Shown here: positions 1-64,000 of the stretch, piece after piece | How positions within the stretch are numbered: the first letter of the stretch is position 1 | Layout: each line of letters opens with the position of its first letter | Assembly (NCBI GenBank): GCA_000438195.1 | Contig: FR903071.1 | Span: 87,394-151,393, forward strand | Reading direction: 5' to 3' | From: Mycoplasma sp. CAG:776 | Lineage (GTDB): Bacteria; Bacillota_I; Bacilli_A; RF39; UBA660 | Length of the DNA stretch: 64,000 nucleotides | The notes under the pieces: model-generated | Database searches by the model: none | Told to the model about the DNA's origin: nothing | Seen by the model: the letters and a program-made list of their open reading frames with translations, nothing else | Translations under genes and position numbers: made by a program

Positions 1-121
1 GCAATGGTGTGCTTTCAAACTTATCTACAATTTCGTTAAACGTTAATTCTTTGGCTTTTACTGGAAGTATAAAGCTCAACATACATCCCATAATAATAAA
101 TACTGTCATTATTTTTTTCAT
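1..121 (-). CDS. Partial CDS (N-terminus only; continues past window start): secreted protein with signal peptide MKKIMTVFIIMGCMLSFILPVKA
   Basis: ATG at 121..119 (minus), preceded by AAGAGG RBS. Hydrophobic signal-like N-terminus. ORF open to position 1. Confidence 0.4.
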   Translation of the reverse strand, partial: MKKIMTVFIIMGCMLSFILPVKAKELTFNEIVDKFESTPL

Positions 122-261
122 TTATAAACCTCTTTCTACTTTATACGACAATTTTAGCACACCCAAAAATGTAAGTCAATAGTTTACAAACAAAAAATGT
201 GAATTGTAAGCTTACATATTTTTGTTAGCTGTTAGTCTACAATTATATTAAAGGTGATATT

Positions 262-507
262 ATGAAAGATTTAAAATTTGATACAGATATTTACGGAACG
301 ATCAGAAAAAATATTAGAAAATATCGTAGATTAAAAGGAATTACTTCGGCTCAACTTGCAGAAGCTGTGGATTTGTCTCATGAATTTATTAGACAAATTG
401 AAAGTGACAAAGTAGCCAATACTTTTTCTGTTGAAACTCTTTATCGTATTTCTGTGGCTCTTGATGTAAAATTGGATGATTTAATTAAAAAAAATTCAGA
501 AAATTAA
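262..507 (+). CDS. XRE-family helix-turn-helix transcriptional regulator (single HTH)
   Basis: HTH_XRE-like motif (ITSAQLAEAVDLSHEFIRQIESDK), 81 aa. Sits just upstream of the ABC exporter pair. Confidence 0.7.
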   Translation: MKDLKFDTDIYGTIRKNIRKYRRLKGITSAQLAEAVDLSHEFIRQIESDKVANTFSVETLYRISVALDVKLDDLIKKNSEN

Positions 508-518
508 TCTGAATTTTT

Positions 519-2324
519 TTATGAAACTTTTTCAAACTGTGAATTATATATTTTAGCATAAAAACCATTTTTGGCTAATAATTCTTCATGTCGTCCTACT
601 TCAACAATATCCCCTTCATTCATTACTAATATTAAGTCGGCATTTTTAATTGTAGACAAACGATGAGCAATGATAAATGAAGTTCTTCCTTCCATTACTT
701 TATCCATTGCTTGCCCGATTAATTCTTCAGTACGAGTATCAACATTACTGGTTGCTTCATCTAAAATTAGTACTTTAGGGTTCGCAAGAATGGCTCTTGC
801 TATTGTTAGTAATTGTTTTTGACCTCCACTTATATTACTAGTCTCTTCATTTATAATAGAATTGTATCCATCTGGTAAAGTTCTAATAAAGAAATCGGCA
901 CTAGCAGTCTTAGCGGCGTCTATCACTTCTTTATCAGAAGCATTTAAATTTCCATAACGTAAATTATCTAAAATTGTTCCATTAAATAGCCATGTATCTT
1001 GAAGGACCATTGCAAATACGGTTTCATATTCTTTTCTTTTATAATTTTTAATATTTACACCATCTAAAAGAATTTCACCACCATTTAATTCATAGAAGCG
1101 CATTAATAATTTTACCATAGTTGTTTTTCCGGCTCCCGTTGGACCGACAATGGCTATTTTTTCACCACTTTTTACTTGGGCATTAAAATCTTTAATAATC
1201 ATCTTATCTTTATTATAGCCAAATTTTACGTGTTTAAATTCAATATTACCAGTAACTTTTTCACACGAGATTGTTCCTTCATCTACATATTCTTCTTGTT
1301 CTAGAAAATTAAATACTCTTTCACTAGCGGCGATCATACTTTGAATTAAACTAGATATTTGAGCTAGTTGGGCAATAGGATTTGTAAAATTACGAGAATA
1401 TTGGATAAAACTTTGAATGTTACCAATTGTAATCTTACCATTAATCGCAAATATTGCTCCTAATATAGCTATAATAGTATAATTTAGATTTGCAACAAAA
1501 TTCATAATAGGATGCATTAATCCAGATAAAAATTGGGCTTTAAAACCAGCAACACACAATTTCTCATTATCGCGATTAAAATCTTTTAGCGATTTTTCTT
1601 CAGCATTAAAGGCTTTAATTACGGTATGACCACTAATGATTTCTTCTACTTCACCGTCAACACTTCCTAAATAGTTTTGCTGATTCATAAAGTGTTTTTG
1701 GCTTTTACTTACAATTAACATAACAATTATACTTGCTACTGGTAAAATTAGAGCTGTAATGATTGCTAGTGTAAAGTTAATGGTACACATCATAATAAAT
1801 ATTCCCACAAGTGTTACTATAGATGACACTAATTGAGTTGCTGATTGATTTAAATTTAATTGTAAAGTATCAATATCATTCGTGATAACAGATAAAATAT
1901 CACCTGTATTTTGTTTATCATAATAACTCATTGGCAACTTATTTAATTTATGAGATATTCTTTTTCTTAATTTATAACTTGCTCTTTGAGATACATGAGT
2001 CATGATTAGATTTTGAATATAATTAAATAAAGCACTTACAATATAAAGTATTGCTAGACATATTAGTATAGATTTTATTGCATTAAAATTAATGCCCCCT
2101 GTACCATTTATTTTGGCAATAATACCATTATATATCTCTGTTGTAGCATTTCCTAATATCTTAGGTGATATAATAGCAAATACGGTACTTCCTATAGCAA
2201 ATAGGAAAGCTATAATAATTAATATTTTATATTCTGATATAATTTTTAAAAACTTTTTTAATGTTCCCTTAAAGTCCTTTGCTTTATCAACAGCTCCAGG
2301 ACCTCCACCCATTCTTCTTGCCAT
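519..2324 (-). CDS. ABC transporter permease/ATP-binding fusion protein (type I exporter half-transporter, heterodimer partner)
   Basis: N-terminal 6-TM domain. Walker A GPTGAGKTT, ABC signature ISGGQKQ, Walker B ILILDEATS. Start abuts the stop of the adjacent paralog. Confidence 0.9.
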   Translation of the reverse strand: MARRMGGGPGAVDKAKDFKGTLKKFLKIISEYKILIIIAFLFAIGSTVFAIISPKILGNATTEIYNGIIAKINGTGGINFNAIKSILICLAILYIVSALFNYIQNLIMTHVSQRASYKLRKRISHKLNKLPMSYYDKQNTGDILSVITNDIDTLQLNLNQSATQLVSSIVTLVGIFIMMCTINFTLAIITALILPVASIIVMLIVSKSQKHFMNQQNYLGSVDGEVEEIISGHTVIKAFNAEEKSLKDFNRDNEKLCVAGFKAQFLSGLMHPIMNFVANLNYTIIAILGAIFAINGKITIGNIQSFIQYSRNFTNPIAQLAQISSLIQSMIAASERVFNFLEQEEYVDEGTISCEKVTGNIEFKHVKFGYNKDKMIIKDFNAQVKSGEKIAIVGPTGAGKTTMVKLLMRFYELNGGEILLDGVNIKNYKRKEYETVFAMVLQDTWLFNGTILDNLRYGNLNASDKEVIDAAKTASADFFIRTLPDGYNSIINEETSNISGGQKQLLTIARAILANPKVLILDEATSNVDTRTEELIGQAMDKVMEGRTSFIIAHRLSTIKNADLILVMNEGDIVEVGRHEELLAKNGFYAKIYNSQFEKVS

Positions 2325-4528
2325 TAGAGTTCCTCCTCCTTTAATTGCGATAAAGCAATTTCTTTATAGATTTTGCATGTTTTTAAAAGCTCTTTATGAC
2401 TTCCACTTCCCACTATTTCTCCTTCATTTAAAACAATAATGTTATCCGCATTCATAATGGTACTTATTCTTTGGGCTACTATTAATATAGTAGCATCTTT
2501 GGCATGTTTAAATAAAGCTTTTCTTAAGGCTGCATCTGTTTTAAAGTCTAAAGCACTAAAAGAATCATCAAAAATATAAATTTCTGGATTCTTGGCTATG
2601 GCTCTAGCAATGGATAAACGCTGTTTTTGCCCACCACTCACATTTGTTCCACCTTGGGAAATTTCACTTTCAAACTTATCTTTTTTAGCATCTATGAATT
2701 CTAGAGATTGGCTAACTTTTGCTACCTTTATCATATCTTCTTCTGTTAAATTATCATTACCAAACATTAAATTAGATTTTATCGTTCCACTAAATAACAT
2801 TCCTTTTTGGGGAACATAGCCAATTCGATTTCTTAGTTCCATCACAGAAGCATCTTTTATATTTATTCCATCAACATATATTTCACCGTTAGTGGCATCA
2901 AAAAATCTTGGAATTAGATTAATTAAAGTAGATTTACCTGAGCCCGTTGAACCAATAAACGCCGTTGTTGTTCCAGGTGTAGCTTTAAAACTTATATTTT
3001 TTAGCATTGCTTCATCAGCATCGGGGTATTTAAAGCTTACATCTTTAAATTCAATTGTTCCCTTAGCTTCTTCTTTAAATGCTACTGGATTTTCTGGCTC
3101 TACTATTGAAACCTCTTTTTTTAATATTTCTCTAATTCTTTTTAATGAAACTAAAGCTCGTGGCATCATAACTGATACTAGAGATATCATTAAGAAAGAC
3201 ATAATAATTTGCATTGTATAACTAATAAATGCTAAAAGTGTTCCTACTTGTAACGAACCAATATCAATTTGCTTCGCTCCATACCAAACAATTAGAATAC
3301 TGATAATATTCATGACTAGCATCATACTCGGCATCATAATCCCCATTAAACGATTAACAAATAAATTAGTTTTAGTTAATTTAATATTTGCTTTATCAAA
3401 TCGTTCTTCTTCGTGCTTTTCTGTTCCAAACGTCCTTATTACTGGCATACCGGTAATAATCTCTCTAGATACTAGATTCATTTTATCAATTAGTTTTTGC
3501 ATACTCTTGAATTTTGGCATAGCAAAACCAAATAAAATGCCAATTAAAACAAAAATAACAATTAATGCAATACCAATAATCCAATTTAAAGGATTATCAC
3601 TTACTTTAATGAAGGCTCCTATTCCCATGATGGGAGCAAAAACAACTATTCGAAGCAACATAATAAAAAACATTTTTATCTGCTCAATGTCATTTGTTGA
3701 TCTAGTAATTAAACTAGACGCTCCAAATTCTTTAAATTCTTTAGAAGAAAAACTCATAATCTTTCTTACTACTTTCTCTCTTAAAACATATCCAATTTTA
3801 GCTGCCAATTTGGCTACTAAAAATCCTACAATAATTGCTATAACCATACCAGCTCCGGCAATCCCTAGCATAATTAATCCTTTATTCATAATATAACTTA
3901 TTTGATATTTATCCATATCCATACCAATTTCATTATAAATTGCTTTGACACTTGATATAGCATATTGATCTAACATCATAGAATCCATACTTTTTAAAGA
4001 TTGCTCTATAGAATTAATTACTGTATTAAAAGTTTCATCATCTAACTGTAATACTACATCTAATAGTGTACTTCCTTCTGGTATTGTCAAATTTAGATTT
4101 TGAGCAATATCTTCATTATTACTATAAAGCATTGTTGTAATTAATAGTGGGATTTTGATACGCTCTTCTACAATAGATTTTTCTTCTTCTGTTAAATCTT
4201 TTAATAAATAAAGATTTTCTTCTTTTAACAACGGATATTTTTCACTTAACGCTTCTAAATCTTGACTGTTTAGATTTTCTGGTATAAAAAGATCATAACT
4301 TACCATTATTGGAAGATCTTCTTTACTAATTTTAGCAATTCCATTATATATTTCACTAGTTAATACTTCTGGAAGACCACTATCAATTCCTCCTTGCTGA
4401 ATTCCATTATTAATAATATCTGATGTATAGCTTGGTAATTCAAGATCACATAATGCTTGAACTGCTAATAAGACTATTACAGCTATTATCGGAATTATAA
4501 ATTTTAAAAAAATATTTTGTTTTTTCAA
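2324..4528 (-). CDS. ABC transporter permease/ATP-binding fusion protein (heterodimeric multidrug-type exporter subunit) with large extracytoplasmic insertion after TM1
   Basis: Walker A GSTGSGKST, signature VSGGQKQR, Walker B IYIFDDSFSALD. 734 aa, with ~190-aa extra loop between TM1 and TM2. Confidence 0.9.
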   Translation of the reverse strand: MKKQNIFLKFIIPIIAVIVLLAVQALCDLELPSYTSDIINNGIQQGGIDSGLPEVLTSEIYNGIAKISKEDLPIMVSYDLFIPENLNSQDLEALSEKYPLLKEENLYLLKDLTEEEKSIVEERIKIPLLITTMLYSNNEDIAQNLNLTIPEGSTLLDVVLQLDDETFNTVINSIEQSLKSMDSMMLDQYAISSVKAIYNEIGMDMDKYQISYIMNKGLIMLGIAGAGMVIAIIVGFLVAKLAAKIGYVLREKVVRKIMSFSSKEFKEFGASSLITRSTNDIEQIKMFFIMLLRIVVFAPIMGIGAFIKVSDNPLNWIIGIALIVIFVLIGILFGFAMPKFKSMQKLIDKMNLVSREIITGMPVIRTFGTEKHEEERFDKANIKLTKTNLFVNRLMGIMMPSMMLVMNIISILIVWYGAKQIDIGSLQVGTLLAFISYTMQIIMSFLMISLVSVMMPRALVSLKRIREILKKEVSIVEPENPVAFKEEAKGTIEFKDVSFKYPDADEAMLKNISFKATPGTTTAFIGSTGSGKSTLINLIPRFFDATNGEIYVDGINIKDASVMELRNRIGYVPQKGMLFSGTIKSNLMFGNDNLTEEDMIKVAKVSQSLEFIDAKKDKFESEISQGGTNVSGGQKQRLSIARAIAKNPEIYIFDDSFSALDFKTDAALRKALFKHAKDATILIVAQRISTIMNADNIIVLNEGEIVGSGSHKELLKTCKIYKEIALSQLKEEEL

Positions 4529-4658
4529 AAAAATCCCTCCAATATATTTTATTTGTCGTGTGTTTAATTATATCATTAATTATATTAATTGTTAACCAAA
4601 AATTAGATTTCATTTTGGATTTATTTTTTATTTATGATAAAATTAAAATGGTGATAAT

Positions 4659-4979
4659 ATGAAAAGTTATATTGATCAATATATTCAAGAATTAGAAAAA
4701 ATGATTGATAGTAAAAAAATTAATAAATCTTTAGTGGATGAACTTTTAATTAAAATAAACTTTTTTAATAAGGAAAGAATTATTCATTTATTCATTACGC
4801 TTTTTTATGCTTTATTTACCATTTTATTTATATGTCATATTAAAGAATCCATCATGTATTTAATTTTCGCTTTATTTATGATTTGTTTTTTAATTCCATA
4901 TATTATTCATTATTTTAGATTAGAAGCTAGAGTTCAATATCTTTATAAAATTTATGATAAAATAAAAAATTCAGATTAA
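4659..4979 (+). CDS. Small membrane protein, unknown function
   Basis: 106 aa, two hydrophobic helices. Followed by hairpin ttcaga-ttaagc-tctgaa plus T-run. Confidence 0.4.
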   Translation: MKSYIDQYIQELEKMIDSKKINKSLVDELLIKINFFNKERIIHLFITLFYALFTILFICHIKESIMYLIFALFMICFLIPYIIHYFRLEARVQYLYKIYDKIKNSD

Positions 4980-4990
4980 GCTCTGAATTT
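4963..4990. terminator. Bidirectional rho-independent terminator between the small membrane protein gene and hup
   Basis: Hairpin ttcaga/tctgaa flanked by an A-run and a T-run. Confidence 0.4.
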
Positions 4991-5004
4991 TTTTAATTTT
5001 TAAA

Positions 5005-5277
5005 TTAGTTTAAAGCATCTTTTAATTTGCTTCCAGCTTTGAATGAAGCTACAGTCTTAGCAGGAATTTTGATTGCTTCTTTAGTTAAAGGATTAATTCC
5101 TTCACGTGCTGCACGTTTTTTAGCACTAAATGTTCCAAATCCAACTAAAGTTACTTTTCCTTCTTTCTTTAGTCCTGTTTGGATTCCTTCTAATAAAGCG
5201 TCTAATACGCGTCCTACTTCAGCTTTTGATACTTCAGCTTTAGCAGCAGCAAATTCTACTAATTCAGTTCTTGACAT
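5005..5277 (-). CDS. hup: DNA-binding protein HU
   Basis: 90 aa. HU/IHF signature (GFGTFSAKKRAAREGINPLT, beta-arm). Confidence 0.9.
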   Translation of the reverse strand: MSRTELVEFAAAKAEVSKAEVGRVLDALLEGIQTGLKKEGKVTLVGFGTFSAKKRAAREGINPLTKEAIKIPAKTVASFKAGSKLKDALN

Positions 5278-5344
5278 TAATAATTACCTCCCAACTCAAA
5301 AACTAATTTTATAAGGTCTTTACCTTACATAATAACATTATCAA

Positions 5345-5378
5345 AAAAAGCCCTTAAAATCAAGGCTTTTTTTATTTT
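5345..5378. terminator. Hairpin terminator (agccctt..aaggct) with flanking A/T runs, downstream of the 5451..6383 gene
   Basis: Inverted repeat plus poly-T seen in the sequence. Confidence 0.4.
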
Positions 5379-5450
5379 TTTTATTAGATTTTCTCTATAA
5401 AAAACGCATTTTACTTAAGTTTTACAAAACAAAAACCTAATTTTAGGCTC

Positions 5451-6383
5451 TTATTCACTTTTTCTTGCAGGTAAATCTATTTTTTTAGGTAACTCTATTT
5501 TTTCTTTTACTGGTTCTTTTATTGGCTCTCTAACATAAACTGAACTAAATGTTTCTGGTTTTTTTAGATTATTTGAATTCGTTACTTCATTCATTGGAGT
5601 TACTGTTATTTCTTCATATTTTTTACTGTCTTTTTCTAATTCATCTAACTCTTTAGAAATTGATTTTGCTAAAGCATCAAAATCAATGCTGGGTACTTTG
5701 ATTTTTTCTGTTTCTATTTTTTCTGCTGGTTTATAATATGTATTTATAACTGGTTCTTCATTAATTTGAAGTTTTGGTTCTTCTTCTTTTAAAATTGGAG
5801 CGACAGGCTCATTTACTGAATTTTCTTCCGTTATTATAGTATGAATAGGTTCTCTCGGTATCTCAATTTTTGTAGGTTCTAAGGTTACTCTTTGAGGAAC
5901 TTCTTCTACGATTCTTTCATTTATAATAGGGCTTGTATTAATAATTGGCTCTATTTTTGGCTCTTCTATTACTGGTTTTACTGACTCTTCAAGAATTAGA
6001 TTGTCCACATATTCTTCTTTTGGTTCTTCAGAAAAAGAATTTATTGGTGGAACAGGCATTACAGGAATTACTGGTTCAACTGGTGTTACAATGCTTGGTT
6101 CTACTACTGGTTTTACAGGTTCTAAATTCTCATTTGTATTTGTTTCTAAATTGATAGGAGCAACAGGCTCTGGATTTACAGGTATTTCTACTGGTGTAGG
6201 AACGCTTGTTTCTTTAAATGTATCTTTTGCTTCTAACTTTTGCGTTTCTTCTAATTTTCTTTTCTTCTGGTCTTTTTTGCCAAAAAATAAAACGATTAAA
6301 AATGTTACTACCAAAAAGGCTATAACTGCAAATAAACCAATACCGAAATAATTACTACTATATAATTTATCAAGGAAATTCAT
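5451..6383 (-). CDS. Membrane-anchored Pro/Glu/Val-rich low-complexity protein (start adjusted to MNFLDKLY with GGTGGTG RBS)
   Basis: N-terminal TM helix, then a PV/PE-rich repetitive region. The internal ATG at 6383 has a strong RBS, whereas the track start at 6440 has none. Confidence 0.5.
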   Translation of the reverse strand: MNFLDKLYSSNYFGIGLFAVIAFLVVTFLIVLFFGKKDQKKRKLEETQKLEAKDTFKETSVPTPVEIPVNPEPVAPINLETNTNENLEPVKPVVEPSIVTPVEPVIPVMPVPPINSFSEEPKEEYVDNLILEESVKPVIEEPKIEPIINTSPIINERIVEEVPQRVTLEPTKIEIPREPIHTIITEENSVNEPVAPILKEEEPKLQINEEPVINTYYKPAEKIETEKIKVPSIDFDALAKSISKELDELEKDSKKYEEITVTPMNEVTNSNNLKKPETFSSVYVREPIKEPVKEKIELPKKIDLPARKSE

Positions 6384-6486
6384 CCTTACACCACCTTTTA
6401 TTCTACTTATTAGTCTATCATATCTATATGTGAAAATCAAGAAAAAAATGTAAAGTTTTTTACTTTACATTAGTTTACATTATTAT

Positions 6487-7794
6487 TTAAATTTCATAAG
6501 GTGTGGAAGATGTTCCGTTTCCTGATTTTATAGTCACATCATGGGCCAGATTAATTACTGGGCGCACACCTAAAATATTTCCCATATTATCTCCTGCATA
6601 ATAGTAGTCTAAGCTTCCAGTTGCTGTTATAAAAAGTATTGCTGCTTGGCCTATATCTTGATCATCAAAACCATATGGCGTCATCGTCCAATAATATTGT
6701 TCAGTTCGTAGATAATAACTTTGGTTATTTGTCTTATAATTTCCGCCAGCATACACTACCTCATCTGCTGTAATAAGTCCGATTGGATTATCTAGTGCTC
6801 TGTTTCCTTTTTCACTTTCTTTTACTGTAAATAAATCTGTATTATTTTCACATTTTAAACTAGGATTTTTATTTTTTTCTAATCTATAATATGCTTTAAA
6901 ATATGTTTGCTTGCTCCCTATCCCTATTCCACTATCAAGACTTCGATCATTACAAAAGCCCTGACTCGTTTCTATATCTGAAACATAATTTGATAAGTTT
7001 TTAGTATACCAATTGTCTAGTAATTCTTTGATAGTGCTAGAATTAGTTAATCCATGCAGTTCGTTTAATGTATACATATATCCGACATATTCGCTTTTAT
7101 AATAATTTGAATTATAATAACTTTTGGCTATTTGAGCATTTGTATCATTATCTGTTGGACTTGTTCCTTGATAAATCATACGCACGCTCCCGTCTCCATT
7201 AATTCGAATTATCCTCCAATAATATCCTGCAAACTTTACATAATTATTCTCTACTGCACCTCTAAAATAATAACTTTCTCCCCAGTCATCTTCTGTTTTA
7301 TATATTCCCTCATCTGTTGTTGCTACCTGACTAAAATCTGGTTCTCCTTCATTTACTTTACTATTTGCTAATATTGCATCTTTTAATGTCTTTGACTCAA
7401 CAAAATATAAGTAACATCTTGTTCCTTTTTTTGACATTCCTAAAAAGTTGATTACTCCATTTTGATATTCTATTGTTATATTATTATCTTTCGTATCATT
7501 TACTTCACAATAACTTTTTTCTTCATTCAAACTATATCCACTTGTTGGTACGGTATCTATGCTTTCATAATCTCCATTTTCTTCTTGATACATCGCTACC
7601 ATTTTTAAATCATACGGTGTATAGTTGATTGTTCCATTCACTAATGGTATTGACTCAATAATTCGATATTTGGCTAAACTATTGTTAGTAATCAATACAA
7701 TAAGAAGTATTACTGCACAGACAAAACCACATAAAAAATATATTCTTTTTTTATTTCTTTTTAATGTTTCAAATTCTATACTTTCATTCTTCAA
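6487..7794 (-). CDS. Signal-anchored secreted/surface protein, paralog A of a duplicated family (conserved N- and C-termini, variable core)
   Basis: TTG start. N-terminal TM KKRIYFLCGFVCAVILLIVLITNNSLAKYR. C-terminal GVRPVINLAHDVTIKSGNGTSSTPYEI almost identical to 20174..21529. Shared central motif YYFRGAV-NN-VKFAGYYWRIIRINGDGS. Confidence 0.7.
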   Translation of the reverse strand: MKNESIEFETLKRNKKRIYFLCGFVCAVILLIVLITNNSLAKYRIIESIPLVNGTINYTPYDLKMVAMYQEENGDYESIDTVPTSGYSLNEEKSYCEVNDTKDNNITIEYQNGVINFLGMSKKGTRCYLYFVESKTLKDAILANSKVNEGEPDFSQVATTDEGIYKTEDDWGESYYFRGAVENNYVKFAGYYWRIIRINGDGSVRMIYQGTSPTDNDTNAQIAKSYYNSNYYKSEYVGYMYTLNELHGLTNSSTIKELLDNWYTKNLSNYVSDIETSQGFCNDRSLDSGIGIGSKQTYFKAYYRLEKNKNPSLKCENNTDLFTVKESEKGNRALDNPIGLITADEVVYAGGNYKTNNQSYYLRTEQYYWTMTPYGFDDQDIGQAAILFITATGSLDYYYAGDNMGNILGVRPVINLAHDVTIKSGNGTSSTPYEI

Positions 7795-7865
7795 TTTTAT
7801 TCCTACTTTCTTAAATAAAATTGAAAACTCTTAGCTATATTAAGTATAGCTGAAAAGATGTAAAT

Positions 7866-7890
7866 AGTCAATCAAAAATCGATTATTTTA
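7866..7890. promoter_or_regulatory. Dyad-symmetric candidate operator in the divergent promoter region between paralog A and its HTH regulator
   Basis: agtcaatcaaaaatcgattatttta (AATCA-N5-cGATT / AATCGATT palindrome). Repeated at 8447..8474 and partly conserved at ~21614. Confidence 0.35.
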
Positions 7891-7899
7891 GCCACTTTT

Positions 7900-8394
7900 A
7901 TGCTTGAAATAAATACGCATGAGAAAATATTAATGGTGAGAAGAATGAATTATGGAAAAATAATGAAAAATTTAAGAACTGAAAATTTATATTCCCAAGC
8001 ATTTATTGCAGAAAAAATGGGATTAAAAAGAAGTACATATAAAGAATATGAACTTCAAAACAGTATTATTCCTATTATCCATTTGAATGAATTCTGTAAC
8101 TTTTTCAACGTTTCTATCGACTATATTTTAGGACTAACAAGTAAGACAAATTATGAAAATTCTAAAATTGAAATAGATAAAAAAACGTCAGGACAAAGGT
8201 TAAAAGAATTAAGAAAAAAATATAAATTAACTCAAAAAGAATTAGCAAAGGTCTTAAATGTTGATATTTCTTTACCTTCTAAATATGAGCATGGAATTTA
8301 CCCAATAGCAACAACTTACCTTTATTCGCTATGTAAAAAATATAATGTCTCTGCTGATTATCTTTTAGGTAAGACAAATCATTTACATATATAA
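7900..8394 (+). CDS. Tandem-HTH XRE-family transcriptional regulator (paralog A), probably starting at an internal Met (~7933/7948)
   Basis: Two XRE HTH units, each ending in the typical ...SADYLLGKT. Divergent from the surface-protein gene. Paralog of 21640..22137. Confidence 0.75.
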   Translation: MLEINTHEKILMVRRMNYGKIMKNLRTENLYSQAFIAEKMGLKRSTYKEYELQNSIIPIIHLNEFCNFFNVSIDYILGLTSKTNYENSKIEIDKKTSGQRLKELRKKYKLTQKELAKVLNVDISLPSKYEHGIYPIATTYLYSLCKKYNVSADYLLGKTNHLHI

Positions 8395-8439
8395 TAGCTA
8401 AGAGTTATCAATTCTTATATTAATTATAAAGAACTTAAA

Positions 8440-8633
8440 TTAAAAAGTCAATCAAAAATTGATTATTTTAGCCAAAACGTTTTATGTAGAAGAAATTCCT
8501 ATTAATTTAATTTCCACTATTTTCTATATGATATATGCAAAAAGAGCAATATATCGCCAATTATCTTTTAGCTAAAATTGATAGTCCTAAATATCTTAAT
8601 AAATAGATATTTTTTATTTTAGTCATAGAAGTC
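8440..8633 (+). pseudogene. Decayed remnant of a third tandem-HTH regulator copy (operator plus 3' gene end retained)
   Basis: 8447..8474 repeats the upstream operator. 8560..8633 matches at DNA level the 3' end and downstream of HTH B (gattatcttttgggtaaaata...cctaaatatcttaa.taaata...ttttttattttagccatagaag). No intact ORF. Confidence 0.35.
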
Positions 8634-8666
8634 AAAAAGCGTCGAACTTTGTCGGACGCTTTTTCT
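8634..8666 (+). terminator. Rho-independent terminator
   Basis: agcgtc-gaactttgtcg-gacgct followed by ttttt. A degenerate copy lies at 22167..22195. Confidence 0.5.
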
Positions 8667-9172
8667 TGATTTTTAGTAAATTCAACTTCATAATATAGTC
8701 TTGAGCATTGGGACTGGTGTCTACTAGTTAGACAAATTTCTATTGTTTACCTCCTTTACTTAAGGGTTTTGGAAGACATAGAAAGGAGTTTTTTGATTAG
8801 TTAGTGAGGTTATTATCCAAACTTATAAATTGGTTTCAACCAAAAAAGACATCAACCATAATTATTGTTAAAAACAATATAACGGTTAATGTCTATCATA
8901 AACAAAAGTAGGCATTTAGACCTAATGCTCTACAAGTTAAGTATAATATATTTTTTTTATAAATTCAAGTTCAAATTGTTTCTTATTTCCTATAATAACC
9001 TCTGTTTCATTTTGTTCCTGGTTTTTTCATGAGATTTTACAAATATGATAATGTAAATTAAAGTAATACAAAACTACTATTGATTATAATTTGCTCATTT
9101 CTATCATTAGAGATGAAGATGAGAAAAGACGCTAAGTAGCGCCTCAAGACTATATTACAAGTATGTTTTTTA

Positions 9173-9382
9173 TTACATAAACTTATTCATTTCACGCATA
9201 ACTTGATTTACTTGTTTTTTACTTGGTTTTCTCCCCATACTTGACATCATTACTTCAATCATTTTTTCATTTATTGGAGGATTTTTCTTTAAATATTTTT
9301 GCATAAAATATTTTGCTAATAGAAAACCTATTATTAAACCAGCTATTAAGCCTATTATACACCATAAAATTTGTGCCCACAT
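9173..9382 (-). CDS. yneF: UPF0154 family small membrane protein (YneF-like)
   Basis: 69 aa. N-terminal TM plus KKNPPINE...MGRKPS motif characteristic of YneF/UPF0154. Terminator hairpin at 9129..9144 (minus). Confidence 0.75.
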
Positions 9383-9424
9383 ATATATTCACCTCATTTA
9401 CATTTTACTATAAAACTATCTCTT

Positions 9425-9853
9425 TTACAAGCGAACAAGCTCATTTAACCAGAAATAATCTTTATTTTTAAAGTCACAAACAAATAAATTTTGTAAACCA
9501 TTTAGTTCGGTTAAAAAACTTGGTTTTAGAATGTTGCTTTCTAAAAGAAGAAATGCTTTATTAACGATCAAACTGGAATCTTCAGGAATATATTTATTTT
9601 GGATACGATGAACGTTGTGAAATTTAGAATAGAAGTCATTTCCTTTACATTCATTGAAAATCAAATTATTAATACGACTTTTATCAAATGGAGATACTAT
9701 TTGCATAAATAAATCATAAGCTATGCTTACATCATTTGTATCAAAATTATGAATTTCTTCCATCGTTTTAAATAAATGATAGGGATTATTTTTCATTAGA
9801 TTATAAAAATTTTTATTAATATTAAATATATAGAATGTACGCATTTTTCTCAC
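9425..9853 (-). CDS. SirA-like protein (sporulation inhibitor of replication, YneE family), tentative
   Basis: 142 aa, adjacent to yneF as in Bacillus. C-terminal ...DYFWLNELVRL resembles the SirA C-terminus (..RYGWLNPV..). Weak similarity only. Confidence 0.4.
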   Translation of the reverse strand: MRKMRTFYIFNINKNFYNLMKNNPYHLFKTMEEIHNFDTNDVSIAYDLFMQIVSPFDKSRINNLIFNECKGNDFYSKFHNVHRIQNKYIPEDSSLIVNKAFLLLESNILKPSFLTELNGLQNLFVCDFKNKDYFWLNELVRL

Positions 9854-9917
9854 CTGTCATCATCTTAGCATATCTCTTAGGCGAATTTTGTCGAACTATG
9901 TAATTATTTTAAAAAAT

Positions 9918-12521
9918 TTAAACTCCAGTTTTTAAATGATGACGTCTTAAAAATAGCTTTCTTATAAAATCAATAGGAAACACCGAAGATGCTAGAAGTA
10001 GAACAATAAAGAATTCGCTTGCTTTTAAACCATATGTCCGAAATAAATCTCCCCCATGATATATTAAATAGATTTGAACACTGATAATAAAAAGAATGAT
10101 GGCAATAAATACTTTATTTTTTCGTAAATTAGCTAAAATATTAATTCTTTCGCTTCGAGCATTGAAAGCATTAAAAATTCCAATAAAGATAAATAAAGCA
10201 AAATAGGCTGTCATTAAATATTTGTAATCTTCACCTACTCTAATAAATTCTCTAATTATAGGTAACTTTAAAAATAATATACATATTAGTGCTGAATATA
10301 ATCCTGTAAATAATACCTCTCCTATCATGTAAGAATTAATGATAGGTTCACTTTTAGGTTTAGGTGGTTCATACATATAGCTTTTTAAAGCAGGTTCAAA
10401 AGAGAAAGCTAACCCTGAGAATGTATCCATAATCATATTTAACCACAACATTTGAATAATGGTAATTGGAGTATTAATTCCTATAAATGGTCCAATAATA
10501 GATAATATTAAAGCACACATATTTACGGTCAATTGATAAATGATAAATTTACGAATACTTTTAAAAATTGTCCTTCCATAAAGAATAGCTTTACTAATTG
10601 ATAAAATATTATCATCTAATATTACTATATCGGCTGCTTCTTTTGCTACTTCTGTTCCACTTCCCATTGCAAAACCTACATTTGCTTTTTTTAATGCTGG
10701 TGCGTCATTTACACCATCTCCAGTCATTCCTACTACTAAATCCATTTCTTCTAATATTTTTACAAGCCTTGATTTATCTGTTGGAAGGGCTCTTGCTACA
10801 ACTTTTAAATTTCCAGCTATTTTCTTAATCTCTTCATCGCTTAATTTACTTAATTCTTCACTCGTTAATACTAAATCTTCTTTATCTAGTAAACCTACTT
10901 CTTTTGCGATAGATGAAGCTGTTTCTTTTGCATCTCCTGTTATCATAATCATGTTAATTCCCGCACTTCTAATTAAGTTTACTCCTTCTTTAGCTTCTTC
11001 TCTTAATTCATCTTTAATAGCTACTAAACCTACAAAAACTAAGTTTTCTAAAGACTTATTATTTTTGGTATAGCATAAAGCTAAAACGCGTATTCCTTTT
11101 TTAGTTAATCCGTCTGCTATATTGGATAAACTTTTACGATTTAGTAATATTTTTTCTTCTCCATAACGATTTAAATAATAATTGATATTTGGTAATAATT
11201 TTTCTATTGCTCCTTTTATATAGGTAATATTATTATCTAGTGTTGTACTACTATATTTTTCTTTACTATCAAAAGGTACTTTATCTATTATTCTCCTATT
11301 TATACTTTTATCTTCTTCTATAAATTTTAAACATGCCCGATCTGTTCCGTTTCCCCCAAATACTTCACCTAATTCATTTCTCTTACTATCATTATTATAA
11401 TAAAGCGAATGGTAGATTTCTTCATAATACTTTTTATTTTGTTTTAGCATCTTAGTATTTTTATAATGAATATTATCTGCACTAATTATTTCATTTACTT
11501 CTAATTTTCCTTTTGTTAGAGTACCAGTTTTATCTGTTAATAAAACATTGATACTTCCTGCTGTTTCTATTCCTACTAGTCTTCTTACTAAAACATTACT
11601 TTTTAACATTCTTTTCATATTACTTGATAATACTAAAGTAATCATCATCGGAAGTCCTTCGGGTACAGCGACAACAATAATGGTTACACTTAGAGTTAAC
11701 GCATAAATTAAATGATCCATCATTACCCTAAAATCAGTTAAAGTATTCATTATTAAATTCGGATCAAAGTTGTTATCAATTACAATTACTGAAAATAAAT
11801 AAGAAATCGTAACTAGGGCAGCTCCACAATAGCCAATTCTACTAATAAATTTAGCTAATCCTTGTAGTCTTAATTTTAAAGGAGATGTTGGAGCACTTTC
11901 GGCTACTTCTTTCGCTAATGCTCCATAAAGGGTCTTGTCCCCTACTTCACACACAAGCATATACGCTTCTCCACTATAAACTACGCTTCCTCGATATAAT
12001 TTATGAGAATCTTGCAAATTATTTACATTTATAGGTGGATACTTTTTGGCTTCTTTGGTTTCACCATTTAAACTGGATTCATCAACGCGTAATTCTCCTT
12101 TTAGCAAATATCCATCGGCCGGTATTCTATCTCCGCTTTGAAGAACAACTATATCATTTTTTACTACATCTTCTAAAGGAATTTCAATTACTTTTCCGTT
12201 TCTTAGAACTTTTACTAAAATTTTGGAGCTTTCTTCTTGAAGGCGCCTAAATGCTGCTTCACTTCCATATTCGGATATTGTCGATATAAATGATGCTAAG
12301 AATATAGCAATTAATATTCCTAATGTTTCAAAATAATTGGAATCTTGAAACAAAAATACTACCTTGATTGCTAAAGCAATTAATAAAATTTTAATGATTG
12401 GATCTCCTAACGATTCTAATAACAATTTCAGAAATCCTTTACTCTTTACATTAGTAATACTATTTGTTCCATATTTTTTTCTATTTGTTTCTACTTCTTC
12501 ATTATTAAGACCGTTCCACAT
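9918..12521 (-). CDS. P-type ATPase, type IIA (Ca2+-transporting, SERCA/YloB-like)
   Basis: DKTGTLT phosphorylation motif, PEGLP, TGDGVNDAPALKKA, 10 TM. 867 aa. Confidence 0.9.
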   Translation of the reverse strand: MWNGLNNEEVETNRKKYGTNSITNVKSKGFLKLLLESLGDPIIKILLIALAIKVVFLFQDSNYFETLGILIAIFLASFISTISEYGSEAAFRRLQEESSKILVKVLRNGKVIEIPLEDVVKNDIVVLQSGDRIPADGYLLKGELRVDESSLNGETKEAKKYPPINVNNLQDSHKLYRGSVVYSGEAYMLVCEVGDKTLYGALAKEVAESAPTSPLKLRLQGLAKFISRIGYCGAALVTISYLFSVIVIDNNFDPNLIMNTLTDFRVMMDHLIYALTLSVTIIVVAVPEGLPMMITLVLSSNMKRMLKSNVLVRRLVGIETAGSINVLLTDKTGTLTKGKLEVNEIISADNIHYKNTKMLKQNKKYYEEIYHSLYYNNDSKRNELGEVFGGNGTDRACLKFIEEDKSINRRIIDKVPFDSKEKYSSTTLDNNITYIKGAIEKLLPNINYYLNRYGEEKILLNRKSLSNIADGLTKKGIRVLALCYTKNNKSLENLVFVGLVAIKDELREEAKEGVNLIRSAGINMIMITGDAKETASSIAKEVGLLDKEDLVLTSEELSKLSDEEIKKIAGNLKVVARALPTDKSRLVKILEEMDLVVGMTGDGVNDAPALKKANVGFAMGSGTEVAKEAADIVILDDNILSISKAILYGRTIFKSIRKFIIYQLTVNMCALILSIIGPFIGINTPITIIQMLWLNMIMDTFSGLAFSFEPALKSYMYEPPKPKSEPIINSYMIGEVLFTGLYSALICILFLKLPIIREFIRVGEDYKYLMTAYFALFIFIGIFNAFNARSERINILANLRKNKVFIAIILFIISVQIYLIYHGGDLFRTYGLKASEFFIVLLLASSVFPIDFIRKLFLRRHHLKTGV

Positions 12522-12578
12522 AGACTATCCTCCTAGACAAAATATATGCTTACATAAAAAAAATAGCACAATATTTTG

Positions 12579-13931
12579 CTATATTCTTTTTGATTCTTCA
12601 ATATAAAGATCTTTATTTAAATATCTTTGGACAGCTAAATTAAATAAATTTAAAGATAGTGGAACATTATTTTGAATTAGAAAGTTTAAAACTCGTTCTT
12701 TTTCTTCTTCTGTTAATTCAATACCTGTATTAGAAATTGGCATTCTATTCTTATCTAATTTACAATAAAATTCCAAATTATTTTTAAGCAATACTTCGGG
12801 ATTTACCTGAATTATTCTATTAGTTACGAAAAACCTTTCTATAAGAAGTTTCGCTTCTTCTGGAATTTTGTTTAACTGTTCTCTTATTTTTAATTGGGGA
12901 ATTTTTATTTCTAAATAGTAATCTAATAAATCAAATGGGCGATTTTGATAACCATATTTTAAATATTCTATTAGTTTAATTATACTATCATCTATATTTA
13001 TTATTCCAAAATATAATTGACTTAATTTAGGATCATATCTTCTAACTATTTGTAAAATTTCATTTATATTATTTGGCAGTTCTACTTGCCTTTCATCATA
13101 AATAATTCTTGTTAAAACCCTTTTAGCTTCTTTAATTTCTTCTAATAAGTATCTTTCTTTAGTATTATCTAACTTCTTTTCTTCTCTTATCAAATCTATT
13201 ACTTCTTGATATCTTGTTAAAATTCGTTCTTCCGTTTTTTTCATATCAACATCTTTTTCTAGCTGATATAAGTTTAAAAAACTTTCTACAAATTTTGGAT
13301 AAAATTGGCGTAAAGTTAGTTTGTTCTTATGGATATAATTTAAAATTTCTTCGATAGGTATATCCGCTAATAACATATTACATAACTTATAAAATTTTGA
13401 CTTTTTTATGTTTTTTGGCTTATTTTGAGGTGCACTTAAAGTTTTTTTACCTGCTAAGGTTCTATTTAGCTTCTCTTTCATTTTGTTTGTTAATTTTTTC
13501 TCGCAAAAAAATTGATAAAACTTTTTTACTTCTATTATTGATAAATTAAATCTTTTAGTAATTATGTCTATTGCTTGGGTATTTTTTAGTAACTCTAAAT
13601 ATACACTTTTACCAATAAATAATACTATCTTTTCAAATGTTTGTTGTTCTATTCGATTAGCCTTTTCTTTATAATACCATTCTGCTAAAGGATAATCTTC
13701 CGGTCTTTTTAAAGAAAAATTTAAAAAATCTGCAAATATTTCACGAGCTTTTATTTGTTTTAACAGTTCTTCAAATTTAGTTTCTTCTTCTTTTAACTCT
13801 TCTAATATATATTTTTTTATTAAATCTAACAATTCGGAATAAGAAAGATTATAATCTTCGGCGATCATTTCTAAACATGGTCTATACCACCTTGTATTCT
13901 CACATTTTTGATATATTTCTTTTGCTTGCAT
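12579..13931 (-). CDS. Hypothetical cytoplasmic protein (450 aa, Lys/Glu-rich), no recognisable family
   Basis: Long ORF with coding-like composition. No motif recognised. Confidence 0.45.
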   Translation of the reverse strand: MQAKEIYQKCENTRWYRPCLEMIAEDYNLSYSELLDLIKKYILEELKEEETKFEELLKQIKAREIFADFLNFSLKRPEDYPLAEWYYKEKANRIEQQTFEKIVLFIGKSVYLELLKNTQAIDIITKRFNLSIIEVKKFYQFFCEKKLTNKMKEKLNRTLAGKKTLSAPQNKPKNIKKSKFYKLCNMLLADIPIEEILNYIHKNKLTLRQFYPKFVESFLNLYQLEKDVDMKKTEERILTRYQEVIDLIREEKKLDNTKERYLLEEIKEAKRVLTRIIYDERQVELPNNINEILQIVRRYDPKLSQLYFGIINIDDSIIKLIEYLKYGYQNRPFDLLDYYLEIKIPQLKIREQLNKIPEEAKLLIERFFVTNRIIQVNPEVLLKNNLEFYCKLDKNRMPISNTGIELTEEEKERVLNFLIQNNVPLSLNLFNLAVQRYLNKDLYIEESKRI

Positions 13932-14047
13932 AATTTTTCCCCCTTTTCTATACCAGGTGGATATTATAGCATTTTTATATTCTCATGTAAATAAACTTTT
14001 GTTATTTCCTTCTTTATTATTTTCTATTATTTAAACTAAGCATTTAT

Positions 14048-15022
14048 ATGCAAAATAAATGCTTTACAAATGGATTTATTTCTCTTACAATTGTTTTGGT
14101 GATCCAAATGTTTTTATATACTTTAGATAATAAAAGATATCATACTTTAAATTATTTTTTCCGTAATAAATTTCAGCAAAAAGTTTTTAAAGTAGCATTA
14201 AATGCTGGATTTTCTTGCCCTAATTATAAAACGGGTGGTTGTATTTATTGTAATCATGGTAGTGGTAATTACTATGAAGAAATGGATTTAATTGAACAAT
14301 TTAATCTAGTTAAAATACCTTTAGAAAAGAAATGGCCTAATTCAAAATATATTGCTTATTTTCAAGCTAATACGAATACTTATGCTCCTATTTCTACACT
14401 AAAGGAAAAATATGAAAAAGTCCTAGCTATTCCTAATGTAATCGGTCTTGATATTGCAACACGTAGTGATGCTTTAAATGATGAAATATTAGATTATTTA
14501 AGTGAATTAAATAAAAGGACGTTTCTTATGGTGGAATTGGGACTACAATCTATGCATGAAAATACTTTAAAACTTATTAATCGTGGTCATGATCTACAGA
14601 ATTTTATAGAAGCTGTTCAAAAATTAAAAGAAAGAAATATTTTTGTTGTTGTTCACATTATTAATGGACTGCCTAATGAATCTAAAGAAATGATGATTGA
14701 TACAGTAAAATTTTTAAATCATTTAGGAATTGATGGGATTAAAATTCATATGCTATATATTAGTAAAAATACACCTTTAGCATATATGTATAAACTAAAT
14801 CCATTTCCTCTTTTAACTAAAGAAGAATATATTGATATAGTTTGTCATCAATTAGAATATTTAAATCCTAATATTGTAGTGATGAGAATTACAGGTGATC
14901 CTTTAAAAGAAGAATTAATTGCGCCTTCTTGGCTTACTAAAAAGTTTTGTATTTTAAATGATATAGATAAAGAAATGAAAAAAAGAGATATCTATCAAGG
15001 TGATAAAATTAACCCTTCATGA
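14048..15022 (+). CDS. Radical SAM protein, TIGR01212 family (YtqA/YhcC-like); true start possibly at internal Met ~14108
   Basis: AGFSCPNYKTGGCIYCN (CxxxxxxxCxxC variant typical of TIGR01212), ELGLQSMHENTLKLINRGH. Confidence 0.8.
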   Translation: MQNKCFTNGFISLTIVLVIQMFLYTLDNKRYHTLNYFFRNKFQQKVFKVALNAGFSCPNYKTGGCIYCNHGSGNYYEEMDLIEQFNLVKIPLEKKWPNSKYIAYFQANTNTYAPISTLKEKYEKVLAIPNVIGLDIATRSDALNDEILDYLSELNKRTFLMVELGLQSMHENTLKLINRGHDLQNFIEAVQKLKERNIFVVVHIINGLPNESKEMMIDTVKFLNHLGIDGIKIHMLYISKNTPLAYMYKLNPFPLLTKEEYIDIVCHQLEYLNPNIVVMRITGDPLKEELIAPSWLTKKFCILNDIDKEMKKRDIYQGDKINPS

Positions 15023-15599
15023 TATCTCTTATTTTGTTTTTTAATCTTTGAATTGTGTTATCAATTTGTTTTTCATTTTTTCCTGTTAATAACATAATGG
15101 TGCTACGATCTAAATCATTTTTTAATAAATTAAATATTTCTAGTTCTGTCATAGATAAACTTTCTTCTATTTTTTTTACTAATTCTTCATAATCTTCTTT
15201 TAAAGTTAAGCTATATAGAGGATCTGTTTTTTCATCACTTATCATATCTTTTAAAGTGAGTCCCTCTTCATAATCATAATCTAAAGAGTAAAATGAATTT
15301 AATAGTTTCGCTTTTTCCCCACTATATTTTTTGATTACTTTTTTGATTCTTCTATCTACACATAAAGTAATAAATGTCGACAATTTCACTTTCTTTTGTT
15401 CATCAAAAGAATGAAGAGCATCACTAAAGGCATATAAAGCTTCCTGCTCTAATTCATGCTTATCTATATTAAAAGTTGTAGCTACATTATGATATTTTCG
15501 CATTAATATATCAATAATATATTTATACTTTTCATATATTTTATTTTTTGCTTCTTCATCATTTTGTAAGGCCAATTTGATTATCTCTTCTTCTTCCAT
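15009..15599 (-). CDS. sigH: RNA polymerase sigma factor, SigH-like (sigma-70 family)
   Basis: Region 2 LSTFITLCVDRRIKKVIKK and region 4 HTH. Immediately downstream of rlmB, as for sigH in Bacillus (yacP absent). Confidence 0.55.
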   Translation of the reverse strand: MEEEEIIKLALQNDEEAKNKIYEKYKYIIDILMRKYHNVATTFNIDKHELEQEALYAFSDALHSFDEQKKVKLSTFITLCVDRRIKKVIKKYSGEKAKLLNSFYSLDYDYEEGLTLKDMISDEKTDPLYSLTLKEDYEELVKKIEESLSMTELEIFNLLKNDLDRSTIMLLTGKNEKQIDNTIQRLKNKIRDIMKG

Positions 15600-15602
15600 A
15601 GA

Positions 15603-16280
15603 TTACTCCTTAATCATTCCATAAATTAATATAGCTGCTGAAACACTAGCATTTAAACTATTTATTTTTCCATACATTGGAATACTGATTATTTCATCAC
15701 TATTTTTTCGAATAATTTCGCTTACCCCTTTTCCTTCGGCTCCTATTACTAATACTCTTTTTTCTGCATAATCAATTTTGCGATAATCTTTTCCATCCAT
15801 ATCAGCAGTATAAACAAAAAAGAAATTTTTTTGTAGTTTTCTTAAAGTTTCACTTAAATTACTAACTAAAACAATTTTGACATTATTAATCGCTCCAGCG
15901 CTTATTTTCATAACAGTTTCATTTACCCTGATACTACGATCTTTAGGAATAATAATTCCTTTAATACCAGCACATTCACAGGTTCTTATTATAGCTCCTA
16001 AATTATGAGGATCTTCTAAATGATCTAAGCATACTAAGAAATCTTCTTCTATTACATCATCTAAAGAAAAATAATCATATTCATCAATATCTATTACTAC
16101 TCCTTGATGTTGTTCTCTAACCATTTTATTTAAACGAAATTCTGGTACAAATTCATATTTTAATTTGTTCTCTTTTAAATAAGATAATATTTCTTTATCT
16201 TTAAAGTTTTCTTTTAAATATACTTTGTGTATCTTATTTTTTGGCGTTTCTTTTAAAACATTTTTACCACATACAAGCAT
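15603..16280 (-). CDS. rlmB: 23S rRNA (guanosine-2'-O)-methyltransferase RlmB / TrmH family (YacO-like)
   Basis: SpoU motifs DHLEDPHNLGAIIRTCECAGI, LVIGAEGKGVS, IPMYGKINSLNASVSAAILIY. Confidence 0.8.
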   Translation of the reverse strand: MLVCGKNVLKETPKNKIHKVYLKENFKDKEILSYLKENKLKYEFVPEFRLNKMVREQHQGVVIDIDEYDYFSLDDVIEEDFLVCLDHLEDPHNLGAIIRTCECAGIKGIIIPKDRSIRVNETVMKISAGAINNVKIVLVSNLSETLRKLQKNFFFVYTADMDGKDYRKIDYAEKRVLVIGAEGKGVSEIIRKNSDEIISIPMYGKINSLNASVSAAILIYGMIKE

Positions 16281-16344
16281 TTTATCACCTATGTGTTAGT
16301 ATAACAAACTTTAAAAAAAAAGTAAAGTTTTGCCTCTTTACTTT

Positions 16345-16533
16345 TTAATGCTTATAGTTTTTATGATCTTTTTGGTTAAAAGATGATTTCTTTTCTAATC
16401 TACATGCTTTACATCTTTTAGGTTCATTTGGTATTTGCTTTAGTGCATAAAACTCTTGTTCACCAGCAGTAAAAATAAACTCTTTACCACAATCTTTACA
16501 TACTAAAGTTTTGTCTTCATAAGTCTTGTTCAT
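16345..16533 (-). CDS. Small zinc-ribbon protein
   Basis: 62 aa, CxxC...CxxC (CKDCGK...CKAC). Confidence 0.5.
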   Translation of the reverse strand: MNKTYEDKTLVCKDCGKEFIFTAGEQEFYALKQIPNEPKRCKACRLEKKSSFNQKDHKNYKH

Positions 16534-16658
16534 ATTTGTCCTCCTTTTTTAGATTGATTTTCTCTTTTATGATTTAAAACAACTTAAATAAGGAGTTTGT
16601 GTCAGTAAAAAATAAATCTAATTCATTATAACATATTTTATTTTCTTTGACAATTTTT

Positions 16659-17987
16659 TTAATAGCCCTTTACAATAGATTTAAATTCGTCTCCTCGATC
16701 TTCAAACCTTAAGTATTGATCCCATGAGGCTGAGGCTGGGCTTAGTAAAACAATATCACCAGAATTTACTTCTTTTTTTATTTTTTCCATTGCTTCTTTT
16801 AAAGTACTAAATTCATATGCTTTTATTTTATTTTCTTTCGCATAAGTCATGATTTTTTGTCTAACTTCGCCTATCGCATATATACATTTTACTTTGGATA
16901 AATAGGGAGTTAAATCTTGAAAATCTTGATTACGTTCCATTCCACCTAATATTAGATGAATATTCTCATCAAAGCTTTTTAATGCGGTGATGGTAGCTGT
17001 CGGATTGGTTGATTTAGAATCGTTATAGTATTTTACTCCATCTAAATCTCTAACAAATTCAATCCGATGTTCTACACCTTTAAATTCTTTTAATACTTCA
17101 TTTACATATTTAAAATCAACCTCTAATAATTTAGCAATTAAATACGTTACTAATATATTTTCATAATTGTGGGTTCCTTTTAAAATAATATCCTTAGTAT
17201 TAATTACTGGTTTGTTATCGATATATATTTCATCTTCTAAAATATAGTTTTCTTGATTATTAAAATAATATTTTGTTGATAAAATATTTTCCGTTAAACT
17301 CATTGAATCATAATTTGCAGCATTAATAATTGCTAGATCGTATTTTGTATGGTGATTAAATATTTTTCTTTTAACATTCTTATAATTTTCATAAGAGCCA
17401 TGATAATCAAGATGAGTTGGACATAAATTTGTTAAAACACTAATATCTGTTTTAAAATCATACATGTCTATTAGTTGATGATCAGATATCTCTAATAGTA
17501 ATATATCGTTTGGTTCTAAATAGGGAACAATTTGGGATAACGGAGTTCCAATATTCCCTCCTAATTTTACAGGTATTCCCGCCTTTTTTAAAACTTCATA
17601 TATTAGTGTTGTGGTTGTTGTTTTGCCATTACTACCTGTAATTCCTATTATTTTTACAGGATTTTTTATATAATGGTACGCTACCTCCATCTCATTTACA
17701 ACAGGAATTTTTAACTTTCTTGCTTTTTCTACACATGGATGAAAAGGAAATACGGCTGGATTTTTTATTAAAATATCAAAAGTATTATCTAAAATATTTT
17801 CGGGTTCTAGTGTTTTAATAAATTCTATTCCCATATTTTTTAATTCTTTTATTTTATCGGCGTCTTGATCTTTTTGATCCGTTATATATATCCTATTATT
17901 TTTATCATTTAACAATTTAGCTACTTCATAACCACTTCTTGCCATTCCTAAAATTAATATTTTTTTGTTTTCTATCATTTGTATCAC
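16659..17987 (-). CDS. murD: UDP-N-acetylmuramoylalanine--D-glutamate ligase
   Basis: GITGSNGKTTTT P-loop, Mur ligase middle and C-terminal motifs (HNYEN, GGMERNQDF). 442 aa. Confidence 0.9.
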   Translation of the reverse strand: MIQMIENKKILILGMARSGYEVAKLLNDKNNRIYITDQKDQDADKIKELKNMGIEFIKTLEPENILDNTFDILIKNPAVFPFHPCVEKARKLKIPVVNEMEVAYHYIKNPVKIIGITGSNGKTTTTTLIYEVLKKAGIPVKLGGNIGTPLSQIVPYLEPNDILLLEISDHQLIDMYDFKTDISVLTNLCPTHLDYHGSYENYKNVKRKIFNHHTKYDLAIINAANYDSMSLTENILSTKYYFNNQENYILEDEIYIDNKPVINTKDIILKGTHNYENILVTYLIAKLLEVDFKYVNEVLKEFKGVEHRIEFVRDLDGVKYYNDSKSTNPTATITALKSFDENIHLILGGMERNQDFQDLTPYLSKVKCIYAIGEVRQKIMTYAKENKIKAYEFSTLKEAMEKIKKEVNSGDIVLLSPASASWDQYLRFEDRGDEFKSIVKGY

Positions 17988-18024
17988 CTGTTTTAATTAT
18001 ATTCGAAAATTTAAAAAAAAGCAA

Positions 18025-18618
18025 TTAACTATTCATAATTGCTTCTACATAATAATATACATTATCGTGCCAATTTGGATTAGCTGCATATTTAGTATTA
18101 ATAGCTTCCGGAGTAGTTAGTCCTTTAGCATAATAATTATTGGCTAGATTATTTATAAATGCTTCTAACCCTGCATCTAAGGTTTCAAACTTAGCATACT
18201 TGCCACTAGACGCTTTCATTCCTCCGACATTATTAGCATTTCTAACTAGAGAACTACATGTCCATTTACATCCAGTTTCCACTAAAATGATTGAAGCAGC
18301 TACTACAGGGTCTACACCTTTTTCTATTGCTAGACTAGCTATTATTTTTCCATATCCATCTAAAGTAGAATTTAAAACATTATCAATTTTTAAACCTAAT
18401 TCTTCTAGTGTTAACCCCTCATAAACTATAGCTTCTTCTAATTTTTCTTCTACAGTTTCTTCTTCATATCTGTTCAGGGGAGTATCACTTCGATACAATA
18501 CATTATTAATTACTATGTTTTCTACTATTACTTTTTCCTTATTCTTTTCCTTAAATCCAATAATTAAACTACTTGTAATTAAAACAACAAACGCCATTTT
18601 AATACATAAATTTTTCAT
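18025..18618 (-). CDS. Secreted glucosaminidase-domain protein (mannosyl-glycoprotein endo-beta-N-acetylglucosaminidase-like)
   Basis: Signal peptide, then glucosaminidase/FlgJ-like core (IIASLAIEKGVDPVVAASIILVETG...NVGGMKA). Confidence 0.65.
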   Translation of the reverse strand: MKNLCIKMAFVVLITSSLIIGFKEKNKEKVIVENIVINNVLYRSDTPLNRYEEETVEEKLEEAIVYEGLTLEELGLKIDNVLNSTLDGYGKIIASLAIEKGVDPVVAASIILVETGCKWTCSSLVRNANNVGGMKASSGKYAKFETLDAGLEAFINNLANNYYAKGLTTPEAINTKYAANPNWHDNVYYYVEAIMNS

Positions 18619-18702
18619 TTAAATACTTCCTCCTACTTTTTGCGAAGTGATTTATATTCTACCATAATCTTTTTTGTTTGTCAAATCTAGGCATACAAGC
18701 GT

Positions 18703-18999
18703 TTATATTCTTTCAATATCTACTATATCAATCATGTTTATTTTTTCACCATTTAAGCTTAGAAGATAGTTACCAGACTTGCCAACAATAGTAGTTTTTA
18801 TCTCTCCATTCTTAGTTTTAATCAAAACATTACTTTTATACACATGATGAGGAGAAGCAAAAATTTGGTTGATCTTTTCATATACATTTACTTTAGTACT
18901 ATTTCTAATTTCTTCATTTCTTCCATAATAAATATCATTATTATTTCGAATGTCTTTATCAATAGGATTTGCATATACTCTTGGTAAATCTTTTTTCAT
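18703..18999 (-). CDS. Hypothetical protein (98 aa)
   Basis: ORF with RBS. No family recognised. Confidence 0.35.
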   Translation of the reverse strand: MKKDLPRVYANPIDKDIRNNNDIYYGRNEEIRNSTKVNVYEKINQIFASPHHVYKSNVLIKTKNGEIKTTIVGKSGNYLLSLNGEKINMIDIVDIERI

Positions 19000-19039
19000 T
19001 TAGAACACCTCTATTACATTTTATGATAAATATCTAATT

Positions 19040-20140
19040 TTGAAACATAATAATATTATGAAAAAGAAAATTATTTTGGATAAACTATTTATATTTGTTC
19101 CACTTCTTATTCTTCTTATTATATCTTTATTTAATATGTATTTTGTAAGTATTAAATGGGAAGGATATGAAAGTTATTTGTTCAAACAATCCTTATGGTT
19201 TGGGATTGGTTTTGTTATGCTTTTTATTTTTTATCTTCTTAAACCAAAATTATTTTTTCGTTATTCAAAATATCTTTATGCTATTAATATTCTCCTTTTA
19301 ATTTTAGTTTTATTTTTTGGTACAACTGTTAATGGTTCTAAAGCTTGGTTTAAATTCCCGTTCTTTTCTTTCCAACCTAGTGAACTTATGAAATTTACTT
19401 TAGCTCTCTATTTAAGTCATGTTCTTTCTCAATCAAAAAAAGGAAATATGAAGCAAGAATTTAAAACTATTTTAAAAGCTTTATTTATTACTCTTATTCC
19501 TTCTTTGTTTGTTTTTCTAGAGCCGGACACTGGTGCTATACTTATCTATTTTGTTATTATGGTAGCAATGATTATCGTTTATAAAATTCATATCAAATGG
19601 TATATTATTCTAGGTATTATTATAGTTATCTTTATTAGTATATTTGGGTATTTATATTATTTTAATCAAGATCTTTTAATTGATTTAATTGGGACTTCTT
19701 TCTTTTATCGAGTTGATCGTTTACTTACTTTTGTTAACAATGATTCTTTTCAATTAGATAGAGCTCTTATATCAATTGGAACCTCTTCCTTTTTTAGTGG
19801 TAATGGTGGAGTATATATTCCAGAAGCTCCTACTGATTTTATTGTCGCTTTATCTATTAGTAATTTAGGTATTATTAGCTTTATCTTTATTTTACTTAGT
19901 TTCTTTGTTTTAGATTTTTATTTCTTAATTCAAGTTTTTCAAACCAAAAATCTACAAAATAAAATGTTTATAGCGGGATTCTTAATGATGTTTATTTTTG
20001 CTCAGGTTCAAAATATTGGAATGAATTTAGGAATTCTTCCCATTATTGGGCTTCCTCTTCCTTTTGTTAGTTACGGTGGTACTAATATTATTGTTTATTT
20101 TATGTTTTTAGGTATTCTTGTTAATCTAAAAAAGAGTTAA
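19040..20140 (+). CDS. SEDS family peptidoglycan glycosyltransferase (FtsW/RodA/SpoVE)
   Basis: 10 TM. C-terminal LPLPFVSYGGTNII motif typical of FtsW/RodA. Confidence 0.85.
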   Translation: MKHNNIMKKKIILDKLFIFVPLLILLIISLFNMYFVSIKWEGYESYLFKQSLWFGIGFVMLFIFYLLKPKLFFRYSKYLYAINILLLILVLFFGTTVNGSKAWFKFPFFSFQPSELMKFTLALYLSHVLSQSKKGNMKQEFKTILKALFITLIPSLFVFLEPDTGAILIYFVIMVAMIIVYKIHIKWYIILGIIIVIFISIFGYLYYFNQDLLIDLIGTSFFYRVDRLLTFVNNDSFQLDRALISIGTSSFFSGNGGVYIPEAPTDFIVALSISNLGIISFIFILLSFFVLDFYFLIQVFQTKNLQNKMFIAGFLMMFIFAQVQNIGMNLGILPIIGLPLPFVSYGGTNIIVYFMFLGILVNLKKS

Positions 20141-20173
20141 ATATTCTCTTGATATTTAGCCCTTTTCTTAAAA

Positions 20174-21529
20174 TTAAATTTCATACGGTGTTGAAGATGT
20201 TCCATTTCCACTTTTTATGGTAGCATTACTTGCTATATTGATAACAGGACGAACGCCATGCGTGACATCCACGCTCCAGGAGTCGAGGATGCCACCCGAA
20301 TGCACACGGGACACTTGAGCAGTACTGTTCGTCGCATAAAAGTAAGACGGAGACATAGTCCAATAAGTTTGTCCTGTATGTAGGTAGTAACTTTTATTAC
20401 TTCTTCCGCTTACTCCTCCAGCCATTGCTACTTCGTCTGCTGTAATGAGTCCTACTGGGTTTGTTAATGCTTTATTTCCTCTACTACTTCCACTTACTGT
20501 GTACATATCTTCATTATTCTTACATTTTAAACTTGGGCTTTCATTTATATTTAATCGGATATATCCTCCATAATAAGTTTTAGTTGTTCCTGTCCCTCCT
20601 TGTCCATTACTGGTTGTTTTACTTGTACTTGGCTCTCTATCTCCGCAGAATCCTGCTTCTGTACTTACCTTATCTCCATATCCTTTATTGGCTATATTAG
20701 TTTGATACCAGCTATCCAATGTATTCTTTATTCCACTATTTGTTCCAAGGCCATGTACTTGTCCTATCGTATACATATATCCTACATAAGCATTATTGTT
20801 ATACGTGTTACTGTCTATGGAAAATGTATTTGTTCCTATTTGTGTACCTGCTCCTGTTGTCGCTGTACTTGTTCCATTATAGATTAGTCTTATACTTCCA
20901 TCTCCATTGATCCTTATGATCCTCCAATAATACCCTGCAAACTTGACCCAGTTATTGTCCACTGCCCCTCTAAAGTAATAACTATCTCCCCAATCGTCTT
21001 GGGTTTTATATACTCCTTCGTCTTTTGTTGCTAAACTTCCAAAGTTTGGTGTTCCACTATTGATTTGATTATCTCTTTTAATGGCATCTGCTAATAATAT
21101 AGGTTGTTCATCAAAATACAGATAACATTTACTATTCTTTTTTAAGTTTCCTATTACATGTTCTCCATTAGAATTAGTATATAATACAGAACTGGTATCT
21201 TCATTTACATTATCGATTGTACAATAACTTTCTTCTTCATTTATGACATACCCACTACTTGGCATTTCTTCTATTTCTTTATATGTTCCATTTTCTTCTT
21301 GATACATTGCTATTACTTTAAAATCATATGGCGTATAATTGATTGTTCCATTTATCAAAGGTATACTTTGTGTTGTTCGATATTTTGCCAAACTATTGTT
21401 AGTAATCAATACAAGAAGAAGTATTACTACACAGACAAAACCACATAAAAAATATATTCTTTTTTTATTTGTTTTTAATGTTTCTATTTTCATAAGCCGC
21501 CTGCTTTCTATAATGATGCTAGGCTTCAT
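20174..21529 (-). CDS. Signal-anchored secreted/surface protein, paralog B (likely true start at internal MKIETLK, ~21492)
   Basis: Same conserved N-terminus (KKRIYFLCGFVCVVILLLVLITNNSLAKYR), same C-terminus (GVRPVINIASNATIKSGNGTSSTPYEI) and same central motif as paralog A. Gly/Thr-rich variable core. Confidence 0.7.
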   Translation of the reverse strand: MKPSIIIESRRLMKIETLKTNKKRIYFLCGFVCVVILLLVLITNNSLAKYRTTQSIPLINGTINYTPYDFKVIAMYQEENGTYKEIEEMPSSGYVINEEESYCTIDNVNEDTSSVLYTNSNGEHVIGNLKKNSKCYLYFDEQPILLADAIKRDNQINSGTPNFGSLATKDEGVYKTQDDWGDSYYFRGAVDNNWVKFAGYYWRIIRINGDGSIRLIYNGTSTATTGAGTQIGTNTFSIDSNTYNNNAYVGYMYTIGQVHGLGTNSGIKNTLDSWYQTNIANKGYGDKVSTEAGFCGDREPSTSKTTSNGQGGTGTTKTYYGGYIRLNINESPSLKCKNNEDMYTVSGSSRGNKALTNPVGLITADEVAMAGGVSGRSNKSYYLHTGQTYWTMSPSYFYATNSTAQVSRVHSGGILDSWSVDVTHGVRPVINIASNATIKSGNGTSSTPYEI

Positions 21530-21639
21530 TTTTATAATTACAAAAATAAACTATCATATAATATCATGATCAGTTTCCTAGCTTATAGTTAAATTATAAA
21601 TATAGCTATGGAAAAAGTCAAGAAAAATGTCGGTATTTT

Positions 21640-22137
21640 ATGAATAAAATTATCTTTTTTAATTTTAATGAGAAAATTGACTTGGTGAAAATTATGATGA
21701 ATTATGGAACAATTTTAAGAGAACTTAGAGAAGAAAAAAACTTATCACAAGCAGATATAGCATTACAACTTAACATTCAAGGTAAGGTTTATAGTCAATA
21801 CGAAACAGAATATACAATTATTCCTATTAAACATTTAATCATTTTGTCTGATTATTTTAATGTTTCTTTAGATTTTATTCTAGGATTTACTAAAATTAAA
21901 CAATATTCTAAAACTTCAAATATTCTTAAATGTAGATTAAAAGAATTTCGTAAAGAACATAAATTAACTCAGGAAAAGCTTGCTCAATTTTTAAATACTA
22001 CTCATTCTGTTATTGCTGATTATGAGAGAAATAGATATTTAATTGCTACACCTTTTCTTTATCAAATATGTAGGAAATATAATATCTCTGCTGATTATCT
22101 TTTGGGTAAAATAGACAATCCTAAATACCTTAAATAA
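21640..22137 (+). CDS. Tandem-HTH XRE-family transcriptional regulator (paralog B)
   Basis: Two XRE HTH units ending ...SADYLLGKI. Divergent from paralog B surface gene. Confidence 0.75.
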   Translation: MNKIIFFNFNEKIDLVKIMMNYGTILRELREEKNLSQADIALQLNIQGKVYSQYETEYTIIPIKHLIILSDYFNVSLDFILGFTKIKQYSKTSNILKCRLKEFRKEHKLTQEKLAQFLNTTHSVIADYERNRYLIATPFLYQICRKYNISADYLLGKIDNPKYLK

Positions 22138-22531
22138 ATATTTTTTATTTTAGCCATAGAAGTTAAAAAGCGTCGAATTTTGTCGGACATTTTTTCTTAA
22201 TTTTTTAGTGTTTTACTTCATAATAAATACCTGTTATTTACTGGTGGTAGCGCCTGCTTCATTTTGTTAGTAGTTTAAACTACTGAATTTTTTCAGTGGG
22301 GTTAAATGAAAGTTAGGTGATGTAAATGAGTGATACAAAATTATTGCTTATTATAATAATAATACTTCTTTCTATTATTAGAGATGAATAAAAAAAAGTC
22401 GCTAGCCAAAAGGCATAGCGCTTGCAAATAATGCAGGCGTTATCCACCAAGTGAATAACACTTACATTTATAATATAGTATATTGATAGAATTATTACAA
22501 GTATATTTTTCATAAAAATGTTAATTTTTTC

Positions 22532-22560
22532 TTGACAAAGTGTCATTTTTGTTGTAGTAT
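22532..22560 (+). promoter_or_regulatory. Near-consensus sigma-A-type promoter (TTGACA-17-TAGTAT) with no downstream ORF on its strand
   Basis: TTGACA at 22532..22537, 17-nt spacer, TAGTAT. Transcript would run antisense toward the 3' end of 22696..23442, ending at hairpin 22676..22693 plus T-run. Confidence 0.3.
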
Positions 22561-22695
22561 ACATTCTCGAACATTTAGTTTGTTTGAATATTCTTTTCCA
22601 TTCTTTGATATACTTCCTTTACTTAACTAATATCAAATTCTACTAATTCAAACAATAAATGTTTTTGTTGTTTATAAAGCTCTTATGGGCTTTTT

Positions 22696-23442
22696 TTATT
22701 TTTGCTTTTTTAACTTTATTTCATAAGTGTTTAATAATTCTTTTTCAACATTTCCTTTGTTTATCGTATAGCGATATTCTTCTAATAATAAATTTTCTTC
22801 TGTTTCTTTTTCTTCTAAAGCATAAATACTATTATCTTCAAATTTTGCAAGTATTTGAGTATTTTTATCATAAAAAATAGTTAGTTCTTCCCCATCTATG
22901 CTTTGATATTCTTTTGATTCATCATATATTAAAATATTTTCTAAAAGCATTTTCCCTTTATCATTCCAAACAAAATATTCTTCTTTTTCTTCTTTAATAT
23001 CTGAATAGACACTTATTAATAAATAATCTGTTTCTTTATCTTTCATTATCTTTATGTTTTCTTTATCTATTTTAATATTTTCATTTTGATTTTCAAATAT
23101 CTCATCTATTGTATCTGCTTCAAATTTATCATCAACTTCCATAGATAAAATTTCACGTCCATCTAAATAGAGCGTCAAATCGATTTTGGCATATTTTTTT
23201 TCAAAAGTTACTCGATAATTGCTTTTTAGTTTATGTCTTTTTCCATTTAATTGAATATTATATATTTCACTTAATTCGTTTTCAGTCATATTAGTAGATG
23301 CTTTTTCAATACTTTTGGTTTTTATTATTTCTTGTGCGCCTTTAATATCTTGATGGGTTAATGTATAAATTGTAAGAACTGCTATACCGGCTATAATAAC
23401 AGTTAAGATAATGATACTTAGTTTTTTCATAGAATTCCTCAC
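22696..23442 (-). CDS. Membrane-anchored protein, last gene of the pilin-like operon
   Basis: N-terminal TM (LSIIILTVIIAGIAVLTIYTL). 248 aa, Lys/Glu-rich extracytoplasmic region. Confidence 0.5.
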   Translation of the reverse strand: MRNSMKKLSIIILTVIIAGIAVLTIYTLTHQDIKGAQEIIKTKSIEKASTNMTENELSEIYNIQLNGKRHKLKSNYRVTFEKKYAKIDLTLYLDGREILSMEVDDKFEADTIDEIFENQNENIKIDKENIKIMKDKETDYLLISVYSDIKEEKEEYFVWNDKGKMLLENILIYDESKEYQSIDGEELTIFYDKNTQILAKFEDNSIYALEEKETEENLLLEEYRYTINKGNVEKELLNTYEIKLKKQK

Positions 23443-23506
23443 TTATTTAATATTATATCAACAAAAACCTTTTTTTAAAACAAAAAAGTTACTTTTTATT
23501 AAGTAA

Positions 23507-24502
23507 CTATTTAAATATATTAAATAATTTGGCTTTCCCTGAACTACTGCTATTTAATCTCGAAAAGCCTAAGGCTACTAAAAAATCATCCAATGTTTGT
23601 TCGTGTTCTTTTTTATCATCTAAATATGGTAAATTAAAAAATACTTTACTGTTTGCTTCACGTTCAAAATCATTGATATCTTTATTGGTTAAAACACTTT
23701 TATTTAATACTATTTTTTTATCTTTTAATTTTTCAAAGGCATCTCGATCTTGACGAATTAGTTTATTTAATTTAATTAAGCCTGGTTCGATTAAATATAT
23801 AATATCATTACATAAATTTCCTTGAGTAGAATCATTTAAATCTACTAATATTACCTCAGCTTCTGGATTATTAGCGATATTAAAAGCTAAATCTAAAGAT
23901 GTTGTTGATTTTAAGCTTTTATCATTAAAATACTTGAAGTCTTCTTTATCTACTTCTATTGCTACAACATTATAAGCAACTTCTAAATGTCTTTTTAACA
24001 TATATATAAGAGTGGTAGCTCCTGCATGAGCTGTAACATTTTTAAAGCCTACTATTCTTAATCCTCCACTTCCCGTTCCGGTAAATGTATCATATTCTAA
24101 TACTTCATTATTTGCATTTCCATTTAAATTGTGGTACTGAGCTACATCTTTGTAGGAGTTTGGATTATCAATTAAAAACTTTACAGCATTAATATTACGA
24201 GTAAAATTGTAAATCCCCATTGATACTAATCCTGATAAGTAGCCTCCGCTATTTACCATAGCTGAATCATCTAGTAATAAAATTAATTTGCTAGGATCAA
24301 AATTTACTGATAATTTTTGAATCGTTTTAATATTTTGATAACCTTTAATCGCAGTAATATCAATGATCATTTTATTAAAATAAAAATTTGTAAATATGTT
24401 GGCTAATTCTTCTATTTCATATTCCCCATTAATACTTTTTATTACATCAATGTCTAGTGTTGCTAACATATTTTGATATTTATTTGATACAATAACATTC
24501 AT
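23507..24502 (-). CDS. ParA/MinD-superfamily-like protein with degenerate Walker A (TadZ/CpaE-like?), in the pilin-like operon
   Basis: RIVGFKNVTAHAGATTLIYML...NVVAIEVD resembles a deviant Walker A lacking the Lys. 331 aa. Confidence 0.35.
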   Translation of the reverse strand: MNVIVSNKYQNMLATLDIDVIKSINGEYEIEELANIFTNFYFNKMIIDITAIKGYQNIKTIQKLSVNFDPSKLILLLDDSAMVNSGGYLSGLVSMGIYNFTRNINAVKFLIDNPNSYKDVAQYHNLNGNANNEVLEYDTFTGTGSGGLRIVGFKNVTAHAGATTLIYMLKRHLEVAYNVVAIEVDKEDFKYFNDKSLKSTTSLDLAFNIANNPEAEVILVDLNDSTQGNLCNDIIYLIEPGLIKLNKLIRQDRDAFEKLKDKKIVLNKSVLTNKDINDFEREANSKVFFNLPYLDDKKEHEQTLDDFLVALGFSRLNSSSSGKAKLFNIFK

Positions 24503-24516
24503 GCTATTCCCTCTTT

Positions 24517-25008
24517 CTAATCTCCAATTACATTTTCATATTGTTTATCATCTTGCGCTTGAAAATTGCTTGTTGTTCCTTTAATTGTAAAGCTTGATGT
24601 GTCCCCTATTATTGGTAAATTAAATTTATAAAAAATTGTAATTTGATAATAATTTGTTGTATTAGCTCCTTTATATTTTTTTACACAATAATAATATTTT
24701 TCTCCTTCACGAGCTGGTTCTAATTTAGTACTATTTAAGTCTAATGCACCATATACTCCCGTTTCAGAGTCGCCATTTGGTACACATACACCTTCAACAT
24801 CATATCCAGTATATAATAAATAATTATTTACTAATTCAATAGAGGCATCATTTAACCCTTCATATTTTTCAAACATATTTATTAATTCATTTTTTATTTT
24901 AACTGTTCGGGAATAATTTAAGGTTAATACAATAAATCCCACAAATAGTAAAATAAACAAAATCATTAATTGCAATAACCAAGTTCCACCAATTGTTTGT
25001 CTCATCAT
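24517..25008 (-). CDS. Pseudopilin/TadE-like secreted protein (paralog of 25008..25544)
   Basis: N-terminal MMRQTIGGTWLLQLMILFILLFVGFIVLTLNYSR, then Cys-containing domain. Start overlaps the upstream stop. Confidence 0.45.
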   Translation of the reverse strand: MMRQTIGGTWLLQLMILFILLFVGFIVLTLNYSRTVKIKNELINMFEKYEGLNDASIELVNNYLLYTGYDVEGVCVPNGDSETGVYGALDLNSTKLEPAREGEKYYYCVKKYKGANTTNYYQITIFYKFNLPIIGDTSSFTIKGTTSNFQAQDDKQYENVIGD

Positions 25009-25544
25009 TACACCCCACTACACCATGGGTAGCTATTAGGATCTCCACCCTTATCTACATCACATTCATTTGGTTCATAAATTCTTGCTGTTTCACCATA
25101 TATGCTAAACTCAAATAAATTTCTTATAACAGGTAAATCTAATTGATAGAAAACTTTTACTTGATAGTATAAGGCGTTTGGAAGTTCTGAATTGGAGTTT
25201 GCTCTAATTGCTTTTACACAGAATGCAGGATTTTGATTATCTAGTAATCCTTCTCTATTATATCCTACCCATCCAGTTTCATCATCACTATTACAAACTC
25301 CTGTACTACGATAATTTGCCTCTTTAAAATAATCACTTATTTGTTCTGAAAAATTAAAGCATTTAAAAGCGTCTGGAGTTTGTGAAGTACACACTCCTCC
25401 TTGGTTTTTAATAATATTTAAAATTTCATTTTTAACATTATATGCCTTAGAATAATTAATTGACATACTGATATATCCCGCAAACAGCAAAACAAATACT
25501 ATTACAATGTTAAATAAAGAAAAGCCACCAAATGCTTCTTTCAT
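25008..25544 (-). CDS. Pseudopilin/TadE-like secreted protein
   Basis: N-terminal MKEAFGGFSLFNIVIVFVLLFAGYISMSINYSK (GFSL resembles the prepilin G-F-T-L core, but without Glu+5). 8 Cys. Confidence 0.45.
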   Translation of the reverse strand: MKEAFGGFSLFNIVIVFVLLFAGYISMSINYSKAYNVKNEILNIIKNQGGVCTSQTPDAFKCFNFSEQISDYFKEANYRSTGVCNSDDETGWVGYNREGLLDNQNPAFCVKAIRANSNSELPNALYYQVKVFYQLDLPVIRNLFEFSIYGETARIYEPNECDVDKGGDPNSYPWCSGV

Positions 25545-25557
25545 TTTACCACCTTAA

Positions 25558-25800
25558 TTAACCTTTCCAAGCGCATGTAATATCTTCTTCTTCTCCATTC
25601 TTATTACGATATGTACATCTTACTTCTTTACCATCAGCACTTACATTTTCTTTTAAGCATATGGCTTCATCACATTTCGTATTTTTTGAAAAATTGCTCT
25701 GAATAGATGGCCAAAGAATAGAAAAGAAAAAAAGAGACAGCAAAGCCACTATAATTACAACAATTACGGTTAAATTAAGTTCACCTGTTGCCTCTTTCAT
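25558..25800 (-). CDS. Small pilin-like protein (80 aa) with Cys-rich C-terminal domain
   Basis: MKEATGELNLTVIVVIIVALLSLFFF N-terminus shared with 25829..26080. 4 Cys in the C-terminal 40 aa. Confidence 0.45.
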   Translation of the reverse strand: MKEATGELNLTVIVVIIVALLSLFFFSILWPSIQSNFSKNTKCDEAICLKENVSADGKEVRCTYRNKNGEEEDITCAWKG

Positions 25801-25828
25801 TTCTTATTACCTCCGTTTTTAAATATTA

Positions 25829-26080
25829 TTAATTATCATTTTTTAATAAATCTTTATAATAACTTGAGCAATCTAAATCATCATGTTCTTCTCCTTCTTC
25901 ATCTGTATAATGACAATTTTGATAATTATCATCACATCCTGTTGCCATTGAACAATAAGTACTTGCCTCTATTGATCTTTGAATTCCTGGCCAAACAAAC
26001 GCATAAAAGAATGCAGCTACGGCTGCAATTGCAACTACCGTAACGACTGTCATGTTTAATTCTCCAGTTGCTTCCTTCAT
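25829..26080 (-). CDS. Small pilin-like protein (83 aa) with Cys-rich acidic C-terminal domain
   Basis: MKEATGELNMTVVTVVAIAAVAAFFYAF. Paralog of 25558..25800. Confidence 0.45.
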   Translation of the reverse strand: MKEATGELNMTVVTVVAIAAVAAFFYAFVWPGIQRSIEASTYCSMATGCDDNYQNCHYTDEEGEEHDDLDCSSYYKDLLKNDN

Positions 26081-26230
26081 ATATAAATCCTCCTTTTACT
26101 TTTCTTTTATTATTATAACTAATTTTTGGTAAAATATCAATATCGACATTTATATTTTGTCAAATCTATTTAAAATTGTTGTATTGTTTGTAAATTTTGT
26201 GATATATTTATTTTAAGAAGGATTGATTAT

Positions 26231-26914
26231 ATGCAACAATTACAAATTAAGATATTAGAATTTTTAAAAGGACTCGGAACAATATTACTTTATTTTATTA
26301 TTTCTCTTTTGTGTTCTTATTTTTTTCAAGATTTTTATTATCATGATAATTTTATAATTGCAACTATTTTTCAACTTTTAGTTTATGTTATTATGCTACT
26401 TGTCTTAGGACTCATTTATCATAAACGTCTTATTCAAGATTTTAAAAATTTTAAAAAAGATTATTTGTATATTGCATTTAAAAATTGGATAATTGGATTA
26501 GGTGTTATGTTTATAGCTAATATTTTAATTTCTAGTTTTGTGGGTGGTGTTGCTTCTAATGAAGAAGCTAATCGTACTTTACTTGGAGCTTATCCTATTA
26601 GCAGTATTATTTCAATGGTTTTTTTAGGTCCTCTTATAGAAGAAATTACTTTTCGAGCTAGCTTTAAAAAGGCCTTTTCTAAATGGTATACTTTTGCAAT
26701 TGTAACTGCTCTACTTTTTGGTACTGCTCATATTCAAAGTTTCTTTATTACCTTTGATTTTAGAGAGCTATTATTTTTAATTCCATATAGTTCTTTAGGT
26801 TTCTTTTTTGCTAAAGCTTTTTATGAAACTGATAATATTTATACTTCTTATTTAGCTCATATGTTTCATAATGGTGTGTGTGTTCTGATACTTTTATTAT
26901 TTGGGTGGTTTTAA
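26231..26914 (+). CDS. CPBP-family intramembrane metalloprotease (CAAX protease/Abi)
   Basis: EEITFR, FGTAHIQ and HMFHN motifs. Multi-TM. Confidence 0.8.
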   Translation: MQQLQIKILEFLKGLGTILLYFIISLLCSYFFQDFYYHDNFIIATIFQLLVYVIMLLVLGLIYHKRLIQDFKNFKKDYLYIAFKNWIIGLGVMFIANILISSFVGGVASNEEANRTLLGAYPISSIISMVFLGPLIEEITFRASFKKAFSKWYTFAIVTALLFGTAHIQSFFITFDFRELLFLIPYSSLGFFFAKAFYETDNIYTSYLAHMFHNGVCVLILLLFGWF

Positions 26915-27738
26915 TGGATAAGAAAACACAAATAAAACCTCGTAGAGCTGTTAAAGTTTTATTTTTTCTATTTATTTTTATCTTATTATTATTTTTATAT
27001 GCTCGTTACATTAATACTAAAGGCCTTATTATAAAAGAAACACCCATTGTAGATGAAGAATTAGATTCTGATTATAACGGGTTAAAAATAGTGCAATTTT
27101 CAGATGTTCATTATGGAAGAACTACTTCTAAAAAAGATTTAAAAAATGTGATTGAACAAATTAATTCTTTATATCCTGATATTATAGTTTTTACAGGTGA
27201 TTTGTTTGATTCTGCTTCTATTAGTGATAAAGATGCAGAATTAATGATTCAATATTTAAAAGATTTAGAAGCGCGACTTTTTAAATTCGCTATAATAGGT
27301 GATTATGATAAAAAATATTTAGAAACTTATCAATCCATCTTAAATGAAAGTGATTTTATTTTGTTAGATAATTCTTCTAAATTGGTATATGATAATAATA
27401 GTACTCCTATTAATTTTGTTGGTCTTACTAACACTAATAATATTAATTCTTTATATGATAATTCATACTTTACTATAACTTTTGTTCATCAACCAGATTC
27501 TATAAAAGAAATTAGTGAAAGTAATATTGTTTTAGCTGGCCATTCTCTGGGTGGACAAATAAAAATACCATTTATTGGTGGTATTATTAAAAATAAGGGA
27601 GCTGAAACTTATATTAATGAATACTATTCTGTTGATGGGCAACAGCTTTATATTTCTAATGGAATTGGTACCCAAAACTTTAGTTTTAGATTATTTAATA
27701 AACCATCTATATCTTTATATCGTTTATATAATTATTAA
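26914..27738 (+). CDS. Membrane-anchored metallophosphoesterase (calcineurin-like, YkuE/YaeI-type)
   Basis: Motifs VQFSDVHYG, GDLFD, GHSLGGQ. Start taken at ATG 26914 (the track start at 26878 overlaps the upstream gene). Confidence 0.75.
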   Translation: MDKKTQIKPRRAVKVLFFLFIFILLLFLYARYINTKGLIIKETPIVDEELDSDYNGLKIVQFSDVHYGRTTSKKDLKNVIEQINSLYPDIIVFTGDLFDSASISDKDAELMIQYLKDLEARLFKFAIIGDYDKKYLETYQSILNESDFILLDNSSKLVYDNNSTPINFVGLTNTNNINSLYDNSYFTITFVHQPDSIKEISESNIVLAGHSLGGQIKIPFIGGIIKNKGAETYINEYYSVDGQQLYISNGIGTQNFSFRLFNKPSISLYRLYNY

Positions 27739-27749
27739 AAGAGGAGTTG

Positions 27750-29174
27750 TTACTCCCCTTTTAATGTGGTATTAATTTTATTACTAGCGTTTATTACTGT
27801 TTCATTATCAGGGACCATAACATATAGTTTTGTTCCTCCATATGAGTACGTATAATTATATCCATCAGTACCATTTAAACTTATATTTTCTATTTCCCAA
27901 TTTGGCATATCAGCAATTTGCATCTTAATAAATTCTGTAATATCATTAAAGTCTAAATTTGTTACAAATGAACCATCTAGAGCATTTAATAAGCTTGTAT
28001 ATTTAGTAATAATAGAAGGACTAATAGCTTTATTAATTAAAGCTTCAATCATTGCAGCTTGATTTTCTACTCTTGTTCTATCTCCTTCATTAAATGATTT
28101 TCTCTCTCTTACAAATGATAATGCTTTTTTACCATCAACAGCGTTATATCCCTCTTTGTAATAATACCCATCTTGACTGGTAAAACTATATTTTGAATAA
28201 ACATTAACTCCTCCTAAAGCATTCACAATATCAATTAAAGAAGTGAAATTTACTTTAACATAGTAATTAATCTTGATATCTAATAAATCTTCTAAAGTTG
28301 CAACACTGGTTTCAATTCCATAGATTCCAGCATGAGTTAATTTATCTTTTGCATTTTTTCCTGCTAGTGTTACATAATAATCTCTAGGAATAGAAGTTAT
28401 TAATACTTTATGAGTATTTGGATTTACAGTAATTATCATGTTTACATCACTTCGAGAAACACTGCTTACAGATCCATATGTATCAATTCCAGATATATAT
28501 ATATTAAATGAATCTTTTGTAATATCTACTTCATGAGCAATATCCTCTGTTTCAACATCTATTGAAAAATCATAAATCACTTTATATTGATCTTGAAAAT
28601 CAGCATCACTTTCATTAATCATGGCAAGCATTGAGTTTTCAATTAACATTCCCTCATATTCTTCCTCAAGGAATGAATCTTTTAGGGTTGTAATGTTATC
28701 TGTTGTAACAAAATCTACATCAATATTTTTTTCAATCTTTTCTTTAGATTCTTTTAATCCATCAGTTGTAAATTCTAAACTTCCAATACTTAAATCTTCT
28801 AAATCAGTTAATTTCTCATATCCACTTTCTTTTAAGGCTAATACACTATAGTTTTCTGTTTTATAATCTGTAAAGCCTAATTTTTTTAAGAATCCTATCG
28901 TATTTAATTCATAAACAATTGCTAACACTAACCCAATTATGTAAAGAATAGAAAATACTGTTCCTATTGCCCTTCGCTTTACTCCTTTTCTTACTAATAT
29001 CAAACAGGTGAATATTACATCTAATAAAATTAATAATACACATAATACTAAAAAGTATTCTCCTGGCAAAATATCTATAAATTTAAATAAACATAACGTA
29101 ACGATTGTAATAATAGCCATTGCCACGGCTAAAAATTTAAAAAATGGCATAATTTTTTCTTTCTTTTTTTTCAA
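27750..29174 (-). CDS. LytR-CpsA-Psr (LCP) family cell-wall glycopolymer transferase
   Basis: N-terminal TMs. LCP core ...ITVNPNTHKVLITSIPRDYYV... Confidence 0.85.
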   Translation of the reverse strand: MKKKKEKIMPFFKFLAVAMAIITIVTLCLFKFIDILPGEYFLVLCVLLILLDVIFTCLILVRKGVKRRAIGTVFSILYIIGLVLAIVYELNTIGFLKKLGFTDYKTENYSVLALKESGYEKLTDLEDLSIGSLEFTTDGLKESKEKIEKNIDVDFVTTDNITTLKDSFLEEEYEGMLIENSMLAMINESDADFQDQYKVIYDFSIDVETEDIAHEVDITKDSFNIYISGIDTYGSVSSVSRSDVNMIITVNPNTHKVLITSIPRDYYVTLAGKNAKDKLTHAGIYGIETSVATLEDLLDIKINYYVKVNFTSLIDIVNALGGVNVYSKYSFTSQDGYYYKEGYNAVDGKKALSFVRERKSFNEGDRTRVENQAAMIEALINKAISPSIITKYTSLLNALDGSFVTNLDFNDITEFIKMQIADMPNWEIENISLNGTDGYNYTYSYGGTKLYVMVPDNETVINASNKINTTLKGE

Positions 29175-29229
29175 AATTACATCTCCTTTTGTAAATTAAT
29201 TATATCATATCCTACTAAAATTAGAAAAT

Positions 29230-29829
29230 TTATATAATTTTTAAAATAAAATAAGTAAAGAAAATGTACAATAATAAATATGTACTACCAAATAGGATAG
29301 CTCCTATTACATCACTAAAATAGTGAACTCCTAAATATATTCTAGAATATCCCACTATTAATATTAACAATATCAGTAAAAAAATAATTATTATTTTAAG
29401 TGGTAATATTATATTACTAATGACAATTAAAAATATCATAAATCCATAAAAGATGGTAGATGTCATAGTGTGTCCGGATGGATAACTATATCCCTTTTCT
29501 TCTACTAATCTATTTATATTTGGCCTTGATCTTTTAAAAGTGTTCTTTAATATACCTATTAATCCCCACATAATTAACATATTTATTATTATAATTATTG
29601 ATATTTTCTTATTTTTTAAAATTAATAAAAATAGGAAACACAAAAGAATAATAAATTTGGCACTTCCTAGAAAGGTTACTATTTTCCAAAAAGAAGTTTT
29701 TAATCCATTTATTTTTATTTTTTGATATATTCTTTGATCTAAATTATTTAATCTACCTTTTAGCATTAAACTAGACCATATTAAGAATATTATAAATATA
29801 CTTATAAAAACTATTATCATAATCATCAC
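29230..29829 (-). CDS. PAP2-family membrane phosphatase (undecaprenyl-diphosphatase-like)
   Basis: PAP2 motifs KRSRPN, PSGHT, SRIYLGVHYFSD. Confidence 0.8.
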   Translation of the reverse strand: MMIMIIVFISIFIIFLIWSSLMLKGRLNNLDQRIYQKIKINGLKTSFWKIVTFLGSAKFIILLCFLFLLILKNKKISIIIIINMLIMWGLIGILKNTFKRSRPNINRLVEEKGYSYPSGHTMTSTIFYGFMIFLIVISNIILPLKIIIIFLLILLILIVGYSRIYLGVHYFSDVIGAILFGSTYLLLYIFFTYFILKII

Positions 29830-29904
29830 TTTATTATTATATCCTAAAAAAGATGATTTTTGCTAGTACAATTAAACATTTTATGCTATAATTATTTTGT
29901 ACTT

Positions 29905-29991
29905 GCCTGTGTGGCGGAATTGGTAGACGCGCTGGACTCAAAATCCAGTGGTAGCAATATCGTGTCGGTTCGAGTCCGACCACAGGCACCA
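29905..29991 (+). tRNA. tRNA-Leu (anticodon CAA), with encoded CCA
   Basis: 7-bp acceptor stem GCCTGTG/CACAGGC, anticodon loop CTCAAAA, long variable arm, T-loop GGTTCGAGTCC. 87 nt. Confidence 0.9.
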
Positions 29992-30063
29992 GAGGGAAAT
30001 CTGCTCGAACCGAAAAGGAAGAGCTTTCGATAAATGTCAATTCTATAGGGAATTGATTTTTTT

Positions 30064-30360
30064 GTGTTAGAAAGTGAGAAGATTTTCATGTTAAAGGTTG
30101 TAAAACAAGAAATTGAAATGGAAGCAGCTCTTAAAAAGAAGTTAGAATTTATATGTAGTTTCTGTAATATTACTCCCATTATCCAAAATGGAAGTATTAG
30201 AAAGTTAGAACAAACTAACTTAATTTATGTAGAACCTCATAGAATTATCATCAAAAATATTACTTTACTTGCCTTTAATTATGAGAGTAATCTTTATATT
30301 GAAAATTTAAGTAAAAGTATTCCATTAAAAGAATTAGAAAATTTTATTAAAACACTATAA
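30064..30360 (+). CDS. Hypothetical small protein (98 aa) at island edge
   Basis: ORF only. Confidence 0.3.
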   Translation: MLESEKIFMLKVVKQEIEMEAALKKKLEFICSFCNITPIIQNGSIRKLEQTNLIYVEPHRIIIKNITLLAFNYESNLYIENLSKSIPLKELENFIKTL

Positions 30361-30584
30361 AAAAACATGCACATCAATTCCTTATCTCCCATTTTACCTG
30401 GATTTTTTCTAAAAATTAGGAAAGAAAAATTATCATAACTTTACCCATAGACAAAACTAGATGTTTTGTTAAAATAAGTATGCTAGGAAAAAATATAATG
30501 ATTTCCACTTATTTAGATAACACAAACTATTTGTCTTGTGTTATTTTTTTATACTTTAAATGGATAGAAAGGATGATGTGATGA

Positions 30585-32488
<1,904 letters not shown>

Positions 32489-32726
32489 CTCTCCTAAATT
32501 TTTCTTTTTTTCTCATTTTTACAACTTTAAAAATTAAACAGGATATGATGTTTGCACCAGTTAAAAGAACCAACCCTTATTTTATAAGACTTTTTCTTTT
32601 ATTTTACTGGTGCCATTTTATTTTTGCACTTGCAAAAATAGATATAATTATATACAAAGTATATTACCTTTTTTAAAAAAAGCTAGGTAAATACTGATTT
32701 AATTTGTATTACTTTTTTATATAATT

Positions 32727-33173
32727 TTATTTTTTACTTTTCCCACAAACAGCACTCATTGAAATATGAAACTCTTTACAAAATTTATATAGATTGGAAG
32801 TAGAAATACATATAAGACCTTTTTCGTATCTAACAATACATGCTTGTGATACACCTAACAAGTCAGCAATATTTTCTTGAGACAAATTATGTTTTAGTCT
32901 AACTGCTTTCATATTATTACCTAATCTTTCTAGGTTCAATCCTTTATTTATTTTTGTGTTACGTTCATTTGTTAAACCAAGAACATAATCTATACTATAT
33001 TTAAAATAATCTGCATAATCACATAAGTTTTTAAGTGGAATAATGTTAATTCCTAATTCCCATAATGAATATGTAGAACGATTTACTTTTAGAATATTTG
33101 CCATTTTCTCTTGGCTAATGTCATTATCTTCTCTAATATCTTTTAATCTTGAAAAATCTATCATATACTTCAC
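32727..33173 (-). CDS. Tandem-HTH XRE-family regulator (island-encoded)
   Basis: Two XRE HTH units (ISQEKMANILKVNRSTYSLWE; LSQENIADLLGVSQACIVRYE). Confidence 0.7.
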   Translation of the reverse strand: MKYMIDFSRLKDIREDNDISQEKMANILKVNRSTYSLWELGINIIPLKNLCDYADYFKYSIDYVLGLTNERNTKINKGLNLERLGNNMKAVRLKHNLSQENIADLLGVSQACIVRYEKGLICISTSNLYKFCKEFHISMSAVCGKSKK

Positions 33174-33275
33174 CTAGGCTAATTATCGCATTAGGCGAAG
33201 AAAAAACATCAATATTGCTATTTACAGTTATATTTTCTGCTATTTTGTGTTATAATTAATAATTAGAAAGAAGGC

Positions 33276-33635
33276 GTGGAAATGACAAAATATTTATCAT
33301 TAAAAGAAAATGAAGAATTAATTATAGGAATGGATCAAAAGCCAAAAGTAGTTAGAATCAAAAATAAAAATAATAAATTACAAATAAGTGAGATTACTCC
33401 TGAAGAAATAACAGACAATATTGTAATTACAGAATTAAATTTTGATGAATTAAAAAGTTTTGTGTTGTACGAAAGTTATTATCAAGAAGTATCTAACCTT
33501 GATATAGATAAGGAAATAATGCAAAAAAATAATGATATATGTGAATATCATTATAAAAAAATTTATGGTGATAATTATAACGAAGATATATCAAATACTA
33601 AGTTTCAAGTTATTATTACTTTTGGCAAGAAATAG
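33276..33635 (+). CDS. Hypothetical protein (119 aa)
   Basis: ORF divergent from the XRE gene. Confidence 0.35.
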   Translation: MEMTKYLSLKENEELIIGMDQKPKVVRIKNKNNKLQISEITPEEITDNIVITELNFDELKSFVLYESYYQEVSNLDIDKEIMQKNNDICEYHYKKIYGDNYNEDISNTKFQVIITFGKK

Positions 33636-33729
33636 AATTTGAAAAAAGTTAACTCTAATCTTAAAAACAGGAAAATAATTTATAATCTACTTAATAAATT
33701 GCTTATTAAATCTTTATTAATTTGTGTCG

Positions 33730-34332
33730 TTAACTTTTTTGCGTTTCTTTTTTTCCGCAACAATACCGATATGGTCTACCGCTTCCACACGGACATTTCT
33801 TTTTGCCATTTTTCTTTTCTTCATATAAATGTAATTGGTGATTTTTTTTAGCAATTTGCCTATTATAATTGTCAATATCTTCTACAAAATCATATTTTTT
33901 ACATGATGGAATTCTAAAGGTAAAGGTTGTTTTACCATCTGTATTTGAAATTGCAAAATCGCCTAATTGAATAACGTCCATTCCAATAAGAGCATCAGCA
34001 CCATGTATTTCTGGTATTTCTGTAACTTTCACAGAGTTAATAACTACACCATTGGGGACAAGTATATCTACCAAATATACATTTTGGGATACTAAACCAC
34101 CAGCAGTGTGAACTTCAGCTTTTGAAATTGGAATTAAATTGCATTTTTTTGCTATATTTGAACTTATTGCGCTTGTTGTCGCTCCAGTATCCCAAATTCC
34201 TATTCCTGTTACTTCTATAGCATTTGCATTCTTAAAAGAAGAAGAAAATGAAACTTTTGTTAAAAGTACTGGAGTAATTTTTTCATAAGGAACTGTAAAA
34301 GCATGCCTAATTTCTTTTTTCGATTTATCCAT
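33730..34332 (-). CDS. Retropepsin-like aspartic protease domain protein with C-terminal SEC-C zinc-binding motif
   Basis: D-T-G-A active-site motif (GIWDTGATTSAIS) and C-terminal CPCGSGRPYRYCCG. Confidence 0.6.
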   Translation of the reverse strand: MDKSKKEIRHAFTVPYEKITPVLLTKVSFSSSFKNANAIEVTGIGIWDTGATTSAISSNIAKKCNLIPISKAEVHTAGGLVSQNVYLVDILVPNGVVINSVKVTEIPEIHGADALIGMDVIQLGDFAISNTDGKTTFTFRIPSCKKYDFVEDIDNYNRQIAKKNHQLHLYEEKKNGKKKCPCGSGRPYRYCCGKKETQKS

Positions 34333-34569
34333 TTAAAAAATTGCCCTCGTGTGAAAAACCTGAATACTATTTTGATCTTCTTTTTCACATTTCTGTATAA
34401 TAAACGTTCCCATTTCTAATTCAGAGGCATAAGTAATTGCCTTTTGTTCTTCTTTGCTGGCAAATATTACCTCTTGATTAGCTATTACTATATATTGTCC
34501 TTTATATTTTTTTAACAATTCCTTTAAATTGGCTTTAAACCATTTATAGTTTCTATCAACTTCATTCAT
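34333..34569 (-). CDS. Small hypothetical protein (78 aa) translationally coupled to the retropepsin-like gene
   Basis: Stop/start adjacent (34332/34333). Confidence 0.4.
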   Translation of the reverse strand: MNEVDRNYKWFKANLKELLKKYKGQYIVIANQEVIFASKEEQKAITYASELEMGTFIIQKCEKEDQNSIQVFHTRAIF

Positions 34570-34722
34570 AGCAAAAACTCCTTTCTTTTAAGTTAGAAAT
34601 ATATTATACTCTATGATCATTAGTTTTACAATATTAATATATCATATTTTTTTTTTTTTTTAAAGCCAAATGTTTAAACTTTAAAAAATTTTATTATTTT
34701 TTACACTACATCATAATTTTGT

Positions 34723-34800
34723 GTTAAAATATTATTAGATTTGAGATTTATCGACCTATTTTAATCTTAAAGGTTCTAAATAGGCTACTCTCTCGCACCA
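34723..34800 (+). repeat. 78-bp direct repeat, copy 1 (upstream of fic)
   Basis: Near-identical to 36047..36124 (2 mismatches). Ends in ...tctcgcacca. Confidence 0.6.
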
Positions 34801-34953
34801 AATTGAATTTTACTCAAAATTTTGAGTTATTATTGCACAATAATTGTGCAAAAAGCATATTTTTTTTATAAAAATGCACATTATTTCATAGATATTGTGC
34901 GTTTTTCTTTACTTTCTAGACTGAATATAGTAATATATTAAGGAGGTGAGAAA

Positions 34954-36033
34954 ATGGATCCTATAAAAGTTAAAAAATTACCACTTGAATATAAACTAGA
35001 TAAAGAGTTAATGAATTTGATTTCAGAAGCTAATTTAAAATTTGGAGAATACAAATCAAATTTAAAAAACAGTCAATTTGATTCAAGATTTTTTTTAGAC
35101 TCTATTATTTTAAGTGAAAGTTTAAAATCAACACAAATAGAGGGTACTCAAATTTCACAAGATGATATGTATTATTTAAAATATATGCCTAAAACAGATG
35201 ATAATTTAGAAATACAAAACTTAAAAAAGGTAATTGATTTTGCCAAAATGCATTTAAAAGATAATCATAAAATTGATATTAAATTCATTAATGATATTCA
35301 TAAGATATTATTAAATAGTGTTCGTGGAAATGAAAAAGATCCCGGGCATATTAGAACTACTCAAAATTGGATTGGCCCAAAAGGCTGTACGATTGAAGAA
35401 GCAACATTTATTCCGCCTATACCAGAAGAAGTTCCAATTTTGTTAAACAATTTATTTGAATATATGAATGATGCTTATGTTGATCCTATATTTATCAATT
35501 TGGCAATATCTCATTCACAATTTGAAACTATACATGCTTACTGTGATGGTAATGGTAGACTTGGTAGAGCACTCATTCCTGTTCAATTAGCTCTTTTAAC
35601 CGAAGAAGAACCAATTTTATTTTTATCAGAAGTAATTGAATTATATAAGCCTACTTATTATAAACTTTTAAACGAAAGTAGAAAAGGCAATATGTTGGGA
35701 TTTATAAAGTTTTTTTTGCAATGTATAATTGATCAATGCAATAATTATATTGCAAAAATAAATAGAATTAACCAAATTTATAATAAAGATATGGAAAAAA
35801 TTAAAATATTAAAAAGTAATGCTGTATATCGGATTATGCCTGCCATTATGAGACAAATTGTTTTTACAAAAAAAGAAATCGTAGAAGAGTCATCAGTTTC
35901 TAGAAATACTGTGTCTATATTAATAGACAAATTAGTAGAATTAAATATTTTAGAACCAGATTCTAATTATGCTAAGTTAGGTTATAGATACAATGAAATT
36001 TATAATGTCTTTGTGGGGAAAGATATGTCATAA
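34954..36033 (+). CDS. fic: Fic/Doc family protein (class II, with N-terminal inhibitory SxxxEG motif); AMPylase-type
   Basis: Fic motif HAYCDGNGRLGR. N-terminal STQIEG matches the (S/T)xxxE(G/N) inhibitory helix. 359 aa. Confidence 0.85.
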   Translation: MDPIKVKKLPLEYKLDKELMNLISEANLKFGEYKSNLKNSQFDSRFFLDSIILSESLKSTQIEGTQISQDDMYYLKYMPKTDDNLEIQNLKKVIDFAKMHLKDNHKIDIKFINDIHKILLNSVRGNEKDPGHIRTTQNWIGPKGCTIEEATFIPPIPEEVPILLNNLFEYMNDAYVDPIFINLAISHSQFETIHAYCDGNGRLGRALIPVQLALLTEEEPILFLSEVIELYKPTYYKLLNESRKGNMLGFIKFFLQCIIDQCNNYIAKINRINQIYNKDMEKIKILKSNAVYRIMPAIMRQIVFTKKEIVEESSVSRNTVSILIDKLVELNILEPDSNYAKLGYRYNEIYNVFVGKDMS

Positions 36034-36046
36034 AAATTTAAAGTAT

Positions 36047-36124
36047 GTTAAAATATTATTAGATTTGAGATTTATCGACCTATTTTAATCTTAAAGGTTT
36101 TAAATAGGCTACTTTCTCGCACCA
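36047..36124 (+). repeat. 78-bp direct repeat, copy 2 (downstream of fic), running straight into the 25-bp island-boundary repeat
   Basis: See copy 1. Confidence 0.6.
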
Positions 36125-36309
36125 GAGGGAAATAGCCTCGAACTATTCGAATTTTAATATATAGAAATCAATCGAAATGATTGATTTTTATCGTTATTAT
36201 CTAATGTTTTTCTTGATTATTTAAATAAATTAAGTTACAGTATACATTTTTATTTATTAATGAAAAAGACCAATTGTAGCAGTTGGTCTAATCGATAAAA
36301 TATAGTTTG

Positions 36310-36825
36310 TTATTTATTTCTTTTTACAAATATTATTCCTAATATTATAGTTATTGTTATAACTATAATTGGGGCAAATCTAAAGAATATCCATTCAAAT
36401 GAATGCCATATCGTTCCAATAACAGTCCATTCAGCATCATTGTAATCCCATGATTGATATGGACTATTTAATATTATGAATAAAATAAATAATAATATTA
36501 AAAATACATCAGCAATTATTAATGTATTAATCATTAGTTTTCTCTTTTGTTTTCGTTTCATTGATAATTGTTCATTTATAACTTCTAATTTTTCGGATAT
36601 TACTTGTAAGTCATTTTTTTCTTTTTCCTTGATGTTCTCACCTAGAATTTCACTAACCGGTGTTTCAAAAATTGTTGATATAGTTATTAACATTTCCGCA
36701 TCTGGAACAGATAAGCCTGACTCCCATTTTGAAATTGTTTGTCTAACAACATTTAATTTAATACTTAACTCTTCTTGGGAAAGTCCTTTTTGTTTTCTTA
36801 ATGCTTTTAAATTATCTTTTAACAT
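36310..36825 (-). CDS. XRE-family HTH protein with C-terminal transmembrane segments
   Basis: N-terminal HTH (LSQEELSIKLNVVRQTISKWESG), then 2 TMs. Terminator hairpin 36267..36289. Confidence 0.6.
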   Translation of the reverse strand: MLKDNLKALRKQKGLSQEELSIKLNVVRQTISKWESGLSVPDAEMLITISTIFETPVSEILGENIKEKEKNDLQVISEKLEVINEQLSMKRKQKRKLMINTLIIADVFLILLFILFIILNSPYQSWDYNDAEWTVIGTIWHSFEWIFFRFAPIIVITITIILGIIFVKRNK

Positions 36826-36912
36826 ATAACATTTTCTCCTTTCAAGTTAAGTTTATTATAAATATATCGTTGCTACAAGCAATGTATTTTAACATTGCAA
36901 TCAATTGTAAAT

Positions 36913-37158
36913 TTAATGAATAGTATGTGAAGTTATAATTGTGTAGCTATATGCGTTAATAGTTATCCTTATATTATTAATTTCACAATACCAATTCTTT
37001 CCTTGTTTATAAATATTACAGTTTTTATCTAAGATTTTATTTTTACAGTATTCAATTATATCATTAGTATTTAATTTAAGATTTTTCTTAATCCTATCCA
37101 TACCCATTTTGGTAGTATGAATTTTATCTATATTAGATAATAATATTTCTTTATTCAT
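36913..37158 (-). CDS. Small protein, DUF3781-like
   Basis: 81 aa, KNWYCE motif. Confidence 0.35.
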   Translation of the reverse strand: MNKEILLSNIDKIHTTKMGMDRIKKNLKLNTNDIIEYCKNKILDKNCNIYKQGKNWYCEINNIRITINAYSYTIITSHTIH

Positions 37159-37187
37159 AATTTTTACATCTTCCTTATATATTGAAC

Positions 37188-37634
37188 TTATTTTTCTAAT
37201 TTCATATATAAAACTGGGTAGGGTTTACCTTGATCATCTAACTCGTTTCTTTGATAAACTTTAAAACCTATGTGTTCATAAAAGCACTTTGCTTGTGGAT
37301 TATCTTCATTTACTGCAAGATCATTAATTCCATAATTTTCTATTCCGTATAAAAGCATTTTTTTGCCAATACCCTTGCCTCTACATTCAGAAATAATAAA
37401 TAGCATTTCAAGTTTATTATTTTCAATTCCCATAAATGCAATAGGTGTTCCCTCTTTATCAGTTTCAATAATTAAATGGGAGATATTGTTTAATGCTTCT
37501 GGTACATATTTTTTAATTTCTAAAATTTCTTCATTTGATAGAAATTTATGTGTTGCTCTTACAGAATTTTCCCACACCGTTAATAATTTATCTATAAGTT
37601 GTGGTGTTCTATCTTTGGCCTCAATTATTTTCAT
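37188..37634 (-). CDS. GNAT family N-acetyltransferase
   Basis: Acetyl-CoA binding motif ECRGKGIGKKML, C-terminal YEHIGFKV. Confidence 0.8.
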   Translation of the reverse strand: MKIIEAKDRTPQLIDKLLTVWENSVRATHKFLSNEEILEIKKYVPEALNNISHLIIETDKEGTPIAFMGIENNKLEMLFIISECRGKGIGKKMLLYGIENYGINDLAVNEDNPQAKCFYEHIGFKVYQRNELDDQGKPYPVLYMKLEK

Positions 37635-37660
37635 ATTTTACCTCACTTTCAAAGGGTAAT

Positions 37661-38170
37661 TTATTTATTAGTCCTTTTCCATTTTTTTATTTTACCTCTA
37701 AAATTTTTGAAATTAGCAATAGTATTTAGATGTATTAATCTACATACACTAAACTCCTTACCGTTTGTTTTTGCCCAATTTCTTTTTCCGATTTCCAATA
37801 ATTCTGTATCAGATAAATTAGTTACTAGTTGGATAATATTATCAACTTTTTGATTAAAAGTATCAATTAATTCTTTTAAAGAATAATCATTATGTTTATC
37901 ATAAAAACTTTGATATAACCAATCTAAATTATTCCATTTCCATTCAGTAGCAAGTGGTGTTTTCTGAATGGCTTTTTGTTCTTCATTTTCCCAAGCTAAA
38001 ACTAAATCCATCCAACCAATACAAAAGGATAACATTTGAAAAGGAGTATATTCAATTTTCCCGTCAACTACATTTATAGATGATTCATTTATATTCGAAT
38101 ATTCTTTAATAAACAAATCAGCATTATTTCTAATTGCTTCTATCAATTCTAATTTATTACTGTATTTCAT
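37661..38170 (-). CDS. ClbS/DfsB-family four-helix-bundle protein (DUF1706-like), tentative
   Basis: Overall similarity in length and pattern (LIEAIRNNADLFIKEY..., W-rich). Weak. Confidence 0.4.
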   Translation of the reverse strand: MKYSNKLELIEAIRNNADLFIKEYSNINESSINVVDGKIEYTPFQMLSFCIGWMDLVLAWENEEQKAIQKTPLATEWKWNNLDWLYQSFYDKHNDYSLKELIDTFNQKVDNIIQLVTNLSDTELLEIGKRNWAKTNGKEFSVCRLIHLNTIANFKNFRGKIKKWKRTNK

Positions 38171-38197
38171 AGTCCCTCCATAAATCGTAATTTTGAT

Positions 38198-38806
38198 TTA
38201 TAATTTCTTCCTATATAATAAACATTTTAAAGGAACCTCTTTTTCTAGTTTAAGGATAATATCTTCTTCTCCAACTTTATCAAATCCTCTGTTTTCATAG
38301 AATTGATAAGTACATTGATCATCAGTAAATAAGTAAATTTCTTTTCCTTTTTCTCTTTTTTCTAATTCATTTAACAACTTTGTTCCTATACCTTTTACTT
38401 TTAAATCAGGATTAGCTGCTAAAAATCTGATTTCTCCATTTGGTTTATTATTTTTTTGATATTCTTTTAGTAATTTTTGATTAACTTCATCATAAATACC
38501 AACACTATCTTTGAAGAAATATTTTTGAATAAACTCAACAAACTTAACATATATAGACTTTGAAAATGATTTATGACATTTAGGTTCATCATATATCTCT
38601 GCTATTAGAACTCCTGCTAGTTCTTCACCATAATATAATGCTAAAACTTGTGTTGCATTTAATAGTTCCAAATACCAAAAGTATCTACCATAAAAATTTA
38701 ATATTGTTTTATTATCAACATAAAAATTAAAGTGCATTCCTTTAATTGCATATTGAATTACTTTCTTGTAATCTTTTTCTGCCAATTCTTTAAATTCCAA
38801 TTCCAA
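38198..38806 (-). CDS. GNAT family N-acetyltransferase
   Basis: KVKGIGTKLLNELE...FYENRGF. Confidence 0.75.
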   Translation of the reverse strand: MELEFKELAEKDYKKVIQYAIKGMHFNFYVDNKTILNFYGRYFWYLELLNATQVLALYYGEELAGVLIAEIYDEPKCHKSFSKSIYVKFVEFIQKYFFKDSVGIYDEVNQKLLKEYQKNNKPNGEIRFLAANPDLKVKGIGTKLLNELEKREKGKEIYLFTDDQCTYQFYENRGFDKVGEEDIILKLEKEVPLKCLLYRKKL

Positions 38807-39762
38807 AGTATCATCTCGCTTTCAAATTACTATTTGTCGTTTAGATAATTATATCATTTTTTTCATATAAAAACTATTTTCAAATAACAATAAAAGTACT
38901 ATAAGTATGTAATATTAATTGTCTTTGTTAAATGGTTTTGGTAAGTTCCTAAACAGCACTATCGGTCAATTTATTTTAACTTTTTTAGATTAAAATATAT
39001 AGTATCGATTTTAAAAAAAGTTGATTTTTGATATTTAAGGAAAGAAAAGGATAGCTTAAGGTGTTTCAATTAAAAGCAAAAGATTTACTTTTTTATAAAG
39101 TACTAAAAAAAAGATAGAGTTTATATATGACAATAATATTGAAATTATACAGAATACCAAAGATGGTTTTGAAAGATATTAAAAATATGATTTATGTTGC
39201 AATTGAATGTGTCTAAAGAAAATTATTAGATTGAATTATTATAATAATTGTTAAAAGTCAATAGTTTTCTAAAAAATTTAATATGGAAAAGAAGCATATA
39301 ATAATAAAATTTCATACAAGTGAAACTTTAGAAAAATCATTGTCCTGGTTCTTATATTTATCTAAAAAGCAAATAAGAAAGTAGTCGAAATTCTATTGTT
39401 AAATAAAGGTTTTAACTCTGGAAAAGATTTATTTAACTCGCCGTTTAATAAAAATTCAAATTTACTTCGATTTTTAATTAATGGTTGACGTACATAATGA
39501 CTTTAAAATATAAATATGGTATAATAAATAATAATTTGGAATGTATTGAATGGATAAGAGATAACTAGCAATAGTAAAAACTAACGTGTTTTTATTAAAT
39601 CTATGTTCTTAAGTTCTTTGAACCAGTTTATAAAATGGTTTTGGTAAAATAGATACGAATCTACAATACTTCTAAGAATTATAATACATCAAAAAATATA
39701 AATAGAAAGGGAAAAATCAAATATATTAATATTTATATAAGATTGATTATACGAGAATTTAA

Positions 39763-40494
39763 ATGAAAAATGTAATTATTTATGATTTCGATGGAACATT
39801 AACTCCATACTCTTTACCTAAATTTGAAATTTTAGAAAAAAGTGGAATGAAAGGTGGAGCACATAATCCAAAATTTTTAGAATTATCAAAGCAAAAATCA
39901 AAAGATAAAAATATAGATTTATATGAAGCTATGTATGAAACTTATTTTGAAATTATAAAAAGTGCAAATTTTGATTTAAAAGATGAAAATTTTTGTTTAG
40001 GTTATAATAATGTTGATTATAATGAAGGAGTAACTGACTTTTTAGATATGCTTTGTCAAAATCATGTTTCAAATTATTTGTTAAGTTCTGGAATTAAGGT
40101 GTTTTTAGAAAAAGTCTCTGTTTCATCCTATTTTAAAAAGATTTATGCAACGATATTTAATTATAATTTAAACCATGAAGCCATAGGAATAAAATTTTTA
40201 ATGAGTGATAAAAATAAAGTCGTTGCTATAGAAGAAATATTAAAAACAATTGGAAATAAAGATAATGATTGTTCTAATGTAATATATATAGGGGATGGAC
40301 TTACAGATTATTATGCAATGAAATACATTAAAGAACATGGTGGAACAACAATCTTTGTATACCAAGATCCCAATCATAAAGATATTTTAGCTATAAAAGA
40401 AAAAAAGGTTGTTGACTTTTATACAAATGCTATTTATTCACAAAATGGTGAGTTATATCATTATGTGAGAAAATTATGTAAAATTAATAACTAA
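39763..40494 (+). CDS. HAD-superfamily hydrolase
   Basis: N-terminal DFDGTLT motif and C-terminal GDGLTD. Confidence 0.7.
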   Translation: MKNVIIYDFDGTLTPYSLPKFEILEKSGMKGGAHNPKFLELSKQKSKDKNIDLYEAMYETYFEIIKSANFDLKDENFCLGYNNVDYNEGVTDFLDMLCQNHVSNYLLSSGIKVFLEKVSVSSYFKKIYATIFNYNLNHEAIGIKFLMSDKNKVVAIEEILKTIGNKDNDCSNVIYIGDGLTDYYAMKYIKEHGGTTIFVYQDPNHKDILAIKEKKVVDFYTNAIYSQNGELYHYVRKLCKINN

Positions 40495-40531
40495 ATATTT
40501 ATATATTAAATAGTTAAGTTACTCTTTATAT

Positions 40532-41221
40532 TTATTTTTTATTACAAGTAAGATTATAGCTTTCCTTTATATAAGCTATTATTTCTTCATCTTCTATTGT
40601 ATTATCTAAGATTATTGTAATCCATTTTTTCTTATTCATATGATAAGCTTTATAAAATCCTTTTTTATTTAGTAATTGGCTTATTTTTTCTTCATTTAAT
40701 TTTAAATTAATCACTTCTACTTTTTCAATATTATCATTGTTTTCTATTTTTCCTCTTTTTACATTCATAATTAATGCATACCACTTCTTATTATTAGCGT
40801 GTCTAAATATACCACAATCTGGATTTTTCTTCCAAGGAAATTCTGGAGTTGTATGATAATAATTTATTATAAAATCAGCTACTCTATTTGTTTGTTCTGA
40901 TCCAAAATACAAGATGGTACAACATTTATCTTTAATATCAAATAAAACTTTTTTAAATTCTTCACGAACTTTATTGATGAACTCTCCATTTAAGTTTTCA
41001 TTACGATAATTTAAATATTCTTCATCAAAATTAGCATCTATTATTTTCCCTTTTATATTATTATAATAATCGATTTCTATTATGATTTTAAATGTATTAT
41101 TTAAAATTTTTTTTGAATAAATATAACTATTATTAATTTCTTTAAAACCATAAGACATCAATTTATCTATCTTTATTTGGGCTTTCTTAAATATTTTTTC
41201 CTCTAAATTCATTTTTATCAC
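40532..41221 (-). CDS. MmcQ/YjbR-family protein with N-terminal extension
   Basis: C-terminal YHMNKKKWITIILD and surrounding pattern typical of YjbR (DUF419). Confidence 0.6.
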   Translation of the reverse strand: MIKMNLEEKIFKKAQIKIDKLMSYGFKEINNSYIYSKKILNNTFKIIIEIDYYNNIKGKIIDANFDEEYLNYRNENLNGEFINKVREEFKKVLFDIKDKCCTILYFGSEQTNRVADFIINYYHTTPEFPWKKNPDCGIFRHANNKKWYALIMNVKRGKIENNDNIEKVEVINLKLNEEKISQLLNKKGFYKAYHMNKKKWITIILDNTIEDEEIIAYIKESYNLTCNKK

Positions 41222-41231
41222 CTATTATTAA

Positions 41232-42599
41232 CTATTTATTTTTTGATTTTACTAAGATATAAGGTTTTTCTTCTTCTGTTTGCGGCTTTATTAGAATTAT
41301 TCTTGAATATTCTCCTGCAAAAATTCTAAATAAAGCACTACTAATACATTCATCAAAAACGGCTTTTAAACTTCTTGCTCCACTTTGTTTTAATATAGAT
41401 AATTCAGCAATATATTCTATAAATTCATTATTAAATCCAAAATCTACGTTTAACATTTCAAATAATTTTCTATATGTGTTTAATGGACTAAAATCTGATT
41501 CTTTTAATATTCTGATAATATCTTCTTTTTTTAAAGGATTCATTGCAATTATTTTAGAAAATCTACCCATTAATTCATTTAACATTCCATAATTAGTAAA
41601 ATGTTCTATTTTAAGATGTTTATAATCCTGTTCTTCTGTGATGCCAGTAAAAGCTCCTAATCCCACTATAGTTAATTTTGAAGTATTAAATGTACCACTC
41701 GGTAAGTAAAATATAGAACCATCTAATAACTTTAATAAAGATCTTTGTACCCCTAGCCTTGAAACATGAGATTCTTTACCGTTATTTTTTTCAGCTAGCT
41801 TATCAAATTCATCTATTACTAATATTCCTTTTTCTGCTTTTTCTATTCTTCCATTTGCTGCTAAACATAGTGCTTCTAACATATCCGTTACTTTTCTTCC
41901 TTGGTAGCCAGTTTCTGAAAGAGAGGTTGCATCTTCTATTATTATTGGAATATTATATAGTTTTGATATTCTTTTTAATATTTCTGTTTTCCCTGTTCCA
42001 GTTGGTCCGCATATTAGGATACTTTCTTTTAACTTAGCAATTATATCTATATCAAAATCTGAATTTATGACTTTCTGATTTTTAAATAGAGCTGTTAATA
42101 TTTGCATAATTTGTTCATCTTGAGAAATAATTGTTCTTTTTATTGCCATATACATTGAAAATATATCTGCATTTTTCTCTCTTTCTTCTAATGTAAAATC
42201 TAATTTATTCTGCTCTTCTTTCTCCAATAAAGCTAGTAATTCTTTATTTAGTAGCTTTGCTAATCCCGTTCCTTCTTTATCTCTTAAATAATATTTGGCT
42301 GTGCTTTCTAATCTTTTTCTTCGTATTATATCAAAGTTCACTTTATTATTATTAAGCTTTATCGCTTCTATTAAATCATCTTTTATAAAAACAAAATTAC
42401 TTTCATTTCTATTTTTATCTACGCTACTTGCATATATTCCACTATATATTCCAGTTATTACATGGTTCATATAATTTCCTTCGGAGTTCATAAATGATAT
42501 ACTAACACAATAATCTCTAAAATAAAATATTTCATGTTTTTGATTTTCATAATTTATATATTCTTTCTCAAATAAATAGCCTATTTTTAATTCTATCAT
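41232..42599 (-). CDS. ClpX/HslU-like AAA+ ATPase with novel N-terminal domain (no ClpX zinc-binding domain)
   Basis: Walker A ILICGPTGTGKT, Walker B GILVIDEFDKL, sensor-2 SGARSLKAV, GYQGRKVTD (ClpX GYVG-like region). ~190-aa unrelated N-terminus. Confidence 0.7.
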   Translation of the reverse strand: MIELKIGYLFEKEYINYENQKHEIFYFRDYCVSISFMNSEGNYMNHVITGIYSGIYASSVDKNRNESNFVFIKDDLIEAIKLNNNKVNFDIIRRKRLESTAKYYLRDKEGTGLAKLLNKELLALLEKEEQNKLDFTLEEREKNADIFSMYMAIKRTIISQDEQIMQILTALFKNQKVINSDFDIDIIAKLKESILICGPTGTGKTEILKRISKLYNIPIIIEDATSLSETGYQGRKVTDMLEALCLAANGRIEKAEKGILVIDEFDKLAEKNNGKESHVSRLGVQRSLLKLLDGSIFYLPSGTFNTSKLTIVGLGAFTGITEEQDYKHLKIEHFTNYGMLNELMGRFSKIIAMNPLKKEDIIRILKESDFSPLNTYRKLFEMLNVDFGFNNEFIEYIAELSILKQSGARSLKAVFDECISSALFRIFAGEYSRIILIKPQTEEEKPYILVKSKNK

Positions 42600-42878
42600 A
42601 TTTATTTCCCCTATCTGTTTTAATTATTATAACATATTTCTTTTATCTTATCAGAAAATGCCCATTCTTAATTTTATGTTTCATTTTTTGATTCATTTGT
42701 GTCTTATTTTAACTTAATTGCTGGAACATTTCAACCTTTTTTAAGCTTATCATAATCAACCATTAAATTAACATCAGCCTTTTTAAAGATCTTAATGATA
42801 ATCCAGTTTGGTACATCCAAATATTTTATGAATGAATGTTTCTTGTTAAAAAAAATTGCTATATTTCTATAACAATTT

Positions 42879-45800
42879 TTATTCTACTGATTTTAATGAT
42901 TCCACCATATTTATCTTCTTTAATTTTTGATTTGTTATTATTTGAACTAATATTGTAAAGAAAATAATTATTAGGAAAGAGAATATATAACTATACCATT
43001 TAATAGAGTGTAAGAATAATATATTATCTGTTTCAGCGACATTTATTACATACATATGTAAGAATATTCCTGCTCCTAAACCTATTAAAATACCAATAAT
43101 TGTTAAGAAAAGCGTTTCACGATATACATAGCTAGATACTTCTTTATCATAAAATCCTAAAACTTTTAATGTTGATATTTCTCTTATTCTTTCCGCAATA
43201 TTAATGGTTGTTAAATTATATAATACAATAAATGCTAACATACAAGATGCCCCAATAATTAAGACAATAATTAAATTTAAGCCTTTTACCATATTATCAA
43301 ATACTAAAATATTGTCTTCTGTGAAATTAATGGTACTAACTAATCCTGAATCTATCCATTTTTCAGCAAAATCTTCATGACTTGTTTCTTCATTTAAGTT
43401 TGTCATAATCATATTGTATTCTAACTCTTTTTCAAAATATTTTTCATATGTTTCTTTGTTCATATAAACATAATGTAAGGTATAATTTTCTACTATTTCA
43501 GATACAGGTAAAACTACTAATTCATTATTACTGTTTCTTAGTTTGATAAAATCCCCTATTTTAACATTTAATAAATCTGCCATTTTTTCACTAATAATTA
43601 CACCATCTTCTGGAAAAGTAAAATTTTCATTTACCTTACTATTCAATGTTATAAAGTTATTTAGTTCAGTATTATTTTCTAGAGCAATTAAATAAACATC
43701 ATGAGTTAAATCCTTTGCTTCAAAAGTAAATGAGGCTTGATAAATTGGTAAATACTCTGTAATGTTATCTTCTTTTAATTTACTTTTCCATTCTTCTTCA
43801 ATGGTTTTAAAGGAATTTTGGAAAACTAATAAGGCATCATAATGATTAATTTTTCCATATTGTAAATCTGCTAAGCCACTTATGCTATCTCTTAAGCCAA
43901 AACCTGTTAATAAAAGTGCAGTTGATCCTACTACTCCTAAGACTGTCATTACTATTCTTTTTTTATATCGAAACATATTTCTAGCTGTTACTTTGCCTGT
44001 AAAAGATAATCTTTTCCAAATAAATTTTATATGCTCTAAAAGAACTTTTTTACCAGATTTTGGAGTAGCTGGTCTTAAAATAGTTGCAGGAACATTTTTT
44101 AACTCTTTTAAACATGAGATGATTGCTATTAACGACATTAGTCCTAACGTTATTAATATGATAATAAAGAATGGTAATAATTTCATATTGATATTTAATG
44201 ATGGAAGAATATAATTAGCATTATAAATACTGTAAATTATATTCGGAATTAAAGTATATCCTATTAATAATCCTATGGTTACACCAATAACTGTGGCAAA
44301 AAAGACATAGAATAAATAACCATTAATAATATTAAAACTTCCATATCCTAATGATGATAAAACTCCTATCTCTCCTCTTTCTTCTTCTATCATTCGATTC
44401 ATTGTATTAAAACACATTAAAGCTACGACAATTATAAAGAAAATAGGAAATATTCCAGCAATAGCATCCACTTTAGCGGCATCATCCCAAATACTAGAAT
44501 AACCATTATTATCGGTACGATCTAATAAATACCAAACTGGCTTTTCTATTTTTGCTAAAGAAGACTTAGCTTCATTAATTTTTGCTTCTAATTCTTTTTT
44601 TTGTTCTTCGAGTGTATTTTCTCCTGCGACATATTCTTCATATGCTGATTCTATTTTCTGCTCTTGAGTTTCTAGTTTTTCTTTTGCTTTATTTAACTTG
44701 TCTTGAGATGCCTTTATTTGTTCTTCTAATTCTTTTTCGCTATTATCAATTTCTATTTTACTATTCTTTAAAGTCTCACTAGTTGTAACTAATGTCTGTA
44801 GATTATCTTTCTTATTATTCAGTTCTTCTAATGTTTTTTGATATTCAGCATATTTGGGATCATCTGTAGGTAGAGTATTTAATATTTCTTTAATAGACGT
44901 AATATTACTTTTTACAGTATTTAAGGCTGTTTCTAAAGTTTCTTCTGTTAAACCTAATGATGCCAAAGTATTTTTTAATTCTTTATTACTTTCTTCCCAT
45001 GTTAATCTGGCATTATTTATTTTTGTTAATCCATTTTGTTCTTCTTCTTTTAATTTATTTTCATTAGTAATTATTTCATTTTTAGCATTATAGATTTCCG
45101 TTCTTCCATTATTAATTTCCTCTAAAGCCTCTTGTAATTCTTCTTCAGCAATACTAATTTTTTCATTCGCTTCATCTTCAATTTTACGTATCTCAATGGT
45201 TGCTTCTTCTAAAATCTCTTCATATCTTTTTGTTTCTCTAATTGGCTTTAATTCTTCTAATTCTTCTAATAATAAATTAGTAGTCTCTTCATATCCTTTT
45301 TCATATGCTGTTTCTTTTAAAGAGCCTTTCGCTGTTAAATATACTTCTGTATAATATTCGGAATTAAAGTTTTCTTTAGGTATATAAATGAATGATGCTA
45401 ATTCTCCAGTTCCAATACTGGCAATTCCCATTTGTCTACTTAAATACATTGGGGAGTTTGCTAAGCCTACTACTTTATAAGTAGTATTTTGGAGTATACC
45501 TTCTTGAGATAATTTACTAATTGTTAGAGTATCTCCTATTTTATATTTTGTAGCATCAGCTATGCATTCATTATTATTCTCTGGCATATTTCCTTCAACT
45601 AAATCTACATTGTTTATATCTTCTTCAATGGCATGAATACGCACAGCTTCTCCATCAATTAATGTATCTACAGAATAACTTGCTACGACTTTCTCAATAT
45701 TTTTAAGTTCTTCTAAAGAAGCTATATCATCTTCTGTTAAACCCATGGTACTAACAATTTTAAAATCCATTAAATTATGTTCATCATAATAATTGTCCAA

Positions 45801-45944
45801 TGTAGCTTCAATATCGGGTGTAGTTTCTCTTAAACCAGCAAAAAAGCCAACACCTAAAGCTACTATAAATAGTAAAGATAAAAACCTACCTATATTCTTA
45901 CGCATTTTAACAAAAGATAGTTTATATAAAAGACGCATTACCAA
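42879..45944 (-). CDS. FtsX/MacB-type ABC transporter permease with very large coiled-coil extracytoplasmic domain (1021 aa)
   Basis: N-terminal TM, ~400-aa extracellular region with heptad-like Glu/Lys repeats, two FtsX-like 4-TM bundles. Overlaps the ATPase gene. Confidence 0.75.
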   Translation of the reverse strand: MVMRLLYKLSFVKMRKNIGRFLSLLFIVALGVGFFAGLRETTPDIEATLDNYYDEHNLMDFKIVSTMGLTEDDIASLEELKNIEKVVASYSVDTLIDGEAVRIHAIEEDINNVDLVEGNMPENNNECIADATKYKIGDTLTISKLSQEGILQNTTYKVVGLANSPMYLSRQMGIASIGTGELASFIYIPKENFNSEYYTEVYLTAKGSLKETAYEKGYEETTNLLLEELEELKPIRETKRYEEILEEATIEIRKIEDEANEKISIAEEELQEALEEINNGRTEIYNAKNEIITNENKLKEEEQNGLTKINNARLTWEESNKELKNTLASLGLTEETLETALNTVKSNITSIKEILNTLPTDDPKYAEYQKTLEELNNKKDNLQTLVTTSETLKNSKIEIDNSEKELEEQIKASQDKLNKAKEKLETQEQKIESAYEEYVAGENTLEEQKKELEAKINEAKSSLAKIEKPVWYLLDRTDNNGYSSIWDDAAKVDAIAGIFPIFFIIVVALMCFNTMNRMIEEERGEIGVLSSLGYGSFNIINGYLFYVFFATVIGVTIGLLIGYTLIPNIIYSIYNANYILPSLNINMKLLPFFIIILITLGLMSLIAIISCLKELKNVPATILRPATPKSGKKVLLEHIKFIWKRLSFTGKVTARNMFRYKKRIVMTVLGVVGSTALLLTGFGLRDSISGLADLQYGKINHYDALLVFQNSFKTIEEEWKSKLKEDNITEYLPIYQASFTFEAKDLTHDVYLIALENNTELNNFITLNSKVNENFTFPEDGVIISEKMADLLNVKIGDFIKLRNSNNELVVLPVSEIVENYTLHYVYMNKETYEKYFEKELEYNMIMTNLNEETSHEDFAEKWIDSGLVSTINFTEDNILVFDNMVKGLNLIIVLIIGASCMLAFIVLYNLTTINIAERIREISTLKVLGFYDKEVSSYVYRETLFLTIIGILIGLGAGIFLHMYVINVAETDNILFLHSIKWYSYIFSFLIIIFFTILVQIITNQKLKKINMVESLKSVE

Positions 45945-46639
45945 TCAAGCTCCTTTACGTCTTTTGGCTTCTTATTCATTTTTATTTCTTCAATTGTTCC
46001 ATTTTTTAGGCGTATTACTTTATCTGCTATTTCAGATATAATGGCATTATGAGTTATAATAATCGTAGTCATTCCTAATTCACGACAAGATTTTTGAAGT
46101 AATTCTAATATTTTTATTCCTGTTTTAGAATCTAGAGCACCCGTTGGTTCATCACATAAAAGTAATTTTGGATTTTTAGCTATAGCTCTTGCTATTGCTA
46201 CTCTTTGTTGTTCTCCTCCAGATAATCCTCCTGGAAAATTATTCATTCGATCTTTTAAGCCTACTTCTTCTAAAACTTTCTCTGGTTTTAAAGGATTCTT
46301 ACATATTTGAACTGCTAATTCAACATTTTCTAGAGCTGTTAAATTTTGAACTAAATTATAAAATTGAAAAACAAAGCCGATACTATTTCTTCTATATCCA
46401 ATTAATTCTTTTCTTTTGAAAGAAGTAATGTCTTCATTATCTACAATAATTTTCCCACTTGTAGCATTATCCATTCCTCCTAAAAGATTTAATATTGTCG
46501 TTTTTCCAGCACCACTAGGACCTAGTATTACTACTAGTTCCCCTTTTTTAATTTCAAATGAAACATCATGAGCCGCAATAATTTTTACTTCTCCCATTAT
46601 ATATTCTTTTTTTACATTTTTTAGTTCAATATAACTCAT
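45938..46639 (-). CDS. ABC transporter ATP-binding protein (MacB/BceA-like)
   Basis: Walker [10 protein letters not shown], signature LSGGEQQR, Walker [13 protein letters not shown]. Confidence 0.9.
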
Positions 46640-46672
46640 AGTATCCTCCTATCTTATTATAACATAGTTTTA

Positions 46673-47290
46673 TTATTCTTCAATGATTATTCCTTTACTA
46701 TTTACTATCTCTAAAAGACTTAATAATGATATTTTAGAGCCTATTAAATCATCTAAATTAATTTTTACTTCTTCAAATTGACTTGTTCTTAAATCACAAT
46801 TTTTAAAAATTGTATCAATAAAATTTTCAGATATTAATTTACATCTATCAAATTTCATATTAGTGTATTTGTTATGCCGATGGATATTTTCCATTAATTT
46901 TGTGTCATTAATGTTACTATTATCTATTTTACTATTTTCTACTTTCGAATATTCAATTAAACACTCTTCTATTAACATATTATTAATCGTACATTCGAAA
47001 ATAGATACATTAATTAATTTACAGTTAATAAAGTAAACATTACTCCAGGAGTTACCACTAAAAGTTACATTATTTAATTCGCAATTTTCAAATTTTACTT
47101 TACCAAAAAAAGTGTTATCAAAATAAACATTATTGAGCTTACATTTTTTAAAATAGATTTCTCGCATTGTCTCAAAATTTATATTTTCTTTGGTAATTGT
47201 CTCTTCTTCAAACCTTAAATAATTTAAAGTTAATTCTTCATGATTACCAAAATTTTCTTTTAATAATTCATGACTAAATTCCCATTTCAT
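46673..47290 (-). CDS. Pentapeptide-repeat protein (start adjusted to internal Met)
   Basis: Tandem A(D/N)LxX-type pentapeptide repeats (NCELNNVTFSGNSWSNVYFINCKLINVSI...). Confidence 0.65.
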   Translation of the reverse strand: MKWEFSHELLKENFGNHEELTLNYLRFEEETITKENINFETMREIYFKKCKLNNVYFDNTFFGKVKFENCELNNVTFSGNSWSNVYFINCKLINVSIFECTINNMLIEECLIEYSKVENSKIDNSNINDTKLMENIHRHNKYTNMKFDRCKLISENFIDTIFKNCDLRTSQFEEVKINLDDLIGSKISLLSLLEIVNSKGIIIEE

Positions 47291-47849
47291 CTGTTTCCTC
47301 TTTATAAATAGATGTAAATAATTCACTTTCTTGTTCGTTTTCTTTTTCACTATCTAATTCTGGTAATTCACTTAAACTTGACAGACCAAAACAATCTAAA
47401 AATTCACTCGTTGTGCGATATAAGTTGGGTCTTCCTGGCATTTTCGATTTTCCGGCTTCTTTTACAAGTCCTTTTGCTACTAATTTTCTAATAATATGAT
47501 TACTACTTACCCCTCTCATCGCATCTATTTCGACTCTCGTAATTGGTTGATTATAAGCAATAACTGCTAAAACTTCTAGACTAGAAGGGCTAAGAGTATT
47601 AGCTTCTGGGTTTTCAATTAGTTTCTGATAATATTCTTTATGTTCTTCTTTGGTTGTTAGTTTAAAGGCATCTCCAAGATAACTAATTCTAATTCCTCTA
47701 TTATCACTTTCATAACTCTCTTTTAATTTTAATAGAAGTTCTTTTGCTTCCTCTAAATTAATATTCATTACTTCACATAAATTCTTTAAATTAATCCCTT
47801 CATCACCAACAACAAATAAAATACCTTCTAAAATGCCTAATTTATTCAT
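47274..47849 (-). CDS. scpB: Segregation and condensation protein B
   Basis: Winged-helix ScpB motifs (GILEGILFVVGDEGI, ITRVEIDAMRGV...LVAKGLV). Confidence 0.85.
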   Translation of the reverse strand: MNKLGILEGILFVVGDEGINLKNLCEVMNINLEEAKELLLKLKESYESDNRGIRISYLGDAFKLTTKEEHKEYYQKLIENPEANTLSPSSLEVLAVIAYNQPITRVEIDAMRGVSSNHIIRKLVAKGLVKEAGKSKMPGRPNLYRTTSEFLDCFGLSSLSELPELDSEKENEQESELFTSIYKEETDEMGI

Positions 47850-48576
47850 GAATATTGCTCCTTTCTATTAAAATTGGTTTAAAATTGTCTTCTTGAGTTA
47901 AAGTGATTTCATCATTTTTACTCATTGTTAAAATGGATAAAAAAGTGACGATTAGAAAATCTCTATTCGGTTCACTAAATAATTCTAAAAATTCCACTTT
48001 ATCTCTTACTTGTAATATTTTTCTAATATCTTCTATTCTTCGTTCAATACTATACTCTTTTTTTGTAACTTTTGTATTTAAAGGTTTATTATACTTTTCT
48101 CTTTCTTTTAATTTCTTTAAAGCATCTACTAAATCTTCTAAATGTACATCGCCAAAATTGATATTTCCCTTCTCTAGAAAAGCATTTAAATTCATAGGAC
48201 TTTTCGTATAAAAGTTATTTCTTTTATTTTCTAGTTCTACTAGACTTTCACTTAATTTTTTATATTTTTCATATTCGATTATTTTTCTTTTTAAATCTTC
48301 TTCTGATTCAATTGAAAATTCATCATCACTTATTTCTTCTTTTTCTTCATCATGAACTAACATCTTACTTTTTAAATGAATTAGTTCTGATGCCATCACT
48401 AAATAGGAACTCGCAATATCAATATTTCTATGCTTTTCTTCTTCAATAAATTTCAAATATTCTTCAATAATTATCTTAATATCAATTTCATAAATATTCA
48501 TCTTGGATGTTTTAACAAGATGTAAAAGAAGGTCTAAAGGACCTTCAAAATCATTAATACTAAATTTATATTCCAT
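47842..48576 (-). CDS. scpA: Segregation and condensation protein A
   Basis: FEGPLDLLLHLV N-terminal motif. Overlaps scpB. Confidence 0.85.
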   Translation of the reverse strand: MEYKFSINDFEGPLDLLLHLVKTSKMNIYEIDIKIIIEEYLKFIEEEKHRNIDIASSYLVMASELIHLKSKMLVHDEEKEEISDDEFSIESEEDLKRKIIEYEKYKKLSESLVELENKRNNFYTKSPMNLNAFLEKGNINFGDVHLEDLVDALKKLKEREKYNKPLNTKVTKKEYSIERRIEDIRKILQVRDKVEFLELFSEPNRDFLIVTFLSILTMSKNDEITLTQEDNFKPILIERSNIHE

Positions 48577-48587
48577 ATTATCACGTC

Positions 48588-49541
48588 CTAATTACAATCG
48601 AAACCTGATGCTTCCATTTCAAAATTTACTACTCTGGGATCAGTATCTAATTTAAAAGTGTCAGCATTAAAAATATAAGTACGACTGGCTTCTTCTAAAT
48701 CTACAATTGTTGTTATATTAAACCCACTTGTATTATTAAATAGTGTTGATGTTATTCCTTTCGTAGTGTTATAATTGTTTACTAATGATTGATAATTATT
48801 ATAAATATTTTCATAATCAGGGTCGGTCGTAAGATATTGTACTGTACTTGTTAATCCTTGTAATTTACTATTTTTAAAATTATAAGTTATTGTTTCATGA
48901 TTATTTTTACATACTAAGTTAGCATTTCCTTCTGTATCTTCTGTTAGAGTTATCGCTGGATAATCTTCTTCCGTTTTTTGTACTAAAACAATATAACCAA
49001 CTGTTTGACTTGTTGAAGCAGAAATATTTTTGGTATAAGTTTTAAATGCCCCAGCAGCTAAAACGTCTTCATTTACTAATTTTACTCTTTCTAATAGAGT
49101 TCGCTCCGTATTATAGATTTCTATATAATAATTTAACTCTTCTATATCTTGATAACTATTTGTATTATTAGTTACACTATAAGTTAATGTGTTATTTATG
49201 GTATCTATTTTTATATCACTTACTATTACTTCTTCGCGTTCAATTTTTAAATTTTCAACATATGCATAAAATTCTTCGTCTTCATTTTGATCAGGATCTT
49301 CTGGCTCTTTTGAATCATCTGGATCACTTGGCGTAGGTGTTGGTTTTACAATTGGTGTAGGGTTTAAATATTCATTAACAATTGAAGATATTTCTGGTAA
49401 AAATATTACTACTAAAACAAAAATAGTTAAAATTATGAAAATGCCAATTGAAGTTCTTTTTCTATTTTCAAATTCCCCTATTGCTATTGGTTTTAATTCG
49501 TCTTGTTCTACTTTTATATTTTTATATTTTTTTTTGGCCAT
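48588..49541 (-). CDS. Membrane-anchored hypothetical protein (317 aa)
   Basis: Single N-terminal TM, Pro/Asp-rich linker, then extracytoplasmic domain. Confidence 0.4.
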   Translation of the reverse strand: MAKKKYKNIKVEQDELKPIAIGEFENRKRTSIGIFIILTIFVLVVIFLPEISSIVNEYLNPTPIVKPTPTPSDPDDSKEPEDPDQNEDEEFYAYVENLKIEREEVIVSDIKIDTINNTLTYSVTNNTNSYQDIEELNYYIEIYNTERTLLERVKLVNEDVLAAGAFKTYTKNISASTSQTVGYIVLVQKTEEDYPAITLTEDTEGNANLVCKNNHETITYNFKNSKLQGLTSTVQYLTTDPDYENIYNNYQSLVNNYNTTKGITSTLFNNTSGFNITTIVDLEEASRTYIFNADTFKLDTDPRVVNFEMEASGFDCN

Positions 49542-49601
49542 AACAATCCCTTCTTACTATTTAAAATTATATCAAAAAAATGGCAAAATAAAAAGGACTA
49601 T

Positions 49602-49952
49602 TTAATCCTTTGGTTTAAAAATTAAGGCTACTAATGAGGCAAATACTATAGATCCTACTATGGCAACACTAGATTTAGTAAGCATTCCTGAGAAAATTCC
49701 TAAAACTCCCATTTTTTCAAATCCTTCTAAAGCTCCTGTATATAACATATAGCCAAAATTAGAAATAATGGATGTTGCTCCCCCTCCGGCTAACTCAATT
49801 AATTTATCATATATGCCAAAGAAAGCTAGAATACTTCCTAGTACTGTAAATAGTGAAGTTACATGTCCAGGAGTTAGTTTAGTATTATCTAATATAATCT
49901 GCCCTAATGCACAAAACGTTCCGGCAATTAGAAATGCCCATATAAATGTCAT
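49602..49952 (-). CDS. spoVAEB: Stage V sporulation protein AEb (SpoVAEb)
   Basis: High similarity pattern to SpoVAEb (AFLIAGTFCALGQII..., GGGATSIISNFG). Confidence 0.85.
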   Translation of the reverse strand: MTFIWAFLIAGTFCALGQIILDNTKLTPGHVTSLFTVLGSILAFFGIYDKLIELAGGGATSIISNFGYMLYTGALEGFEKMGVLGIFSGMLTKSSVAIVGSIVFASLVALIFKPKD

Positions 49953-50926
49953 TATAATACCTCCAAACTTATTGCATGGGCAATTCCTGGAATTCCCAAT
50001 TTTTGATTTGCTAATTGAACTGATTGTAATGATCCTGTTGCTATAATTAAAATCTTTTTATATTTTTTATAACATAATACTTTATCAAATAAAACTAATG
50101 GTAACGCTACCGGTCCACTTGCTCCAGCATAGGTATCTTGAGCATTTGTATATATTTCACATCCAGCGTCCATATATTTTTTTAAATTAATATTATAATT
50201 CTTATTTAACATTTCTATAAAAATTTCTCTTCCTACTAAACCTAAATCACCAGTTAATACTAAATCATAATAGTTAATGTTTCTTTTCATTTCATTTAAG
50301 TGGGTATTTAGAGTATCTGCAGCAGCTGGAGCCATGACTGCTCCCATATTATTGGTATCATTTATTCCCATGTCTATAGCTTTTCCAATTGTTGCACTTT
50401 CTACTTTTATACCTGTTTGTTCACTTGTTAGTAAGGTGGAAATGGCTGCTGTAGTTGTAAAAGTTGTTGTATGTTTTTTAACTGCTCCATATTCAACTGG
50501 ATATCTAAATTGTCTTTCAGCATTTAGATTATGAGAACTCGTTATTGCTATTATATTTTTAGCTAACTTACCACTTATTAGTGAGGCTCCAAGCATTAAT
50601 TCTTCCGCATAAGTTGCGCAAGCACTATATATTCCTAAATATGGAATATTAAATTTACTGGCATTATAACTAGAAATAGATATCTGATTGATTAGATCTC
50701 CTCCTAATAAAAAATCCACTTTATTTTCGGTTAAACGATTTTTATTTAATAAATTATTTAGTACTATTTTTTGCATCTTTATTTCCGCTTGTTCGAATGT
50801 TTTTTCACCATAATAGTAATCATCCATTACTAAATCATAATTTTTTAGTAATCCATCTCTTTCTAATGGTCCAACTATAGAAAAATTATCTTTTATATAT
50901 ACATTATTAAATTTTTTACTAGCCAC
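49952..50926 (-). CDS. spoVAD: Stage V sporulation protein AD (SpoVAD), thiolase-like
   Basis: Conserved SpoVAD regions (GEKTFEQAE, GGDLINQ). Operon position between spoVAC and spoVAEb. Confidence 0.85.
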   Translation of the reverse strand: MASKKFNNVYIKDNFSIVGPLERDGLLKNYDLVMDDYYYGEKTFEQAEIKMQKIVLNNLLNKNRLTENKVDFLLGGDLINQISISSYNASKFNIPYLGIYSACATYAEELMLGASLISGKLAKNIIAITSSHNLNAERQFRYPVEYGAVKKHTTTFTTTAAISTLLTSEQTGIKVESATIGKAIDMGINDTNNMGAVMAPAAADTLNTHLNEMKRNINYYDLVLTGDLGLVGREIFIEMLNKNYNINLKKYMDAGCEIYTNAQDTYAGASGPVALPLVLFDKVLCYKKYKKILIIATGSLQSVQLANQKLGIPGIAHAISLEVL

Positions 50927-51368
50927 CGATAATCACTCTCACAATCACTAATATAAATGCTGATAATATTCCATATAATATTACACTACCAGCTAGTTTA
51001 AAAAAGTTAGAACCCAGTCCTGTTATTAATCCCTCTTTTTTATAATCTAAAGCACTACTAGATACCGAATGGGCAAAACCAGTTGTAGGAATCAGTAATC
51101 CAGCTTTTGATTTGCTCATCCAATTATCAAAAAATCCTAATGCTGTAAATAGAGATGCTGTAAATATGATTATTAAACACGTCCATGCCCCCGCTACTAT
51201 CCTTGTTAAATCAAAGAAATTCATTAATAAAACAATTAGACCTTCGGCAATAAATCCAACCATTCCACCAATTAAAAAGGCATATACAACATTCTCCAAT
51301 TTATTTTCTTTAGGCTCATATTTTTTTACTAATTTTTTATATTCCTCTTTATTCATAATTACCTCCAT
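50919..51368 (-). CDS. spoVAC: Stage V sporulation protein AC (SpoVAC)
   Basis: KKYEPK...AFLIGG...FKLAGSVI pattern of SpoVAC. 4 TM. Confidence 0.85.
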   Translation of the reverse strand: MEVIMNKEEYKKLVKKYEPKENKLENVVYAFLIGGMVGFIAEGLIVLLMNFFDLTRIVAGAWTCLIIIFTASLFTALGFFDNWMSKSKAGLLIPTTGFAHSVSSSALDYKKEGLITGLGSNFFKLAGSVILYGILSAFILVIVRVIIGG

Positions 51369-51422
51369 TTTTATTATGAAAAATTAAAAAAAAGTTATAC
51401 CAAATTTTGTATAACTATTTCT

Positions 51423-52118
51423 CTATTCCTTTTTATTTTCTTTAATATTTAAATCAATACTACCTTGATCATTTGTTATATCCCCATTCCCACTTACTGG
51501 TATTTCTTCTCCTAAATAAGTAGGTTCTGGTTTAAACAAACATTTTATAAAATCTTTATCTCGTGCTAATATCTCTCTTAATTCTCTAGACATTGCTCCA
51601 TTATAGTCATTAGGAACTGCCTCTATTCCATAAGCTTCTAAATCAAAAGAATTCGCGATATATAATGCTCGATATAAATGATATTTTTGGGTTACAATAA
51701 TTATTTTTTCCGCTCCAAATATTTCTTTAGCTCGTACTATACTATCATATGTAGAAAATCCTGCGTGATCCATGAAAATATCTTCAGAAGGAATTCCGGC
51801 TTCTATTGCATATTCTTTCATAGTGTTTACTTCGTCATATGATTCTTCTCCATGATCTCCACTCATAATTATTTTGGTCGGCTTTTGTTCATATAATGAA
51901 ATGGCTGTTAATAAGCGATCTTCTAGCATAGGACTAGGCTTGTCTCCCCAGATAGCTGCTCCTAAAACTAAAATACAATCTATATCTTCTAAATCTATGT
52001 AATCTTCTTCACTAATTATCTGCTTACTTGTGGATATTTTTACACCAAAGTTTACACTTAAAACTCCAATTATTCCAATTATCAATATTATAATAATCCA
52101 TTTTATTATTTTCTTCAT
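51423..52118 (-). CDS. SanA/YdcF (DUF218) family membrane-anchored protein
   Basis: ILVLGAAIWGDKPSPMLEDRLLTAI...IIMSGD core of DUF218. Confidence 0.75.
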   Translation of the reverse strand: MKKIIKWIIIILIIGIIGVLSVNFGVKISTSKQIISEEDYIDLEDIDCILVLGAAIWGDKPSPMLEDRLLTAISLYEQKPTKIIMSGDHGEESYDEVNTMKEYAIEAGIPSEDIFMDHAGFSTYDSIVRAKEIFGAEKIIIVTQKYHLYRALYIANSFDLEAYGIEAVPNDYNGAMSRELREILARDKDFIKCLFKPEPTYLGEEIPVSGNGDITNDQGSIDLNIKENKKE

Positions 52119-52156
52119 ATTAACTATCCTTTTCTATAAATAATATAGCATATTTT

Positions 52157-52190
52157 TATAAAAAAAAGAACTACTTCTAAAGTAGCTCTT
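52157..52190 (-). terminator. Rho-independent terminator downstream of tRNA-Cys
   Basis: gaactactt-ctaa-agtagctc hairpin. A-run on +, i.e. T-run on the minus strand. Confidence 0.4.
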
Positions 52191-52200
52191 AATAACTTAA

Positions 52201-52274
52201 TGGAGGGGCCTACCGGATTTGAACCGGTGCTCGGGGAGTTGCAGTCCCATGCCTTACCACTTGGCTAAAGCCCC
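52201..52274 (-). tRNA. tRNA-Cys (anticodon GCA), with encoded CCA
   Basis: Reverse complement GGGGCTTTAGCCAAGTGGTAAGGCATGGGACTGCAACTCCCCGAGCACCGGTTCAAATCCGGTAGGCCCCTCCA: acceptor and T-arm pair perfectly, anticodon loop CTGCAAC. Confidence 0.85.
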
Positions 52275-52397
52275 ATGCAAGCGGAATAATACTGCTTTTC
52301 CACTGCACTTATCATTTTACACTATAGTTTAGCCTTTGTCAATTAGTGTAAAACTATTTTATTATTAAATTATATGTTTAAAGCATCTTTTTATTCA

Positions 52398-54197
52398 TTA
52401 TAATTCTTTTCTTGTCTTTAATTCATTATATAAGATTAAAATTAATGACGGTAAAGCAAAAACACATGGTAAAATATATCTAAAATATGTATTCGCTGGG
52501 CCTACAATACATACTAAAATTAACGAGAAAGCTGGTAACAATAAAACAATGTATTTTTTCATCTTATTAACAATTAGCATTCCTAATAGTAATATATGTA
52601 TCCACACAACCATTCCAATATTAGCAATAGTTCCTAGGATTGGAATATATGGGAATGCTTCGCCATACGCAGATAATATACTTCTTAAGCCATTTAAACC
52701 ATTAAAATGATAATCAAACCCTGCTTCTGGTAGTTTATGGTTCAAATCTGTATAAATATACCATGCACTAGTATTTGGATAAAAATAACCATAAACATTA
52801 TTAATTGTAGCATCAATATACACTCCAGGTCTTTTTAATAAATATTTAAACCAAACTTGAAAATATTCTTTTAGTTCTTCGTCTGTTGTGTATTTATTAT
52901 ATTTGTTTTTTACTTTATCTGATAAGTCTGGTTCATATCTTTCACCAAGATCATCATACCCTAATACTTTATCAATAATTTTTTTATCTTCATCACTTAT
53001 TTCATCTCCATAATATTTCGCATATCTAGCTGTTTGCTGGAACGGTACCGATAACATCTCTCTAATGCTAGTATTAGCAATTTCTAAACTTGGAAGTAAA
53101 ACTTTGTTATAACCTATATATATCGCAATATTAAAGATGAAAATAATTAATATTGGTTTTCTTATTTCCTTTTTTAAAATCATAGCAAATGGTAAACTTA
53201 ATACGATTGTATATATACCATTATTTCTAAATAATATTATTAATAAAACTAATAGAGAAAATAATATATACTGTTTTGTCGTTTGCTTGTACTTCATTAT
53301 ATCATATAATTTTATACAGTATAATAATATTAAAGATGAAAAAATAACATCTTTTACGGCAGTCATTGCATAAAAAGGAAAGAGTGGAACTAAAGCATAA
53401 ATTCCTAAAATAATCAATATTAATTTTTTGTTTACTTTTATTTTATTCAAATAGTATATTGAATATGCAAACACACTAATTACAATTATCAACTGAACTA
53501 TTGAATATAAAAACATTCCAAAATTTACATTTCCAATTAAATATCCAACTTTAAATAATCCACCAATTAAAAGAGTATGAATAATAGGATTAAAGTTTGT
53601 AATATATACATTAGGATTTAGCAATACTACACTATCCATATATCTTGTATGAATCCCCATAACTTCTTTTATTTGATTTGCTGCATCATAATTAATAATT
53701 ACAGGATAATAAGCTATAATATATGGTAAGTAACAAATAACTATTACTATGAAACTAAACAAGAATGGATGCTTATCAAATAAAGATAATATTTTCGGAA
53801 GTTTTTCATCTTTTATCTTTTTTTTTACTACTATGTCATTTAGCAAATGAATTGCTGTATTAAATAATACAAAGTAGCCTATCATTTTTAAGATAGAAAA
53901 TATAATAATAGAAACACTGCCAAAAACTAAAGATGAATTTCCAGCAACATCATAACTATATCCAAATACCATTAGCAAACTAAAAATAAGAGATATAACT
54001 CGGTATGTCATTTTTCCTTTAAATTTATTAAAGTATTTATTATAAAAAACAAAAAGGAATATTGCTAAAATTAAATATGTCAACATCATGGTATTAGAAC
54101 GTCCAAATTTTAAACCTTTAGAAGTTATCTCAAATAATAAACTATAAGAAGTGATAATTCCTAATATAAGACAAATTATACTATTGTATTTTTTCAT
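52398..54197 (-). CDS. Large polytopic membrane protein (599 aa), putative GT-C-type glycosyltransferase partner of the GtrA/GT2 pair
   Basis: More than 12 TM with periplasmic loops. Overlaps gtrA-like gene stop/start (ATGA). Function inferred from operon context. Confidence 0.45.
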   Translation of the reverse strand: MKKYNSIICLILGIITSYSLLFEITSKGLKFGRSNTMMLTYLILAIFLFVFYNKYFNKFKGKMTYRVISLIFSLLMVFGYSYDVAGNSSLVFGSVSIIIFSILKMIGYFVLFNTAIHLLNDIVVKKKIKDEKLPKILSLFDKHPFLFSFIVIVICYLPYIIAYYPVIINYDAANQIKEVMGIHTRYMDSVVLLNPNVYITNFNPIIHTLLIGGLFKVGYLIGNVNFGMFLYSIVQLIIVISVFAYSIYYLNKIKVNKKLILIILGIYALVPLFPFYAMTAVKDVIFSSLILLYCIKLYDIMKYKQTTKQYILFSLLVLLIILFRNNGIYTIVLSLPFAMILKKEIRKPILIIFIFNIAIYIGYNKVLLPSLEIANTSIREMLSVPFQQTARYAKYYGDEISDEDKKIIDKVLGYDDLGERYEPDLSDKVKNKYNKYTTDEELKEYFQVWFKYLLKRPGVYIDATINNVYGYFYPNTSAWYIYTDLNHKLPEAGFDYHFNGLNGLRSILSAYGEAFPYIPILGTIANIGMVVWIHILLLGMLIVNKMKKYIVLLLPAFSLILVCIVGPANTYFRYILPCVFALPSLILILYNELKTRKEL

Positions 54198-54631
54198 TTA
54201 ATATTCTCCTTCTTATCGCAAAAAATATATTTCTTTTGAATAAAATAATTTATCATAAATAGTACTATTTCTACTGGAATTTTTATTAAAGTTTCATTGA
54301 AGTTTGTTAGCTTATATAAGATAAATACTAAAGAAGCAGATACACACATTTGAATAACTACCAATATATAATATTTTATTAAAGTTGTTTTATCAATCGT
54401 CTTTGTGTTTTTCTTAAAGACACCATTTCTATTCATTAAATAATTAATAAAAGAAGATATAATTCTAGCTAATATTGTAGCAATTATAATTGATAGATCA
54501 CTTAAAATATTTTTAAGTAATATATTCAATAGGGTAAATAAAGTTAAATCGATAACAAAAGAAATTCCTGCCGATATTATATATTTTAAAAATACACTAT
54601 ATTTTTTAATTACATTAAATAAACTATTCAT
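54194..54631 (-). CDS. GtrA-family polysaccharide flippase-like membrane protein
   Basis: 4 TM, ~145 aa, GtrA-like pattern (FLKYIISAGISFVIDL...). Confidence 0.65.
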   Translation of the reverse strand: MNSLFNVIKKYSVFLKYIISAGISFVIDLTLFTLLNILLKNILSDLSIIIATILARIISSFINYLMNRNGVFKKNTKTIDKTTLIKYYILVVIQMCVSASLVFILYKLTNFNETLIKIPVEIVLFMINYFIQKKYIFCDKKENIK

Positions 54632-54974
54632 TTTCTTTTTCTCCTTTATATTTTAGAATAGCTATTTCTTGAGCTAAGCTCGTAATTTTTGCTTTTTGAG
54701 TTGAAACTATTTCGGTTAATATAAAAGTTATAAATAGTAAAAGGCCAAATCCAATTAAGAATATAAAATTCGATACAGTTGAAATACCTATAATATTACA
54801 TATTATTTTTAAGAATTTAGGAATTAATATAGCAACTACCATTGATATGCAAAAGAGTAGCCATAATAAAGCATATTTCAGTATCAAGTTTCTTTTTAAT
54901 ACTCTATGCCACACATATAAAATAAAAATAACAGCAAATATTATTAAGGTAACTACTAACTTCCATGATAGCAT
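54624..54974 (-). CDS. Small membrane protein (DUF2304-like) commonly adjacent to GT2/GtrB genes
   Basis: 3-4 TM, 116 aa. Overlaps both neighbours. Confidence 0.4.
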   Translation of the reverse strand: MLSWKLVVTLIIFAVIFILYVWHRVLKRNLILKYALLWLLFCISMVVAILIPKFLKIICNIIGISTVSNFIFLIGFGLLLFITFILTEIVSTQKAKITSLAQEIAILKYKGEKENE

Positions 54975-55717
54975 TATTGTTCATCCTTCCTTTCTTTTTT
55001 TGTTGAAGCTCCAGCAACAATAATTGCTAAGCTCACTTTTATCATATAGTAAACAGCTTTTAGTGGGTTGATAGAGCTTTTACCATTTTCTCTTTCATTC
55101 ATTTTTACAGGAACTTCACTTACTTTATAACCTTTTTTTATTACAGATACTATGGTATCAGGCTCAGGATAATCACTTGGATAATCATTAGCAAATAATT
55201 TGATGATTTCCTTATCAGCTGCTCGAAAGCCACTTGTAGGGTCATATATTTTTTTCCCTGTAAATATTTTTATTAAAATTGATAGAATTTCTTTACCTAA
55301 TCTTCTCATTTTGCTTGATTTAAAAGTACTTAATTCACTTACAAATCTTGAGCCTATTACAATATTATTTCCCTTTTTTATTTCTTCAATTAAATCTTTA
55401 ATATAGTTCCCGTCGTGTTGTCCATCACCATCATATTGGATTGCAATATCATAATTGTTATAATAAGCATATTTATATCCAGTTTGAACTGCACCACCTA
55501 TCCCAAGATTAAATGGTAAATCTATCATATTTATCTTGTTTTCTTTACAAACCTTTTTTGTTTGATCAGTTGAACCATCATTTATAACAATGTAATCAAG
55601 CGTATGGTCTTTTAACTTAATTTCTTTTAGTTTACTTATTGTTTTGATAATATTTTTTTCTTCATTATACGCAGGGATAATCATTAATACTTTCATAACT
55701 TCTCTCATTTCTTTCAA
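54974..55717 (-). CDS. Family 2 glycosyltransferase (GtrB/CsbB-like polyprenyl-phosphate sugar synthase)
   Basis: GT2 motifs: IIPAYNEEKNI, DGSTD, DxD-region YDGDGQHD. Confidence 0.85.
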   Translation of the reverse strand: MKEMREVMKVLMIIPAYNEEKNIIKTISKLKEIKLKDHTLDYIVINDGSTDQTKKVCKENKINMIDLPFNLGIGGAVQTGYKYAYYNNYDIAIQYDGDGQHDGNYIKDLIEEIKKGNNIVIGSRFVSELSTFKSSKMRRLGKEILSILIKIFTGKKIYDPTSGFRAADKEIIKLFANDYPSDYPEPDTIVSVIKKGYKVSEVPVKMNERENGKSSINPLKAVYYMIKVSLAIIVAGASTKKERKDEQ

Positions 55718-55772
55718 AAATATTATAGCATATTGTCATAAAAACTGCAATTTTGATGTTTATAGCCTTTTA

Positions 55773-56708
55773 TTAGAGCATGTTTTTCTTTTTTAATATA
55801 AATGCTATCAGTAAAGATAATAATAATGATAATAATATAATTAGAATAAAACTAAATGAAGATGAGCCAACTTTACCTAAAGGAACGTTCATTCCAATAA
55901 AAGACGCTACCATTGTAGGTATTGAAAATACAATTGTTATTCCCGCTAAAAATTTCATTACATCATTTAAATTGTTAGAAATAATTGTCGCATAAGTATC
56001 TGTCATACTTGACAATATTTCTCTATATATTGTAGCCATTTCGATTGCCTGTTTATTTTCTATTAATGCATCTTCTAATAACTCTTCATCTTCTTTTTCA
56101 ACGGGTATTATTGTTCCTTTGGCTATTTTTTCTAAAGCTATTTCATTTGCTTTTAACGAATTAATAAAATAGACTAATGTTTTTTCAATATCCAATAAAT
56201 GTATTAATTCCTTATTATTTGTAGATTTAGAAAGAATTTTTTCTCTACTGTCAATATATTTATTAATGTTTGTTAATTCCTTTTGATAAATACCCGCTAC
56301 CATAGTAAATATTTGCAAAATAAAACTTGTCTTATTTTTTCCTCTTAAATTATTTACTTCATTTTGTTTAAAATAATCTAAAAACGGCTGTTCTTTTAAG
56401 GAAACTGTGATCAAGTATCCTTTTTCACTTATAATTATTCCTAATGGATTAGTTCTATATTTGTGTTTATTATTATCGGCTACATAAGGAGTATCTAATA
56501 TTATAACTGTTTCTTCTTTTCGTTTTTCTATCCTCGGTAACTCTTCTTCATCTAATAATTTAGTAATTATTTCTTTATTAATCTCCGTATTTTGTATAAC
56601 TTTTTCTAATTCTTCTAAAGTTGGATTGGTTAAATCAATCCAACTTCCTTTTTTTATAGAAGAGATATTTGTCAATCTTCTATCTATTACTTCATAAATA
56701 TTTATCAT
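55773..56708 (-). CDS. corA: CorA-family magnesium/cobalt transporter
   Basis: C-terminal two TMs with GMN motif (FIGMNVPLG). Confidence 0.85.
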   Translation of the reverse strand: MINIYEVIDRRLTNISSIKKGSWIDLTNPTLEELEKVIQNTEINKEIITKLLDEEELPRIEKRKEETVIILDTPYVADNNKHKYRTNPLGIIISEKGYLITVSLKEQPFLDYFKQNEVNNLRGKNKTSFILQIFTMVAGIYQKELTNINKYIDSREKILSKSTNNKELIHLLDIEKTLVYFINSLKANEIALEKIAKGTIIPVEKEDEELLEDALIENKQAIEMATIYREILSSMTDTYATIISNNLNDVMKFLAGITIVFSIPTMVASFIGMNVPLGKVGSSSFSFILIILLSLLLSLLIAFILKKKNML

Positions 56709-56760
56709 ATTATCACCTAATTTTATTTTACCACATTCTACTTCATTTTTATTATAAACT

Positions 56761-57108
56761 TTATAATTTCTCTAAAATCTCCCCTTCTTCCATGATAATT
56801 TTCAATTCTTTTTGAATACTTTCTAAATCTTTTAAAATTCTTTTTTCTTCTTTGGCATTTTTATATTCTTGATTTTCCATTTTATAAATTAAATAGCGAC
56901 TAGCTGCAAGCGTTAGTAATTGCTTTGTTAACTTTTCTACTTTTAAATTTCTGAATTTTTTGCGCCATTCTTTGTAAGCTAGATAAGCATTAAAATACCA
57001 GTATTGTGTTTTTAGTATCTCATCATAATAGCTTTCTACTAACTCCATTTCATCTTTTTTGTAACAGATAAAATATATTTCTATATTTTCTTCTTTTTCT
57101 TGATACAT
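56761..57108 (-). CDS. Hypothetical protein (115 aa)
   Basis: ORF only. Confidence 0.3.
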   Translation of the reverse strand: MYQEKEENIEIYFICYKKDEMELVESYYDEILKTQYWYFNAYLAYKEWRKKFRNLKVEKLTKQLLTLAASRYLIYKMENQEYKNAKEEKRILKDLESIQKELKIIMEEGEILEKL

Positions 57109-57297
57109 ACGTTCACCTCTTTTCTATGCGATAATCATATAACTTTTTTTCTTATCTATCAAATTGTGAAAATATTAAAATATATAGTGAAATTGTTTAA
57201 TTTTAATTATAAATTTCTTTTTTTATGAGTAAAATAGATTAAATAATGAATTAAATTATTATTATTTTTAAATTTTAAAAAAATAACTCTTTTTGAG

Positions 57298-57867
57298 TTA
57301 TTCTTGAACTTCACTTACGACATACAATTGTAAATTTAAATTTCCATTGTTTATTTCATCTGCTACTAAATCTTCATCTATCCAAATTCTAATGTACTTG
57401 GTCGTTCCACTCGCTCCGGCATTTAAGTTTCCTGTATCGATCCGATAATATGTTGTTCCATTTTCAACTATTGTTTCTGCTATTGAACTTAATACTTTGG
57501 AACTACTTCCACTTGAAGCATTTCCGTCAGTAGAAATTTTTATACTACTTAAAGGAATATTATTACCACTTCCTGCATAAATATATAAAGAATAAGTTGC
57601 TGGTAAATTACTATCTGTATTCTGAACTGTATAACTAACTGGACTAGATTTTAAGCCTTCTGTTGTCGACATTGGCTCACTTAATTTAAGAGCATTAAAA
57701 TCTGTTACTGTTAATTTTAAAGTTCCGGCTGTTATTACCTGATCCCTACTATTTGTTTTAACATCAAAAAATATTGCATAGCTAACCCCAATTACTGTTA
57801 TAGTCACTAGGATTACTGCAATGGCAATTATTGTTGTTTGTTTTTTGATAATATCTTTTATCTTCAT
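57298..57867 (-). CDS. TasA/CalY/camelysin-family secreted protein with SipW-cognate-class signal peptide
   Basis: N-terminus AIAVILVTITVIGVSYAIFFDVKTNSRDQVITAGTLKLTV matches the A-x-F-x-D...GTL motif of SipW-dependent signal peptides. 189 aa. Confidence 0.55.
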   Translation of the reverse strand: MKIKDIIKKQTTIIAIAVILVTITVIGVSYAIFFDVKTNSRDQVITAGTLKLTVTDFNALKLSEPMSTTEGLKSSPVSYTVQNTDSNLPATYSLYIYAGSGNNIPLSSIKISTDGNASSGSSSKVLSSIAETIVENGTTYYRIDTGNLNAGASGTTKYIRIWIDEDLVADEINNGNLNLQLYVVSEVQE

Positions 57868-57940
57868 ATACTATCACCGTATTTTAATAATACCATAAAT
57901 TAAGGATAAAATACAAGCTAATTTTGTTAGTTTTTTTAAA

Positions 57941-58381
57941 TTATGCTAATTCTTTTAATTTGTAGTGATAGTTTAACATGTTTTTATTTATATTTAATGT
58001 TATTTTGTATCCTCTTTGACTTCCTTTTATTGCTTCTTCTGATATAATATATACAAAAAAATCTTTTTCTTTTTTATGTGGATAATTTTCTAATAATTTT
58101 GTATTTTCATTTATAGTTATTTTTATATTATTATAGTTCTTATCGGCTATTAATAATAGTTGATATTTTCTATTAGTCGTAGATGAATTACCTACTATTA
58201 CATTATCATATCCATCAACATTGTTTGTTTTTAGCTCTAAATTATTTAAACCTGCTAAAGTCTTTTGTAAATTCATCTCTATTTTTCTATTAAAGTAATT
58301 CCATGTTGGCATGGATATAATTACTATTAAAATTATAATCAAAATTTCTATGATTTTAGTTTTTATTATCTTGTCTACCAT
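57941..58381 (-). CDS. Membrane-anchored hypothetical protein (146 aa)
   Basis: N-terminal TM. Upstream of the tasA-like gene on the same strand. Confidence 0.35.
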   Translation of the reverse strand: MVDKIIKTKIIEILIIILIVIISMPTWNYFNRKIEMNLQKTLAGLNNLELKTNNVDGYDNVIVGNSSTTNRKYQLLLIADKNYNNIKITINENTKLLENYPHKKEKDFFVYIISEEAIKGSQRGYKITLNINKNMLNYHYKLKELA

Positions 58382-58762
58382 TTTTCCCCACCTGAATGGT
58401 TTATACTTTAACAGATTCTTTATTCAAAGTCAAATTTTAGTCATATGGATGTTTATTTAATACAATTTGTCTTATGATGAAAGCAAATTTCTTTTTTCTT
58501 TTCAATTACAATATGTTTCATTATAAACCTAACACTTACTTTATTTGCTACCTCACTAAACTAATTTAAATTACAGTATGTTTCATTATAAACTGGTGAT
58601 TTTCCTAGAAAAATATTGGTTTAAAATATTATATTTAAATATTTTACTATAAAATCAATATTTTTTTAACCTTTTTTCTGTCGATCTCCCGGCATTTTTA
58701 CAATATTATAGGTCGACAGATATATTAAATTTAGCAAAAGGTAAGTTTTTAATTCTTACCTT

Positions 58763-61162
58763 TTATTTTACAACAATATTAACTATTTTTCCTTTTACAA
58801 TAATAATTTTAATAATTTCTTTATTTTCAAGATGTTTTTTTACATTTTCATTTGATAAAGCTTTTCTTTTTATTTGTTCCTCATCTTCGTCTTTAGAAAT
58901 GTTAATTTCTCCTCTTAATTTTCCATTTACTTGTACACCAATTGTTATTTCATTATCAATTGTTTTTTCTTCATCATATACTGGCCATGTAGATTCACAA
59001 AGTGGTTTATATCCTAACATTTCGTTTAATTCTTCAGTAATGTGAGGGGCTATAGGATTTAAAAGTGTTAATAAAACTTGATAATCTTTTTTAGTAATTT
59101 CTTCTTTTTCTTCATATTTATTTGCTAAAATCATTAGTGTTGATACGGCTGTATTATATCCTAAATGACTTAAATCATATTCTACTTTCTTTATACTTTT
59201 ATTGATAATTACTTCTAAATCTTTAGAATATTCTTCTTTATTAATAACTCTATCCTTTAAACGAATAATTTTATCAATAAATCTTTTACATCCTTTTAGA
59301 GAATCTGTACTCCATGGACTATCTTGTTCATAGTCTCCCATAAACATTTCATATACTCTTAGAGTATCTGCTCCAAATTCACGAACGATATCGTCGGGAT
59401 TAATTACATTTCCTTTAGATTTACTCATTTTTTGATTATCACTACCTAAAACCATTCCATGACTAACACGAGTATCTATCATTTCCTTATTTGGAACTAA
59501 CCCAATATTATATAAGAATTGAACCCAAAATCTAGCATATAACAAATGTCTTGCAGTATGTTCCATTCCACCATTATACCAGTTTACTTTATTCCAATAT
59601 TTCATGTTTTCCATTGAAGCAAATTCTTTAGTATTATGAGGATCCATAAATCTTAAGAAATACCATGATGATCCTGCCCAGTTCGGCATAGTATCAGTTT
59701 CTCTTTTGGCTGCAGCTCCACATTTTGGACATGTTGTATTTACCCAATCAGTAATTTTAGCTAAAGGAGACTCACCATTATCAGTTGGTTCATATTCGGC
59801 TACATCTGGAAGTAATAAAGGTAAATCGCTTTCTTTCATTGGCACCCATCCACAATGCTCGCAATAAATCATTGGAATTGGTTCTCCCCAAAATCTTTGT
59901 CTTGAGAAAATCCAGTCACGCATTTTATAATTTACTTTCTTTTTACCACAGTTATTTTCCTCTAAATAATCTAACATTTTATTAATAGCGTCTTCTTTAT
60001 TTAAACCATCCAAGAAGCTAGAATTAATATGAATACCATCTCCTTCATAAGCACTTTCTTCAATATTAATCTCCTCATTTTCACCTTTTAATACTTGAAT
60101 AATTGGAATATTAAACTTTTTAGCAAATGCATAGTCTCGACTATCATGAGCAGGTACAGCCATAATTGCTCCAGTTCCATAGCTTGCTAAAACATAATCA
60201 CTTATGTAAATAGGAATTTTTTTATTATTTACAGGGTTAATGGCATAAGCCCCAATAAATACACCTGTTTTTTCTTTATTTAATTCTGTTCTTTCCATCT
60301 CATTCTTTAGAGAACATTCCTCTTGATATTTTTTTACTTCTTCTTCTTTTTCTTTAGAAGTTATCTTATTTACTAGAGGATGTTCTGGCGATAAAACGCA
60401 GTATGTAGCTCCAAAAAGAGTATCACATCTCGTTGTAAATACTGTAAATGCTTCATCAAAGCCATCTACTTTAAAATCTACTTCTGCTCCAATTGATTTA
60501 CCAATCCAATTGATTTGTCCTAATTTTACTTTAGGAGCAAAGTTTGTATCTTCTAAACCATTTAATAAATCCTCAGCATAATCACTCATTCTAAGCATCC
60601 ATTGGCTTTTATTTTTTTGAACTACTTGAGTACCACATCTTTCACATACTCCGCCAGCAGCATCCTCATTTGACAATACAGTTTTACAATTAGGGCACCA
60701 ATTTACTGGCACGGTTGCTTTATAGGCCATATCATGTTTATAAAATTGTAAAAATTGCCATTGTGTCCATTTATAATATTCTGGATCAGTAGTAGAAAAC
60801 TCTCTATCCCAATCAAAAGAGAACCCTAATGTTTTCATTTGTCTTTTGAAAGTCTTGATATTTTCCTTTACGGCTTCTTTAGGGTGAATATGATTTTTAA
60901 TTGCATATTGTTCGGCTGGAGCACCAAAGGCATCCCATCCCATTGGAAATAAAACATTTTCTCCTTGCATTCTCTTCATTCTTGCAATAGCGTCTTGAGC
61001 CGTATAACTTCTTACATGTCCAACATGTAACCCAGATCCTGATGGATATGGAAATTCTACTAATATATAATAGGGATTTTTATCATTTTTCTCTATTGCT
61101 TTAAATGATTTATGCTCCTCCCAATAATTTTGCCATTTTTTTTCTATTTCTTGATAATTCAT
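58763..61162 (-). CDS. leuS: Leucine--tRNA ligase
   Basis: HVGH (class I HIGH variant), KMSKS, editing domain. 799 aa. Confidence 0.95.
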   Translation of the reverse strand: MNYQEIEKKWQNYWEEHKSFKAIEKNDKNPYYILVEFPYPSGSGLHVGHVRSYTAQDAIARMKRMQGENVLFPMGWDAFGAPAEQYAIKNHIHPKEAVKENIKTFKRQMKTLGFSFDWDREFSTTDPEYYKWTQWQFLQFYKHDMAYKATVPVNWCPNCKTVLSNEDAAGGVCERCGTQVVQKNKSQWMLRMSDYAEDLLNGLEDTNFAPKVKLGQINWIGKSIGAEVDFKVDGFDEAFTVFTTRCDTLFGATYCVLSPEHPLVNKITSKEKEEEVKKYQEECSLKNEMERTELNKEKTGVFIGAYAINPVNNKKIPIYISDYVLASYGTGAIMAVPAHDSRDYAFAKKFNIPIIQVLKGENEEINIEESAYEGDGIHINSSFLDGLNKEDAINKMLDYLEENNCGKKKVNYKMRDWIFSRQRFWGEPIPMIYCEHCGWVPMKESDLPLLLPDVAEYEPTDNGESPLAKITDWVNTTCPKCGAAAKRETDTMPNWAGSSWYFLRFMDPHNTKEFASMENMKYWNKVNWYNGGMEHTARHLLYARFWVQFLYNIGLVPNKEMIDTRVSHGMVLGSDNQKMSKSKGNVINPDDIVREFGADTLRVYEMFMGDYEQDSPWSTDSLKGCKRFIDKIIRLKDRVINKEEYSKDLEVIINKSIKKVEYDLSHLGYNTAVSTLMILANKYEEKEEITKKDYQVLLTLLNPIAPHITEELNEMLGYKPLCESTWPVYDEEKTIDNEITIGVQVNGKLRGEINISKDEDEEQIKRKALSNENVKKHLENKEIIKIIIVKGKIVNIVVK

Positions 61163-61557
61163 TTCTTAATTTCCTCCTTTTTAATATGTCTGCCATATAT
61201 TTCATATAATGCATAAATTAGTCCAAATAGTAGAGCAAATGCTATAATCAACTGCCACATGATAGCAAAAGGCATTAGCATGATAACACTTGATACTACA
61301 GAAATAATAAAGGCATTTATTAATGATATTACAATAATCATTTTATCCATATTTAATTTCTTTTTGTCTAATTTAAATTTCATTGTCAAATAATCTATCT
61401 CACTAATATTTTTAATCTTTTTCTTTTTCCCCTTTTTAGTCATACCTTTATTTTTAATTAAGTTCAGCTTTCTTTTATTAATTAAAAAATAATCCACTAC
61501 AAAAACAATTATTAATAATGCTATAAAAATGTAGATCGATAATAAATATTCATTCAT
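61159..61557 (-). CDS. Small membrane protein (132 aa) between the T-box leader and leuS, translationally coupled to leuS (ATGA overlap)
   Basis: Start MNEYLLS at 61557 with GGAGGAGG RBS. 3 predicted TMs. The longer track ORF (to 61683) would overlap the T-box element. Confidence 0.5.
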   Translation of the reverse strand: MNEYLLSIYIFIALLIIVFVVDYFLINKRKLNLIKNKGMTKKGKKKKIKNISEIDYLTMKFKLDKKKLNMDKMIIVISLINAFIISVVSSVIMLMPFAIMWQLIIAFALLFGLIYALYEIYGRHIKKEEIKK

Positions 61558-61559
61558 AT

Positions 61560-61775
61560 ATTTCCTCCTCCAAAATAAAAAGATGGAACCAAAAGGGCGT
61601 TTTATAAACGCGGTACCACCTTCATTTATTACTTTATTAGTCTTTAAGGGAACTATCCCATATACTCCAAAAAGCAAGTTCATAATTTTCTTTTATCTGT
61701 TTCCATCTACCACAGACTTTCTATAAAAAGAAAGGTTATTACTACTCTTTTTTTCCACGTATTTACCCTATTTTA
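61560..61775 (-). promoter_or_regulatory. T-box riboswitch leader of the leuS operon, with promoter at ~61770..61797 (TTGAAT-17-TAAAAT)
   Basis: Minus-strand reading gives AATGAAGGTGGTACCGCG (T-box consensus GGTGGTACCGCG at 61609..61620), followed by terminator stem GCGTTT-ATA-AAACGC plus T-run. AGAGTAG-like stem I start. Confidence 0.6.
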
Positions 61776-64000
61776 CTAAATTTCTGAAACATATTCAAGT
61801 AGTTTTATAAACATTCTTACGAAAACATCTTTTAAACCTTTTCTTTTTAATTTCCTAATTTCAATTCTTTTTTTGTTAGTCTCCATTGTACTAAACATAA
61901 TTGCTGCAATCATTTCTTTTAATTCAGTTTTGATTTTGGCATCATTAATAATTGAATTGATATCTTCATTAATTAATCTAACCGCATCTATTTCGATATC
62001 TCGTCCTTTACAATTAATTGTTAATTGACTAGTTGTTGGGATGTTTTTAGCTATTACGACAAAGTCATTTTCATCAGTAAAACTTTCTATTGGGATTTCT
62101 GTATCATTAATATACGCAGTTACATCTTCTGCTTCTCTAGTATTTCTAAAGCGAATCTTATAAGTTCTGTTATTTGGTATTATTCCAGTCTTTCCTTCAA
62201 TTGGTCTTATAATTAAAGTGTAATTGTTGGCTAAATAGTTATAATCAATCGCTGTTATAATATAATATCCCTCTTCATTTAATCTTGATAAGCCATCATC
62301 TTCATATAATTTATAAATATTACTTCTTCCGGGGAATACATGAATTTCTAATCCTTCTGGTGGATTCGTATCATTTAAATTCTCTCCTAATATTCCTAAA
62401 GGAATAATGGAACCACTTTTTGCAAATACCGGATAATCTTCATCTTTATAGAAGGCAACATATTTTCTATTGCCCGGAAACTTCTTCCCCGTTTTAAAAT
62501 CATACCATGTTCCTTTTGGCAAAAATATTTGTTCTACACATCTGTTCATAATATTATCTTGTTTTTTCGTTATTGCTTTTACTAATAATTCACTTCCAAA
62601 ATAATATTCATTCTTATAAGCTGGTTCATCATATACTTCAGGATAACTATAATATAAAGGTTGAATTAATGGTAACCCAGTCTTATGATACTTATATCCT
62701 TCCGTATATAAATAAGGAATTAATCTTTGTCTTAAATGACAATATTCTTTGGCAATGGTATATGTTTTAATATCCCAACTCCAAGGTTCTCTTTTATAAT
62801 AGTGTCCTCTTTCACAAGCTAATCTAAATATTGGGCTAAAAGTACCAAACTGTACATATCTAATATATAGTTCACTATCTTCCATTCCACCTTTAAATCC
62901 CCCAATATCATGACTCCACCATGATATACCAAAGTTTGAGGCACTAGAATTAAAACTTGGTAAATAATTTAGGGTATCAAAGCCAACACTTGTTTTACCA
63001 GAATAGTGCACTCCATATAGGTGGCTAGCTACTAAATTATTTCTTGAAAATAAGAATGGCCTTTTATGATTATCTCTATAATAATTCATAAAATGATAAT
63101 GATTTAAAGCTTTTAAAGTTTCAAAATCATAGTTATAGTCAATCCAGTAAAAGTCTACTCCTAGACTATCTAATGGCTTTATTAAATGATTAAAATAAAT
63201 TGCTAAAAAGGTTTTATCAAAAACATTAAAAGGTATTCTTCTTGTATTAATTAAACCAAGCTCGGTTGCTATCATACGGAATTGTTCTTCATGTTCTCCA
63301 ATTCCTTCTACAGGATCTAGGTTAATTCCTACTCTTACTCCACGTTCATGCATGTAAGTTGTAAACTCATAAGGATCAGGGAATAATTCCTTAGAAAAAG
63401 TAAATCCAGTTTTAAATTTATTTAAATCCCTTTTATCTTTTAAATGCCAAAATTCATTTAATAATAAAACTGATATTGGTATTCCATGTAAATTGAAGGC
63501 TTTAATTAACTTTTTGGTATCTTCAAAAGAATAAATAATGTCTCTATTCCACCATATTCCTAAAGCATATCTTGGAAGAAGTGGTGGAAGCCCTGTTAAA
63601 GTAAAATAATCTTTTAAACACAAACCAAAATCTCTTCGATAAATAAATAAGTAAGTATCTATTCTTTTTTCAGTTGGTTTTACTAAAAAACCGTCATCCA
63701 TAAATACTAAGCTTCTTGAATCGTCAAAAGAAGCAAAACCATCTGTAGAATATAACCCCTTTTTTAAAGCACTTTTCATATTTTTATCAAGTGATACTTT
63801 TGTTGCTCCAAAATTACGGGCTTCCGGATGATTAAAATACCATATTTTATCACTATTCATCAGTCCTACTTTTAAGTTTTGATCTGGAGCATATTTTGGC
63901 CCAATAAATGGTCTTCCTTTTACATACTGTAAAACAAAATATTTGGTTTGGATTACTAGTGTTTTATCATTTTCTTCTACTTGAAACTCAGGTACACTAA
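61776..64000 (-). CDS. Glycoside hydrolase family 31 (alpha-glucosidase/alpha-xylosidase-like), N-terminus beyond window end
   Basis: Catalytic nucleophile region DFYWIDYNYD and downstream acid/base region WSHDIGGF. Frame stays open upstream of the track start at 63860 and GH31 N-domain appears missing, so probably a partial gene. Confidence 0.8.
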   Translation of the reverse strand, partial: SVPEFQVEENDKTLVIQTKYFVLQYVKGRPFIGPKYAPDQNLKVGLMNSDKIWYFNHPEARNFGATKVSLDKNMKSALKKGLYSTDGFASFDDSRSLVFMDDGFLVKPTEKRIDTYLFIYRRDFGLCLKDYFTLTGLPPLLPRYALGIWWNRDIIYSFEDTKKLIKAFNLHGIPISVLLLNEFWHLKDKRDLNKFKTGFTFSKELFPDPYEFTTYMHERGVRVGINLDPVEGIGEHEEQFRMIATELGLINTRRIPFNVFDKTFLAIYFNHLIKPLDSLGVDFYWIDYNYDFETLKALNHYHFMNYYRDNHKRPFLFSRNNLVASHLYGVHYSGKTSVGFDTLNYLPSFNSSASNFGISWWSHDIGGFKGGMEDSELYIRYVQFGTFSPIFRLACERGHYYKREPWSWDIKTYTIAKEYCHLRQRLIPYLYTEGYKYHKTGLPLIQPLYYSYPEVYDEPAYKNEYYFGSELLVKAITKKQDNIMNRCVEQIFLPKGTWYDFKTGKKFPGNRKYVAFYKDEDYPVFAKSGSIIPLGILGENLNDTNPPEGLEIHVFPGRSNIYKLYEDDGLSRLNEEGYYIITAIDYNYLANNYTLIIRPIEGKTGIIPNNRTYKIRFRNTREAEDVTAYINDTEIPIESFTDENDFVVIAKNIPTTSQLTINCKGRDIEIDAVRLINEDINSIINDAKIKTELKEMIAAIMFSTMETNKKRIEIRKLKRKGLKDVFVRMFIKLLEYVSEI

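What the first reader, a model, noticed from the sequence alone, without database searches (positions are those of the whole stretch)
6487..8394. Duplicated divergent gene pair: variable surface protein plus tandem-HTH regulator (copy A)
Genes 6487..7794 (-) and 20174..21529 (-) share a near-identical N-terminal signal-anchor region (~60 aa) and a near-identical 27-aa C-terminus (GVRPVIN...KSGNGTSSTPYEI). They also share a central YYFRGAV..VKFAGYYWRIIRINGDGS motif, but their cores differ. Each is divergently paired with a paralogous double-HTH XRE regulator (7900..8394 and 21640..22137). The intergenic region carries a dyad AATCA-N5-TGATT-like site. Conserved termini with a diversified core and a dedicated repressor suggest a regulated, diversifying surface or contact-dependent protein family, possibly phase-variable or a strain-specific host/phage interaction factor. 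I cannot place the protein in any named family.
Basis: partly seen in the sequence, partly recalled or inferred. Interest (0 to 1): 0.7.

Follow-up and report, generated by a model that had tools for sequence, protein, structure and literature searches.

The report
Repressor-paired surface lectin-like gene family
Two old copies of a two-gene unit, a membrane-anchored lectin-like surface protein beside its own small DNA-binding regulator, belong to a very large, unstudied, many-copies-per-genome family in uncultured gut bacteria, probably a repertoire of separately controlled binding proteins.

Summary
The gene pairs are real, but several details need correcting. pA (6487-7794) and pB (20174-21493) align over their full length (54% identity), so they do not have unrelated cores. 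DNA identity is only 70-75% and the neighbouring genes differ, so this is an old duplication. The conserved termini are family-wide features.

The protein can be placed. It has an N-terminal membrane anchor, an Ig-like sandwich and a ~290-aa enlarged C-type-lectin-like domain of the DUF6273 kind. [quoted passage not shown]

The family is very large: 9,914 cluster representatives, and at least 8-11 copies per genome in uncultured gut Bacilli. It is mosaic, with a hypervariable stretch (residues 373-408) near the domain's C-terminal end, which is broadly where diversity-generating retroelements (DGRs) vary phage DUF6273 proteins.

About 80% of copies have a divergent XRE regulator, which may be tandem, single or split. 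Strong back-to-back promoters are conserved. A perfect inverted repeat over the -10 box of the pA promoter (7833-7851) is a better operator candidate.

I found no sign of phase variation or of a DGR. The proposed function (a regulated adhesin or lectin repertoire) is inferred, not shown.

The parts
6487..7794 (-). pA, 435 aa, TTG start. Membrane helix at residues 15-39 (7678-7752). Conserved juxtamembrane segment at 41-62. Ig-like beta-sandwich at 63-135 (7390-7608). Enlarged C-type-lectin-like DUF6273-type domain at ~141-435 (6490-7374).
6571..6678 (-). Hypervariable stretch of pA, residues 373-408, just before the conserved GVRPVINL motif.
   Evidence: Mean pairwise identity is 0.37 here against 0.68-0.69 in the flanking segments. 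Some pairs are 93-100% identical over residues 1-300 but only 19-39% identical here.
7790..7825 (-). Stem-loop in the pA 5' leader (15 pairs in the single-sequence fold). The ribosome-binding site lies in the loop and the TTG start codon lies in the 3' arm.
   Evidence: dG -12.7 kcal/mol, z -4.37, 0 of 200 shuffles fold as well. The structure is kept in L001, L014 and L044: 14 consensus pairs, 2 of them compensatory. It appears as a perfect 12-nt inverted repeat (I13).
7843..7871 (-). Sigma-70-type promoter of pA, TTGACT-17-TATACT.
   Evidence: 10 of 12 matches. The homologous promoter scores 9-12 of 12 (mostly 10-12) upstream of nearly all family members. The conserved AAAGTCAAGAAAAAT motif is its -35 box plus an A-tract.
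7833..7851 (.). Perfect inverted repeat AGCTATA-N5-TATAGCT over the -10 box of the pA promoter. This is my candidate operator.
   Evidence: It is the only perfect match in the window. With up to 2 mismatches, 0.86 matches are expected by chance. Copy B and many loci have a related repeat flanking the -10 box. Binding is inferred.
7870..7884 (.). It is imperfect and lies directly upstream of the -35 box.
   Evidence: 12 matches against 10.75 expected by chance. It is not present in copy B.
7920..7947 (+). Candidate extended -10 promoter TGAGAAAAT (7920-7928), ribosome-binding site GGTGA (7935-7939) and probable true start ATG (7945) of rA.
   Evidence: The TGAGAAAAT...GGTGA...ATG arrangement is conserved in more than 12 loci. 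Read from the sequence; not tested.
7945..8394 (+). rA, a tandem-HTH XRE regulator, ~149 aa. The ORF is open from 7900.
   Evidence: Two HTH_3 domains, E 1.4e-20. 47% identical to rB. Independent gene callers give 143 aa.
8380..8606 (.). Decayed third module. It has an orphan p-type promoter TTGACT-17-TATAAT (8451..8423, minus strand, antisense to rA), a perfect dyad AATCAAAAATTGATT (8450-8464), and a remnant of a regulator C-terminus (8535-8606).
   Evidence: 8441-8474 is a 94% copy of 7861-7894, and 8505-8695 is 79% identical to 22037-22225.
8634..8664 (+). Terminator-like hairpin (GCGTC...GACGC with flanking A and T runs) downstream of the regulator remnant. Copy B has the same element at about 22166-22195.
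   Evidence: Sequence, within the homologous block. The terminator scan did not call it.
20174..21493 (-). pB, 439 aa from M13. The ORF is open to 21529.
   Evidence: Identical to P0039, which its sources name only 'unknown [Mycoplasma sp. CAG:776]'.
21593..21621 (-). Promoter of pB, TTGACT-17-TATAAT. The arms TAGCTTATA (21579-21587) and TATAGCTA (21601-21608) flank its -10 box.
   Evidence: 11 of 12, the best site in that region. Sequence.
21513..21529 (-). Palindrome or hairpin ATGAAGC-CTA-GCATCAT in the pB leader. This is the B-type leader element.
   Evidence: AAATGAAG-N5-7-CTTCAT is conserved about 15 nt before the ribosome-binding site in more than 30 loci.
21694..22137 (+). rB, a tandem-HTH XRE regulator, ~147 aa. 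The ORF is open from 21640. TGAGAAAAT lies at 21669-21677.

Best explanation
pA and pB are two anciently diverged members of a very large, uncharacterised family of surface proteins from uncultured gut Bacilli.

Each protein is held in the membrane by an N-terminal helix, with a short basic tail inside the cell. Outside the cell it displays an Ig-like sandwich and then a ~290-aa enlarged C-type-lectin-like domain of the DUF6273 type. Related lectin-like folds serve as ligand-binding domains in phage receptor-binding proteins. I therefore take it to be a ligand-binding protein (an adhesin or lectin). Its specificity would be set mainly by the hypervariable stretch near the C-terminal end of the domain.

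Genomes carry many dispersed copies. These differ by mosaic recombination and by this stretch.

Each copy forms a two-gene module with a divergently transcribed XRE regulator. The two promoters sit back to back within about 150 bp. I infer that the regulator represses the strong promoter of its neighbour by binding the inverted repeat that overlaps or flanks the -10 box. That would put each family member under separate control. Leader hairpins add a second, translational layer of control.

Shown: gene structures, fold, family size, copy number, mosaicism, the conserved pairing and the conserved promoters.

Inferred: ligand binding, repression, the identity of the operator, and independent control of each copy.
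For: - Full-length homology of pA and pB.
- AF2 model with a membrane helix, a beta-sandwich and a large alpha/beta domain.
- 28 of 52 family members match PF19789 at E<=0.01.
- The module repeats 2 to 11 times in larger proteins. Some of these also carry fn3, Listeria-Bacteroides-repeat or ALK/LTK glycine-rich domains.
- 9,914 cluster representatives match. There are 574 confirmed loci, with at least 8-11 per genome assembly.
- Segment identities are only weakly correlated, and residues 373-408 are hypervariable. DGR variable regions map to the C-terminus of DUF6273 in phages (PMC11792537).
- A divergent tandem-HTH regulator is present at 32 of 62 loci. By my reading of the upstream ORFs, 18 more have single or split HTH genes.
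- Strong conserved promoters and an inverted repeat over the -10 box.
- A leader hairpin.
Against: - No ligand, expression or binding data exist.
- pA itself does not match PF19789, and pB matches only at E 0.069.
[quoted passage not shown] The fold match therefore gives a scaffold, not a function.
- The conserved element next to the -10 box (TATAAGCTAG) is also present at loci with other regulator types. It may not be the regulator's operator.
- About 12 of 62 loci show no recognisable HTH gene upstream in my reading.
- The regulator could be an activator, or could regulate only itself.
Confidence: 0.6

Rival explanations
1. One reading: a phase-variable or antigenic-variation system. Individual copies would switch ON and OFF through DNA-level changes (slipped-strand repeats or promoter inversion), or through bistable repressor circuits, so that the cell changes its surface.
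For: - Many paralogs per genome, each with its own regulator.
- Mosaic recombination and a hypervariable stretch.
- Module remnants show turnover.
- A 35-nt, 77% complementary inverted repeat brackets rA (I1).
- A breakpoint inside the p gene between two otherwise identical loci.
Against: - No repeats or homopolymers above the background rate of 1.9 per kb.
- The repeat bracketing rA is imperfect. It is better explained as the leader fragment of the decayed neighbouring module.
- The only recombinase in the window belongs to a separate integrated element.
- The exact pA and pB proteins recur on 16 and 21 independent contigs, with unchanged context at the places shown.
- Epigenetic bistability cannot be tested from sequence.
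Confidence: 0.15
2. A module derived from a mobile element or prophage. A phage-type repressor would be paired with a protein like a receptor-binding or superinfection-exclusion protein, and the pair would spread by insertion.
For: - The regulators score best against phage repressor families: phrog_8 at E 1e-29 to 7e-34, and RstR.
- DUF6273 is common in phage receptor-binding proteins (PMC10743442, PMC11792537).
- pA matches phrog_9958 at E 3e-5.
- Modules are dispersed between unrelated housekeeping genes and leave remnants.
- A third tandem-HTH paralog sits inside an integrated element.
Against: - No integrase, structural or replication genes lie next to either copy.
- No flanking direct repeats appear in the self-comparison of the window.
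- No match to a defence-system model for pA or pB.
- The membrane anchor does not fit a virion protein.
Confidence: 0.1
3. A signalling pair. The membrane protein would sense an external ligand through its lectin-like domain and control the HTH regulator through its short, conserved cytoplasmic tail.
For: - The cytoplasmic tail is conserved (the (E/K)(F/I)ETLK motif; K12 is conserved in at least 90% of members).
- The regulator has no sensor domain of its own.
- The two genes are tightly paired.
Against: - The tail is only about 14 residues long.
- The regulator partner varies in type (tandem, single or split) while the tail stays the same.
- About a fifth of loci show no recognisable HTH gene upstream.
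Confidence: 0.07
4. A target of a diversity-generating retroelement, or the product of a recent segmental duplication.
For: - The fold is the one used by DGR variable proteins.
- The most variable stretch lies near the C-terminal end of the domain, as in phage DUF6273 targets (PMC11792537).
Against: - No template-like repeat of either 3' end exists in the window.
- There are no systematic template-like repeats next to the p genes in the fetched loci. Only 7 stray short hits were found, and two in L001 look like p-gene fragments.
- None of the 30 window ORFs scanned with Pfam is a reverse transcriptase.
- The variants differ by insertions and deletions.
- The two copies are only 70-75% identical in DNA and have different neighbours.
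Confidence: 0.03

Closest known systems
N-terminal domain (residues 31-322, DUF6273) of Thomasclavelia ramosa IgA protease (PDB 9qa6)
   Different: In the protease, the domain precedes an M64 metallopeptidase domain and the protein is sortase-anchored at its C-terminus. Here there is no peptidase domain, the anchor is an N-terminal membrane helix, and an Ig-like domain comes first. The function of the protease's N-terminal domain is unknown and it is dispensable for IgA cleavage (PMC12237041).
DUF6273-type DGR target proteins of gut phages (tentaclins; Faecalibacterium prophage targets) and C-type-lectin-fold variable proteins (Mtd, TvpA, TaqVP)
   Different: Here the diversity comes from many paralogs and recombination, not from a reverse transcriptase and template repeat. 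The proteins are cellular and membrane-anchored, not virion parts.
Multigene variable surface protein families of Mollicutes and other host-associated bacteria
   Same: There are many dispersed paralogs per small genome, with conserved N-terminal anchor and C-terminal regions, mosaic cores and gene remnants. This comparison rests on my own knowledge of those families.
   Different: Those systems switch through repeats, inversions or gene conversion, and are mostly lipoproteins. Here each gene has a dedicated divergent XRE regulator and no DNA switch was found.
Phage-type XRE repressors (the RstR and phrog_8 class)
   Same: Each half of rA and rB is a standard HTH_3 domain. The regulator gene and its target are transcribed divergently, as in Cro/CI-type control regions.
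   Different: Two HTH domains lie in one ~148-aa chain, with no oligomerisation or sensor domain. They are paired with a surface-protein gene rather than with lytic functions.

Membership tests
DUF6273 (Pfam PF19789) | Match to the Pfam profile at or above its gathering score (23.5 bits) | tested here: inconclusive
   pA gives no match. pB gives E 0.069 and 13.4 bits. 28 of 52 close homologs match at E<=0.01, best 2.1e-6. The relatives P0144 and P0167 score 27.4 and 32.9 bits. The family is therefore a divergent branch, and the two window proteins themselves fall below the cut-off.
DUF6273 (Pfam PF19789) | Same fold as a solved DUF6273 domain | tested here: met
Canonical C-type lectins (calcium-dependent carbohydrate-recognition domains) | Compact CTLD fold with two helices, a long loop, conserved disulfides and a calcium/sugar-binding motif | tested here: not met
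DGR variable proteins | A template repeat matching the variable region, and a nearby reverse transcriptase | tested here: not met
   No repeat of either gene's 3' end exists in the window. There are no systematic repeats outside the p genes in the fetched loci. None of the 30 window ORFs scanned with Pfam is a reverse transcriptase. The rest of the genome was not available.
XRE / HTH_3 transcriptional regulators | HTH_3 domain above the Pfam gathering score | tested here: met
   rA scores 73.5 bits and rB 89.1 bits against a cut-off of 23. Each has two matched stretches.
M64 IgA metallopeptidases | M64 catalytic domain with the HExxHxxxGxxD zinc motif | tested here: not met
   No peptidase family matches pA, pB or any of the 52 homologs. 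I attribute the structural match to the non-catalytic N-terminal domain, because the next best hits are C-type-lectin folds.
Phase-variable surface genes (slipped-strand or invertible-promoter type) | A simple-sequence repeat in the promoter or 5' coding region, or a promoter flanked by good inverted repeats with a nearby invertase | tested here: not met
   The longest homopolymer is 7 nt, at background density, and there are no short tandem repeats. The only long inverted repeat is 77% complementary. No invertase lies next to either module.
SipW-dependent (TasA/camelysin-type) secreted proteins | Match to the SipW-cognate signal-peptide model or to TasA-family models | tested here: not met
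   I noticed a resemblance of AKYRTTES..NGTINY to TasA-type N-termini from memory. No NCBIfam match appeared, even at E<=10, for three N-terminal fragments or for the full proteins.

The most novel reading that the evidence does not exclude
The family is a 'one gene, one repressor' array. Each of ten or more lectin-like surface variants per genome would be held off by its own cognate XRE repressor, with a leader hairpin as a second layer. Cells would then express single variants or chosen combinations without any DNA rearrangement. This would be a transcription-based counterpart of antigenic or adhesive variation. The binding loop that varies between paralogs would be the same region that phages diversify with retroelements.
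Probability: 0.2. Interest if true: 0.75.

Novelty: new variant of a known kind. Interest (0 to 1): 0.5.

Why it matters
These uncultured, small-genome gut Bacilli are common in human and animal guts. How they attach to the host, to mucus or to partner microbes is unknown. This family is their obvious candidate for surface recognition. It has thousands of members and at least 8-11 copies per genome. Its most variable stretch lies in the part of the domain that phage retroelements diversify. It also gives the DUF6273 domain of the T. ramosa IgA protease a large cellular context. The conserved pairing with a private regulator is a simple circuit that can be tested directly. It may explain how a repertoire of binding proteins is deployed without DNA switches.

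Tried and rejected
- **Sequence matches:** pA and pB have no Pfam or NCBIfam match above cut-off. A profile search of PDB sequences gave only a chance hit.
- **Foldseek:** Searches with the whole multi-domain model against PDB and BFVD were uninformative. The afdb50 library was unavailable.
- **Defence system:** There are no PADLOC matches for pA or pB. The regulators gave only generic HTH matches.
- **DGR:** No template repeat and no reverse transcriptase were found.
- **Recent segmental duplication or gene conversion:** DNA identity is 70-75% with no near-identical tracts.
- **SipW/TasA-type signal:** No match.
- **Known RNA families in the shared flanks:** Rfam found nothing near either module.
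- **Leader peptide in the B-type leader:** Rejected, because the small ORF is not conserved. It stops after two codons in L004 and is fused in frame in pB.
- **Conserved third gene after the regulators:** No conserved small ORF, only a decayed regulator remnant.
- **Literature:** Searches found no description of this family.
Full report
**1. The observation**

Both ORFs are present: pA at 6487-7794 (minus strand, 435 aa) and pB at 20174-21529 (minus strand, 451 aa). They align over their whole length at 54% identity (E 2e-148). They are full-length paralogs, not conserved ends around unrelated cores. By my count, the first ~60 residues are 80% identical and the last 27 are 85% identical.

rA (7900-8394) and rB (21640-22137) are 47% identical. 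Each has two HTH_3 domains.

Three coordinate corrections follow from comparison with relatives:
- pB most likely starts at M13 (21493). From there it is identical to P0039, a protein its sources name only 'unknown [Mycoplasma sp. CAG:776]'.
- The regulators most likely start at 7945 and 21694. Each start follows a GGTGA ribosome-binding site, which in turn follows a conserved TGAGAAAAT element.

At DNA level the two modules are only 68-79% identical, in patches. Their neighbours are different housekeeping genes. pA lies among an HU gene, ABC transporter genes and a P-type ATPase gene. pB lies among FtsW, MurD and glucosaminidase genes. The duplication is therefore old and limited to the module plus a few hundred bases after the regulator.

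**2. The conserved termini are a family property**

In an alignment of 52 homologs, the pA-versus-pB identity profile follows family-wide conservation (r = 0.53). The juxtamembrane AKYRTTESIPLVNGTINY segment, the YYFRGAV...YWRIIRINGDGS block and the GVRPVINL...GNGTSSTPYEI tail are conserved across the family.

**3. What the protein is**

pA and pB match no Pfam or NCBIfam model above cut-off. An AlphaFold2 model built on the alignment (pLDDT 77.6, pTM 0.72) shows three parts:
- a membrane helix at residues 15-39, preceded by a basic tail;
- a beta-sandwich at 66-133;
- a large alpha/beta domain from about 160 to the C-terminus.

Sequence evidence agrees:
- pB has a sub-threshold DUF6273 match.
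- 28 of 52 homologs match DUF6273 at E<=0.01.
- The more distant relatives P0144 and P0167 exceed the gathering score.

The ~720-aa relatives contain two tandem copies of residues ~141-435. This fixes the module boundary. In still larger proteins the module repeats up to 11 times. Some of these proteins also carry fn3, Listeria-Bacteroides-repeat or ALK/LTK glycine-rich domains. These co-occurring domains are, to my knowledge, typical of extracellular proteins, which fits an extracellular binding module.

**4. Size and dynamics of the family**

The word-indexed search saturated at 7,980 hits. The exhaustive profile search found 9,914 50%-identity cluster representatives at E<=1e-3, and 3,360 at E<=1e-30.

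Among species-representative genomes, 574 stretches were confirmed. All of the best 80 come from uncultured gut Bacilli, 'Tenericutes' or 'Mycoplasma sp.' assemblies, apart from two binned under other names. Individual assemblies carry at least 8-11 copies.

The window encodes MurD, FtsW, an LCP protein, SpoVAD and SirA. Its organism is therefore a walled, probably spore-forming Bacillota, not a true mycoplasma.

Pairwise identities of different segments are only weakly correlated (r 0.06-0.36 between modules). Residues 373-408 are the most variable part (mean identity 0.37, against 0.68-0.69 on either side). Thirteen pairs are at least 95% identical in the Ig-like domain yet at most 40% identical in 373-408.

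One such pair was examined at DNA level (L085 and L086). The two loci are 100% identical for 3.3 kb, which covers the regulator and roughly the first 270-330 codons of the gene. Identity then falls to about 65%, and the downstream flanks are unrelated. This is either recombination between paralogs or an assembly chimera.

In phage DUF6273 proteins the DGR variable region maps to the C-terminus of the domain (PMC11792537). The variable stretch here lies in the same general part of the domain. The exact loop correspondence was not mapped.

I found no DGR:
- no template-like repeat in the window;
- no systematic template-like repeats next to the p genes in the fetched loci;
- no reverse transcriptase among the 30 window ORFs scanned with Pfam.

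**5. The regulator pairing**

I examined the 62 copies that have at least 750 bp of upstream sequence. Of these, 32 have a divergent tandem-HTH gene starting 119-285 bp away. By my reading of the upstream ORFs, 18 of the other 30 have a divergent single-HTH gene or two tandem single-HTH genes. That makes about 80% in total. The pairing is conserved, but the type of regulator is not.

**6. The control region**

Almost every copy has a strong sigma-70-type promoter (9-12 of 12 matches, mostly 10-12). For pA it is TTGACT-17-TATACT (7871..7843). For pB it is TTGACT-17-TATAAT (21621..21593). The widely conserved AAAGTCAAGAAAAAT motif is the -35 box of this promoter plus an A-tract.

It is absent from copy B.

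A perfect AGCTATA-N5-TATAGCT repeat (7833-7851) covers the -10 box of the pA promoter. It is the only perfect match in the window. Copy B and many other loci have a related repeat flanking the -10 box. This is my operator candidate, but the related TATAAGCTAG element also occurs at loci with other regulator types.

The pA leader folds into a 15-bp hairpin that contains the start codon (z -4.4). The hairpin is kept, with two compensatory pairs, in three relatives. B-type leaders carry a conserved ATGAAG-N5-7-CTTCAT palindrome.

**7. No evidence for phase variation**

- There are no simple-sequence repeats and no homopolymers above background.
- There is no convincing invertible segment.
- The exact pA and pB proteins recur on 16 and 21 independent metagenome contigs, with the same gene context at the places shown.

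**8. A decayed third module**

Directly after rA lies the remnant of another module. It consists of:
- a 94% copy of 7861-7894;
- an orphan p-type promoter (8451..8423), antisense to rA;
- a perfect version of the dyad (8450-8464);
- the remnant of a regulator C-terminus (8535-8606).

Locus L001 shows two intact tandem regulators and p-gene fragments. Modules are therefore gained and lost over time.

**9. Verdict**

The protein does belong to a named but uncharacterised domain family. The 'conserved ends, different core' pattern is not special to this pair. The proposed operator is not supported. Phase variation has no support.

The best-supported reading is a large repertoire of membrane-anchored, lectin-like binding proteins, each with a private XRE regulator. 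Function and regulation remain inferred.

Noticed in passing
window 8380-8606: A decayed third module lies directly after rA. It has a 94% copy of 7861-7894, an orphan strong promoter (8451..8423, minus strand) pointing antisense into rA, a perfect AATCAAAAATTGATT dyad, and a 23-aa remnant of a regulator C-terminus. A 17-nt piece of the pA leader is present here in inverted orientation.
   Followed up: partly
window 7790-7825 (minus-strand RNA): The pA leader forms a 15-bp AU-rich hairpin that encloses the ribosome-binding site in its loop and the TTG start codon in its 3' arm (z -4.4). It is kept, with two compensatory pairs, in L001, L014 and L044. It may act as a translational control element or RNA thermometer.
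   Followed up: partly
window 21513-21529, and more than 30 loci (for example L004, L015, L020, L064): A conserved AAATGAAG-N5-7-CTTCAT palindrome sits about 15 nt before the ribosome-binding site in B-type leaders, whatever regulator type is adjacent. I cannot tell whether it is an RNA hairpin or a DNA site.
   Followed up: partly
L085 versus L086: Two metagenome loci are 100% identical in DNA for 3.3 kb, covering the upstream gene, the HTH gene and most of the p gene. They then drop to about 65% identity and have unrelated downstream flanks. This is a breakpoint inside the p gene, from either recombination or assembly chimerism.
   Followed up: partly
window 29905-36825: tRNA-Leu is followed by a large serine recombinase (30779-32488), a third tandem-HTH paralog (32727-33173, 34% identical to rA), a Fic-domain protein (34954-36033) and an HTH protein with a predicted membrane-spanning C-terminal region (36310-36825). 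A 79-nt direct repeat at 97% identity flanks the Fic gene (34722-34800 and 36046-36124). This is probably an integrated mobile element.
   Followed up: partly
window 8666-8694 and about 22190-22225: After the terminator-like hairpin downstream of each regulator there is a conserved plus-strand promoter-like element (TTGATT-17-CATAAT in copy A). Further homologous segments follow (9051-9134 and 22320-22404). They have no conserved ORF and no Rfam match.
   Followed up: partly
window 61590-61766 (minus strand): A T-box leader (96.6 bits) lies upstream of the 799-aa ORF 58763-61162. tRNA-Cys is at 52201-52274.
   Followed up: no
window 22696-25544: Four consecutive minus-strand ORFs (248, 331, 163 and 178 aa) beside the B module have no Pfam match.
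   Followed up: no

What the first reader, a model, noticed from the sequence alone, without database searches (positions are those of the whole stretch)
20174..22137. Second copy (B) of the surface-protein/tandem-HTH module, 13 kb from copy A
The gene pair has the same organisation and orientation as copy A. The central region of the protein is Gly/Thr/Ser-rich (TTGAGTQIGTNTFS...GQGGTGTTKTYYGG) and unlike copy A. The intergenic region is similar, but its operator dyad is partly degenerate. This suggests the regulator pair has subfunctionalised or is decaying.
Basis: seen in the sequence. Interest (0 to 1): 0.55.

Follow-up and report, generated by a model that had tools for sequence, protein, structure and literature searches.

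The report
Repressor-paired variable lectin-like surface protein
Copy B is an intact, typical member of a large unnamed family in uncultured human-gut Bacilli: a membrane-anchored lectin-like surface protein with a hypervariable tip, paired with its own two-domain DNA-binding regulator, and kept diverse by recombination rather than decaying.

Summary
The gene pair is real. A 439-aa membrane-anchored protein (20174-21493, minus) is transcribed divergently from a tandem helix-turn-helix (HTH) protein of about 147 aa (21694-22137, plus). Both are paralogous to copy A (6487-7794 / 7945-8394), with 54% and 47% amino-acid identity. DNA identity is patchy (67-79%), so this is not a recent duplication.

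B's control region has a near-consensus promoter, TTGACT-17-TATAAT, with arms ATAGCTATA / TATAAGCTAGG bracketing the -10. This core is 71-94% identical to 13 loci in other species whose coding DNA is only 57-67% identical. Copy A is the atypical one, and it carries a regulator-gene relic beside it.

The surface protein is a divergent DUF6273 (C-type-lectin-like) protein. Variability peaks in a loop at residues 381-412. The family is large: 9,633 clusters at 50% identity, and at least 7-11 copies per genome. About three quarters of the loci have a divergent Xre-type regulator.

Syntenic loci with 93-100% identical flanking proteins carry modules only about 50% identical, so modules are replaced by recombination.

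Most likely mechanism (inferred, not shown): the tandem-HTH protein represses the strong surface-gene promoter.

The parts
20174..21493 (-). Surface protein B, 439 aa (longest ORF runs to 21529). Short cytoplasmic N-terminus, one membrane helix, a conserved juxtamembrane motif AKYRTTQSIPLINGTINY, a small beta domain, then a globular DUF6273-like domain of about 300 aa.
   Evidence: ORF and translation. 100% identical to the 439-aa P0001. AlphaFold2 model: helix 6-33, residues 130-439 mostly at pLDDT above 80. Best fold matches are phage DUF6273 proteins. 17 of 38 relatives hit Pfam DUF6273. Four invariant cysteines.
20258..20353 (-). Codons for residues 381-412, the hypervariable loop between YWTMSP and GVRPVIN.
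   Evidence: Highest column entropy among 94 full-length relatives. Lies in the unaligned gap between the A/B blastn matches 20174-20257 and 20354-20580.
21593..21621 (-). Promoter of the surface gene: -35 TTGACT (21621-21616), 17-nt spacer, -10 TATAAT (21598-21593).
   Evidence: Best promoter match in the region, 11 of 12. Both hexamers are invariant or nearly so in 15 aligned loci.
21577..21609 (.). Putative operator. Arms ATAGCTATA (21609-21601) and TATAAGCTAGG (21587-21577) bracket the -10 box, about 22 bp centre to centre.
   Evidence: Coordinates. Conserved in loci of other species, with AAGCTAG invariant. Binding by the regulator is inferred.
21494..21576 (-). 5' leader of surface gene B. 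Contains a second dyad ATCAT-N8-ATGAT (21570-21553), a palindrome/hairpin ATGAAGCCTAGCATCAT (21529-21513) and a Shine-Dalgarno-like AGCAGG (21505-21500).
   Evidence: The hairpin has one pair with a compensatory change (CG to UA in 4 of 14 sequences). Fold energies in B alone are not significant. No Rfam match.
21694..22137 (+). Tandem-HTH regulator B, about 147 aa (longest ORF starts at 21640). Two Cro/CI-type HTH domains and no sensor domain.
   Evidence: Pfam HTH_3 twice, E 1.8e-25. Relatives are about 150 aa. Model pLDDT 93, pTM 0.86. Each domain superposes on the ImmR, P22 c2, SinR and 434 Cro DNA-binding domains.
21668..21688 (+). Conserved block ATGAGAAAAT (21668-21677) and GGTGA (21684-21688) ahead of the regulator start. 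Possibly an extended -10 plus a Shine-Dalgarno.
   Evidence: Nearly invariant in 15 loci, including copy A at 7919-7928 and 7935-7939. The function is inferred.
22170..22200 (+). Hairpin plus T-run after regulator B (GCGTCGAATTTTGTCGGAC, then TTTTTT). Probable terminator.
   Evidence: Read from the sequence. The homologous copy at 8639-8659 is 79% identical over the surrounding block. The terminator scan did not call it.
6487..7794 (-). Surface protein A (435 aa, TTG start), paralogue of B.
7790..7871 (-). Control region of A: -35 TTGACT (7871-7866), -10 TATACT (7848-7843), compact perfect dyad AGCTATA-N5-TATAGCT (7833-7851), and a leader hairpin (7790-7825) that pairs the TTG start codon.
   Evidence: Hairpin -12 kcal/mol, z -4.4. 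The same architecture occurs in L035, L048 and L060.
7945..8394 (+). Tandem-HTH regulator A (longest ORF starts at 7900).
8392..8674 (+). Relic beside copy A. A partial second copy of A's promoter region (8441-8474, 94% identical to 7861-7894), a regulator pseudogene 3' end (about 8505-8600, reads ...ANYLLAKIDSPKYLNK*) and its terminator (8639-8659).
   Evidence: The relic is 79% identical to 22037-22225 of locus B and 72% identical to the regulator 3' end of the syntenic locus L009.

Best explanation
Copy B is one unit of a multi-copy two-gene module found in uncultured, small-genome gut Bacilli; the window matches 'Mycoplasma sp. CAG:776'.

Gene 1 encodes a surface protein. It is held in the membrane by an N-terminal helix and displays a DUF6273-type (C-type-lectin-like) ligand-binding domain. 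One loop (residues 381-412) is hypervariable across the family.

Gene 2 is transcribed divergently and encodes a small protein made only of two Cro/CI-type HTH domains. The most likely mechanism is that this protein binds the two arms flanking the -10 box of the near-consensus surface-gene promoter and keeps it shut. Expression of each surface variant would then be set copy by copy.

The family diversifies by recombination among paralogues and alleles, through mosaic blocks and whole-module replacement at fixed chromosomal sites. It does not diversify by a retroelement.

Shown here: paralogy, domain content, conservation of the promoter and dyad, multi-copy distribution, linkage of regulator and surface gene, and module replacement.

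Inferred: surface exposure, ligand binding, repression, and what relieves repression (unknown).
For: Paralogy and divergence:
- Shown: Identity of the surface protein:
- B has a sub-threshold Pfam DUF6273 hit.
- 17 of 38 relatives hit DUF6273, best E 2e-6.
- The best structural matches of the model are phage DUF6273 proteins, E 1e-4 with probability about 1.
- DUF6273 is described as C-type-lectin-like and as a receptor-binding or diversity-generating-retroelement (DGR) target domain (PMC10743442; bioRxiv 10.1101/2024.10.15.618418).
- A membrane helix and four invariant cysteines fit an outside location.

Family size and copy number:
- More than 7,900 hits and 9,633 clusters at 50% identity.
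- At least 7 to 11 copies per genome in three metagenome-assembled genomes.

Linkage to a regulator:
- 32 of 56 loci have a divergent HTH gene by tblastn, 26 of them tandem.
- About 10 more carry a small single-HTH gene by ORF reading.

Promoter and operator:
- The promoter scores 11 of 12.
- The core is 71-94% identical across species against 57-67% for coding DNA.
- Loci with other regulator types carry other palindromes in the same places, in the spacer and just after the -10.
- Loci with the most divergent tandem regulators (34-42% identity) have a different control region.
- Each HTH domain superposes on classical repressor DNA-binding domains.

Recombination:
- Blocks are mosaic in the alignment.
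- L009 is syntenic with locus A: flanking proteins are 83-100% identical (four of the five at 93-100%; flank DNA 87%), while the module is 47-52% identical.
- Same-species alleles have 99-100% identical flanks and 87-98% identity inside the surface gene.
- L097 has two modules at the same site.
Against: - No experiment or expression data exist; binding of the regulator to the dyad is inferred from position and conservation only.
- The left arm of the dyad varies more than the right, so the true site may be only the invariant AAGCTAGG at the transcription start.
- The regulator has no sensor domain and no partner gene, so the off-to-on step is unexplained.
- About a quarter of loci have no adjacent regulator.
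- B itself scores below Pfam's DUF6273 threshold (13.4 against 23.5 bits).
- Regulator and surface-protein similarities are not correlated across loci (rho 0.24, p 0.19). This fits shuffling, but it also weakens a strict one-to-one pairing.
Confidence: 0.6

Rival explanations
1. Signalling pair. The surface protein is a sensor whose outside lectin-like domain detects a ligand and passes the signal to the HTH protein, which then controls other genes.
For: Tight linkage of a membrane protein with a DNA-binding protein. The short cytoplasmic N-terminus (M-E-F-E-T-L-K...) is fairly conserved. The regulator has no sensor domain of its own.
Against: The cytoplasmic part is only about 12-15 residues. 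The conserved operator sits on the surface gene's own promoter. There are many copies per genome, with a hypervariable tip and mosaic exchange, which is more typical of variable surface proteins than of sensors.
Confidence: 0.1
2. Remnant of a phage or mobile element: a receptor-binding-type protein plus a CI-like immunity repressor.
For: DUF6273 proteins are common phage receptor-binding proteins (PMC10743442). The regulator's best family hits are phage repressor families (RstR; phrog_8, phrog_3). A related tandem-HTH gene sits in a mobile element by tRNA-Leu in this window.
Against: No phage genes flank either copy; the neighbours are ftsW, murD, HU and a P-type ATPase. There is no tblastn hit in 50,697 phage records and no PHROG hit for B. 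The protein has an N-terminal membrane anchor. The same chromosomal sites are occupied in different genera.
Confidence: 0.07
3. One reading: after duplication, copy B's regulator/operator pair is decaying or has subfunctionalised.
For: B's dyad is imperfect and wider than A's perfect 7-N5-7 dyad. The two regulators are only 47% identical.
Against: B's form is the family consensus and is conserved across species. Both genes are intact and are found unchanged in many samples. The decay is at locus A.
Confidence: 0.04
4. The variable loop is written by a diversity-generating retroelement, as in phage DUF6273 proteins.
For: The variable segment sits where the DGR-variable region lies in DUF6273 proteins, at the C-terminal end of the domain (PMC10743442; bioRxiv 10.1101/2024.10.15.618418).
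Against: There is no template repeat in the 64-kb window or next to 96 relatives. Variants differ by insertions and deletions and by whole blocks, which DGRs do not produce.
Confidence: 0.02

Closest known systems
DUF6273 (Pfam PF19789) proteins, for example the gut-phage 'tentaclins' and Mtd-like DGR targets, and the N-terminal domain of the IgA protease ThomasA
   Same: Same domain type by family-level Pfam hits and by fold matches. The variable surface loop lies near the C-terminal end of the domain. The setting is the gut.
   Different: Here the protein is cellular and anchored by an N-terminal membrane helix. The domain is about 300 aa, against 172 in the Pfam model. B itself is below the Pfam threshold. 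Variation comes from recombination, with no retroelement found. The protein is paired with its own regulator.
Cro/CI (Xre) repressors such as ImmR of ICEBs1, P22 c2, SinR, and restriction-modification controller (C) proteins
   Same: Each HTH domain matches these in sequence and fold. The gene is divergent from its target, and the site overlaps the target promoter.
   Different: There are two HTH domains in one chain and nothing else: no oligomerisation or sensor domain, and no partner protease. No solved structure covers both domains (best TM-score 0.43).
Variable surface protein families of Mycoplasma (Vlp, Vsp, Vsa); comparison from general knowledge, not tested here
   Same: Many paralogues per small genome. 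The 5' control and leader region is conserved and the exposed part is variable. Exchange is mosaic.
   Different: These are not lipoproteins (no lipobox in most members). No repeat tracts or invertible promoters were seen. Each copy carries its own repressor gene. The host has cell-wall genes.

Membership tests
DUF6273 (PF19789) | Score at or above Pfam's gathering threshold (23.5 bits) | tested here: not met
   B scores 13.4 bits, E 0.069, with only the last 50 residues matched. A has no hit.
DUF6273 (PF19789) | Homology at family level | tested here: met
   17 of 38 close relatives hit at E <= 0.01, best 2e-6. Several database relatives carry a precomputed PF19789 hit.
DUF6273 (PF19789) | C-type-lectin-like fold | tested here: inconclusive
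Xre / Cro-CI HTH_3 regulators | HTH_3 domain above threshold | tested here: met
   Two HTH_3 stretches: 89.1 bits for B and 73.5 bits for A, against a threshold of 23. Fold match to the ImmR DNA-binding domain at rmsd 1.7 A.
Xre / Cro-CI HTH_3 regulators | Binds a dyad operator at the regulated promoter | not testable with these tools
   A conserved dyad brackets the -10. Binding itself was not measured.
DGR target protein | Template repeat and reverse transcriptase matching the variable region | tested here: not met
   No second copy of the variable region in the window or in 96 relatives' loci. The rest of the genome was not seen.
Bacterial lipoprotein (Mycoplasma-type variable lipoproteins) | Lipobox with an invariant cysteine at the end of the signal peptide | tested here: not met
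   The cysteines in B's membrane helix are absent from most relatives (for example ...NIIIGVVVVAIISAIIL...).
SipW-dependent signal peptide proteins (TasA/camelysin type) | Match to the NCBIfam signal-peptide model | tested here: not met
   No NCBIfam hit at E <= 1. The resemblance of AKYRTT..NGTINY to the TasA N-terminus is from memory only.
Known anti-phage defence systems | Match of the large protein to a PADLOC model | tested here: not met
   No hit for either surface protein; only generic HTH hits for the regulators.

The most novel reading that the evidence does not exclude
The 7-11 or more modules per genome form one regulatory network for choosing which lectin-like surface variant is shown. 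The promoters share related operator half-sites (AAGCTAG), so the tandem-HTH proteins could act on one another's promoters. The conserved promoter plus 5' coding block would double as the homology arm for swapping variable cassettes. This would be an antigenic or adhesin variation system run by a family of paralogous repressors rather than by DNA inversion or repeat slippage.
Probability: 0.15. Interest if true: 0.7.

Novelty: new variant of a known kind. Interest (0 to 1): 0.45.

Why it matters
These bacteria are common in the human gut, are uncultured and have small genomes, yet they spend many genes on this one unnamed family. It is plausibly their main interface with host glycans, other microbes or phages.

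The work gives concrete handles for experiment: a defined promoter, a candidate operator, a small regulator that models with high confidence, and a mapped hypervariable loop. It also gives annotators a way to recognise thousands of 'hypothetical' proteins.

The hot-spot behaviour matters for metagenomics. Flanks are nearly identical while modules are only half identical, and contigs often break inside the gene. Strain-level analyses should allow for this.

Tried and rejected
- Recent duplication: rejected by the patchy 67-79% DNA identity.
- DGR: no template repeat found.
- Known RNA element in the intergenic region: no Rfam hit. The consensus fold supports only one small hairpin, with a single compensatory pair.
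- Defence system or toxin-antitoxin pair: no PADLOC hit for the large protein.
- Phage origin: no tblastn hit in phage genomes and no PHROG hit for B.
- Sequence search of solved structures: none, with either the single sequence or the profile.
- Foldseek against PDB with the surface-protein model: nothing significant.
- Upstream mini-ORF before the regulator (MRK...): its length varies from 3 to 6 codons between loci (read by eye from the sequences), so it was not adopted.
- Link between the module and the neighbouring pilin-like operon: found in only one other locus, so treated as coincidental.
- A pointer sequence downstream of regulator B (GTCGAANTTTGTCGGAC) is absent from the other loci.
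- L095 looked like an inverted surface gene, but the 428-aa protein there is unrelated.

Full report
**What is at the coordinates**

The window is 26% G+C. The longest ORFs are 20174..21529 (minus, 451 aa) and 21640..22137 (plus, 165 aa).

The database protein P0001, labelled 'Mycoplasma sp. CAG:776', is 100% identical and starts at M13, giving 439 aa with a start at 21493. Relatives of the plus-strand protein are about 150 aa. GGTGA lies 5 nt before ATG 21694, so the regulator is probably 147 aa.

The organism is not a wall-less mycoplasma. The window carries murD-like, ftsW/rodA, LytR-CpsA-Psr and glucosaminidase genes.

**Comparison with copy A**

Copy A (6487..7794 minus, 7900..8394 plus) has the same layout, 13.7 kb away. 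The surface proteins share 54% identity (E 5e-167) and the regulators 47% (E 5e-43).

At the DNA level only patches align, at 67-79%. The segment 20258-20353 does not align at all. tblastn finds no other copy of the surface gene in the window.

**What the large protein is**

- No curated family matches above threshold. B gives only a 13.4-bit DUF6273 hit at its C-terminus.
- 17 of 38 close relatives hit DUF6273, with a best E of 2e-6.
- An AlphaFold2 model (pLDDT 73, pTM 0.71) shows an N-terminal helix at 6-33, a low-confidence beta domain, and a confident globular domain from about residue 130 to 439.
- Foldseek against solved structures found nothing significant.
- Against viral models the best matches are DUF6273 proteins (E 1e-4 to 7e-4).
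- Published work describes DUF6273 as C-type-lectin-like and as a receptor-binding domain often diversified by retroelements in gut phages (PMC10743442; bioRxiv 10.1101/2024.10.15.618418). It also forms the N-terminal domain of a gut IgA protease (PMC12402451).
- Four cysteines are invariant, which fits an extracytoplasmic domain.
- The family is very large. More than 7,900 hits were scored, and there are 9,633 clusters at 50% identity, 3,192 of them at E <= 1e-30. The 300-aa domain also occurs 2-11 times in giant proteins.

**Where the family varies**

Column entropy over 94 full-length relatives peaks at residues 381-412, between YWTMSP and GVRPVIN. It is lowest at SIPLVNGT (41-50) and RIIRINGDGS (191-200).

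Near-identical proteins differ by whole C-terminal blocks with insertions and deletions, for example P0004 against P0006 and P0026 against P0037. No template repeat exists in the window or near 96 relatives. The variation is therefore recombinational, not retroelement-driven.

**The regulator**

It consists of two HTH_3 domains and nothing else. The model is confident (pLDDT 93, pTM 0.86). Each domain superposes on repressor DNA-binding domains: ImmR at rmsd 1.7 A, and also P22 c2, SinR and 434 Cro. No solved structure covers both domains.

**The pairing is conserved and multi-copy**

A scan of one genome per species found more than 519 encoding stretches. The 80 loci fetched are nearly all from uncultured gut Bacilli or 'Tenericutes' metagenome-assembled genomes; a few carry other labels (Ruminococcus sp., Muribaculaceae). 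Three of the genomes carry at least 7, 11 and 9 copies.

Of 56 loci with enough upstream DNA, 32 have a divergent HTH gene by tblastn, and 26 of these are tandem-length. About 10 more have a small single-HTH gene in the same position. From the regulator side, L097 shows two modules side by side.

**The control region**

Read in the surface-gene sense, B has:

- TTGACT-17-TATAAT, the best promoter match in the region at 11 of 12;
- arms ATAGCTATA and TATAAGCTAGG on either side of the -10;
- a second dyad and a short palindrome in the leader;
- a Shine-Dalgarno-like AGCAGG.

An alignment of 15 loci shows the hexamers and AAGCTAG invariant. B's 62-nt core is 71-94% identical to 13 loci of other species, whose surface and regulator coding DNA is 57-67% identical. 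A's core is only 57% identical to B's.

So B is the canonical form. A has a compact perfect dyad, AGCTATA-N5-TATAGCT, over its -10. A also has a strong leader hairpin that pairs its TTG start (-12 kcal/mol, z -4.4). L035, L048 and L060 share this architecture.

Loci with single-HTH regulators have other palindromes. In several they occur twice, once in the spacer and once just after the -10. Loci whose tandem regulators are most divergent (34-42% identity to B's) have a different control region.

A near-consensus promoter needs no activator. Operators at the -10 indicate repression. This step is inference.

**Turnover**

L009 is syntenic with locus A. The flanking proteins compare as follows: ATPase 94%, SirA-like 93%, a 69-aa ORF 94%, HU 100%, and a 106-aa ORF 83%. 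Flank DNA is 87% identical. The module proteins are only 47-52% identical, with break points near window 6837 and 9171.

L071 and L048 also have a module beside ftsW, as in locus B. In L048 the module is in the opposite orientation.

Two alleles of a third locus in the same species (gidA-gidB ... parB) have flanks that are 99-100% identical over most of their length. Identity inside the surface gene is 87-98%. Identities of regulator and surface protein are uncorrelated across loci (rho 0.24, p 0.19).

**Decay is at locus A, not B**

After regulator A lies a relic with three parts:

- a second partial copy of A's promoter region (8441-8474, 94% identical to 7861-7894);
- the 3' end of a regulator pseudogene (about 8505-8600);
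- its terminator.

Together these are 79% identical to 22037-22225.

B's two proteins are found unchanged across samples: the surface protein on 21 contigs read, and the regulator indexed in 47 blocks of the collection.

**Verdict**

The 'degenerate dyad, decaying pair' conclusion is wrong.

The module is best described as a repressor-paired, recombination-diversified, lectin-like surface protein of gut Bacilli. It is unnamed and, as a module, was not found described in the literature searched. It is built from known kinds of parts.

Noticed in passing
window 8392-8674: Relic next to copy A. It consists of a duplicated piece of A's promoter region, the 3' end of a B-like regulator pseudogene, and its terminator. 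This suggests an older module was partly overwritten.
   Followed up: yes
window 7790-7825: A perfect 12-bp inverted repeat (15 pairs as RNA, -12 kcal/mol, z -4.4) encloses the Shine-Dalgarno and pairs the TTG start of surface gene A. Equivalent hairpins with changed bases occur in L035, L048 and L060. It may act as a translational control or as a protein-binding palindrome.
   Followed up: partly
window 22696-26080 (minus): An operon of six proteins without family hits. Four begin with short charged heads and hydrophobic pilin-like segments (MKEATGELN..., MKEAFGGFSLF..., MMRQTIGGTWLL...). It is conserved in L016 and in other samples (L088, L090, L091). It may encode an unrecognised pilus or pseudopilus system.
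   Followed up: partly
window 29905-36825: Probable integrated mobile element beside tRNA-Leu (29905-29991). It carries a large serine recombinase whose ORF lacks the first 54 positions of the resolvase domain (30779-32488), a third tandem-HTH repressor (32727-33173), an aspartyl protease-like gene, a Fic gene, and an HTH-membrane protein (36310-36825).
   Followed up: partly
window 61590-61766 (minus): T-box leader (96.6 bits) upstream of the 799-aa ORF at 58763-61162.
   Followed up: no
window 5451-6440 (minus): A 329-aa membrane protein with a long Pro/Glu/Val-rich, probably disordered, region lies directly downstream of surface gene A. Its counterpart in L009 is only 68% identical, although most neighbouring proteins are 93-100% identical.
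   Followed up: partly
L014, L016, L018, L029, L042, L073, L087, L091: Many metagenome contigs end inside the surface gene. This fits assembly breaks caused by multi-copy conserved blocks or by strain heterogeneity at this gene.
   Followed up: no
L048 1628-3530; L016 14-4432; window 19040-26080: The module beside ftsW (and beside the pilin-like operon) lies in opposite orientation in different genomes.
   Followed up: partly
L095 and L096: Downstream of the regulator the two contigs are 99% identical. Upstream, one carries a DDE transposase and an unrelated 428-aa gene in place of the surface gene. The other carries a truncated surface gene. Modules are therefore also lost or broken.
   Followed up: partly
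window 21668-21677 and 7919-7928: A ten-base block ATGAGAAAAT, nearly invariant across loci, lies 6 nt upstream of the GGTGA (17 nt upstream of the ATG) of the tandem-HTH genes. It could be an extended -10 or the start of a very short upstream ORF of variable length.
   Followed up: partly
window 9425-9853 (minus): A SirA-like (sporulation inhibitor of replication) gene in a genome labelled Mycoplasma. Together with the peptidoglycan genes, this shows the organism is a walled Bacillus-class lineage.
   Followed up: no

Follow-up and report, generated by a model that had tools for sequence, protein, structure and literature searches.

The 64-kb window analysed here (64,000 nucleotides of Mycoplasma sp. 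CAG:776) carries six co-directional open reading frames on the minus strand between positions 22696 and 26080, all of them at the coordinates given in the first-pass annotation, and these six genes form one operon. From first gene to last, they encode two small pilin-like proteins of 83 aa (25829..26080) and 80 aa (25558..25800), two larger ones of 178 aa (25008..25544) and 162 aa (24517..25005 from the second of two tandem ATG codons; 163 aa from the first at 25008), a 331-aa protein with TadZ/CpaE architecture (23507..24502), and a Lys/Glu-rich protein with an N-terminal membrane anchor (22696..23430, 244 aa from the ATG at 23430; 248 aa from a GTG at 23442). The spacings along the operon are 28, 13, ~0, 14 and 64 nt, and all six genes have a Shine-Dalgarno-like GGAGG/GGTGG on their 5' side; for the first gene, the ribosome-binding site AAAGGAGG can be read directly 8 nt 5' of the ATG at 26080. 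A near-consensus promoter-like site (TTGATA-17-TATAAT; 26112..26140, minus strand), which scored 11/12 and highest in the region in a consensus scan, may drive transcription of the operon. The overlapping stop/start that had been described for one gene pair depends on which of the tandem ATGs is used, as it amounts to one base from 25008 but disappears from 25005. Because of the family consensus MRQTIGG and the N-terminus MRQTIGGTWLLQ, we favour the second ATG for what we continue to call the 163-aa gene. Similarly, the start of the 248-aa reading frame is most likely the ATG at 23430 (MKKLSII...), which matches the orthologues.

The 83-aa protein combines the leader MKEATG with a hydrophobic helix of ~25 residues ending in W-P and a C-terminal tail with four Cys, and its size, being that of Flp, makes it a putative major subunit. 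The 178-aa protein is TadE/TadF-sized and has the leader MKEAFGG, a hydrophobic helix, a conserved NYSK and six Cys; its predicted model shows an N-terminal helix of 44 residues and a 4-stranded sheet. The earlier description of two small paralogs with a shared N-terminus and two larger ones with xxGG N-termini holds for both pairs, since the quoted termini are right and since hhalign relates the 83-aa to the 80-aa family (probability 99.9%, E 3e-33) and the 178-aa to the 163-aa family (99.9%, E 4e-37). Across 86 related loci, the N-terminus is exactly MKEATGELNMTV in 86 of the 158 small homologues and follows M[KR]E[AS][IV]GG[TVI][WS]L[FT][QN] in the large family. All four window proteins have a leader of the form M-K/R-E-x-x-G with an adjoining hydrophobic stretch, and this arrangement is conserved among the homologues of the cluster (158 small, 161 large and 31 DUF5411 proteins), so that a short Gly-containing leader is common to three otherwise unrelated families of the cluster. 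The N-terminal part is also better conserved than the remainder, both in the small (69% vs 29%, 151 homologues) and in the large family (55% vs 35%); the quoted N-termini are a family property rather than chance. As in class III-type pilins, the four window proteins have a short leader ending in Gly and then a hydrophobic helix of ~20 residues, with cleavage being a prediction. The leaders carry no net positive charge, and the residues after the Gly are E/D at +1 in the small proteins and N/Q at +5 or +6 in the large ones.

None of the six operon genes passed a Pfam or NCBIfam model, and no clear assignment to an unrelated family emerged either. The searches with PF07811, PF04964 and TIGR02532 that had been proposed as a check left the four proteins unassigned: the 83-aa and 80-aa proteins gave no match to PF04964 (Flp) at E<=1, the 178-aa and 163-aa proteins gave none to PF07811 or PF13400 (TadE/TadF/TadG) at E<=1, and the N-methylation models TIGR02532 and PF07963 found no match, the Glu at +5 being absent. 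The claim that canonical prepilin or Flp motifs are lacking was confirmed by a motif scan of the window, which found neither GFTLxE nor G-xxxx-EY. The same tool detects Flp (PF04964, 1.4e-5) and TadE (PF07811, 2e-12) in the sister genome L026, as well as the canonical TadZ, CpaF and TadB/C of sister genomes. When compared with the canonical sister-genome proteins by hhalign, the small proteins reached a probability of <6% to Flp and the large ones <7% to TadE, and neither the small nor the large proteins gave an HMM or PDB-sequence match to Flp, TadE, N-methylation-motif pilins or any other pilin, or a significant fold match. The archaeal model Pilin_N (PF07790) was approached by the small proteins with 15.3 bits (E 0.039) and 13.8 bits (E 0.11) and thus stayed below its gathering threshold of 25.2 bits. 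As such, the putative pilin identity of the four proteins is suggested by genomic context, N-terminal signature and the topology of the predicted models; these speak for the proposed layout of Flp plus TadE/TadF, which HMM and fold searches, however, do not reproduce.

At the fold level, the 331-aa protein consists of a receiver-like domain (residues 1-116), a disordered linker (117-146) and a ParA/MinD-like domain (149-310), and this fusion of an atypical receiver to a ParA/MinD-type domain agrees with its earlier classification as TadZ/CpaE-like. The deviant Walker A motif AHAGATT is likewise present, within T-A-H-A-G-A-T-T, and contains no lysine. The family form is T-x-H-A-G-[AST]-T-[TS]; of 84 aligned full-length representatives, 79 show xAG[AST]T[TS] and all lack the P-loop lysine, so that the KGGxGK[ST] signature of ATP-binding TadZ/ParA proteins is missing, in contrast to the SAKGGVGKT of the canonical TadZ in sister genomes. 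For the Walker A, the label 'degenerate' is misleading, as every full-length representative examined shares the lysine-less motif. The match of the 331-aa protein to CbiA is weak (E 0.045), and a profile-profile comparison with the canonical TadZ of sister genomes gave no signal.

The 248-aa protein has homologues in 37 loci of the window's own clade (group B) and in no others, even with jackhmmer, and its gene evolves fast (dN/dS 0.14-0.77). We propose that it is a membrane-anchored accessory specific to this clade. Complete clusters of relatives instead have a T4SS_pilin-like gene (PF18895, E 5e-8) after the one for the 331-aa protein. On the other side, the operon is bordered by two divergent plus-strand genes for an Rce1-like CPBP intramembrane protease (26231-26914; PF02517, E 1e-13) and a metallophosphoesterase (26878-27738; PF00149). 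This pair (26231..27738) defines a chromosomal slot, since it flanks the complete cluster in five loci (L046, L050, L057, L085 and L089) and also the truncated cluster in all group-B loci that have upstream flank.

The complete cluster can be described from 43 loci whose 331-aa homologues are 60-66% identical, 36 of which have at least 3.8 kb of upstream DNA. In 34 of these 36 informative loci, one order is found, namely DUF5411, a CpaB-like gene, a T2SSE ATPase, two polytopic proteins, then the two small and two large proteins and the 331-aa protein. In these distant relatives, the five-gene block (module 2) thus lies directly downstream of a module 1 with the CpaF-like ATPase, the two TadB/C-like polytopic proteins and the CpaB/RcpC-like protein, the homologue of the first small protein following the TadC-like gene. 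Five further look-ups anchored on the ATPase returned the same module 1, with the block following wherever the contig extends far enough. The ATPase matches PF00437 (E 7e-28), and its nearest solved relatives are CpaF (2e-18), then FlaI and VirB11; the CpaB-like protein matches TIGR03177 (E 8e-7) and, weakly, PF16976, and the DUF5411 pilin-like protein beside the ATPase matches PF17424 (E 2e-57). The polytopic proteins (~298 and ~262 aa) gave no match to PF00482 at E<=1 and an hhalign probability of <=6% to canonical TadB/C. Module 1 also holds giant Cys-rich secreted proteins, which may be adhesins or cargo. In sister genomes, the canonical Tad locus has the order flp-tadE-tadE-tadZ, which the order small-small-large-large-Z parallels. 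Cluster carriers are labelled Bacilli, 'Tenericutes' or 'Mycoplasma sp.' among metagenome-assembled genomes, with UMGS1172 and Ca. Caccenecus as nearest relatives; in all, the system is conserved in hundreds of species of uncultured gut Bacilli with low GC content.

In the window's clade, module 1 is gone from the same Rce1-like/metallophosphoesterase slot. The first-pass annotation had noted that the window contains no secretion ATPase, platform protein or prepilin peptidase, and three approaches agree with this: tblastn with the relatives' ATPases found no match in the 64-kb window, family HMMs for the ATPase, platform and DUF5411 proteins found none even at E<=10, and no reading frame with the A24 peptidase motif GxGD[VILMAF][KR] and a membrane composition was detected in the window or within ~10 kb of the 86 loci. 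In 40 loci of this clade, ATPase and platform genes are likewise lacking from the 10 kb on either side. That module 2 can be separated from module 1 is also indicated by a second lineage (L051 and L062), in which it lies unlinked from module 1 and next to ftsY; a GFTLVE-type pilin nearby implies an A24 enzyme in that group. The separated genes are nonetheless maintained, as omega is <1 in all six, indicating purifying selection, although dS is saturated (~1) and the values are therefore rough. The 80-aa gene ranges from dN/dS 0.02 to 0.51 against group-B orthologues. The 331-aa gene has an omega of 0.087 in the motor-less clade vs 0.085 in complete clusters, at equal dN.

From our point of view, these findings are best, and with reasonable probability, explained if the six genes represent one half (module 2, subunits plus organiser) of a highly divergent and experimentally uncharacterised Tad-like (type IVc-like) filament system. 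The two ~80-aa proteins would be the Flp-sized major subunits and the 178-aa and 163-aa proteins TadE/TadF-like minor subunits, which could all enter the membrane through the shared M-K/R-E-x-x-G leader and the hydrophobic helix of ~22-25 residues, with their disulfide-containing C-terminal parts facing outwards. They would probably be trimmed after the conserved Gly and polymerise through their N-terminal helices. The 331-aa protein, with its pseudo-receiver and ParA/MinD fold, would act as a hub of the TadZ/CpaE type and, as the P-loop lysine is replaced family-wide, most likely as a nucleotide-independent or non-hydrolysing scaffold for docking and positioning rather than as an ATPase. The window's clade would have lost module 1 from the slot and retained module 2, and since strong purifying selection persists, module 2 is presumably served by machinery elsewhere in the genome. 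The earlier reading of an incomplete or unconventional Tad-like module was hence largely right, given the synteny of the relatives, the architecture of the 331-aa protein and the lack of a motor in the window; what would be new is a very divergent Tad-like relative whose subunit half is split from the motor genes and yet kept by selection.

Several alternatives have to be considered. One could imagine, although we regard it as unlikely, that a canonical Tad or ComG machinery, instead of a relocated module 1, assembles the orphan subunits and the TadZ-like protein in trans. In twelve loci of the same clade, a canonical Tad locus is found in full right after obg, ~3 kb downstream (Flp with GQALVEY, two TadE, TadZ with KGGVGKT, CpaF, TadB and TadC, all detected by Pfam). 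Both obg and this locus are absent from the window owing to a rearrangement, so that at least obg must sit elsewhere in the genome, and none of the five ATPase look-ups revealed a relocated module 1. The canonical locus, however, brings its own Flp, TadE and TadZ, which share no detectable similarity with the window proteins, and it is missing from the ~10 kb downstream in many loci of the clade (e.g. L013-L015 and L040). Moreover, assembly across systems usually needs compatible N-termini, and here GQALVEY stands against GELNMTV.

It also seems improbable to us that the locus is a repurposed remnant, in which non-polymerising anchored surface proteins and a 331-aa pseudo-ATPase scaffold have remained in a lineage that forms no filament. 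The missing motor, platform and peptidase genes (64 kb of the window and +/-10 kb of 40 related loci), the clade-specific 248-aa protein in the place of the T4SS_pilin-like gene and a 331-aa protein that cannot be a conventional ATPase would all fit such a scenario. Against it stand the unchanged constraint on the 331-aa protein, the persistence of the pilin-type pattern of conserved N-terminus and variable C-terminus, and the joint retention of all five components, which would be hard to explain without a filament function.

That the cluster belongs to a conjugative or type IV secretion machinery carried by a mobile element, instead of an adhesive pilus, is very improbable. Such a machinery could account for the T4SS_pilin-like gene of the complete clusters, for the about equal matches of the ATPase to VirB11 (3e-33) and conjugal TadA (2e-30) models, both below cutoff, for a weak CD1107-like match in an upstream gene and for a VirB4-like gene ~9 kb away in one locus (L003). 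Yet no cluster contains VirB4, a VirD4/coupling protein or a relaxase, the slot is chromosomal and conserved between housekeeping genes in many species, tblastn with the 331-aa protein found no match among 72,556 plasmids and 50,697 phages, and CpaF is the nearest solved ATPase. Lastly, it is scarcely credible that the four proteins are ordinary signal-anchored or secreted small proteins beside a ParA-like gene with a superficial Tad resemblance, because the lack of a significant match to any pilin, of Glu+5 and of a nearby peptidase is outweighed by the association with a CpaF-like ATPase and a CpaB-like gene in 34 of the 36 informative loci, by the leader common to three unrelated families and by the TadZ/CpaE architecture of the neighbouring gene.

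The divergence of the favoured Tad-like system becomes apparent when it is set against known ones. Compared with Tad/Flp systems (type IVc; tad of Aggregatibacter, cpa of Caulobacter and the Gram-positive versions of Bifidobacterium breve and of the Eubacterium rectale locus, whose TadZ is PDB 3FKQ), the window has neither the G/xxxxEY and TadE motifs nor matches to PF04964, PF07811 and PF00482, it lacks the motor half as well as a TadV/FppA peptidase in or near the cluster, and its family has lost the Walker A lysine in every full-length representative examined. In addition, the relatives' clusters have extra parts, namely DUF5411, the giant Cys-rich proteins and the T4SS_pilin-like gene. Archaeal type IV pilins (PF07790) similarly have a short leader ending in Gly and then a hydrophobic helix, and they do not need Glu+5, but the window leaders lack the usual basic residue beside the cleavage site, the bit scores are far below 25.2, and the host is a bacterium with a CpaF-like rather than a FlaI-like ATPase. 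From ParA/MinD (SIMIBI) ATPases, the 331-aa family is set apart by T-x-H-A-G-[AST]-T-[TS] in place of KGGxGK[ST] and by the extra N-terminal pseudo-receiver.

The system is not wholly unseen, since a related DUF5411/CpaF cluster has been flagged computationally in Clostridia, where a predicted 'membrane machinery' operon of Roseburia, Ruminococcus and Eubacterium comprises CpaF, a PilC/GspF-like, a DUF5411 and an internalin-like protein (Miller et al., 2022; PMC9523054). Compared by description, both share DUF5411 beside a CpaF-family ATPase and several small unannotatable proteins in gut Firmicutes, but the clostridial operon has a single PilC-like protein of 434 aa, its small families are different, and neither a TadZ-like protein nor subunits of the MKEATG type are listed for it; the system described here belongs to Bacilli, and the window itself is devoid of DUF5411 and ATPase. 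In the uncultured gut clade TANB77, CpaB, TadZ/CpaE, TadA and TadB/C were recognised mainly by structure and are followed by several single-TM proteins of 140-240 aa that are pilin-like by context only (PMC11680825). By its description, this is a precedent for the same situation, although it differs in a fused TadC-TadB, a 640-aa ATPase, two ParA-like proteins and other sizes and families.

One could further speculate, with little confidence, that there is a distinct and as yet unnamed branch of the type IV filament superfamily, restricted to gut Firmicutes, with a non-canonical leader (M-K-E-x-x-G, no Glu+5) that is uncleaved or processed by a non-A24 enzyme, an obligate pseudo-ATPase TadZ as organiser, and a module detached from, or devoid of, its own ATPase. 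If processing is of the non-A24 kind, a candidate enzyme would be the CPBP/Rce1-like intramembrane protease, whose gene is always adjacent. If this were true, the window's clade would be an example of a subunit module that can operate apart from an assembly ATPase of its own, and even in its absence.

The locus may also extend beyond the operon. A 451-aa protein with an N-terminal anchor is encoded at 20174..21529 on the minus strand and has no significant Pfam match, but tblastn finds homologues (23-56% identical) in both groups, in 16 loci altogether. As these lie just downstream of the cluster in relatives with complete clusters, too, the 451-aa gene may be a distal member of an extended locus.

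The present analysis supports the view that the operon belongs to a divergent Tad-like system, caught as an orphan subunit and hub module, and thus bears out the first-pass annotation, which had suggested an unconventional Tad-like module, with the identity of the pilins being contextual. An ORF check placed the six minus-strand genes at exactly the coordinates first assigned to them. From 5' to 3' they encode two small pilin-like proteins of 83 aa (25829-26080) and 80 aa (25558-25800), two large ones of 178 aa (25008-25544) and 163 aa (24517-25008), a TadZ-like protein of 331 aa (23507-24502) and an anchored protein of 248 aa (22696-23442). Direct reading of the DNA reveals a Shine-Dalgarno-like GGAGG/GGTGG ahead of all six, and the sigma-70-like site that ranks best in the region (TTGATA-17-TATAAT, 26140-26112) lies just 5' of the first gene. 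The stop/start overlap initially described for one gene pair amounts to one base with the first of two tandem ATGs of the 163-aa gene and is absent with the second, which is preferred because the family consensus is MRQTIGG. The 248-aa ORF probably starts at an ATG four codons in, as in its orthologues. The neighbours, in a window of 24-31% G+C, are ordinary chromosomal genes (FtsW, MurD, LytR, PAP2, LeuRS, ABC transporters and a P-type ATPase).

Both the small and the large pilin-like proteins are clear paralogue pairs by hhalign, as had been proposed. An N-terminal pattern, consisting of a six- or seven-residue leader M-K/R-E-x-x-G and 20-25 hydrophobic residues, is common to three otherwise unrelated families, namely the small proteins (MKEATGELNMTV in 86 of 158), the large proteins (M[KR]EAIGG[TV][WS]L[FT][QN]) and a DUF5411 protein of related clusters (MKE[TS][YF]WGYWL). 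Conservation of the N-terminal approximately 35 residues exceeds that of the remainder in the small (69% vs. 29%) as well as in the large family (55% vs. 35%), and a conserved N-terminus with a variable remainder is a hallmark of type IV pilins. The pilin-like proteins further contain conserved Cys pairs, with C84 and C109 being invariant, which suggests that they carry extracytoplasmic, disulfide-bonded domains. The order of two genes of about 80 codons, two of about 170 and 165 codons and a TadZ-like gene resembles the flp-tadE-tadE-tadZ order of the canonical Tad locus in sister genomes.

Several features speak against a pilin identity: Glu+5 of the canonical prepilin motif is absent from all four, much as the first reading had it, the leader carries no net positive charge, the Flp, TadE and N-methylation HMMs gave no match, and a motif scan of all ORFs detected no A24 peptidase, be it in the window or up to about 10 kb from any of 86 loci. 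Pfam and NCBIfam scans of the six proteins and their neighbours likewise returned nothing significant; matches to archaeal Pilin_N on both small proteins (E 0.039 and 0.11, 15 and 14 bits at a cutoff of 25 bits), to CbiA/ParA on the 331-aa protein (E 0.045) and to DUF2140, PssE, CcdA and others were all sub-threshold and were dropped. This result can be attributed neither to poor sensitivity of the tool nor to AT-rich genomes, since the same scan recognised the canonical Tad locus of one sister genome (L026) throughout (Flp 1.4e-5, TadE 2e-12, ParA-type 4e-14, T2SSE 5e-60, T2SSF twice). Searched against PDB sequences, the profiles of the 331-aa and the 178-aa family yielded no meaningful match. 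When the novel families were compared by hhalign with canonical Flp, TadE, TadZ and TadB/C of sister genomes, no signal emerged; the rows for the ATPase and TadB/C were uninformative owing to contamination of their alignments by overlapping recruitment.

An AlphaFold2 model of the 331-aa protein, built from 23 homologues (pLDDT 76), comprises an N-terminal flavodoxin/receiver-like domain (residues 1-116), joined by a disordered linker to a P-loop-NTPase-like domain (149-310). Foldseek retrieved the SIMIBI class only. The predicted combination supports a TadZ/CpaE architecture at the level of fold. The initial description of the protein as degenerate is misleading for the Walker A, which is not a case of local decay: 79 of 84 aligned full-length representatives share (I/V)IG(F/I/V)KN(V/I/L)T-x-(H/G/S)AG(A/S/T)T(T/S)L, while the P-loop lysine and the signature lysine of KGGxGK[ST] are missing from all 84. 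By sequence reading, the receiver-like domain has S-N in place of the acidic pair after strand 1. We infer that the protein could serve as a non-hydrolysing docking or positioning hub.

The 331-aa family has more than 6,000 matches in a 90% cluster database, all annotated as 'hypothetical' and from Bacilli MAGs, with 562 representative clusters at 50% identity and 455 matching stretches in the GTDB collection of one genome per species. The nearest relatives are found in 'uncultured Tenericutes UMGS1172' (98%) and Ca. Caccenecus avistercoris (91%; Bacilli incertae sedis). Among loci collected from related genomes (L-numbers), 83 split into two groups. In group A, where the 331-aa homologue is 60-66% identical to that of the window, the block of two small, two large and the 331-aa gene (module 2) closes a longer co-directional cluster. 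It opens with giant Cys-rich secreted proteins, followed by a DUF5411 protein (PF17424, 2e-57), a CpaB/RcpC-like protein (TIGR03177 8e-7, below cutoff), a T2SSE ATPase (PF00437 7e-28), whose closest solved relatives are CpaF (2e-18) and next FlaI and VirB11, and a pair of polytopic membrane proteins (about 298 and 262 aa), which together precede module 2 as module 1. Of the group-A loci, 36 have enough upstream DNA, and 34 of these show this complete arrangement. Directly 3' of the 331-aa gene lies a gene for a two-TM T4SS_pilin-like protein (PF18895, E 5e-8; L001:11057-11449 and 41 other group-A loci, two copies in L084), which weakly matches the Mycoplasma ICE pilin-like family. In the clade of the window, the 248-aa protein occupies this position; its correspondence to a group-A downstream gene, or to the CpaB-like protein, was rejected on negative hhalign and jackhmmer results.

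The opening proteins of about 950-1,230 aa have no Pfam domain (L001:1-4318; L085:3741-7013; L084:901-4605) and have in common a Cys-dense module at the C-terminus, …C..CP..C…KCVGGGC.LD.NAGFLATYRT.SLN.PFP…, being candidate adhesins or cargo of the system. In two metagenomic contigs (L087:1-9959 and L088:1-9955), the part encoding the giant protein, DUF5411 and the RcpC-like protein is tandemly duplicated 5' of the ATPase gene.

Group B, which includes the window, comprises 40 loci with 78-98% identity in the 331-aa protein, and none of them has module-1 genes within 10 kb. The claim that the window encodes no motor was corroborated, as tblastn found nothing in it, and nor did HMMs of the group-A families, even at E<=10. 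An Rce1-like CPBP protease and a metallophosphoesterase gene (26231-27738), divergent from the operon, abut the first small gene, and in L046, L050, L057, L085 and L089 the same pair abuts the opening gene of a complete cluster, so that the chromosomal slot is identical in both groups. In light of this shared slot, the arrangement in the window is best read as loss or removal of module 1, that is, as an ancestrally complete cluster minus its 5' half of about 9 kb. A second, unrelated unlinking is seen in the group-A genomes L051 and L062, where module 2 adjoins ftsY with no module 1 nearby. These two loci also carry, about 2 kb upstream of the subunit module and by ftsY/ylxM, a gene for a canonical GFTLVE-type type IV pilin (L062:6372-6815, L051:6156-6617), which implies an A24 prepilin peptidase somewhere in those genomes.

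A relocated module 1 was sought from five ATPase look-ups, chosen as the matches most divergent from the known complete clusters, and all five turned out to be ordinary module 1. The subunit block follows in L084, L085, L086 and L088; in L087 its first gene begins at the contig end, and the L089 contig stops 200 nt after the TadC-like gene. In twelve group-B loci (L020, L021, L022, L026, L027, L030-L033, L035, L036 and L043), a canonical Tad locus lies complete just past obg, some 3 kb downstream of the operon (e.g. L026:13671-18539), with Flp bearing GQALVEY, two TadE, TadZ with KGGVGKT, a 481-aa CpaF, TadB and TadC, so that two unrelated-looking Tad-type gene sets are adjacent in these sister genomes. 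Neither obg nor the canonical locus is in the window, which, like its closest relatives, is rearranged.

Nei-Gojobori dN/dS (omega) against 20 group-B orthologues, rough values with dS near saturation, was 0.01-0.11 for the 331-aa, 0.04-0.29 for the 178-aa, 0.07-0.38 for the 163-aa, 0.02-0.77 for the two small and 0.14-0.77 for the 248-aa genes. The median for the 331-aa gene was 0.087 in group B vs. 0.085 in group A at comparable dN. These rough values give no sign of relaxed constraint on module 2 in the motor-less clade, and the module is functional there.

We propose that the operon would be transcribed from the promoter at 26140-26112 and that the four pilin-like proteins would insert into the membrane via their N-terminal helices, with disulfide-containing C-termini outside. 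Removal of the leader, with a cut behind the conserved Gly, would fall to a peptidase whose gene lies elsewhere. By analogy with Tad pili, the small proteins would form the filament body, primed or capped by the larger ones, and the lysine-less TadZ-like hub, whose fold is modelled, could recruit or position the assembly machine. Energy would come from a CpaF-type ATPase with TadB/C-like partners, which adjoin the module in relatives and would act in trans here. In such a working the operon would be akin to a Tad/type IVc pilus, but it departs from that system in most sequence-defined tests (Flp, TadE and T2SSF models, Walker A, local TadV). The sole prior notice we found of this kind of system concerns Roseburia, Ruminococcus and Eubacterium, for which a 'membrane machinery' of CpaF, PilC-like and DUF5411 proteins was predicted computationally (PMC9523054); in contrast, that prediction includes neither a TadZ-like protein nor MKEATG-type proteins. 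Conceptually similar is a divergent Tad-like cluster of the uncultured gut clade TANB77, whose pilin-like proteins were named from context alone (PMC11680825).

The gene for the CPBP/Rce1-like intramembrane protease (26231-26914, plus strand), as the immediate divergent neighbour, always abuts the cluster, be it complete (L046, L050, L057, L085, L089) or truncated (all flank-bearing group-B loci). This may reflect no more than synteny, or it may be a hint that maturation relies on an unconventional protease; a flank kept after internal deletion explains the adjacency equally well, and a role in processing is only speculation. A mobile-element or conjugation origin is unlikely, as the cluster occupies a conserved slot in the chromosome and lacks VirB4 and relaxase, and plasmid and phage searches gave no match.

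The hosts are abundant, uncultured and genome-reduced gut Bacilli with an essentially unknown surface biology, and at least six protein families without a Pfam or NCBIfam model gain a testable identity, being tied now to DUF5411 as the sole annotated piece. The divergent Tad-like machine also illustrates that such systems can diverge until standard HMMs see the ATPase alone. Of interest to pilus specialists should be a TadZ-type hub without the P-loop lysine family-wide, and a subunit/hub module that was unlinked from its motor at least twice, yet is under full purifying selection. Since immunological activity is reported for the divergent Tad-like pilins of TANB77 (PMC11680825), proteins of this type may be relevant to interaction with the host. 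If the module needs no dedicated ATPase, or if its processing enzyme is not of the A24 type, the interest would be considerably greater.

Some further genes nearby deserve mention. A 451-aa N-terminally anchored protein without significant Pfam family (20174-21529, minus strand) is paired divergently with a double-HTH (Xre/RstR-like) regulator (21640-22137, plus strand); in relatives with a complete cluster, its homologues (23-56% identity, 16 loci) likewise lie just 3' of that cluster, and it may be a further member of the system or a regulated partner. In one MAG (GCA_023663235.1), a TraC/VirB4-like ATPase gene about 9 kb downstream of the operon (L003:19884-20999) is probably part of a separate conjugative element, and a serine recombinase lies at the opposite end of that locus. 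In the window itself, 29905-36825 looks like a small element integrated at tRNA-Leu(CAA). Beyond the tRNA come genes for a large serine recombinase (30779-32488) and a double-HTH protein, then for a retropepsin-like aspartyl protease (33730-34332), a Fic protein (34954-36033) and one more HTH protein.

Follow-up and report, generated by a model that had tools for sequence, protein, structure and literature searches.

A gene for a retropepsin-like aspartic protease and a small DUF5678 gene immediately upstream of it form a strictly linked, widely transferred cassette, found here in a window of 64,000 nucleotides from Mycoplasma sp. CAG:776. Tentatively, and at somewhat less than an even chance, the pair may be a toxin-antitoxin-like or abortive-infection-like mobile module with the protease as its effector. 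The window copy is carried by a decayed integrative element of roughly 4.8 kb at a tRNA-Leu gene. Bacterial retropepsins have barely been studied, and DUF5678 has no known function.

The two-gene unit and its proteins

The features of the pair, all on the minus strand, are as follows:

34333..34569 (-): DUF5678-like partner gene, 78 aa, gene 1 of the pair (open reading frame list and PF18929)
33730..34332 (-): retropepsin-like aspartic protease gene, 200 aa, gene 2 of the pair (open reading frame list and Pfam)
34335..34333 and 34332..34330 (-): stop/start junction TAA-ATG (TAA and ATG, respectively), with no nucleotide between
34578..34631 (-): upstream signals, AAGGAG and a promoter-like TTGTAA-17-TATAAT at 34631..34603
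34180..34191 (-): codons of the catalytic D48-T49-G50-A51, GATACTGGAGCG on the minus strand, preceded by W47
33976..33990 (-): codons of L115-I116-G117-M118-D119, the second retropepsin signature (hydrophobic-hydrophobic-Gly)
33808..33888 (-): predicted long helix, residues 149-175, joining the protease core to the metal-binding tail (DSSP on the AF2 model, pLDDT about 92)
33757..33795 (-): SEC-C / SecA-MBD-type knuckle C180-P-C182-G-S-G-R-P-Y-R-Y-C191-C192 (regex match at 33795)

The initial annotation had described two coupled open reading frames at 34332/34333, and the abutting small frame was confirmed, with TAA directly before ATG. By eye, a GAGGG was located at 34344-34348, inside the small gene and 11 nt 5′ of the protease ATG, and an AAGGAG ribosome-binding site at 34578-34583, 8 nt 5′ of the small-gene ATG. 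The TAA-ATG abutment and the internal GAGGG are, as far as the nucleotide sequence can indicate, the arrangement expected for translational coupling. The promoter-like sequence matches at 10/12 positions, in an AT-rich region where such sites are not above chance (13 found vs 12.1 expected). Both open reading frames are real genes rather than chance frames, because the protease and the small protein each have many homologues and their exact sequences have been deposited (CDF11575.1 and CDF11579.1, ‘Mycoplasma sp. CAG:776’). Each exact sequence is found on about 100 contigs. At least 705 homologues of the protease were identified, while the small-protein profile has 5717 word-index matches and the small protein 2553 representatives at 50% identity.

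The identification of the 200-aa protein as a retroviral-type protease from its D-T-G-A motif was upheld by Pfam scores, predicted fold and motif conservation. The profile search that had been proposed for it gave matches above the Pfam cut-offs for PF13975 gag-asp_proteas (37.5 bits, cut-off 28.2) and PF13650 Asp_protease_2 (33.6 bits, cut-off 24.3), with SEC-C falling just below. Membership of the TIGR02281 subfamily was ruled out by an NCBIfam score of 20.8 bits, far under the cut-off of 57.95. For both window proteins, the NCBIfam search returned sub-threshold matches only, and the PHROGs search nothing better than E=0.09. The AF2 model of the protease (pLDDT 90.9) has a predicted retropepsin fold, and its best PDB matches in Foldseek are APRc of Rickettsia (5c9b) and the proteases of FIV, EIAV, RSV and foamy virus (probability 1.0, E=5e-6 to 1e-3), with which it shares just 10-21% sequence identity. 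The W-D-T-G-A motif is invariant in 26/26 sequences of the family alignment, and across 144 pairs its D, T and A are conserved at 100% and its W and G at 99%. Conservation of the L-I-G-M-D signature across the same pairs is 99% for G and M, 94% for L, 91% for D and 89% for I. Like APRc and the retroviral proteases, the window protease has the hydrophobic-hydrophobic-Gly motif and one D-T/S-G-A motif per chain, which is intact. Clan AA retropepsins with a single motif per chain must homodimerise to form one active site, and the window protease is therefore expected, by analogy, to act as a homodimer. Unlike APRc and the retroviral proteases, it has an additional N-terminal β-hairpin of about 45 residues ahead of the DTG, and its C-terminal part adds a long helix and a putative zinc knuckle of the SecA type. 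APRc is membrane-anchored and, to our knowledge, has not been described with a partner gene; nor do we know of any retropepsin with an obligate DUF5678 partner.

The C-terminal tail had been read as SEC-C-type, and it does carry the corresponding cysteine pattern (C180, C182, C191 and C192), a CxC-x8-CC ligand arrangement at the C-terminus, with a PF02810 score of 18.4 bits just below the cut-off of 20.4. The window tail is a divergent SEC-C copy (K-K-K-C-P-C-G-S-G-R-P-Y-R-Y-C-C); most of the protease relatives have a precomputed PF02810 match, and the ligands C180, C182 and C191 are invariant in the family. Across the pairs, 67% of the proteases have a predicted SecA-like metal-binding domain (MBD) as their tail and 26% a Lys/Arg-rich one. 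The CxC-x8-C-[CH] knuckle, which in most of the family has G-R-N-x-P ahead of it, is shared with the C-terminal MBD of SecA and AscA (YecA), but in this family it is located on a protease instead of a translocation ATPase or chaperone.

The 78-aa partner, initially annotated as a protein of unknown function, is not an orphan, as it belongs to DUF5678 (PF18929; 29.4 bits, cut-off 23.2, E=7e-7). Its AF2 model (pLDDT 76, with residues 61-78 of low confidence) has a helix-helix-strand-strand-helix-strand core and matches DUF5678 proteins in BFVD (TM 0.69-0.70, E=2e-4). The C-terminal strand bears a conserved Q-x-F-H-(S/T)-R-(V/A)-x-F motif (Q70..F78 in the window), and the best-conserved positions over 144 pairs are G54 and Q59 (99%), F56 and I29 (95%), R75 (94%) and H73 (83%). 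Pfam, PDB sequence and fold searches matched nothing in the PDB and gave no sign of an RHH, HTH, AbrB or Phd-like fold, and no PADLOC model matched the small protein. The best 150 DUF5678-like representatives include a few tandem duplications but no fusions to a protease domain. The small protein is the more conserved of the two, with a mean pairwise identity over 144 pairs of 46.6% vs 40.8% for the protease; for the closest relatives, the values are 59-73% vs 53-61%. The two proteins show correlated divergence (r=0.56). A C-terminal H-[STP]-R motif, which is H-S/T-R in most small proteins, is present alongside 76 SEC-C and 23 basic protease tails, and absent alongside 21 SEC-C and 15 basic tails. 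In one clade, neither the motif nor the SEC-C tail is present. The idea that motif loss tracks protease tail type was rejected, the association being weak overall and confounded by phylogeny.

Linkage, spread and genomic surroundings

The small gene is located immediately upstream in every protease locus examined (about 100 loci), and a protease without it was never seen among them. It is directly 5′ and on the same strand in 5/5 genome loci and 80/80 IMG/VR protease loci, and was also found upstream of the protease at nine further loci and in a Leptospira phage. Counted from the small gene, a protease follows at 69 of the 72 assessable metagenome loci, and is missing from 28 of 71 small-gene loci in IMG/VR, where the small gene either stands alone or is followed by a 91-aa or 335-aa protein. 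Small genes on their own are also found in several phage lineages (loci L132, L135, L138 and L189-192). An antidote and a poison would be expected to behave like the small gene, which can stand alone, and the protease, which never does, respectively. Across the whole family, the usual spacings from small gene to protease are -8, -4 and -1 to +26 nt, and the two genes mostly overlap, by 1-8 nt.

The hosts span at least six bacterial phyla in a patchy distribution, which includes Bacillota, Bacteroidota, Nitrospirota, Chloroflexota and Planctomycetota as well as Leptospira phages, among them LE1-like phages that carry the protease. The protease is encoded on 216 viral contigs in IMG/VR and in only 5 of 50,697 deposited phage records. 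None of the PLSDB plasmids has the cassette, an absence that is unusual for an addiction module.

Neighbouring genes were surveyed at 62 non-redundant viral loci. Upstream neighbours include Amidase_2 lysins (5), minor tail proteins (4), S24 repressors (4) and ANT/Bro proteins (3), and downstream neighbours include integrases (7), ANT/Bro proteins (3) and HicB (2); no third gene is conserved among the 62 loci. Within prophages, the pair occupies accessory regions that have lysis or tail genes on one side and the integrase on the other, and it is often on the late-gene strand. The full prophage L116, for example, has the pair between a CHAP lysin and a serine-recombinase integrase, after a terminator-like hairpin. 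At other loci, the pair lies directly after HigB/HigA and adjoins a transposase (L118), lies beside PemK/MazF (L004) or beside a STAND NTPase and a transposase (L005), or shares an island with pAgo, NOV_C and a restriction-like nuclease (L108-111). SocA_Panacea (PanA) antitoxin-domain genes flank the small gene in L134 and L140, where it directly follows one of them with a 1-nt gap. Ordinary chromosomal surroundings were found for L003 (beside a CN-hydrolase gene), L105 (directly after secA) and L117 (beside polA, fpg and the L32 gene). Five loci (L004, L005, L105, L108 and L117) have no recognisable phage genes nearby. No operator-like palindrome is shared upstream of the pair; the only structures found there are terminator-like hairpins, which precede the small gene in L116 and L108. 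The gene-neighbourhood survey, which the initial annotation had suggested as a check, supported that annotation: it recovered the small partner at essentially every protease locus, in contexts that were mostly prophage accessory regions, toxin-antitoxin clusters, transposase-flanked sites and one pAgo island rather than housekeeping operons.

The element that carries the pair in the window is delimited by the following features:

29905..30010 (+): tRNA-Leu(CAA) gene (29905-29991) and att-like core GCACCAGAGGGAAATCTGCTCGAAC (29986-30010), left end of the element
30585..32488 (+): large serine recombinase gene of the element, in which a frameshift near 30715-30730 separates an N-terminal open reading frame of 66 aa from one of 569 aa
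34722..34823 (+): 102-nt direct repeat, copy 1, with a degenerate tRNA-Leu 3′ end and flank at 34795-34819
36046..36147 (+): 102-nt repeat, copy 2, 88% identical to copy 1

The recombinase has Resolvase, Recombinase and Zn_ribbon_recom domains and shares 30% identity with the integrase of prophage L116. Its reading frames were judged by eye. The identical 66+569 split is found in independent assemblies, and the recombinase is probably inactive. Copy 1 of the 102-nt repeat likely marks the right end of the roughly 4.8-kb element, while copy 2 contains a better att-like core at 36119-36143 (88%). The two copies bracket a Fic gene (34954-36033), which is a separate cassette outside the protease/DUF5678 unit. 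The earlier placement of the pair on a mobile island beside Fic and regulators holds, since the pair is on an integrated element next to Fic and XRE genes, with the refinement that Fic sits in its own repeat-bounded cassette. An Rfam search of 29800-37000 returned the tRNA-Leu only, and the 102-nt repeats match no known RNA. A 119-aa open reading frame beside the pair was considered as a homologue of the 108-aa gene at the same position in L116, but the comparison showed no homology. Both genes of the pair are intact in the window while the recombinase of the element is frameshifted.

Possible function and competing explanations

The initial annotation is partly supported, in that its anatomical observations are borne out and the toxin/antitoxin-like or defence-associated role that it put forward is a candidate one. 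The cassette has several traits of type II toxin-antitoxin modules, namely adjacent co-directional genes, a conserved pair, tight or overlapping spacing, mobile carriage and a patchy phylogenetic distribution. Having the small gene first, with overlaps of -8, -4 and -1, is likewise typical of type II modules. The likeness to HigBA, MazEF and HicAB extends to co-directional overlapping genes, strict pairing, patchy horizontal transfer, and siting in prophages and islands beside other toxin-antitoxin pairs, with the putative antidote occurring as an orphan and the putative toxin never. A DNA-binding, autoregulating antitoxin was not seen (no fold match, no shared palindrome). In contrast to these modules, no DNA-binding domain is recognisable in the small partner, which is also better conserved than its large counterpart. 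As a rule, antitoxins diverge more quickly than their cognate toxins, and both features count against a classical antitoxin, although DNA binding by the antitoxin is not required in all toxin-antitoxin types. We know of no described toxin that is a clan AA aspartic protease.

In a module of this kind, the protease would be the harmful effector, and the small protein would bind it and keep it inactive, for example by blocking dimerisation or filling the substrate cleft. The protease could then be freed by a trigger, for instance when a phage infects the cell, the element is lost or the partner is degraded. Its tail, whether a SecA-like zinc knuckle or Lys/Arg-rich, might bring it to a polyanionic or SecA-MBD-binding target, for which the ribosome and SecB are candidates, and cleavage there would arrest growth. 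In the window, the cassette would have outlived the decay of the integrative element that delivered it to the tRNA-Leu gene. A functional parallel is Lit from the defective prophage e14 of E. coli, a protease that is silent until phage infection, when it cleaves a translation component and growth stops. Lit is a zinc metalloprotease encoded by a single gene, and its likeness to the pair is an analogy in the way of working only, as the sequences are unrelated.

The pair could instead serve the phages that carry it, with the protease processing a phage or host protein to the advantage of a temperate phage (in lysogeny control, in superinfection exclusion through cleavage of a receptor or secretion component, or in counter-defence) and the small protein acting as cofactor, chaperone or substrate. 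We regard this as unlikely, even though the 216 IMG/VR contigs, the position by lysis, tail and integrase genes (often on the late-gene strand) in complete-looking prophages, and the presence in Leptospira LE1-like phages speak for it, and a cofactor or substrate would explain the high conservation of the small protein better than an antitoxin, which would evolve fast. The position of the pair in phage genomes is variable and it has no fixed neighbour, so that it does not belong to any conserved phage module; moreover, the protease is rare in deposited phage records, the pair is also found at the five loci away from recognisable phage genes, and the window copy survives in a remnant where no phage is left. 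Quite unlikely is a reversed polarity, in which the small DUF5678-like protein is active or toxic and the protease is an antidote or maturation enzyme that cleaves it constantly or on cue, following the logic of a type VII-like ‘enzyme antitoxin’ with the small toxin first as in HicA/HicB. Such an arrangement would suit the better conservation of the small protein with its near-invariant polar residues (Q59, R75 and H73), the low-confidence C-terminal segment of its AF2 model, as expected for a cleavable or partner-bound tail, the 1-nt gap behind SocA_Panacea antitoxin-domain genes in L134 and L140, and the possible nucleic-acid-binding tail of the larger partner, which recalls HicB-type antitoxins. 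Orphan small genes are hard to square with a toxin unless those copies are inactive, and a protease that is never alone is the opposite of what is expected of an antidote.

A housekeeping or regulatory protease is, in our view, also quite unlikely. It would monitor protein quality at the ribosome or in the Sec pathway, using the small subunit as an adaptor, and its presence on mobile DNA would be hitch-hiking. It draws on L105, where the pair directly follows secA and the protease tail is identical to the metal-binding domain of the adjacent SecA at 22/24 residues, on the metabolic or housekeeping surroundings of L117 and L003, and on the binding of SecA-type MBDs to SecB and ribosomes (bioRxiv 10.1101/613315; 10.1101/2020.07.21.215244). 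Recent gene conversion was ruled out as the source of the L105 identity by many synonymous DNA differences, including a TCT/AGT serine switch, which indicate that the match to SecA is maintained at the protein level. Against a housekeeping role are the patchy distribution across phyla, neighbours that differ at nearly every locus and frequently belong to prophages, transposases, toxin-antitoxin systems or pAgo, and the quarter of the family in which a plain Lys/Arg-rich tail replaces the MBD.

Returning to the module with a protease effector, its confirmation would bring aspartic proteases into the prokaryotic conflict-effector repertoire, provide a prokaryotic case of a retropepsin controlled by a dedicated protein partner, and show that a SecA-type metal-binding domain works as a portable targeting tag. 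A more specific version, which we consider unlikely, is that the pair is a new mobile conflict module in which a retropepsin effector, restrained by DUF5678 and guided by a SecA-MBD-mimicking (or Lys/Arg-rich) tail to the ribosome or SecB/Sec, would stop growth by cleaving ribosome- or secretion-associated proteins upon infection or element loss. If true, this would be the first function for DUF5678, and retropepsins would join the prokaryotic immune or addiction effectors.

A literature search found no publication on the pair or on any DUF5678 function; the sole prokaryotic lead is a note on small retropepsins found alongside type III CRISPR loci in Sulfolobales (PMC3973734). The window proteins and 126 family members had no system-level match in PADLOC-DB v2. 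A related small aspartic protease has, judging by sequence similarity, already been flagged there as a defence candidate, PDC-M08B of the candidate system PDC-M08. The PDC-M08B models (profiles of about 128 positions, without the tail) align to the retropepsin core, and 33 of about 63 family proteases match one of them (best E=1.5e-7), a weak similarity well below the same-family level. Protease matches to the PADLOC E2, E1-E2 and PDC-S12 models cover the SEC-C tail only; such tails recur at the C-termini of the CBASS E2 and E1-E2 models and of PDC-S12, and Rugutis, a SEC-C protein, is a validated antiphage gene (PMC11381338).

The gene pair and its element at tRNA-Leu

The initial annotation's two minus-strand ORFs, a retropepsin-like gene and a small coupled gene, are borne out. 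GAGGG lies 11 nt 5′ of the protease ATG, and AAGGAG 8 nt ahead of the small-gene ATG. The 200-aa protein scores above the curated Pfam thresholds for gag-asp_proteas (37.5 bits) and Asp_protease_2 (33.6 bits), and slightly below the cut-off for SEC-C (18.4 vs 20.4 bits). The 78-aa protein is no orphan; it belongs to DUF5678 (29.4 bits, over the Pfam threshold). The exact sequences are deposited under Mycoplasma sp. CAG:776 as ‘SEC-C motif domain protein’ and ‘putative uncharacterized protein’, and each is present on approximately 100 contigs.

Features of the pair and its surroundings (window positions)
29905-29991: tRNA-Leu(CAA)
29986-30010: tRNA-Leu 3′ end plus flank, recurring at 36119-36143 (88%) and, degenerate, at 34795-34819
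29992-34819: element of ~4.8 kb containing a large serine recombinase, an XRE regulator, a 119-aa orphan ORF and the pair
30064-30360: 98-aa ORF within the element, no Pfam match
30585-32488: large serine recombinase, split by a frameshift near 30715-30730 (66 + 569 aa)
33276-33635: 119-aa ORF within the element, no Pfam match
34332..33730, minus strand: 200-aa retropepsin-like gene (ORF and Pfam)
34335..34333 and 34332..34330, minus strand: abutting stop (TAA) and start (ATG) codons of the pair (sequence)
34569..34333, minus strand: 78-aa DUF5678 gene (ORF and Pfam)
34722-34823 and 36046-36147: 102-nt direct repeat, 88% identical, bracketing the Fic gene
34954-36033: Fic gene, between the 102-nt repeats

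At the end of both 102-nt repeats, the 3′ end of tRNA-Leu recurs together with its flank, a layout that suggests two successive insertions at one att site and makes Fic a tiny cassette of its own. No Rfam family matches the stretch of ~75 nt that lies 5′ of the att core in either repeat. Given the att-like copies and the repeats around Fic, the pair is the terminal cargo of the ~4.8-kb element, and Fic lies outside that element in a separate adjacent cassette. The N-terminal catalytic part of the recombinase (containing GYEM) and the remainder (containing MLEDIRNKK) are in different frames. Since the same split occurs in independent metagenome assemblies, the recombinase is probably a real pseudogene and not a sequencing error. 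It shares 30% identity with the integrase that prophage L116 carries at the corresponding position, and the element looks like the end of a decayed prophage or integrative element in which the pair is still intact. The 119-aa ORF occupies the same position as an HNH-like 108-aa gene in L116, and was rejected as its counterpart because the two are not homologous.

Pairing and properties of the two proteins

The small gene lies directly upstream of the protease, on the same strand, in all five genome loci (Muribaculaceae, Nitrospirales, Dehalococcoidia, Brocadiaceae and Caldilineaceae). It is also upstream in 80/80 IMG/VR loci listed, out of 216 viral contigs that encode a relative; spacing there clusters at −8, −4 and −1 to +26 nt. 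Nine further contig loci and one Leptospira phage have the same arrangement, among them two loci at which the small ORF was missed by the public gene caller, yet is present. From the small-gene side, the protease is directly downstream in 69 of 72 assessable metagenome loci and in only 43 of 71 IMG/VR loci. Of the remaining IMG/VR small genes, some are orphans; downstream of the others comes either an overlapping 91-aa ORF or a predicted membrane protein of 335 aa, and SocA_Panacea antitoxin-domain genes flank some of them. No protease without the small gene was seen among the loci surveyed. The pairing is therefore asymmetric as well as obligate: small genes also occur with no protease, and the converse was never seen. 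The two proteins diverge in a correlated manner (r = 0.56), and the small one is the more conserved (mean pairwise identity 46.6% vs 40.8%).

At two loci (L120, L121), public calls give an antisense ORF in place of the small ORF. In Leptospira phage LbrZ_5399 (L115; KF114879.1), the protease homologue (4001-4438) is mostly without an annotated CDS; the annotation there is limited to an 80-aa DUF5678-like gene ahead of it (3726-3968) plus a glimmer ORF of 49 aa. Among the DUF5678-like genes without a protease (L134, L140, L145, L152, about 2460-4216; L172-L183; L132, L135, L138, L189-L192), some overlap the 91-aa ORF, for which Pfam has no match, and these small genes have one or two SocA_Panacea (PanA) genes at their flanks. 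Others have, ~170 nt further downstream, a gene for a 335-346-aa protein predicted to contain membrane helices, and others stand alone.

In an alignment of 26 protease homologues, W47-D48-T49-G50-A51-T52 is invariant, as are L115, G117-M118, G124-D125, T135, F139, P142 and the tail cysteines C180, C182 and C191. The active-site D, T and A are conserved in 100% of 144 distinct family members. The AlphaFold2 model built from this alignment is confident (pLDDT 90.9), and its best PDB matches (probability 1.0) are Rickettsia APRc and the proteases of FIV, EIAV, RSV and foamy virus. Unlike these, the window protease adds an N-terminal hairpin, a long helix (149-175) and a C-terminal knuckle. Retropepsins with a single DTG per chain need to homodimerise for activity; the window protease, also with one DTG per chain, would act as a homodimer. 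A 288-aa family protein (P0054; L118, 8001-8867) has a tandem duplication of its first ~90 residues, including a second W-D-T-G-A-T; it may represent a pseudo-dimeric form of the enzyme or may stem from faulty assembly.

With the small-protein profile, a word-index search found 5717 relatives. Representatives at 50% identity number 2553, 942 of them at E ≤ 1e-10; the best 150 of the 2553 are almost all stand-alone (77-124 aa), with no protease fusion among them. The AF2 model (pLDDT 76) has a helix-helix-strand-strand-helix-strand core and a low-confidence C-terminus bearing a conserved Q-x-F-H-(S/T)-R-(V/A)-x-F motif. G54 and Q59 are conserved at 99% and R75 at 94%. No significant PDB match was found by sequence or by fold, and in a viral structure library only DUF5678 proteins match (TM 0.70). 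The closest of these (BFVD A0A2U7UG46, S4VV29 and A0A2U7UD66) are from Pandoravirus, giant viruses of amoebae, and the fold thus extends beyond prokaryotes and their phages.

The protease tail

Over 144 distinct pairs, the protease ends in a SEC-C knuckle in 97, a Lys/Arg-rich tail in 38 and neither in nine. Matches of the protease family to the PADLOC profiles for CBASS E2, E1-E2 and PDC-S12 span the SEC-C tail only. As these profiles end in such a tail, the SecA-like knuckle seems to recur as an add-on at the C-termini of defence-associated proteins. Rugutis, a validated lactococcal antiphage protein, has a SEC-C motif (PMC11381338). SecA-type metal-binding domains (MBDs; SecA, AscA/YecA) bind SecB and ribosomes (bioRxiv 10.1101/613315; 10.1101/2020.07.21.215244). 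Through this tail, the protease would be targeted to a partner that is polyanionic or binds MBDs.

At locus L105, the protease is encoded 550 nt downstream of secA, an adjacency seen in one lineage alone (L105-L107). The protease tail (8481-8555) is identical to the SecA C-terminus (7381-7455) at 22 of 24 residues. The DNA is ~80% identical with many synonymous differences; recent gene conversion was therefore rejected, and the resemblance is kept at the protein level. In the PADLOC profiles PDLC00865/00872/00833 (E2, E1-E2) and PDLC04917 (PDC-S12), the aligned tail covers about positions 165-192 of 219 and 188-216 of 218. Lys/Arg-rich tails (e.g., ...KRKARNRRKRDKRKKK) occur at L035, L049, L087 and L100, among others. 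In a clade with ‘...HGKGK(K/R)...’ tails, the small partners lack the C-terminal F-H-S-R-V and end in ...AYTNYISS(M/I)(N/C)F.

Genomic settings and candidate roles

Across 62 non-redundant viral loci, no conserved third gene accompanies the pair. Upstream, the genes that occur most often encode lysis amidases, minor tail proteins, S24 repressors and ANT/Bro antirepressors; downstream, they encode integrases, ANT/Bro, HicB and methyltransferases. This setting is the accessory (‘moron’) zone of temperate phages.

Surroundings of the pair at selected surveyed loci
L116: complete-looking prophage, protease 56% identical to that of the window; pair, with a terminator-like hairpin ahead of it, between a CHAP endolysin and a large serine recombinase
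L118: HigB/HigA and a transposase, then the pair
L004: pair adjoins PemK/MazF
L005: pair adjoins a STAND NTPase and a transposase
L108-111: Bacteroidota island, pair with pAgo, NOV_C and a restriction-like nuclease
L105 (after secA), L117, L003: minority of loci, housekeeping-looking

The best-supported reading, tentative and a little short of an even chance, is a toxin-antitoxin-like or abortive-infection-like cassette in which the protease is the effector, held in check by an obligate partner, the DUF5678 protein. It is favoured by the gene order and overlaps, the strict, asymmetric pairing, the mobility across phyla, the prophage accessory sites with toxin-antitoxin and defence neighbours, and the survival of the pair in a decayed element. 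Evidence against a classical type II module comes from the partner, which has no DNA-binding fold and exceeds the protease in conservation, from the lack of any plasmid copy in PLSDB, and from some loci in ordinary chromosomal surroundings. A protease that serves the phage would share the accessory-zone setting and is rather unlikely; the pair is found in only five deposited phage records. That the polarity is reversed, with the small protein as the active component, is doubtful: small genes do occur alone. A protease with a housekeeping role at the ribosome or in the Sec pathway would sit with the housekeeping-looking loci and the SecA-like tail, and is improbable.

Under the preferred cassette reading, the pair would be a mobile conflict module of two genes whose effector class and partner are unprecedented. 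Both domains are already in Pfam and both proteins are deposited. No defence system catalogued in PADLOC fits the pair as a whole, and no paper on it was found in the literature searched, publications beyond that coverage being possible. Among catalogued entries, the PADLOC candidate PDC-M08 comes closest; its B component is a small retropepsin with distant similarity.
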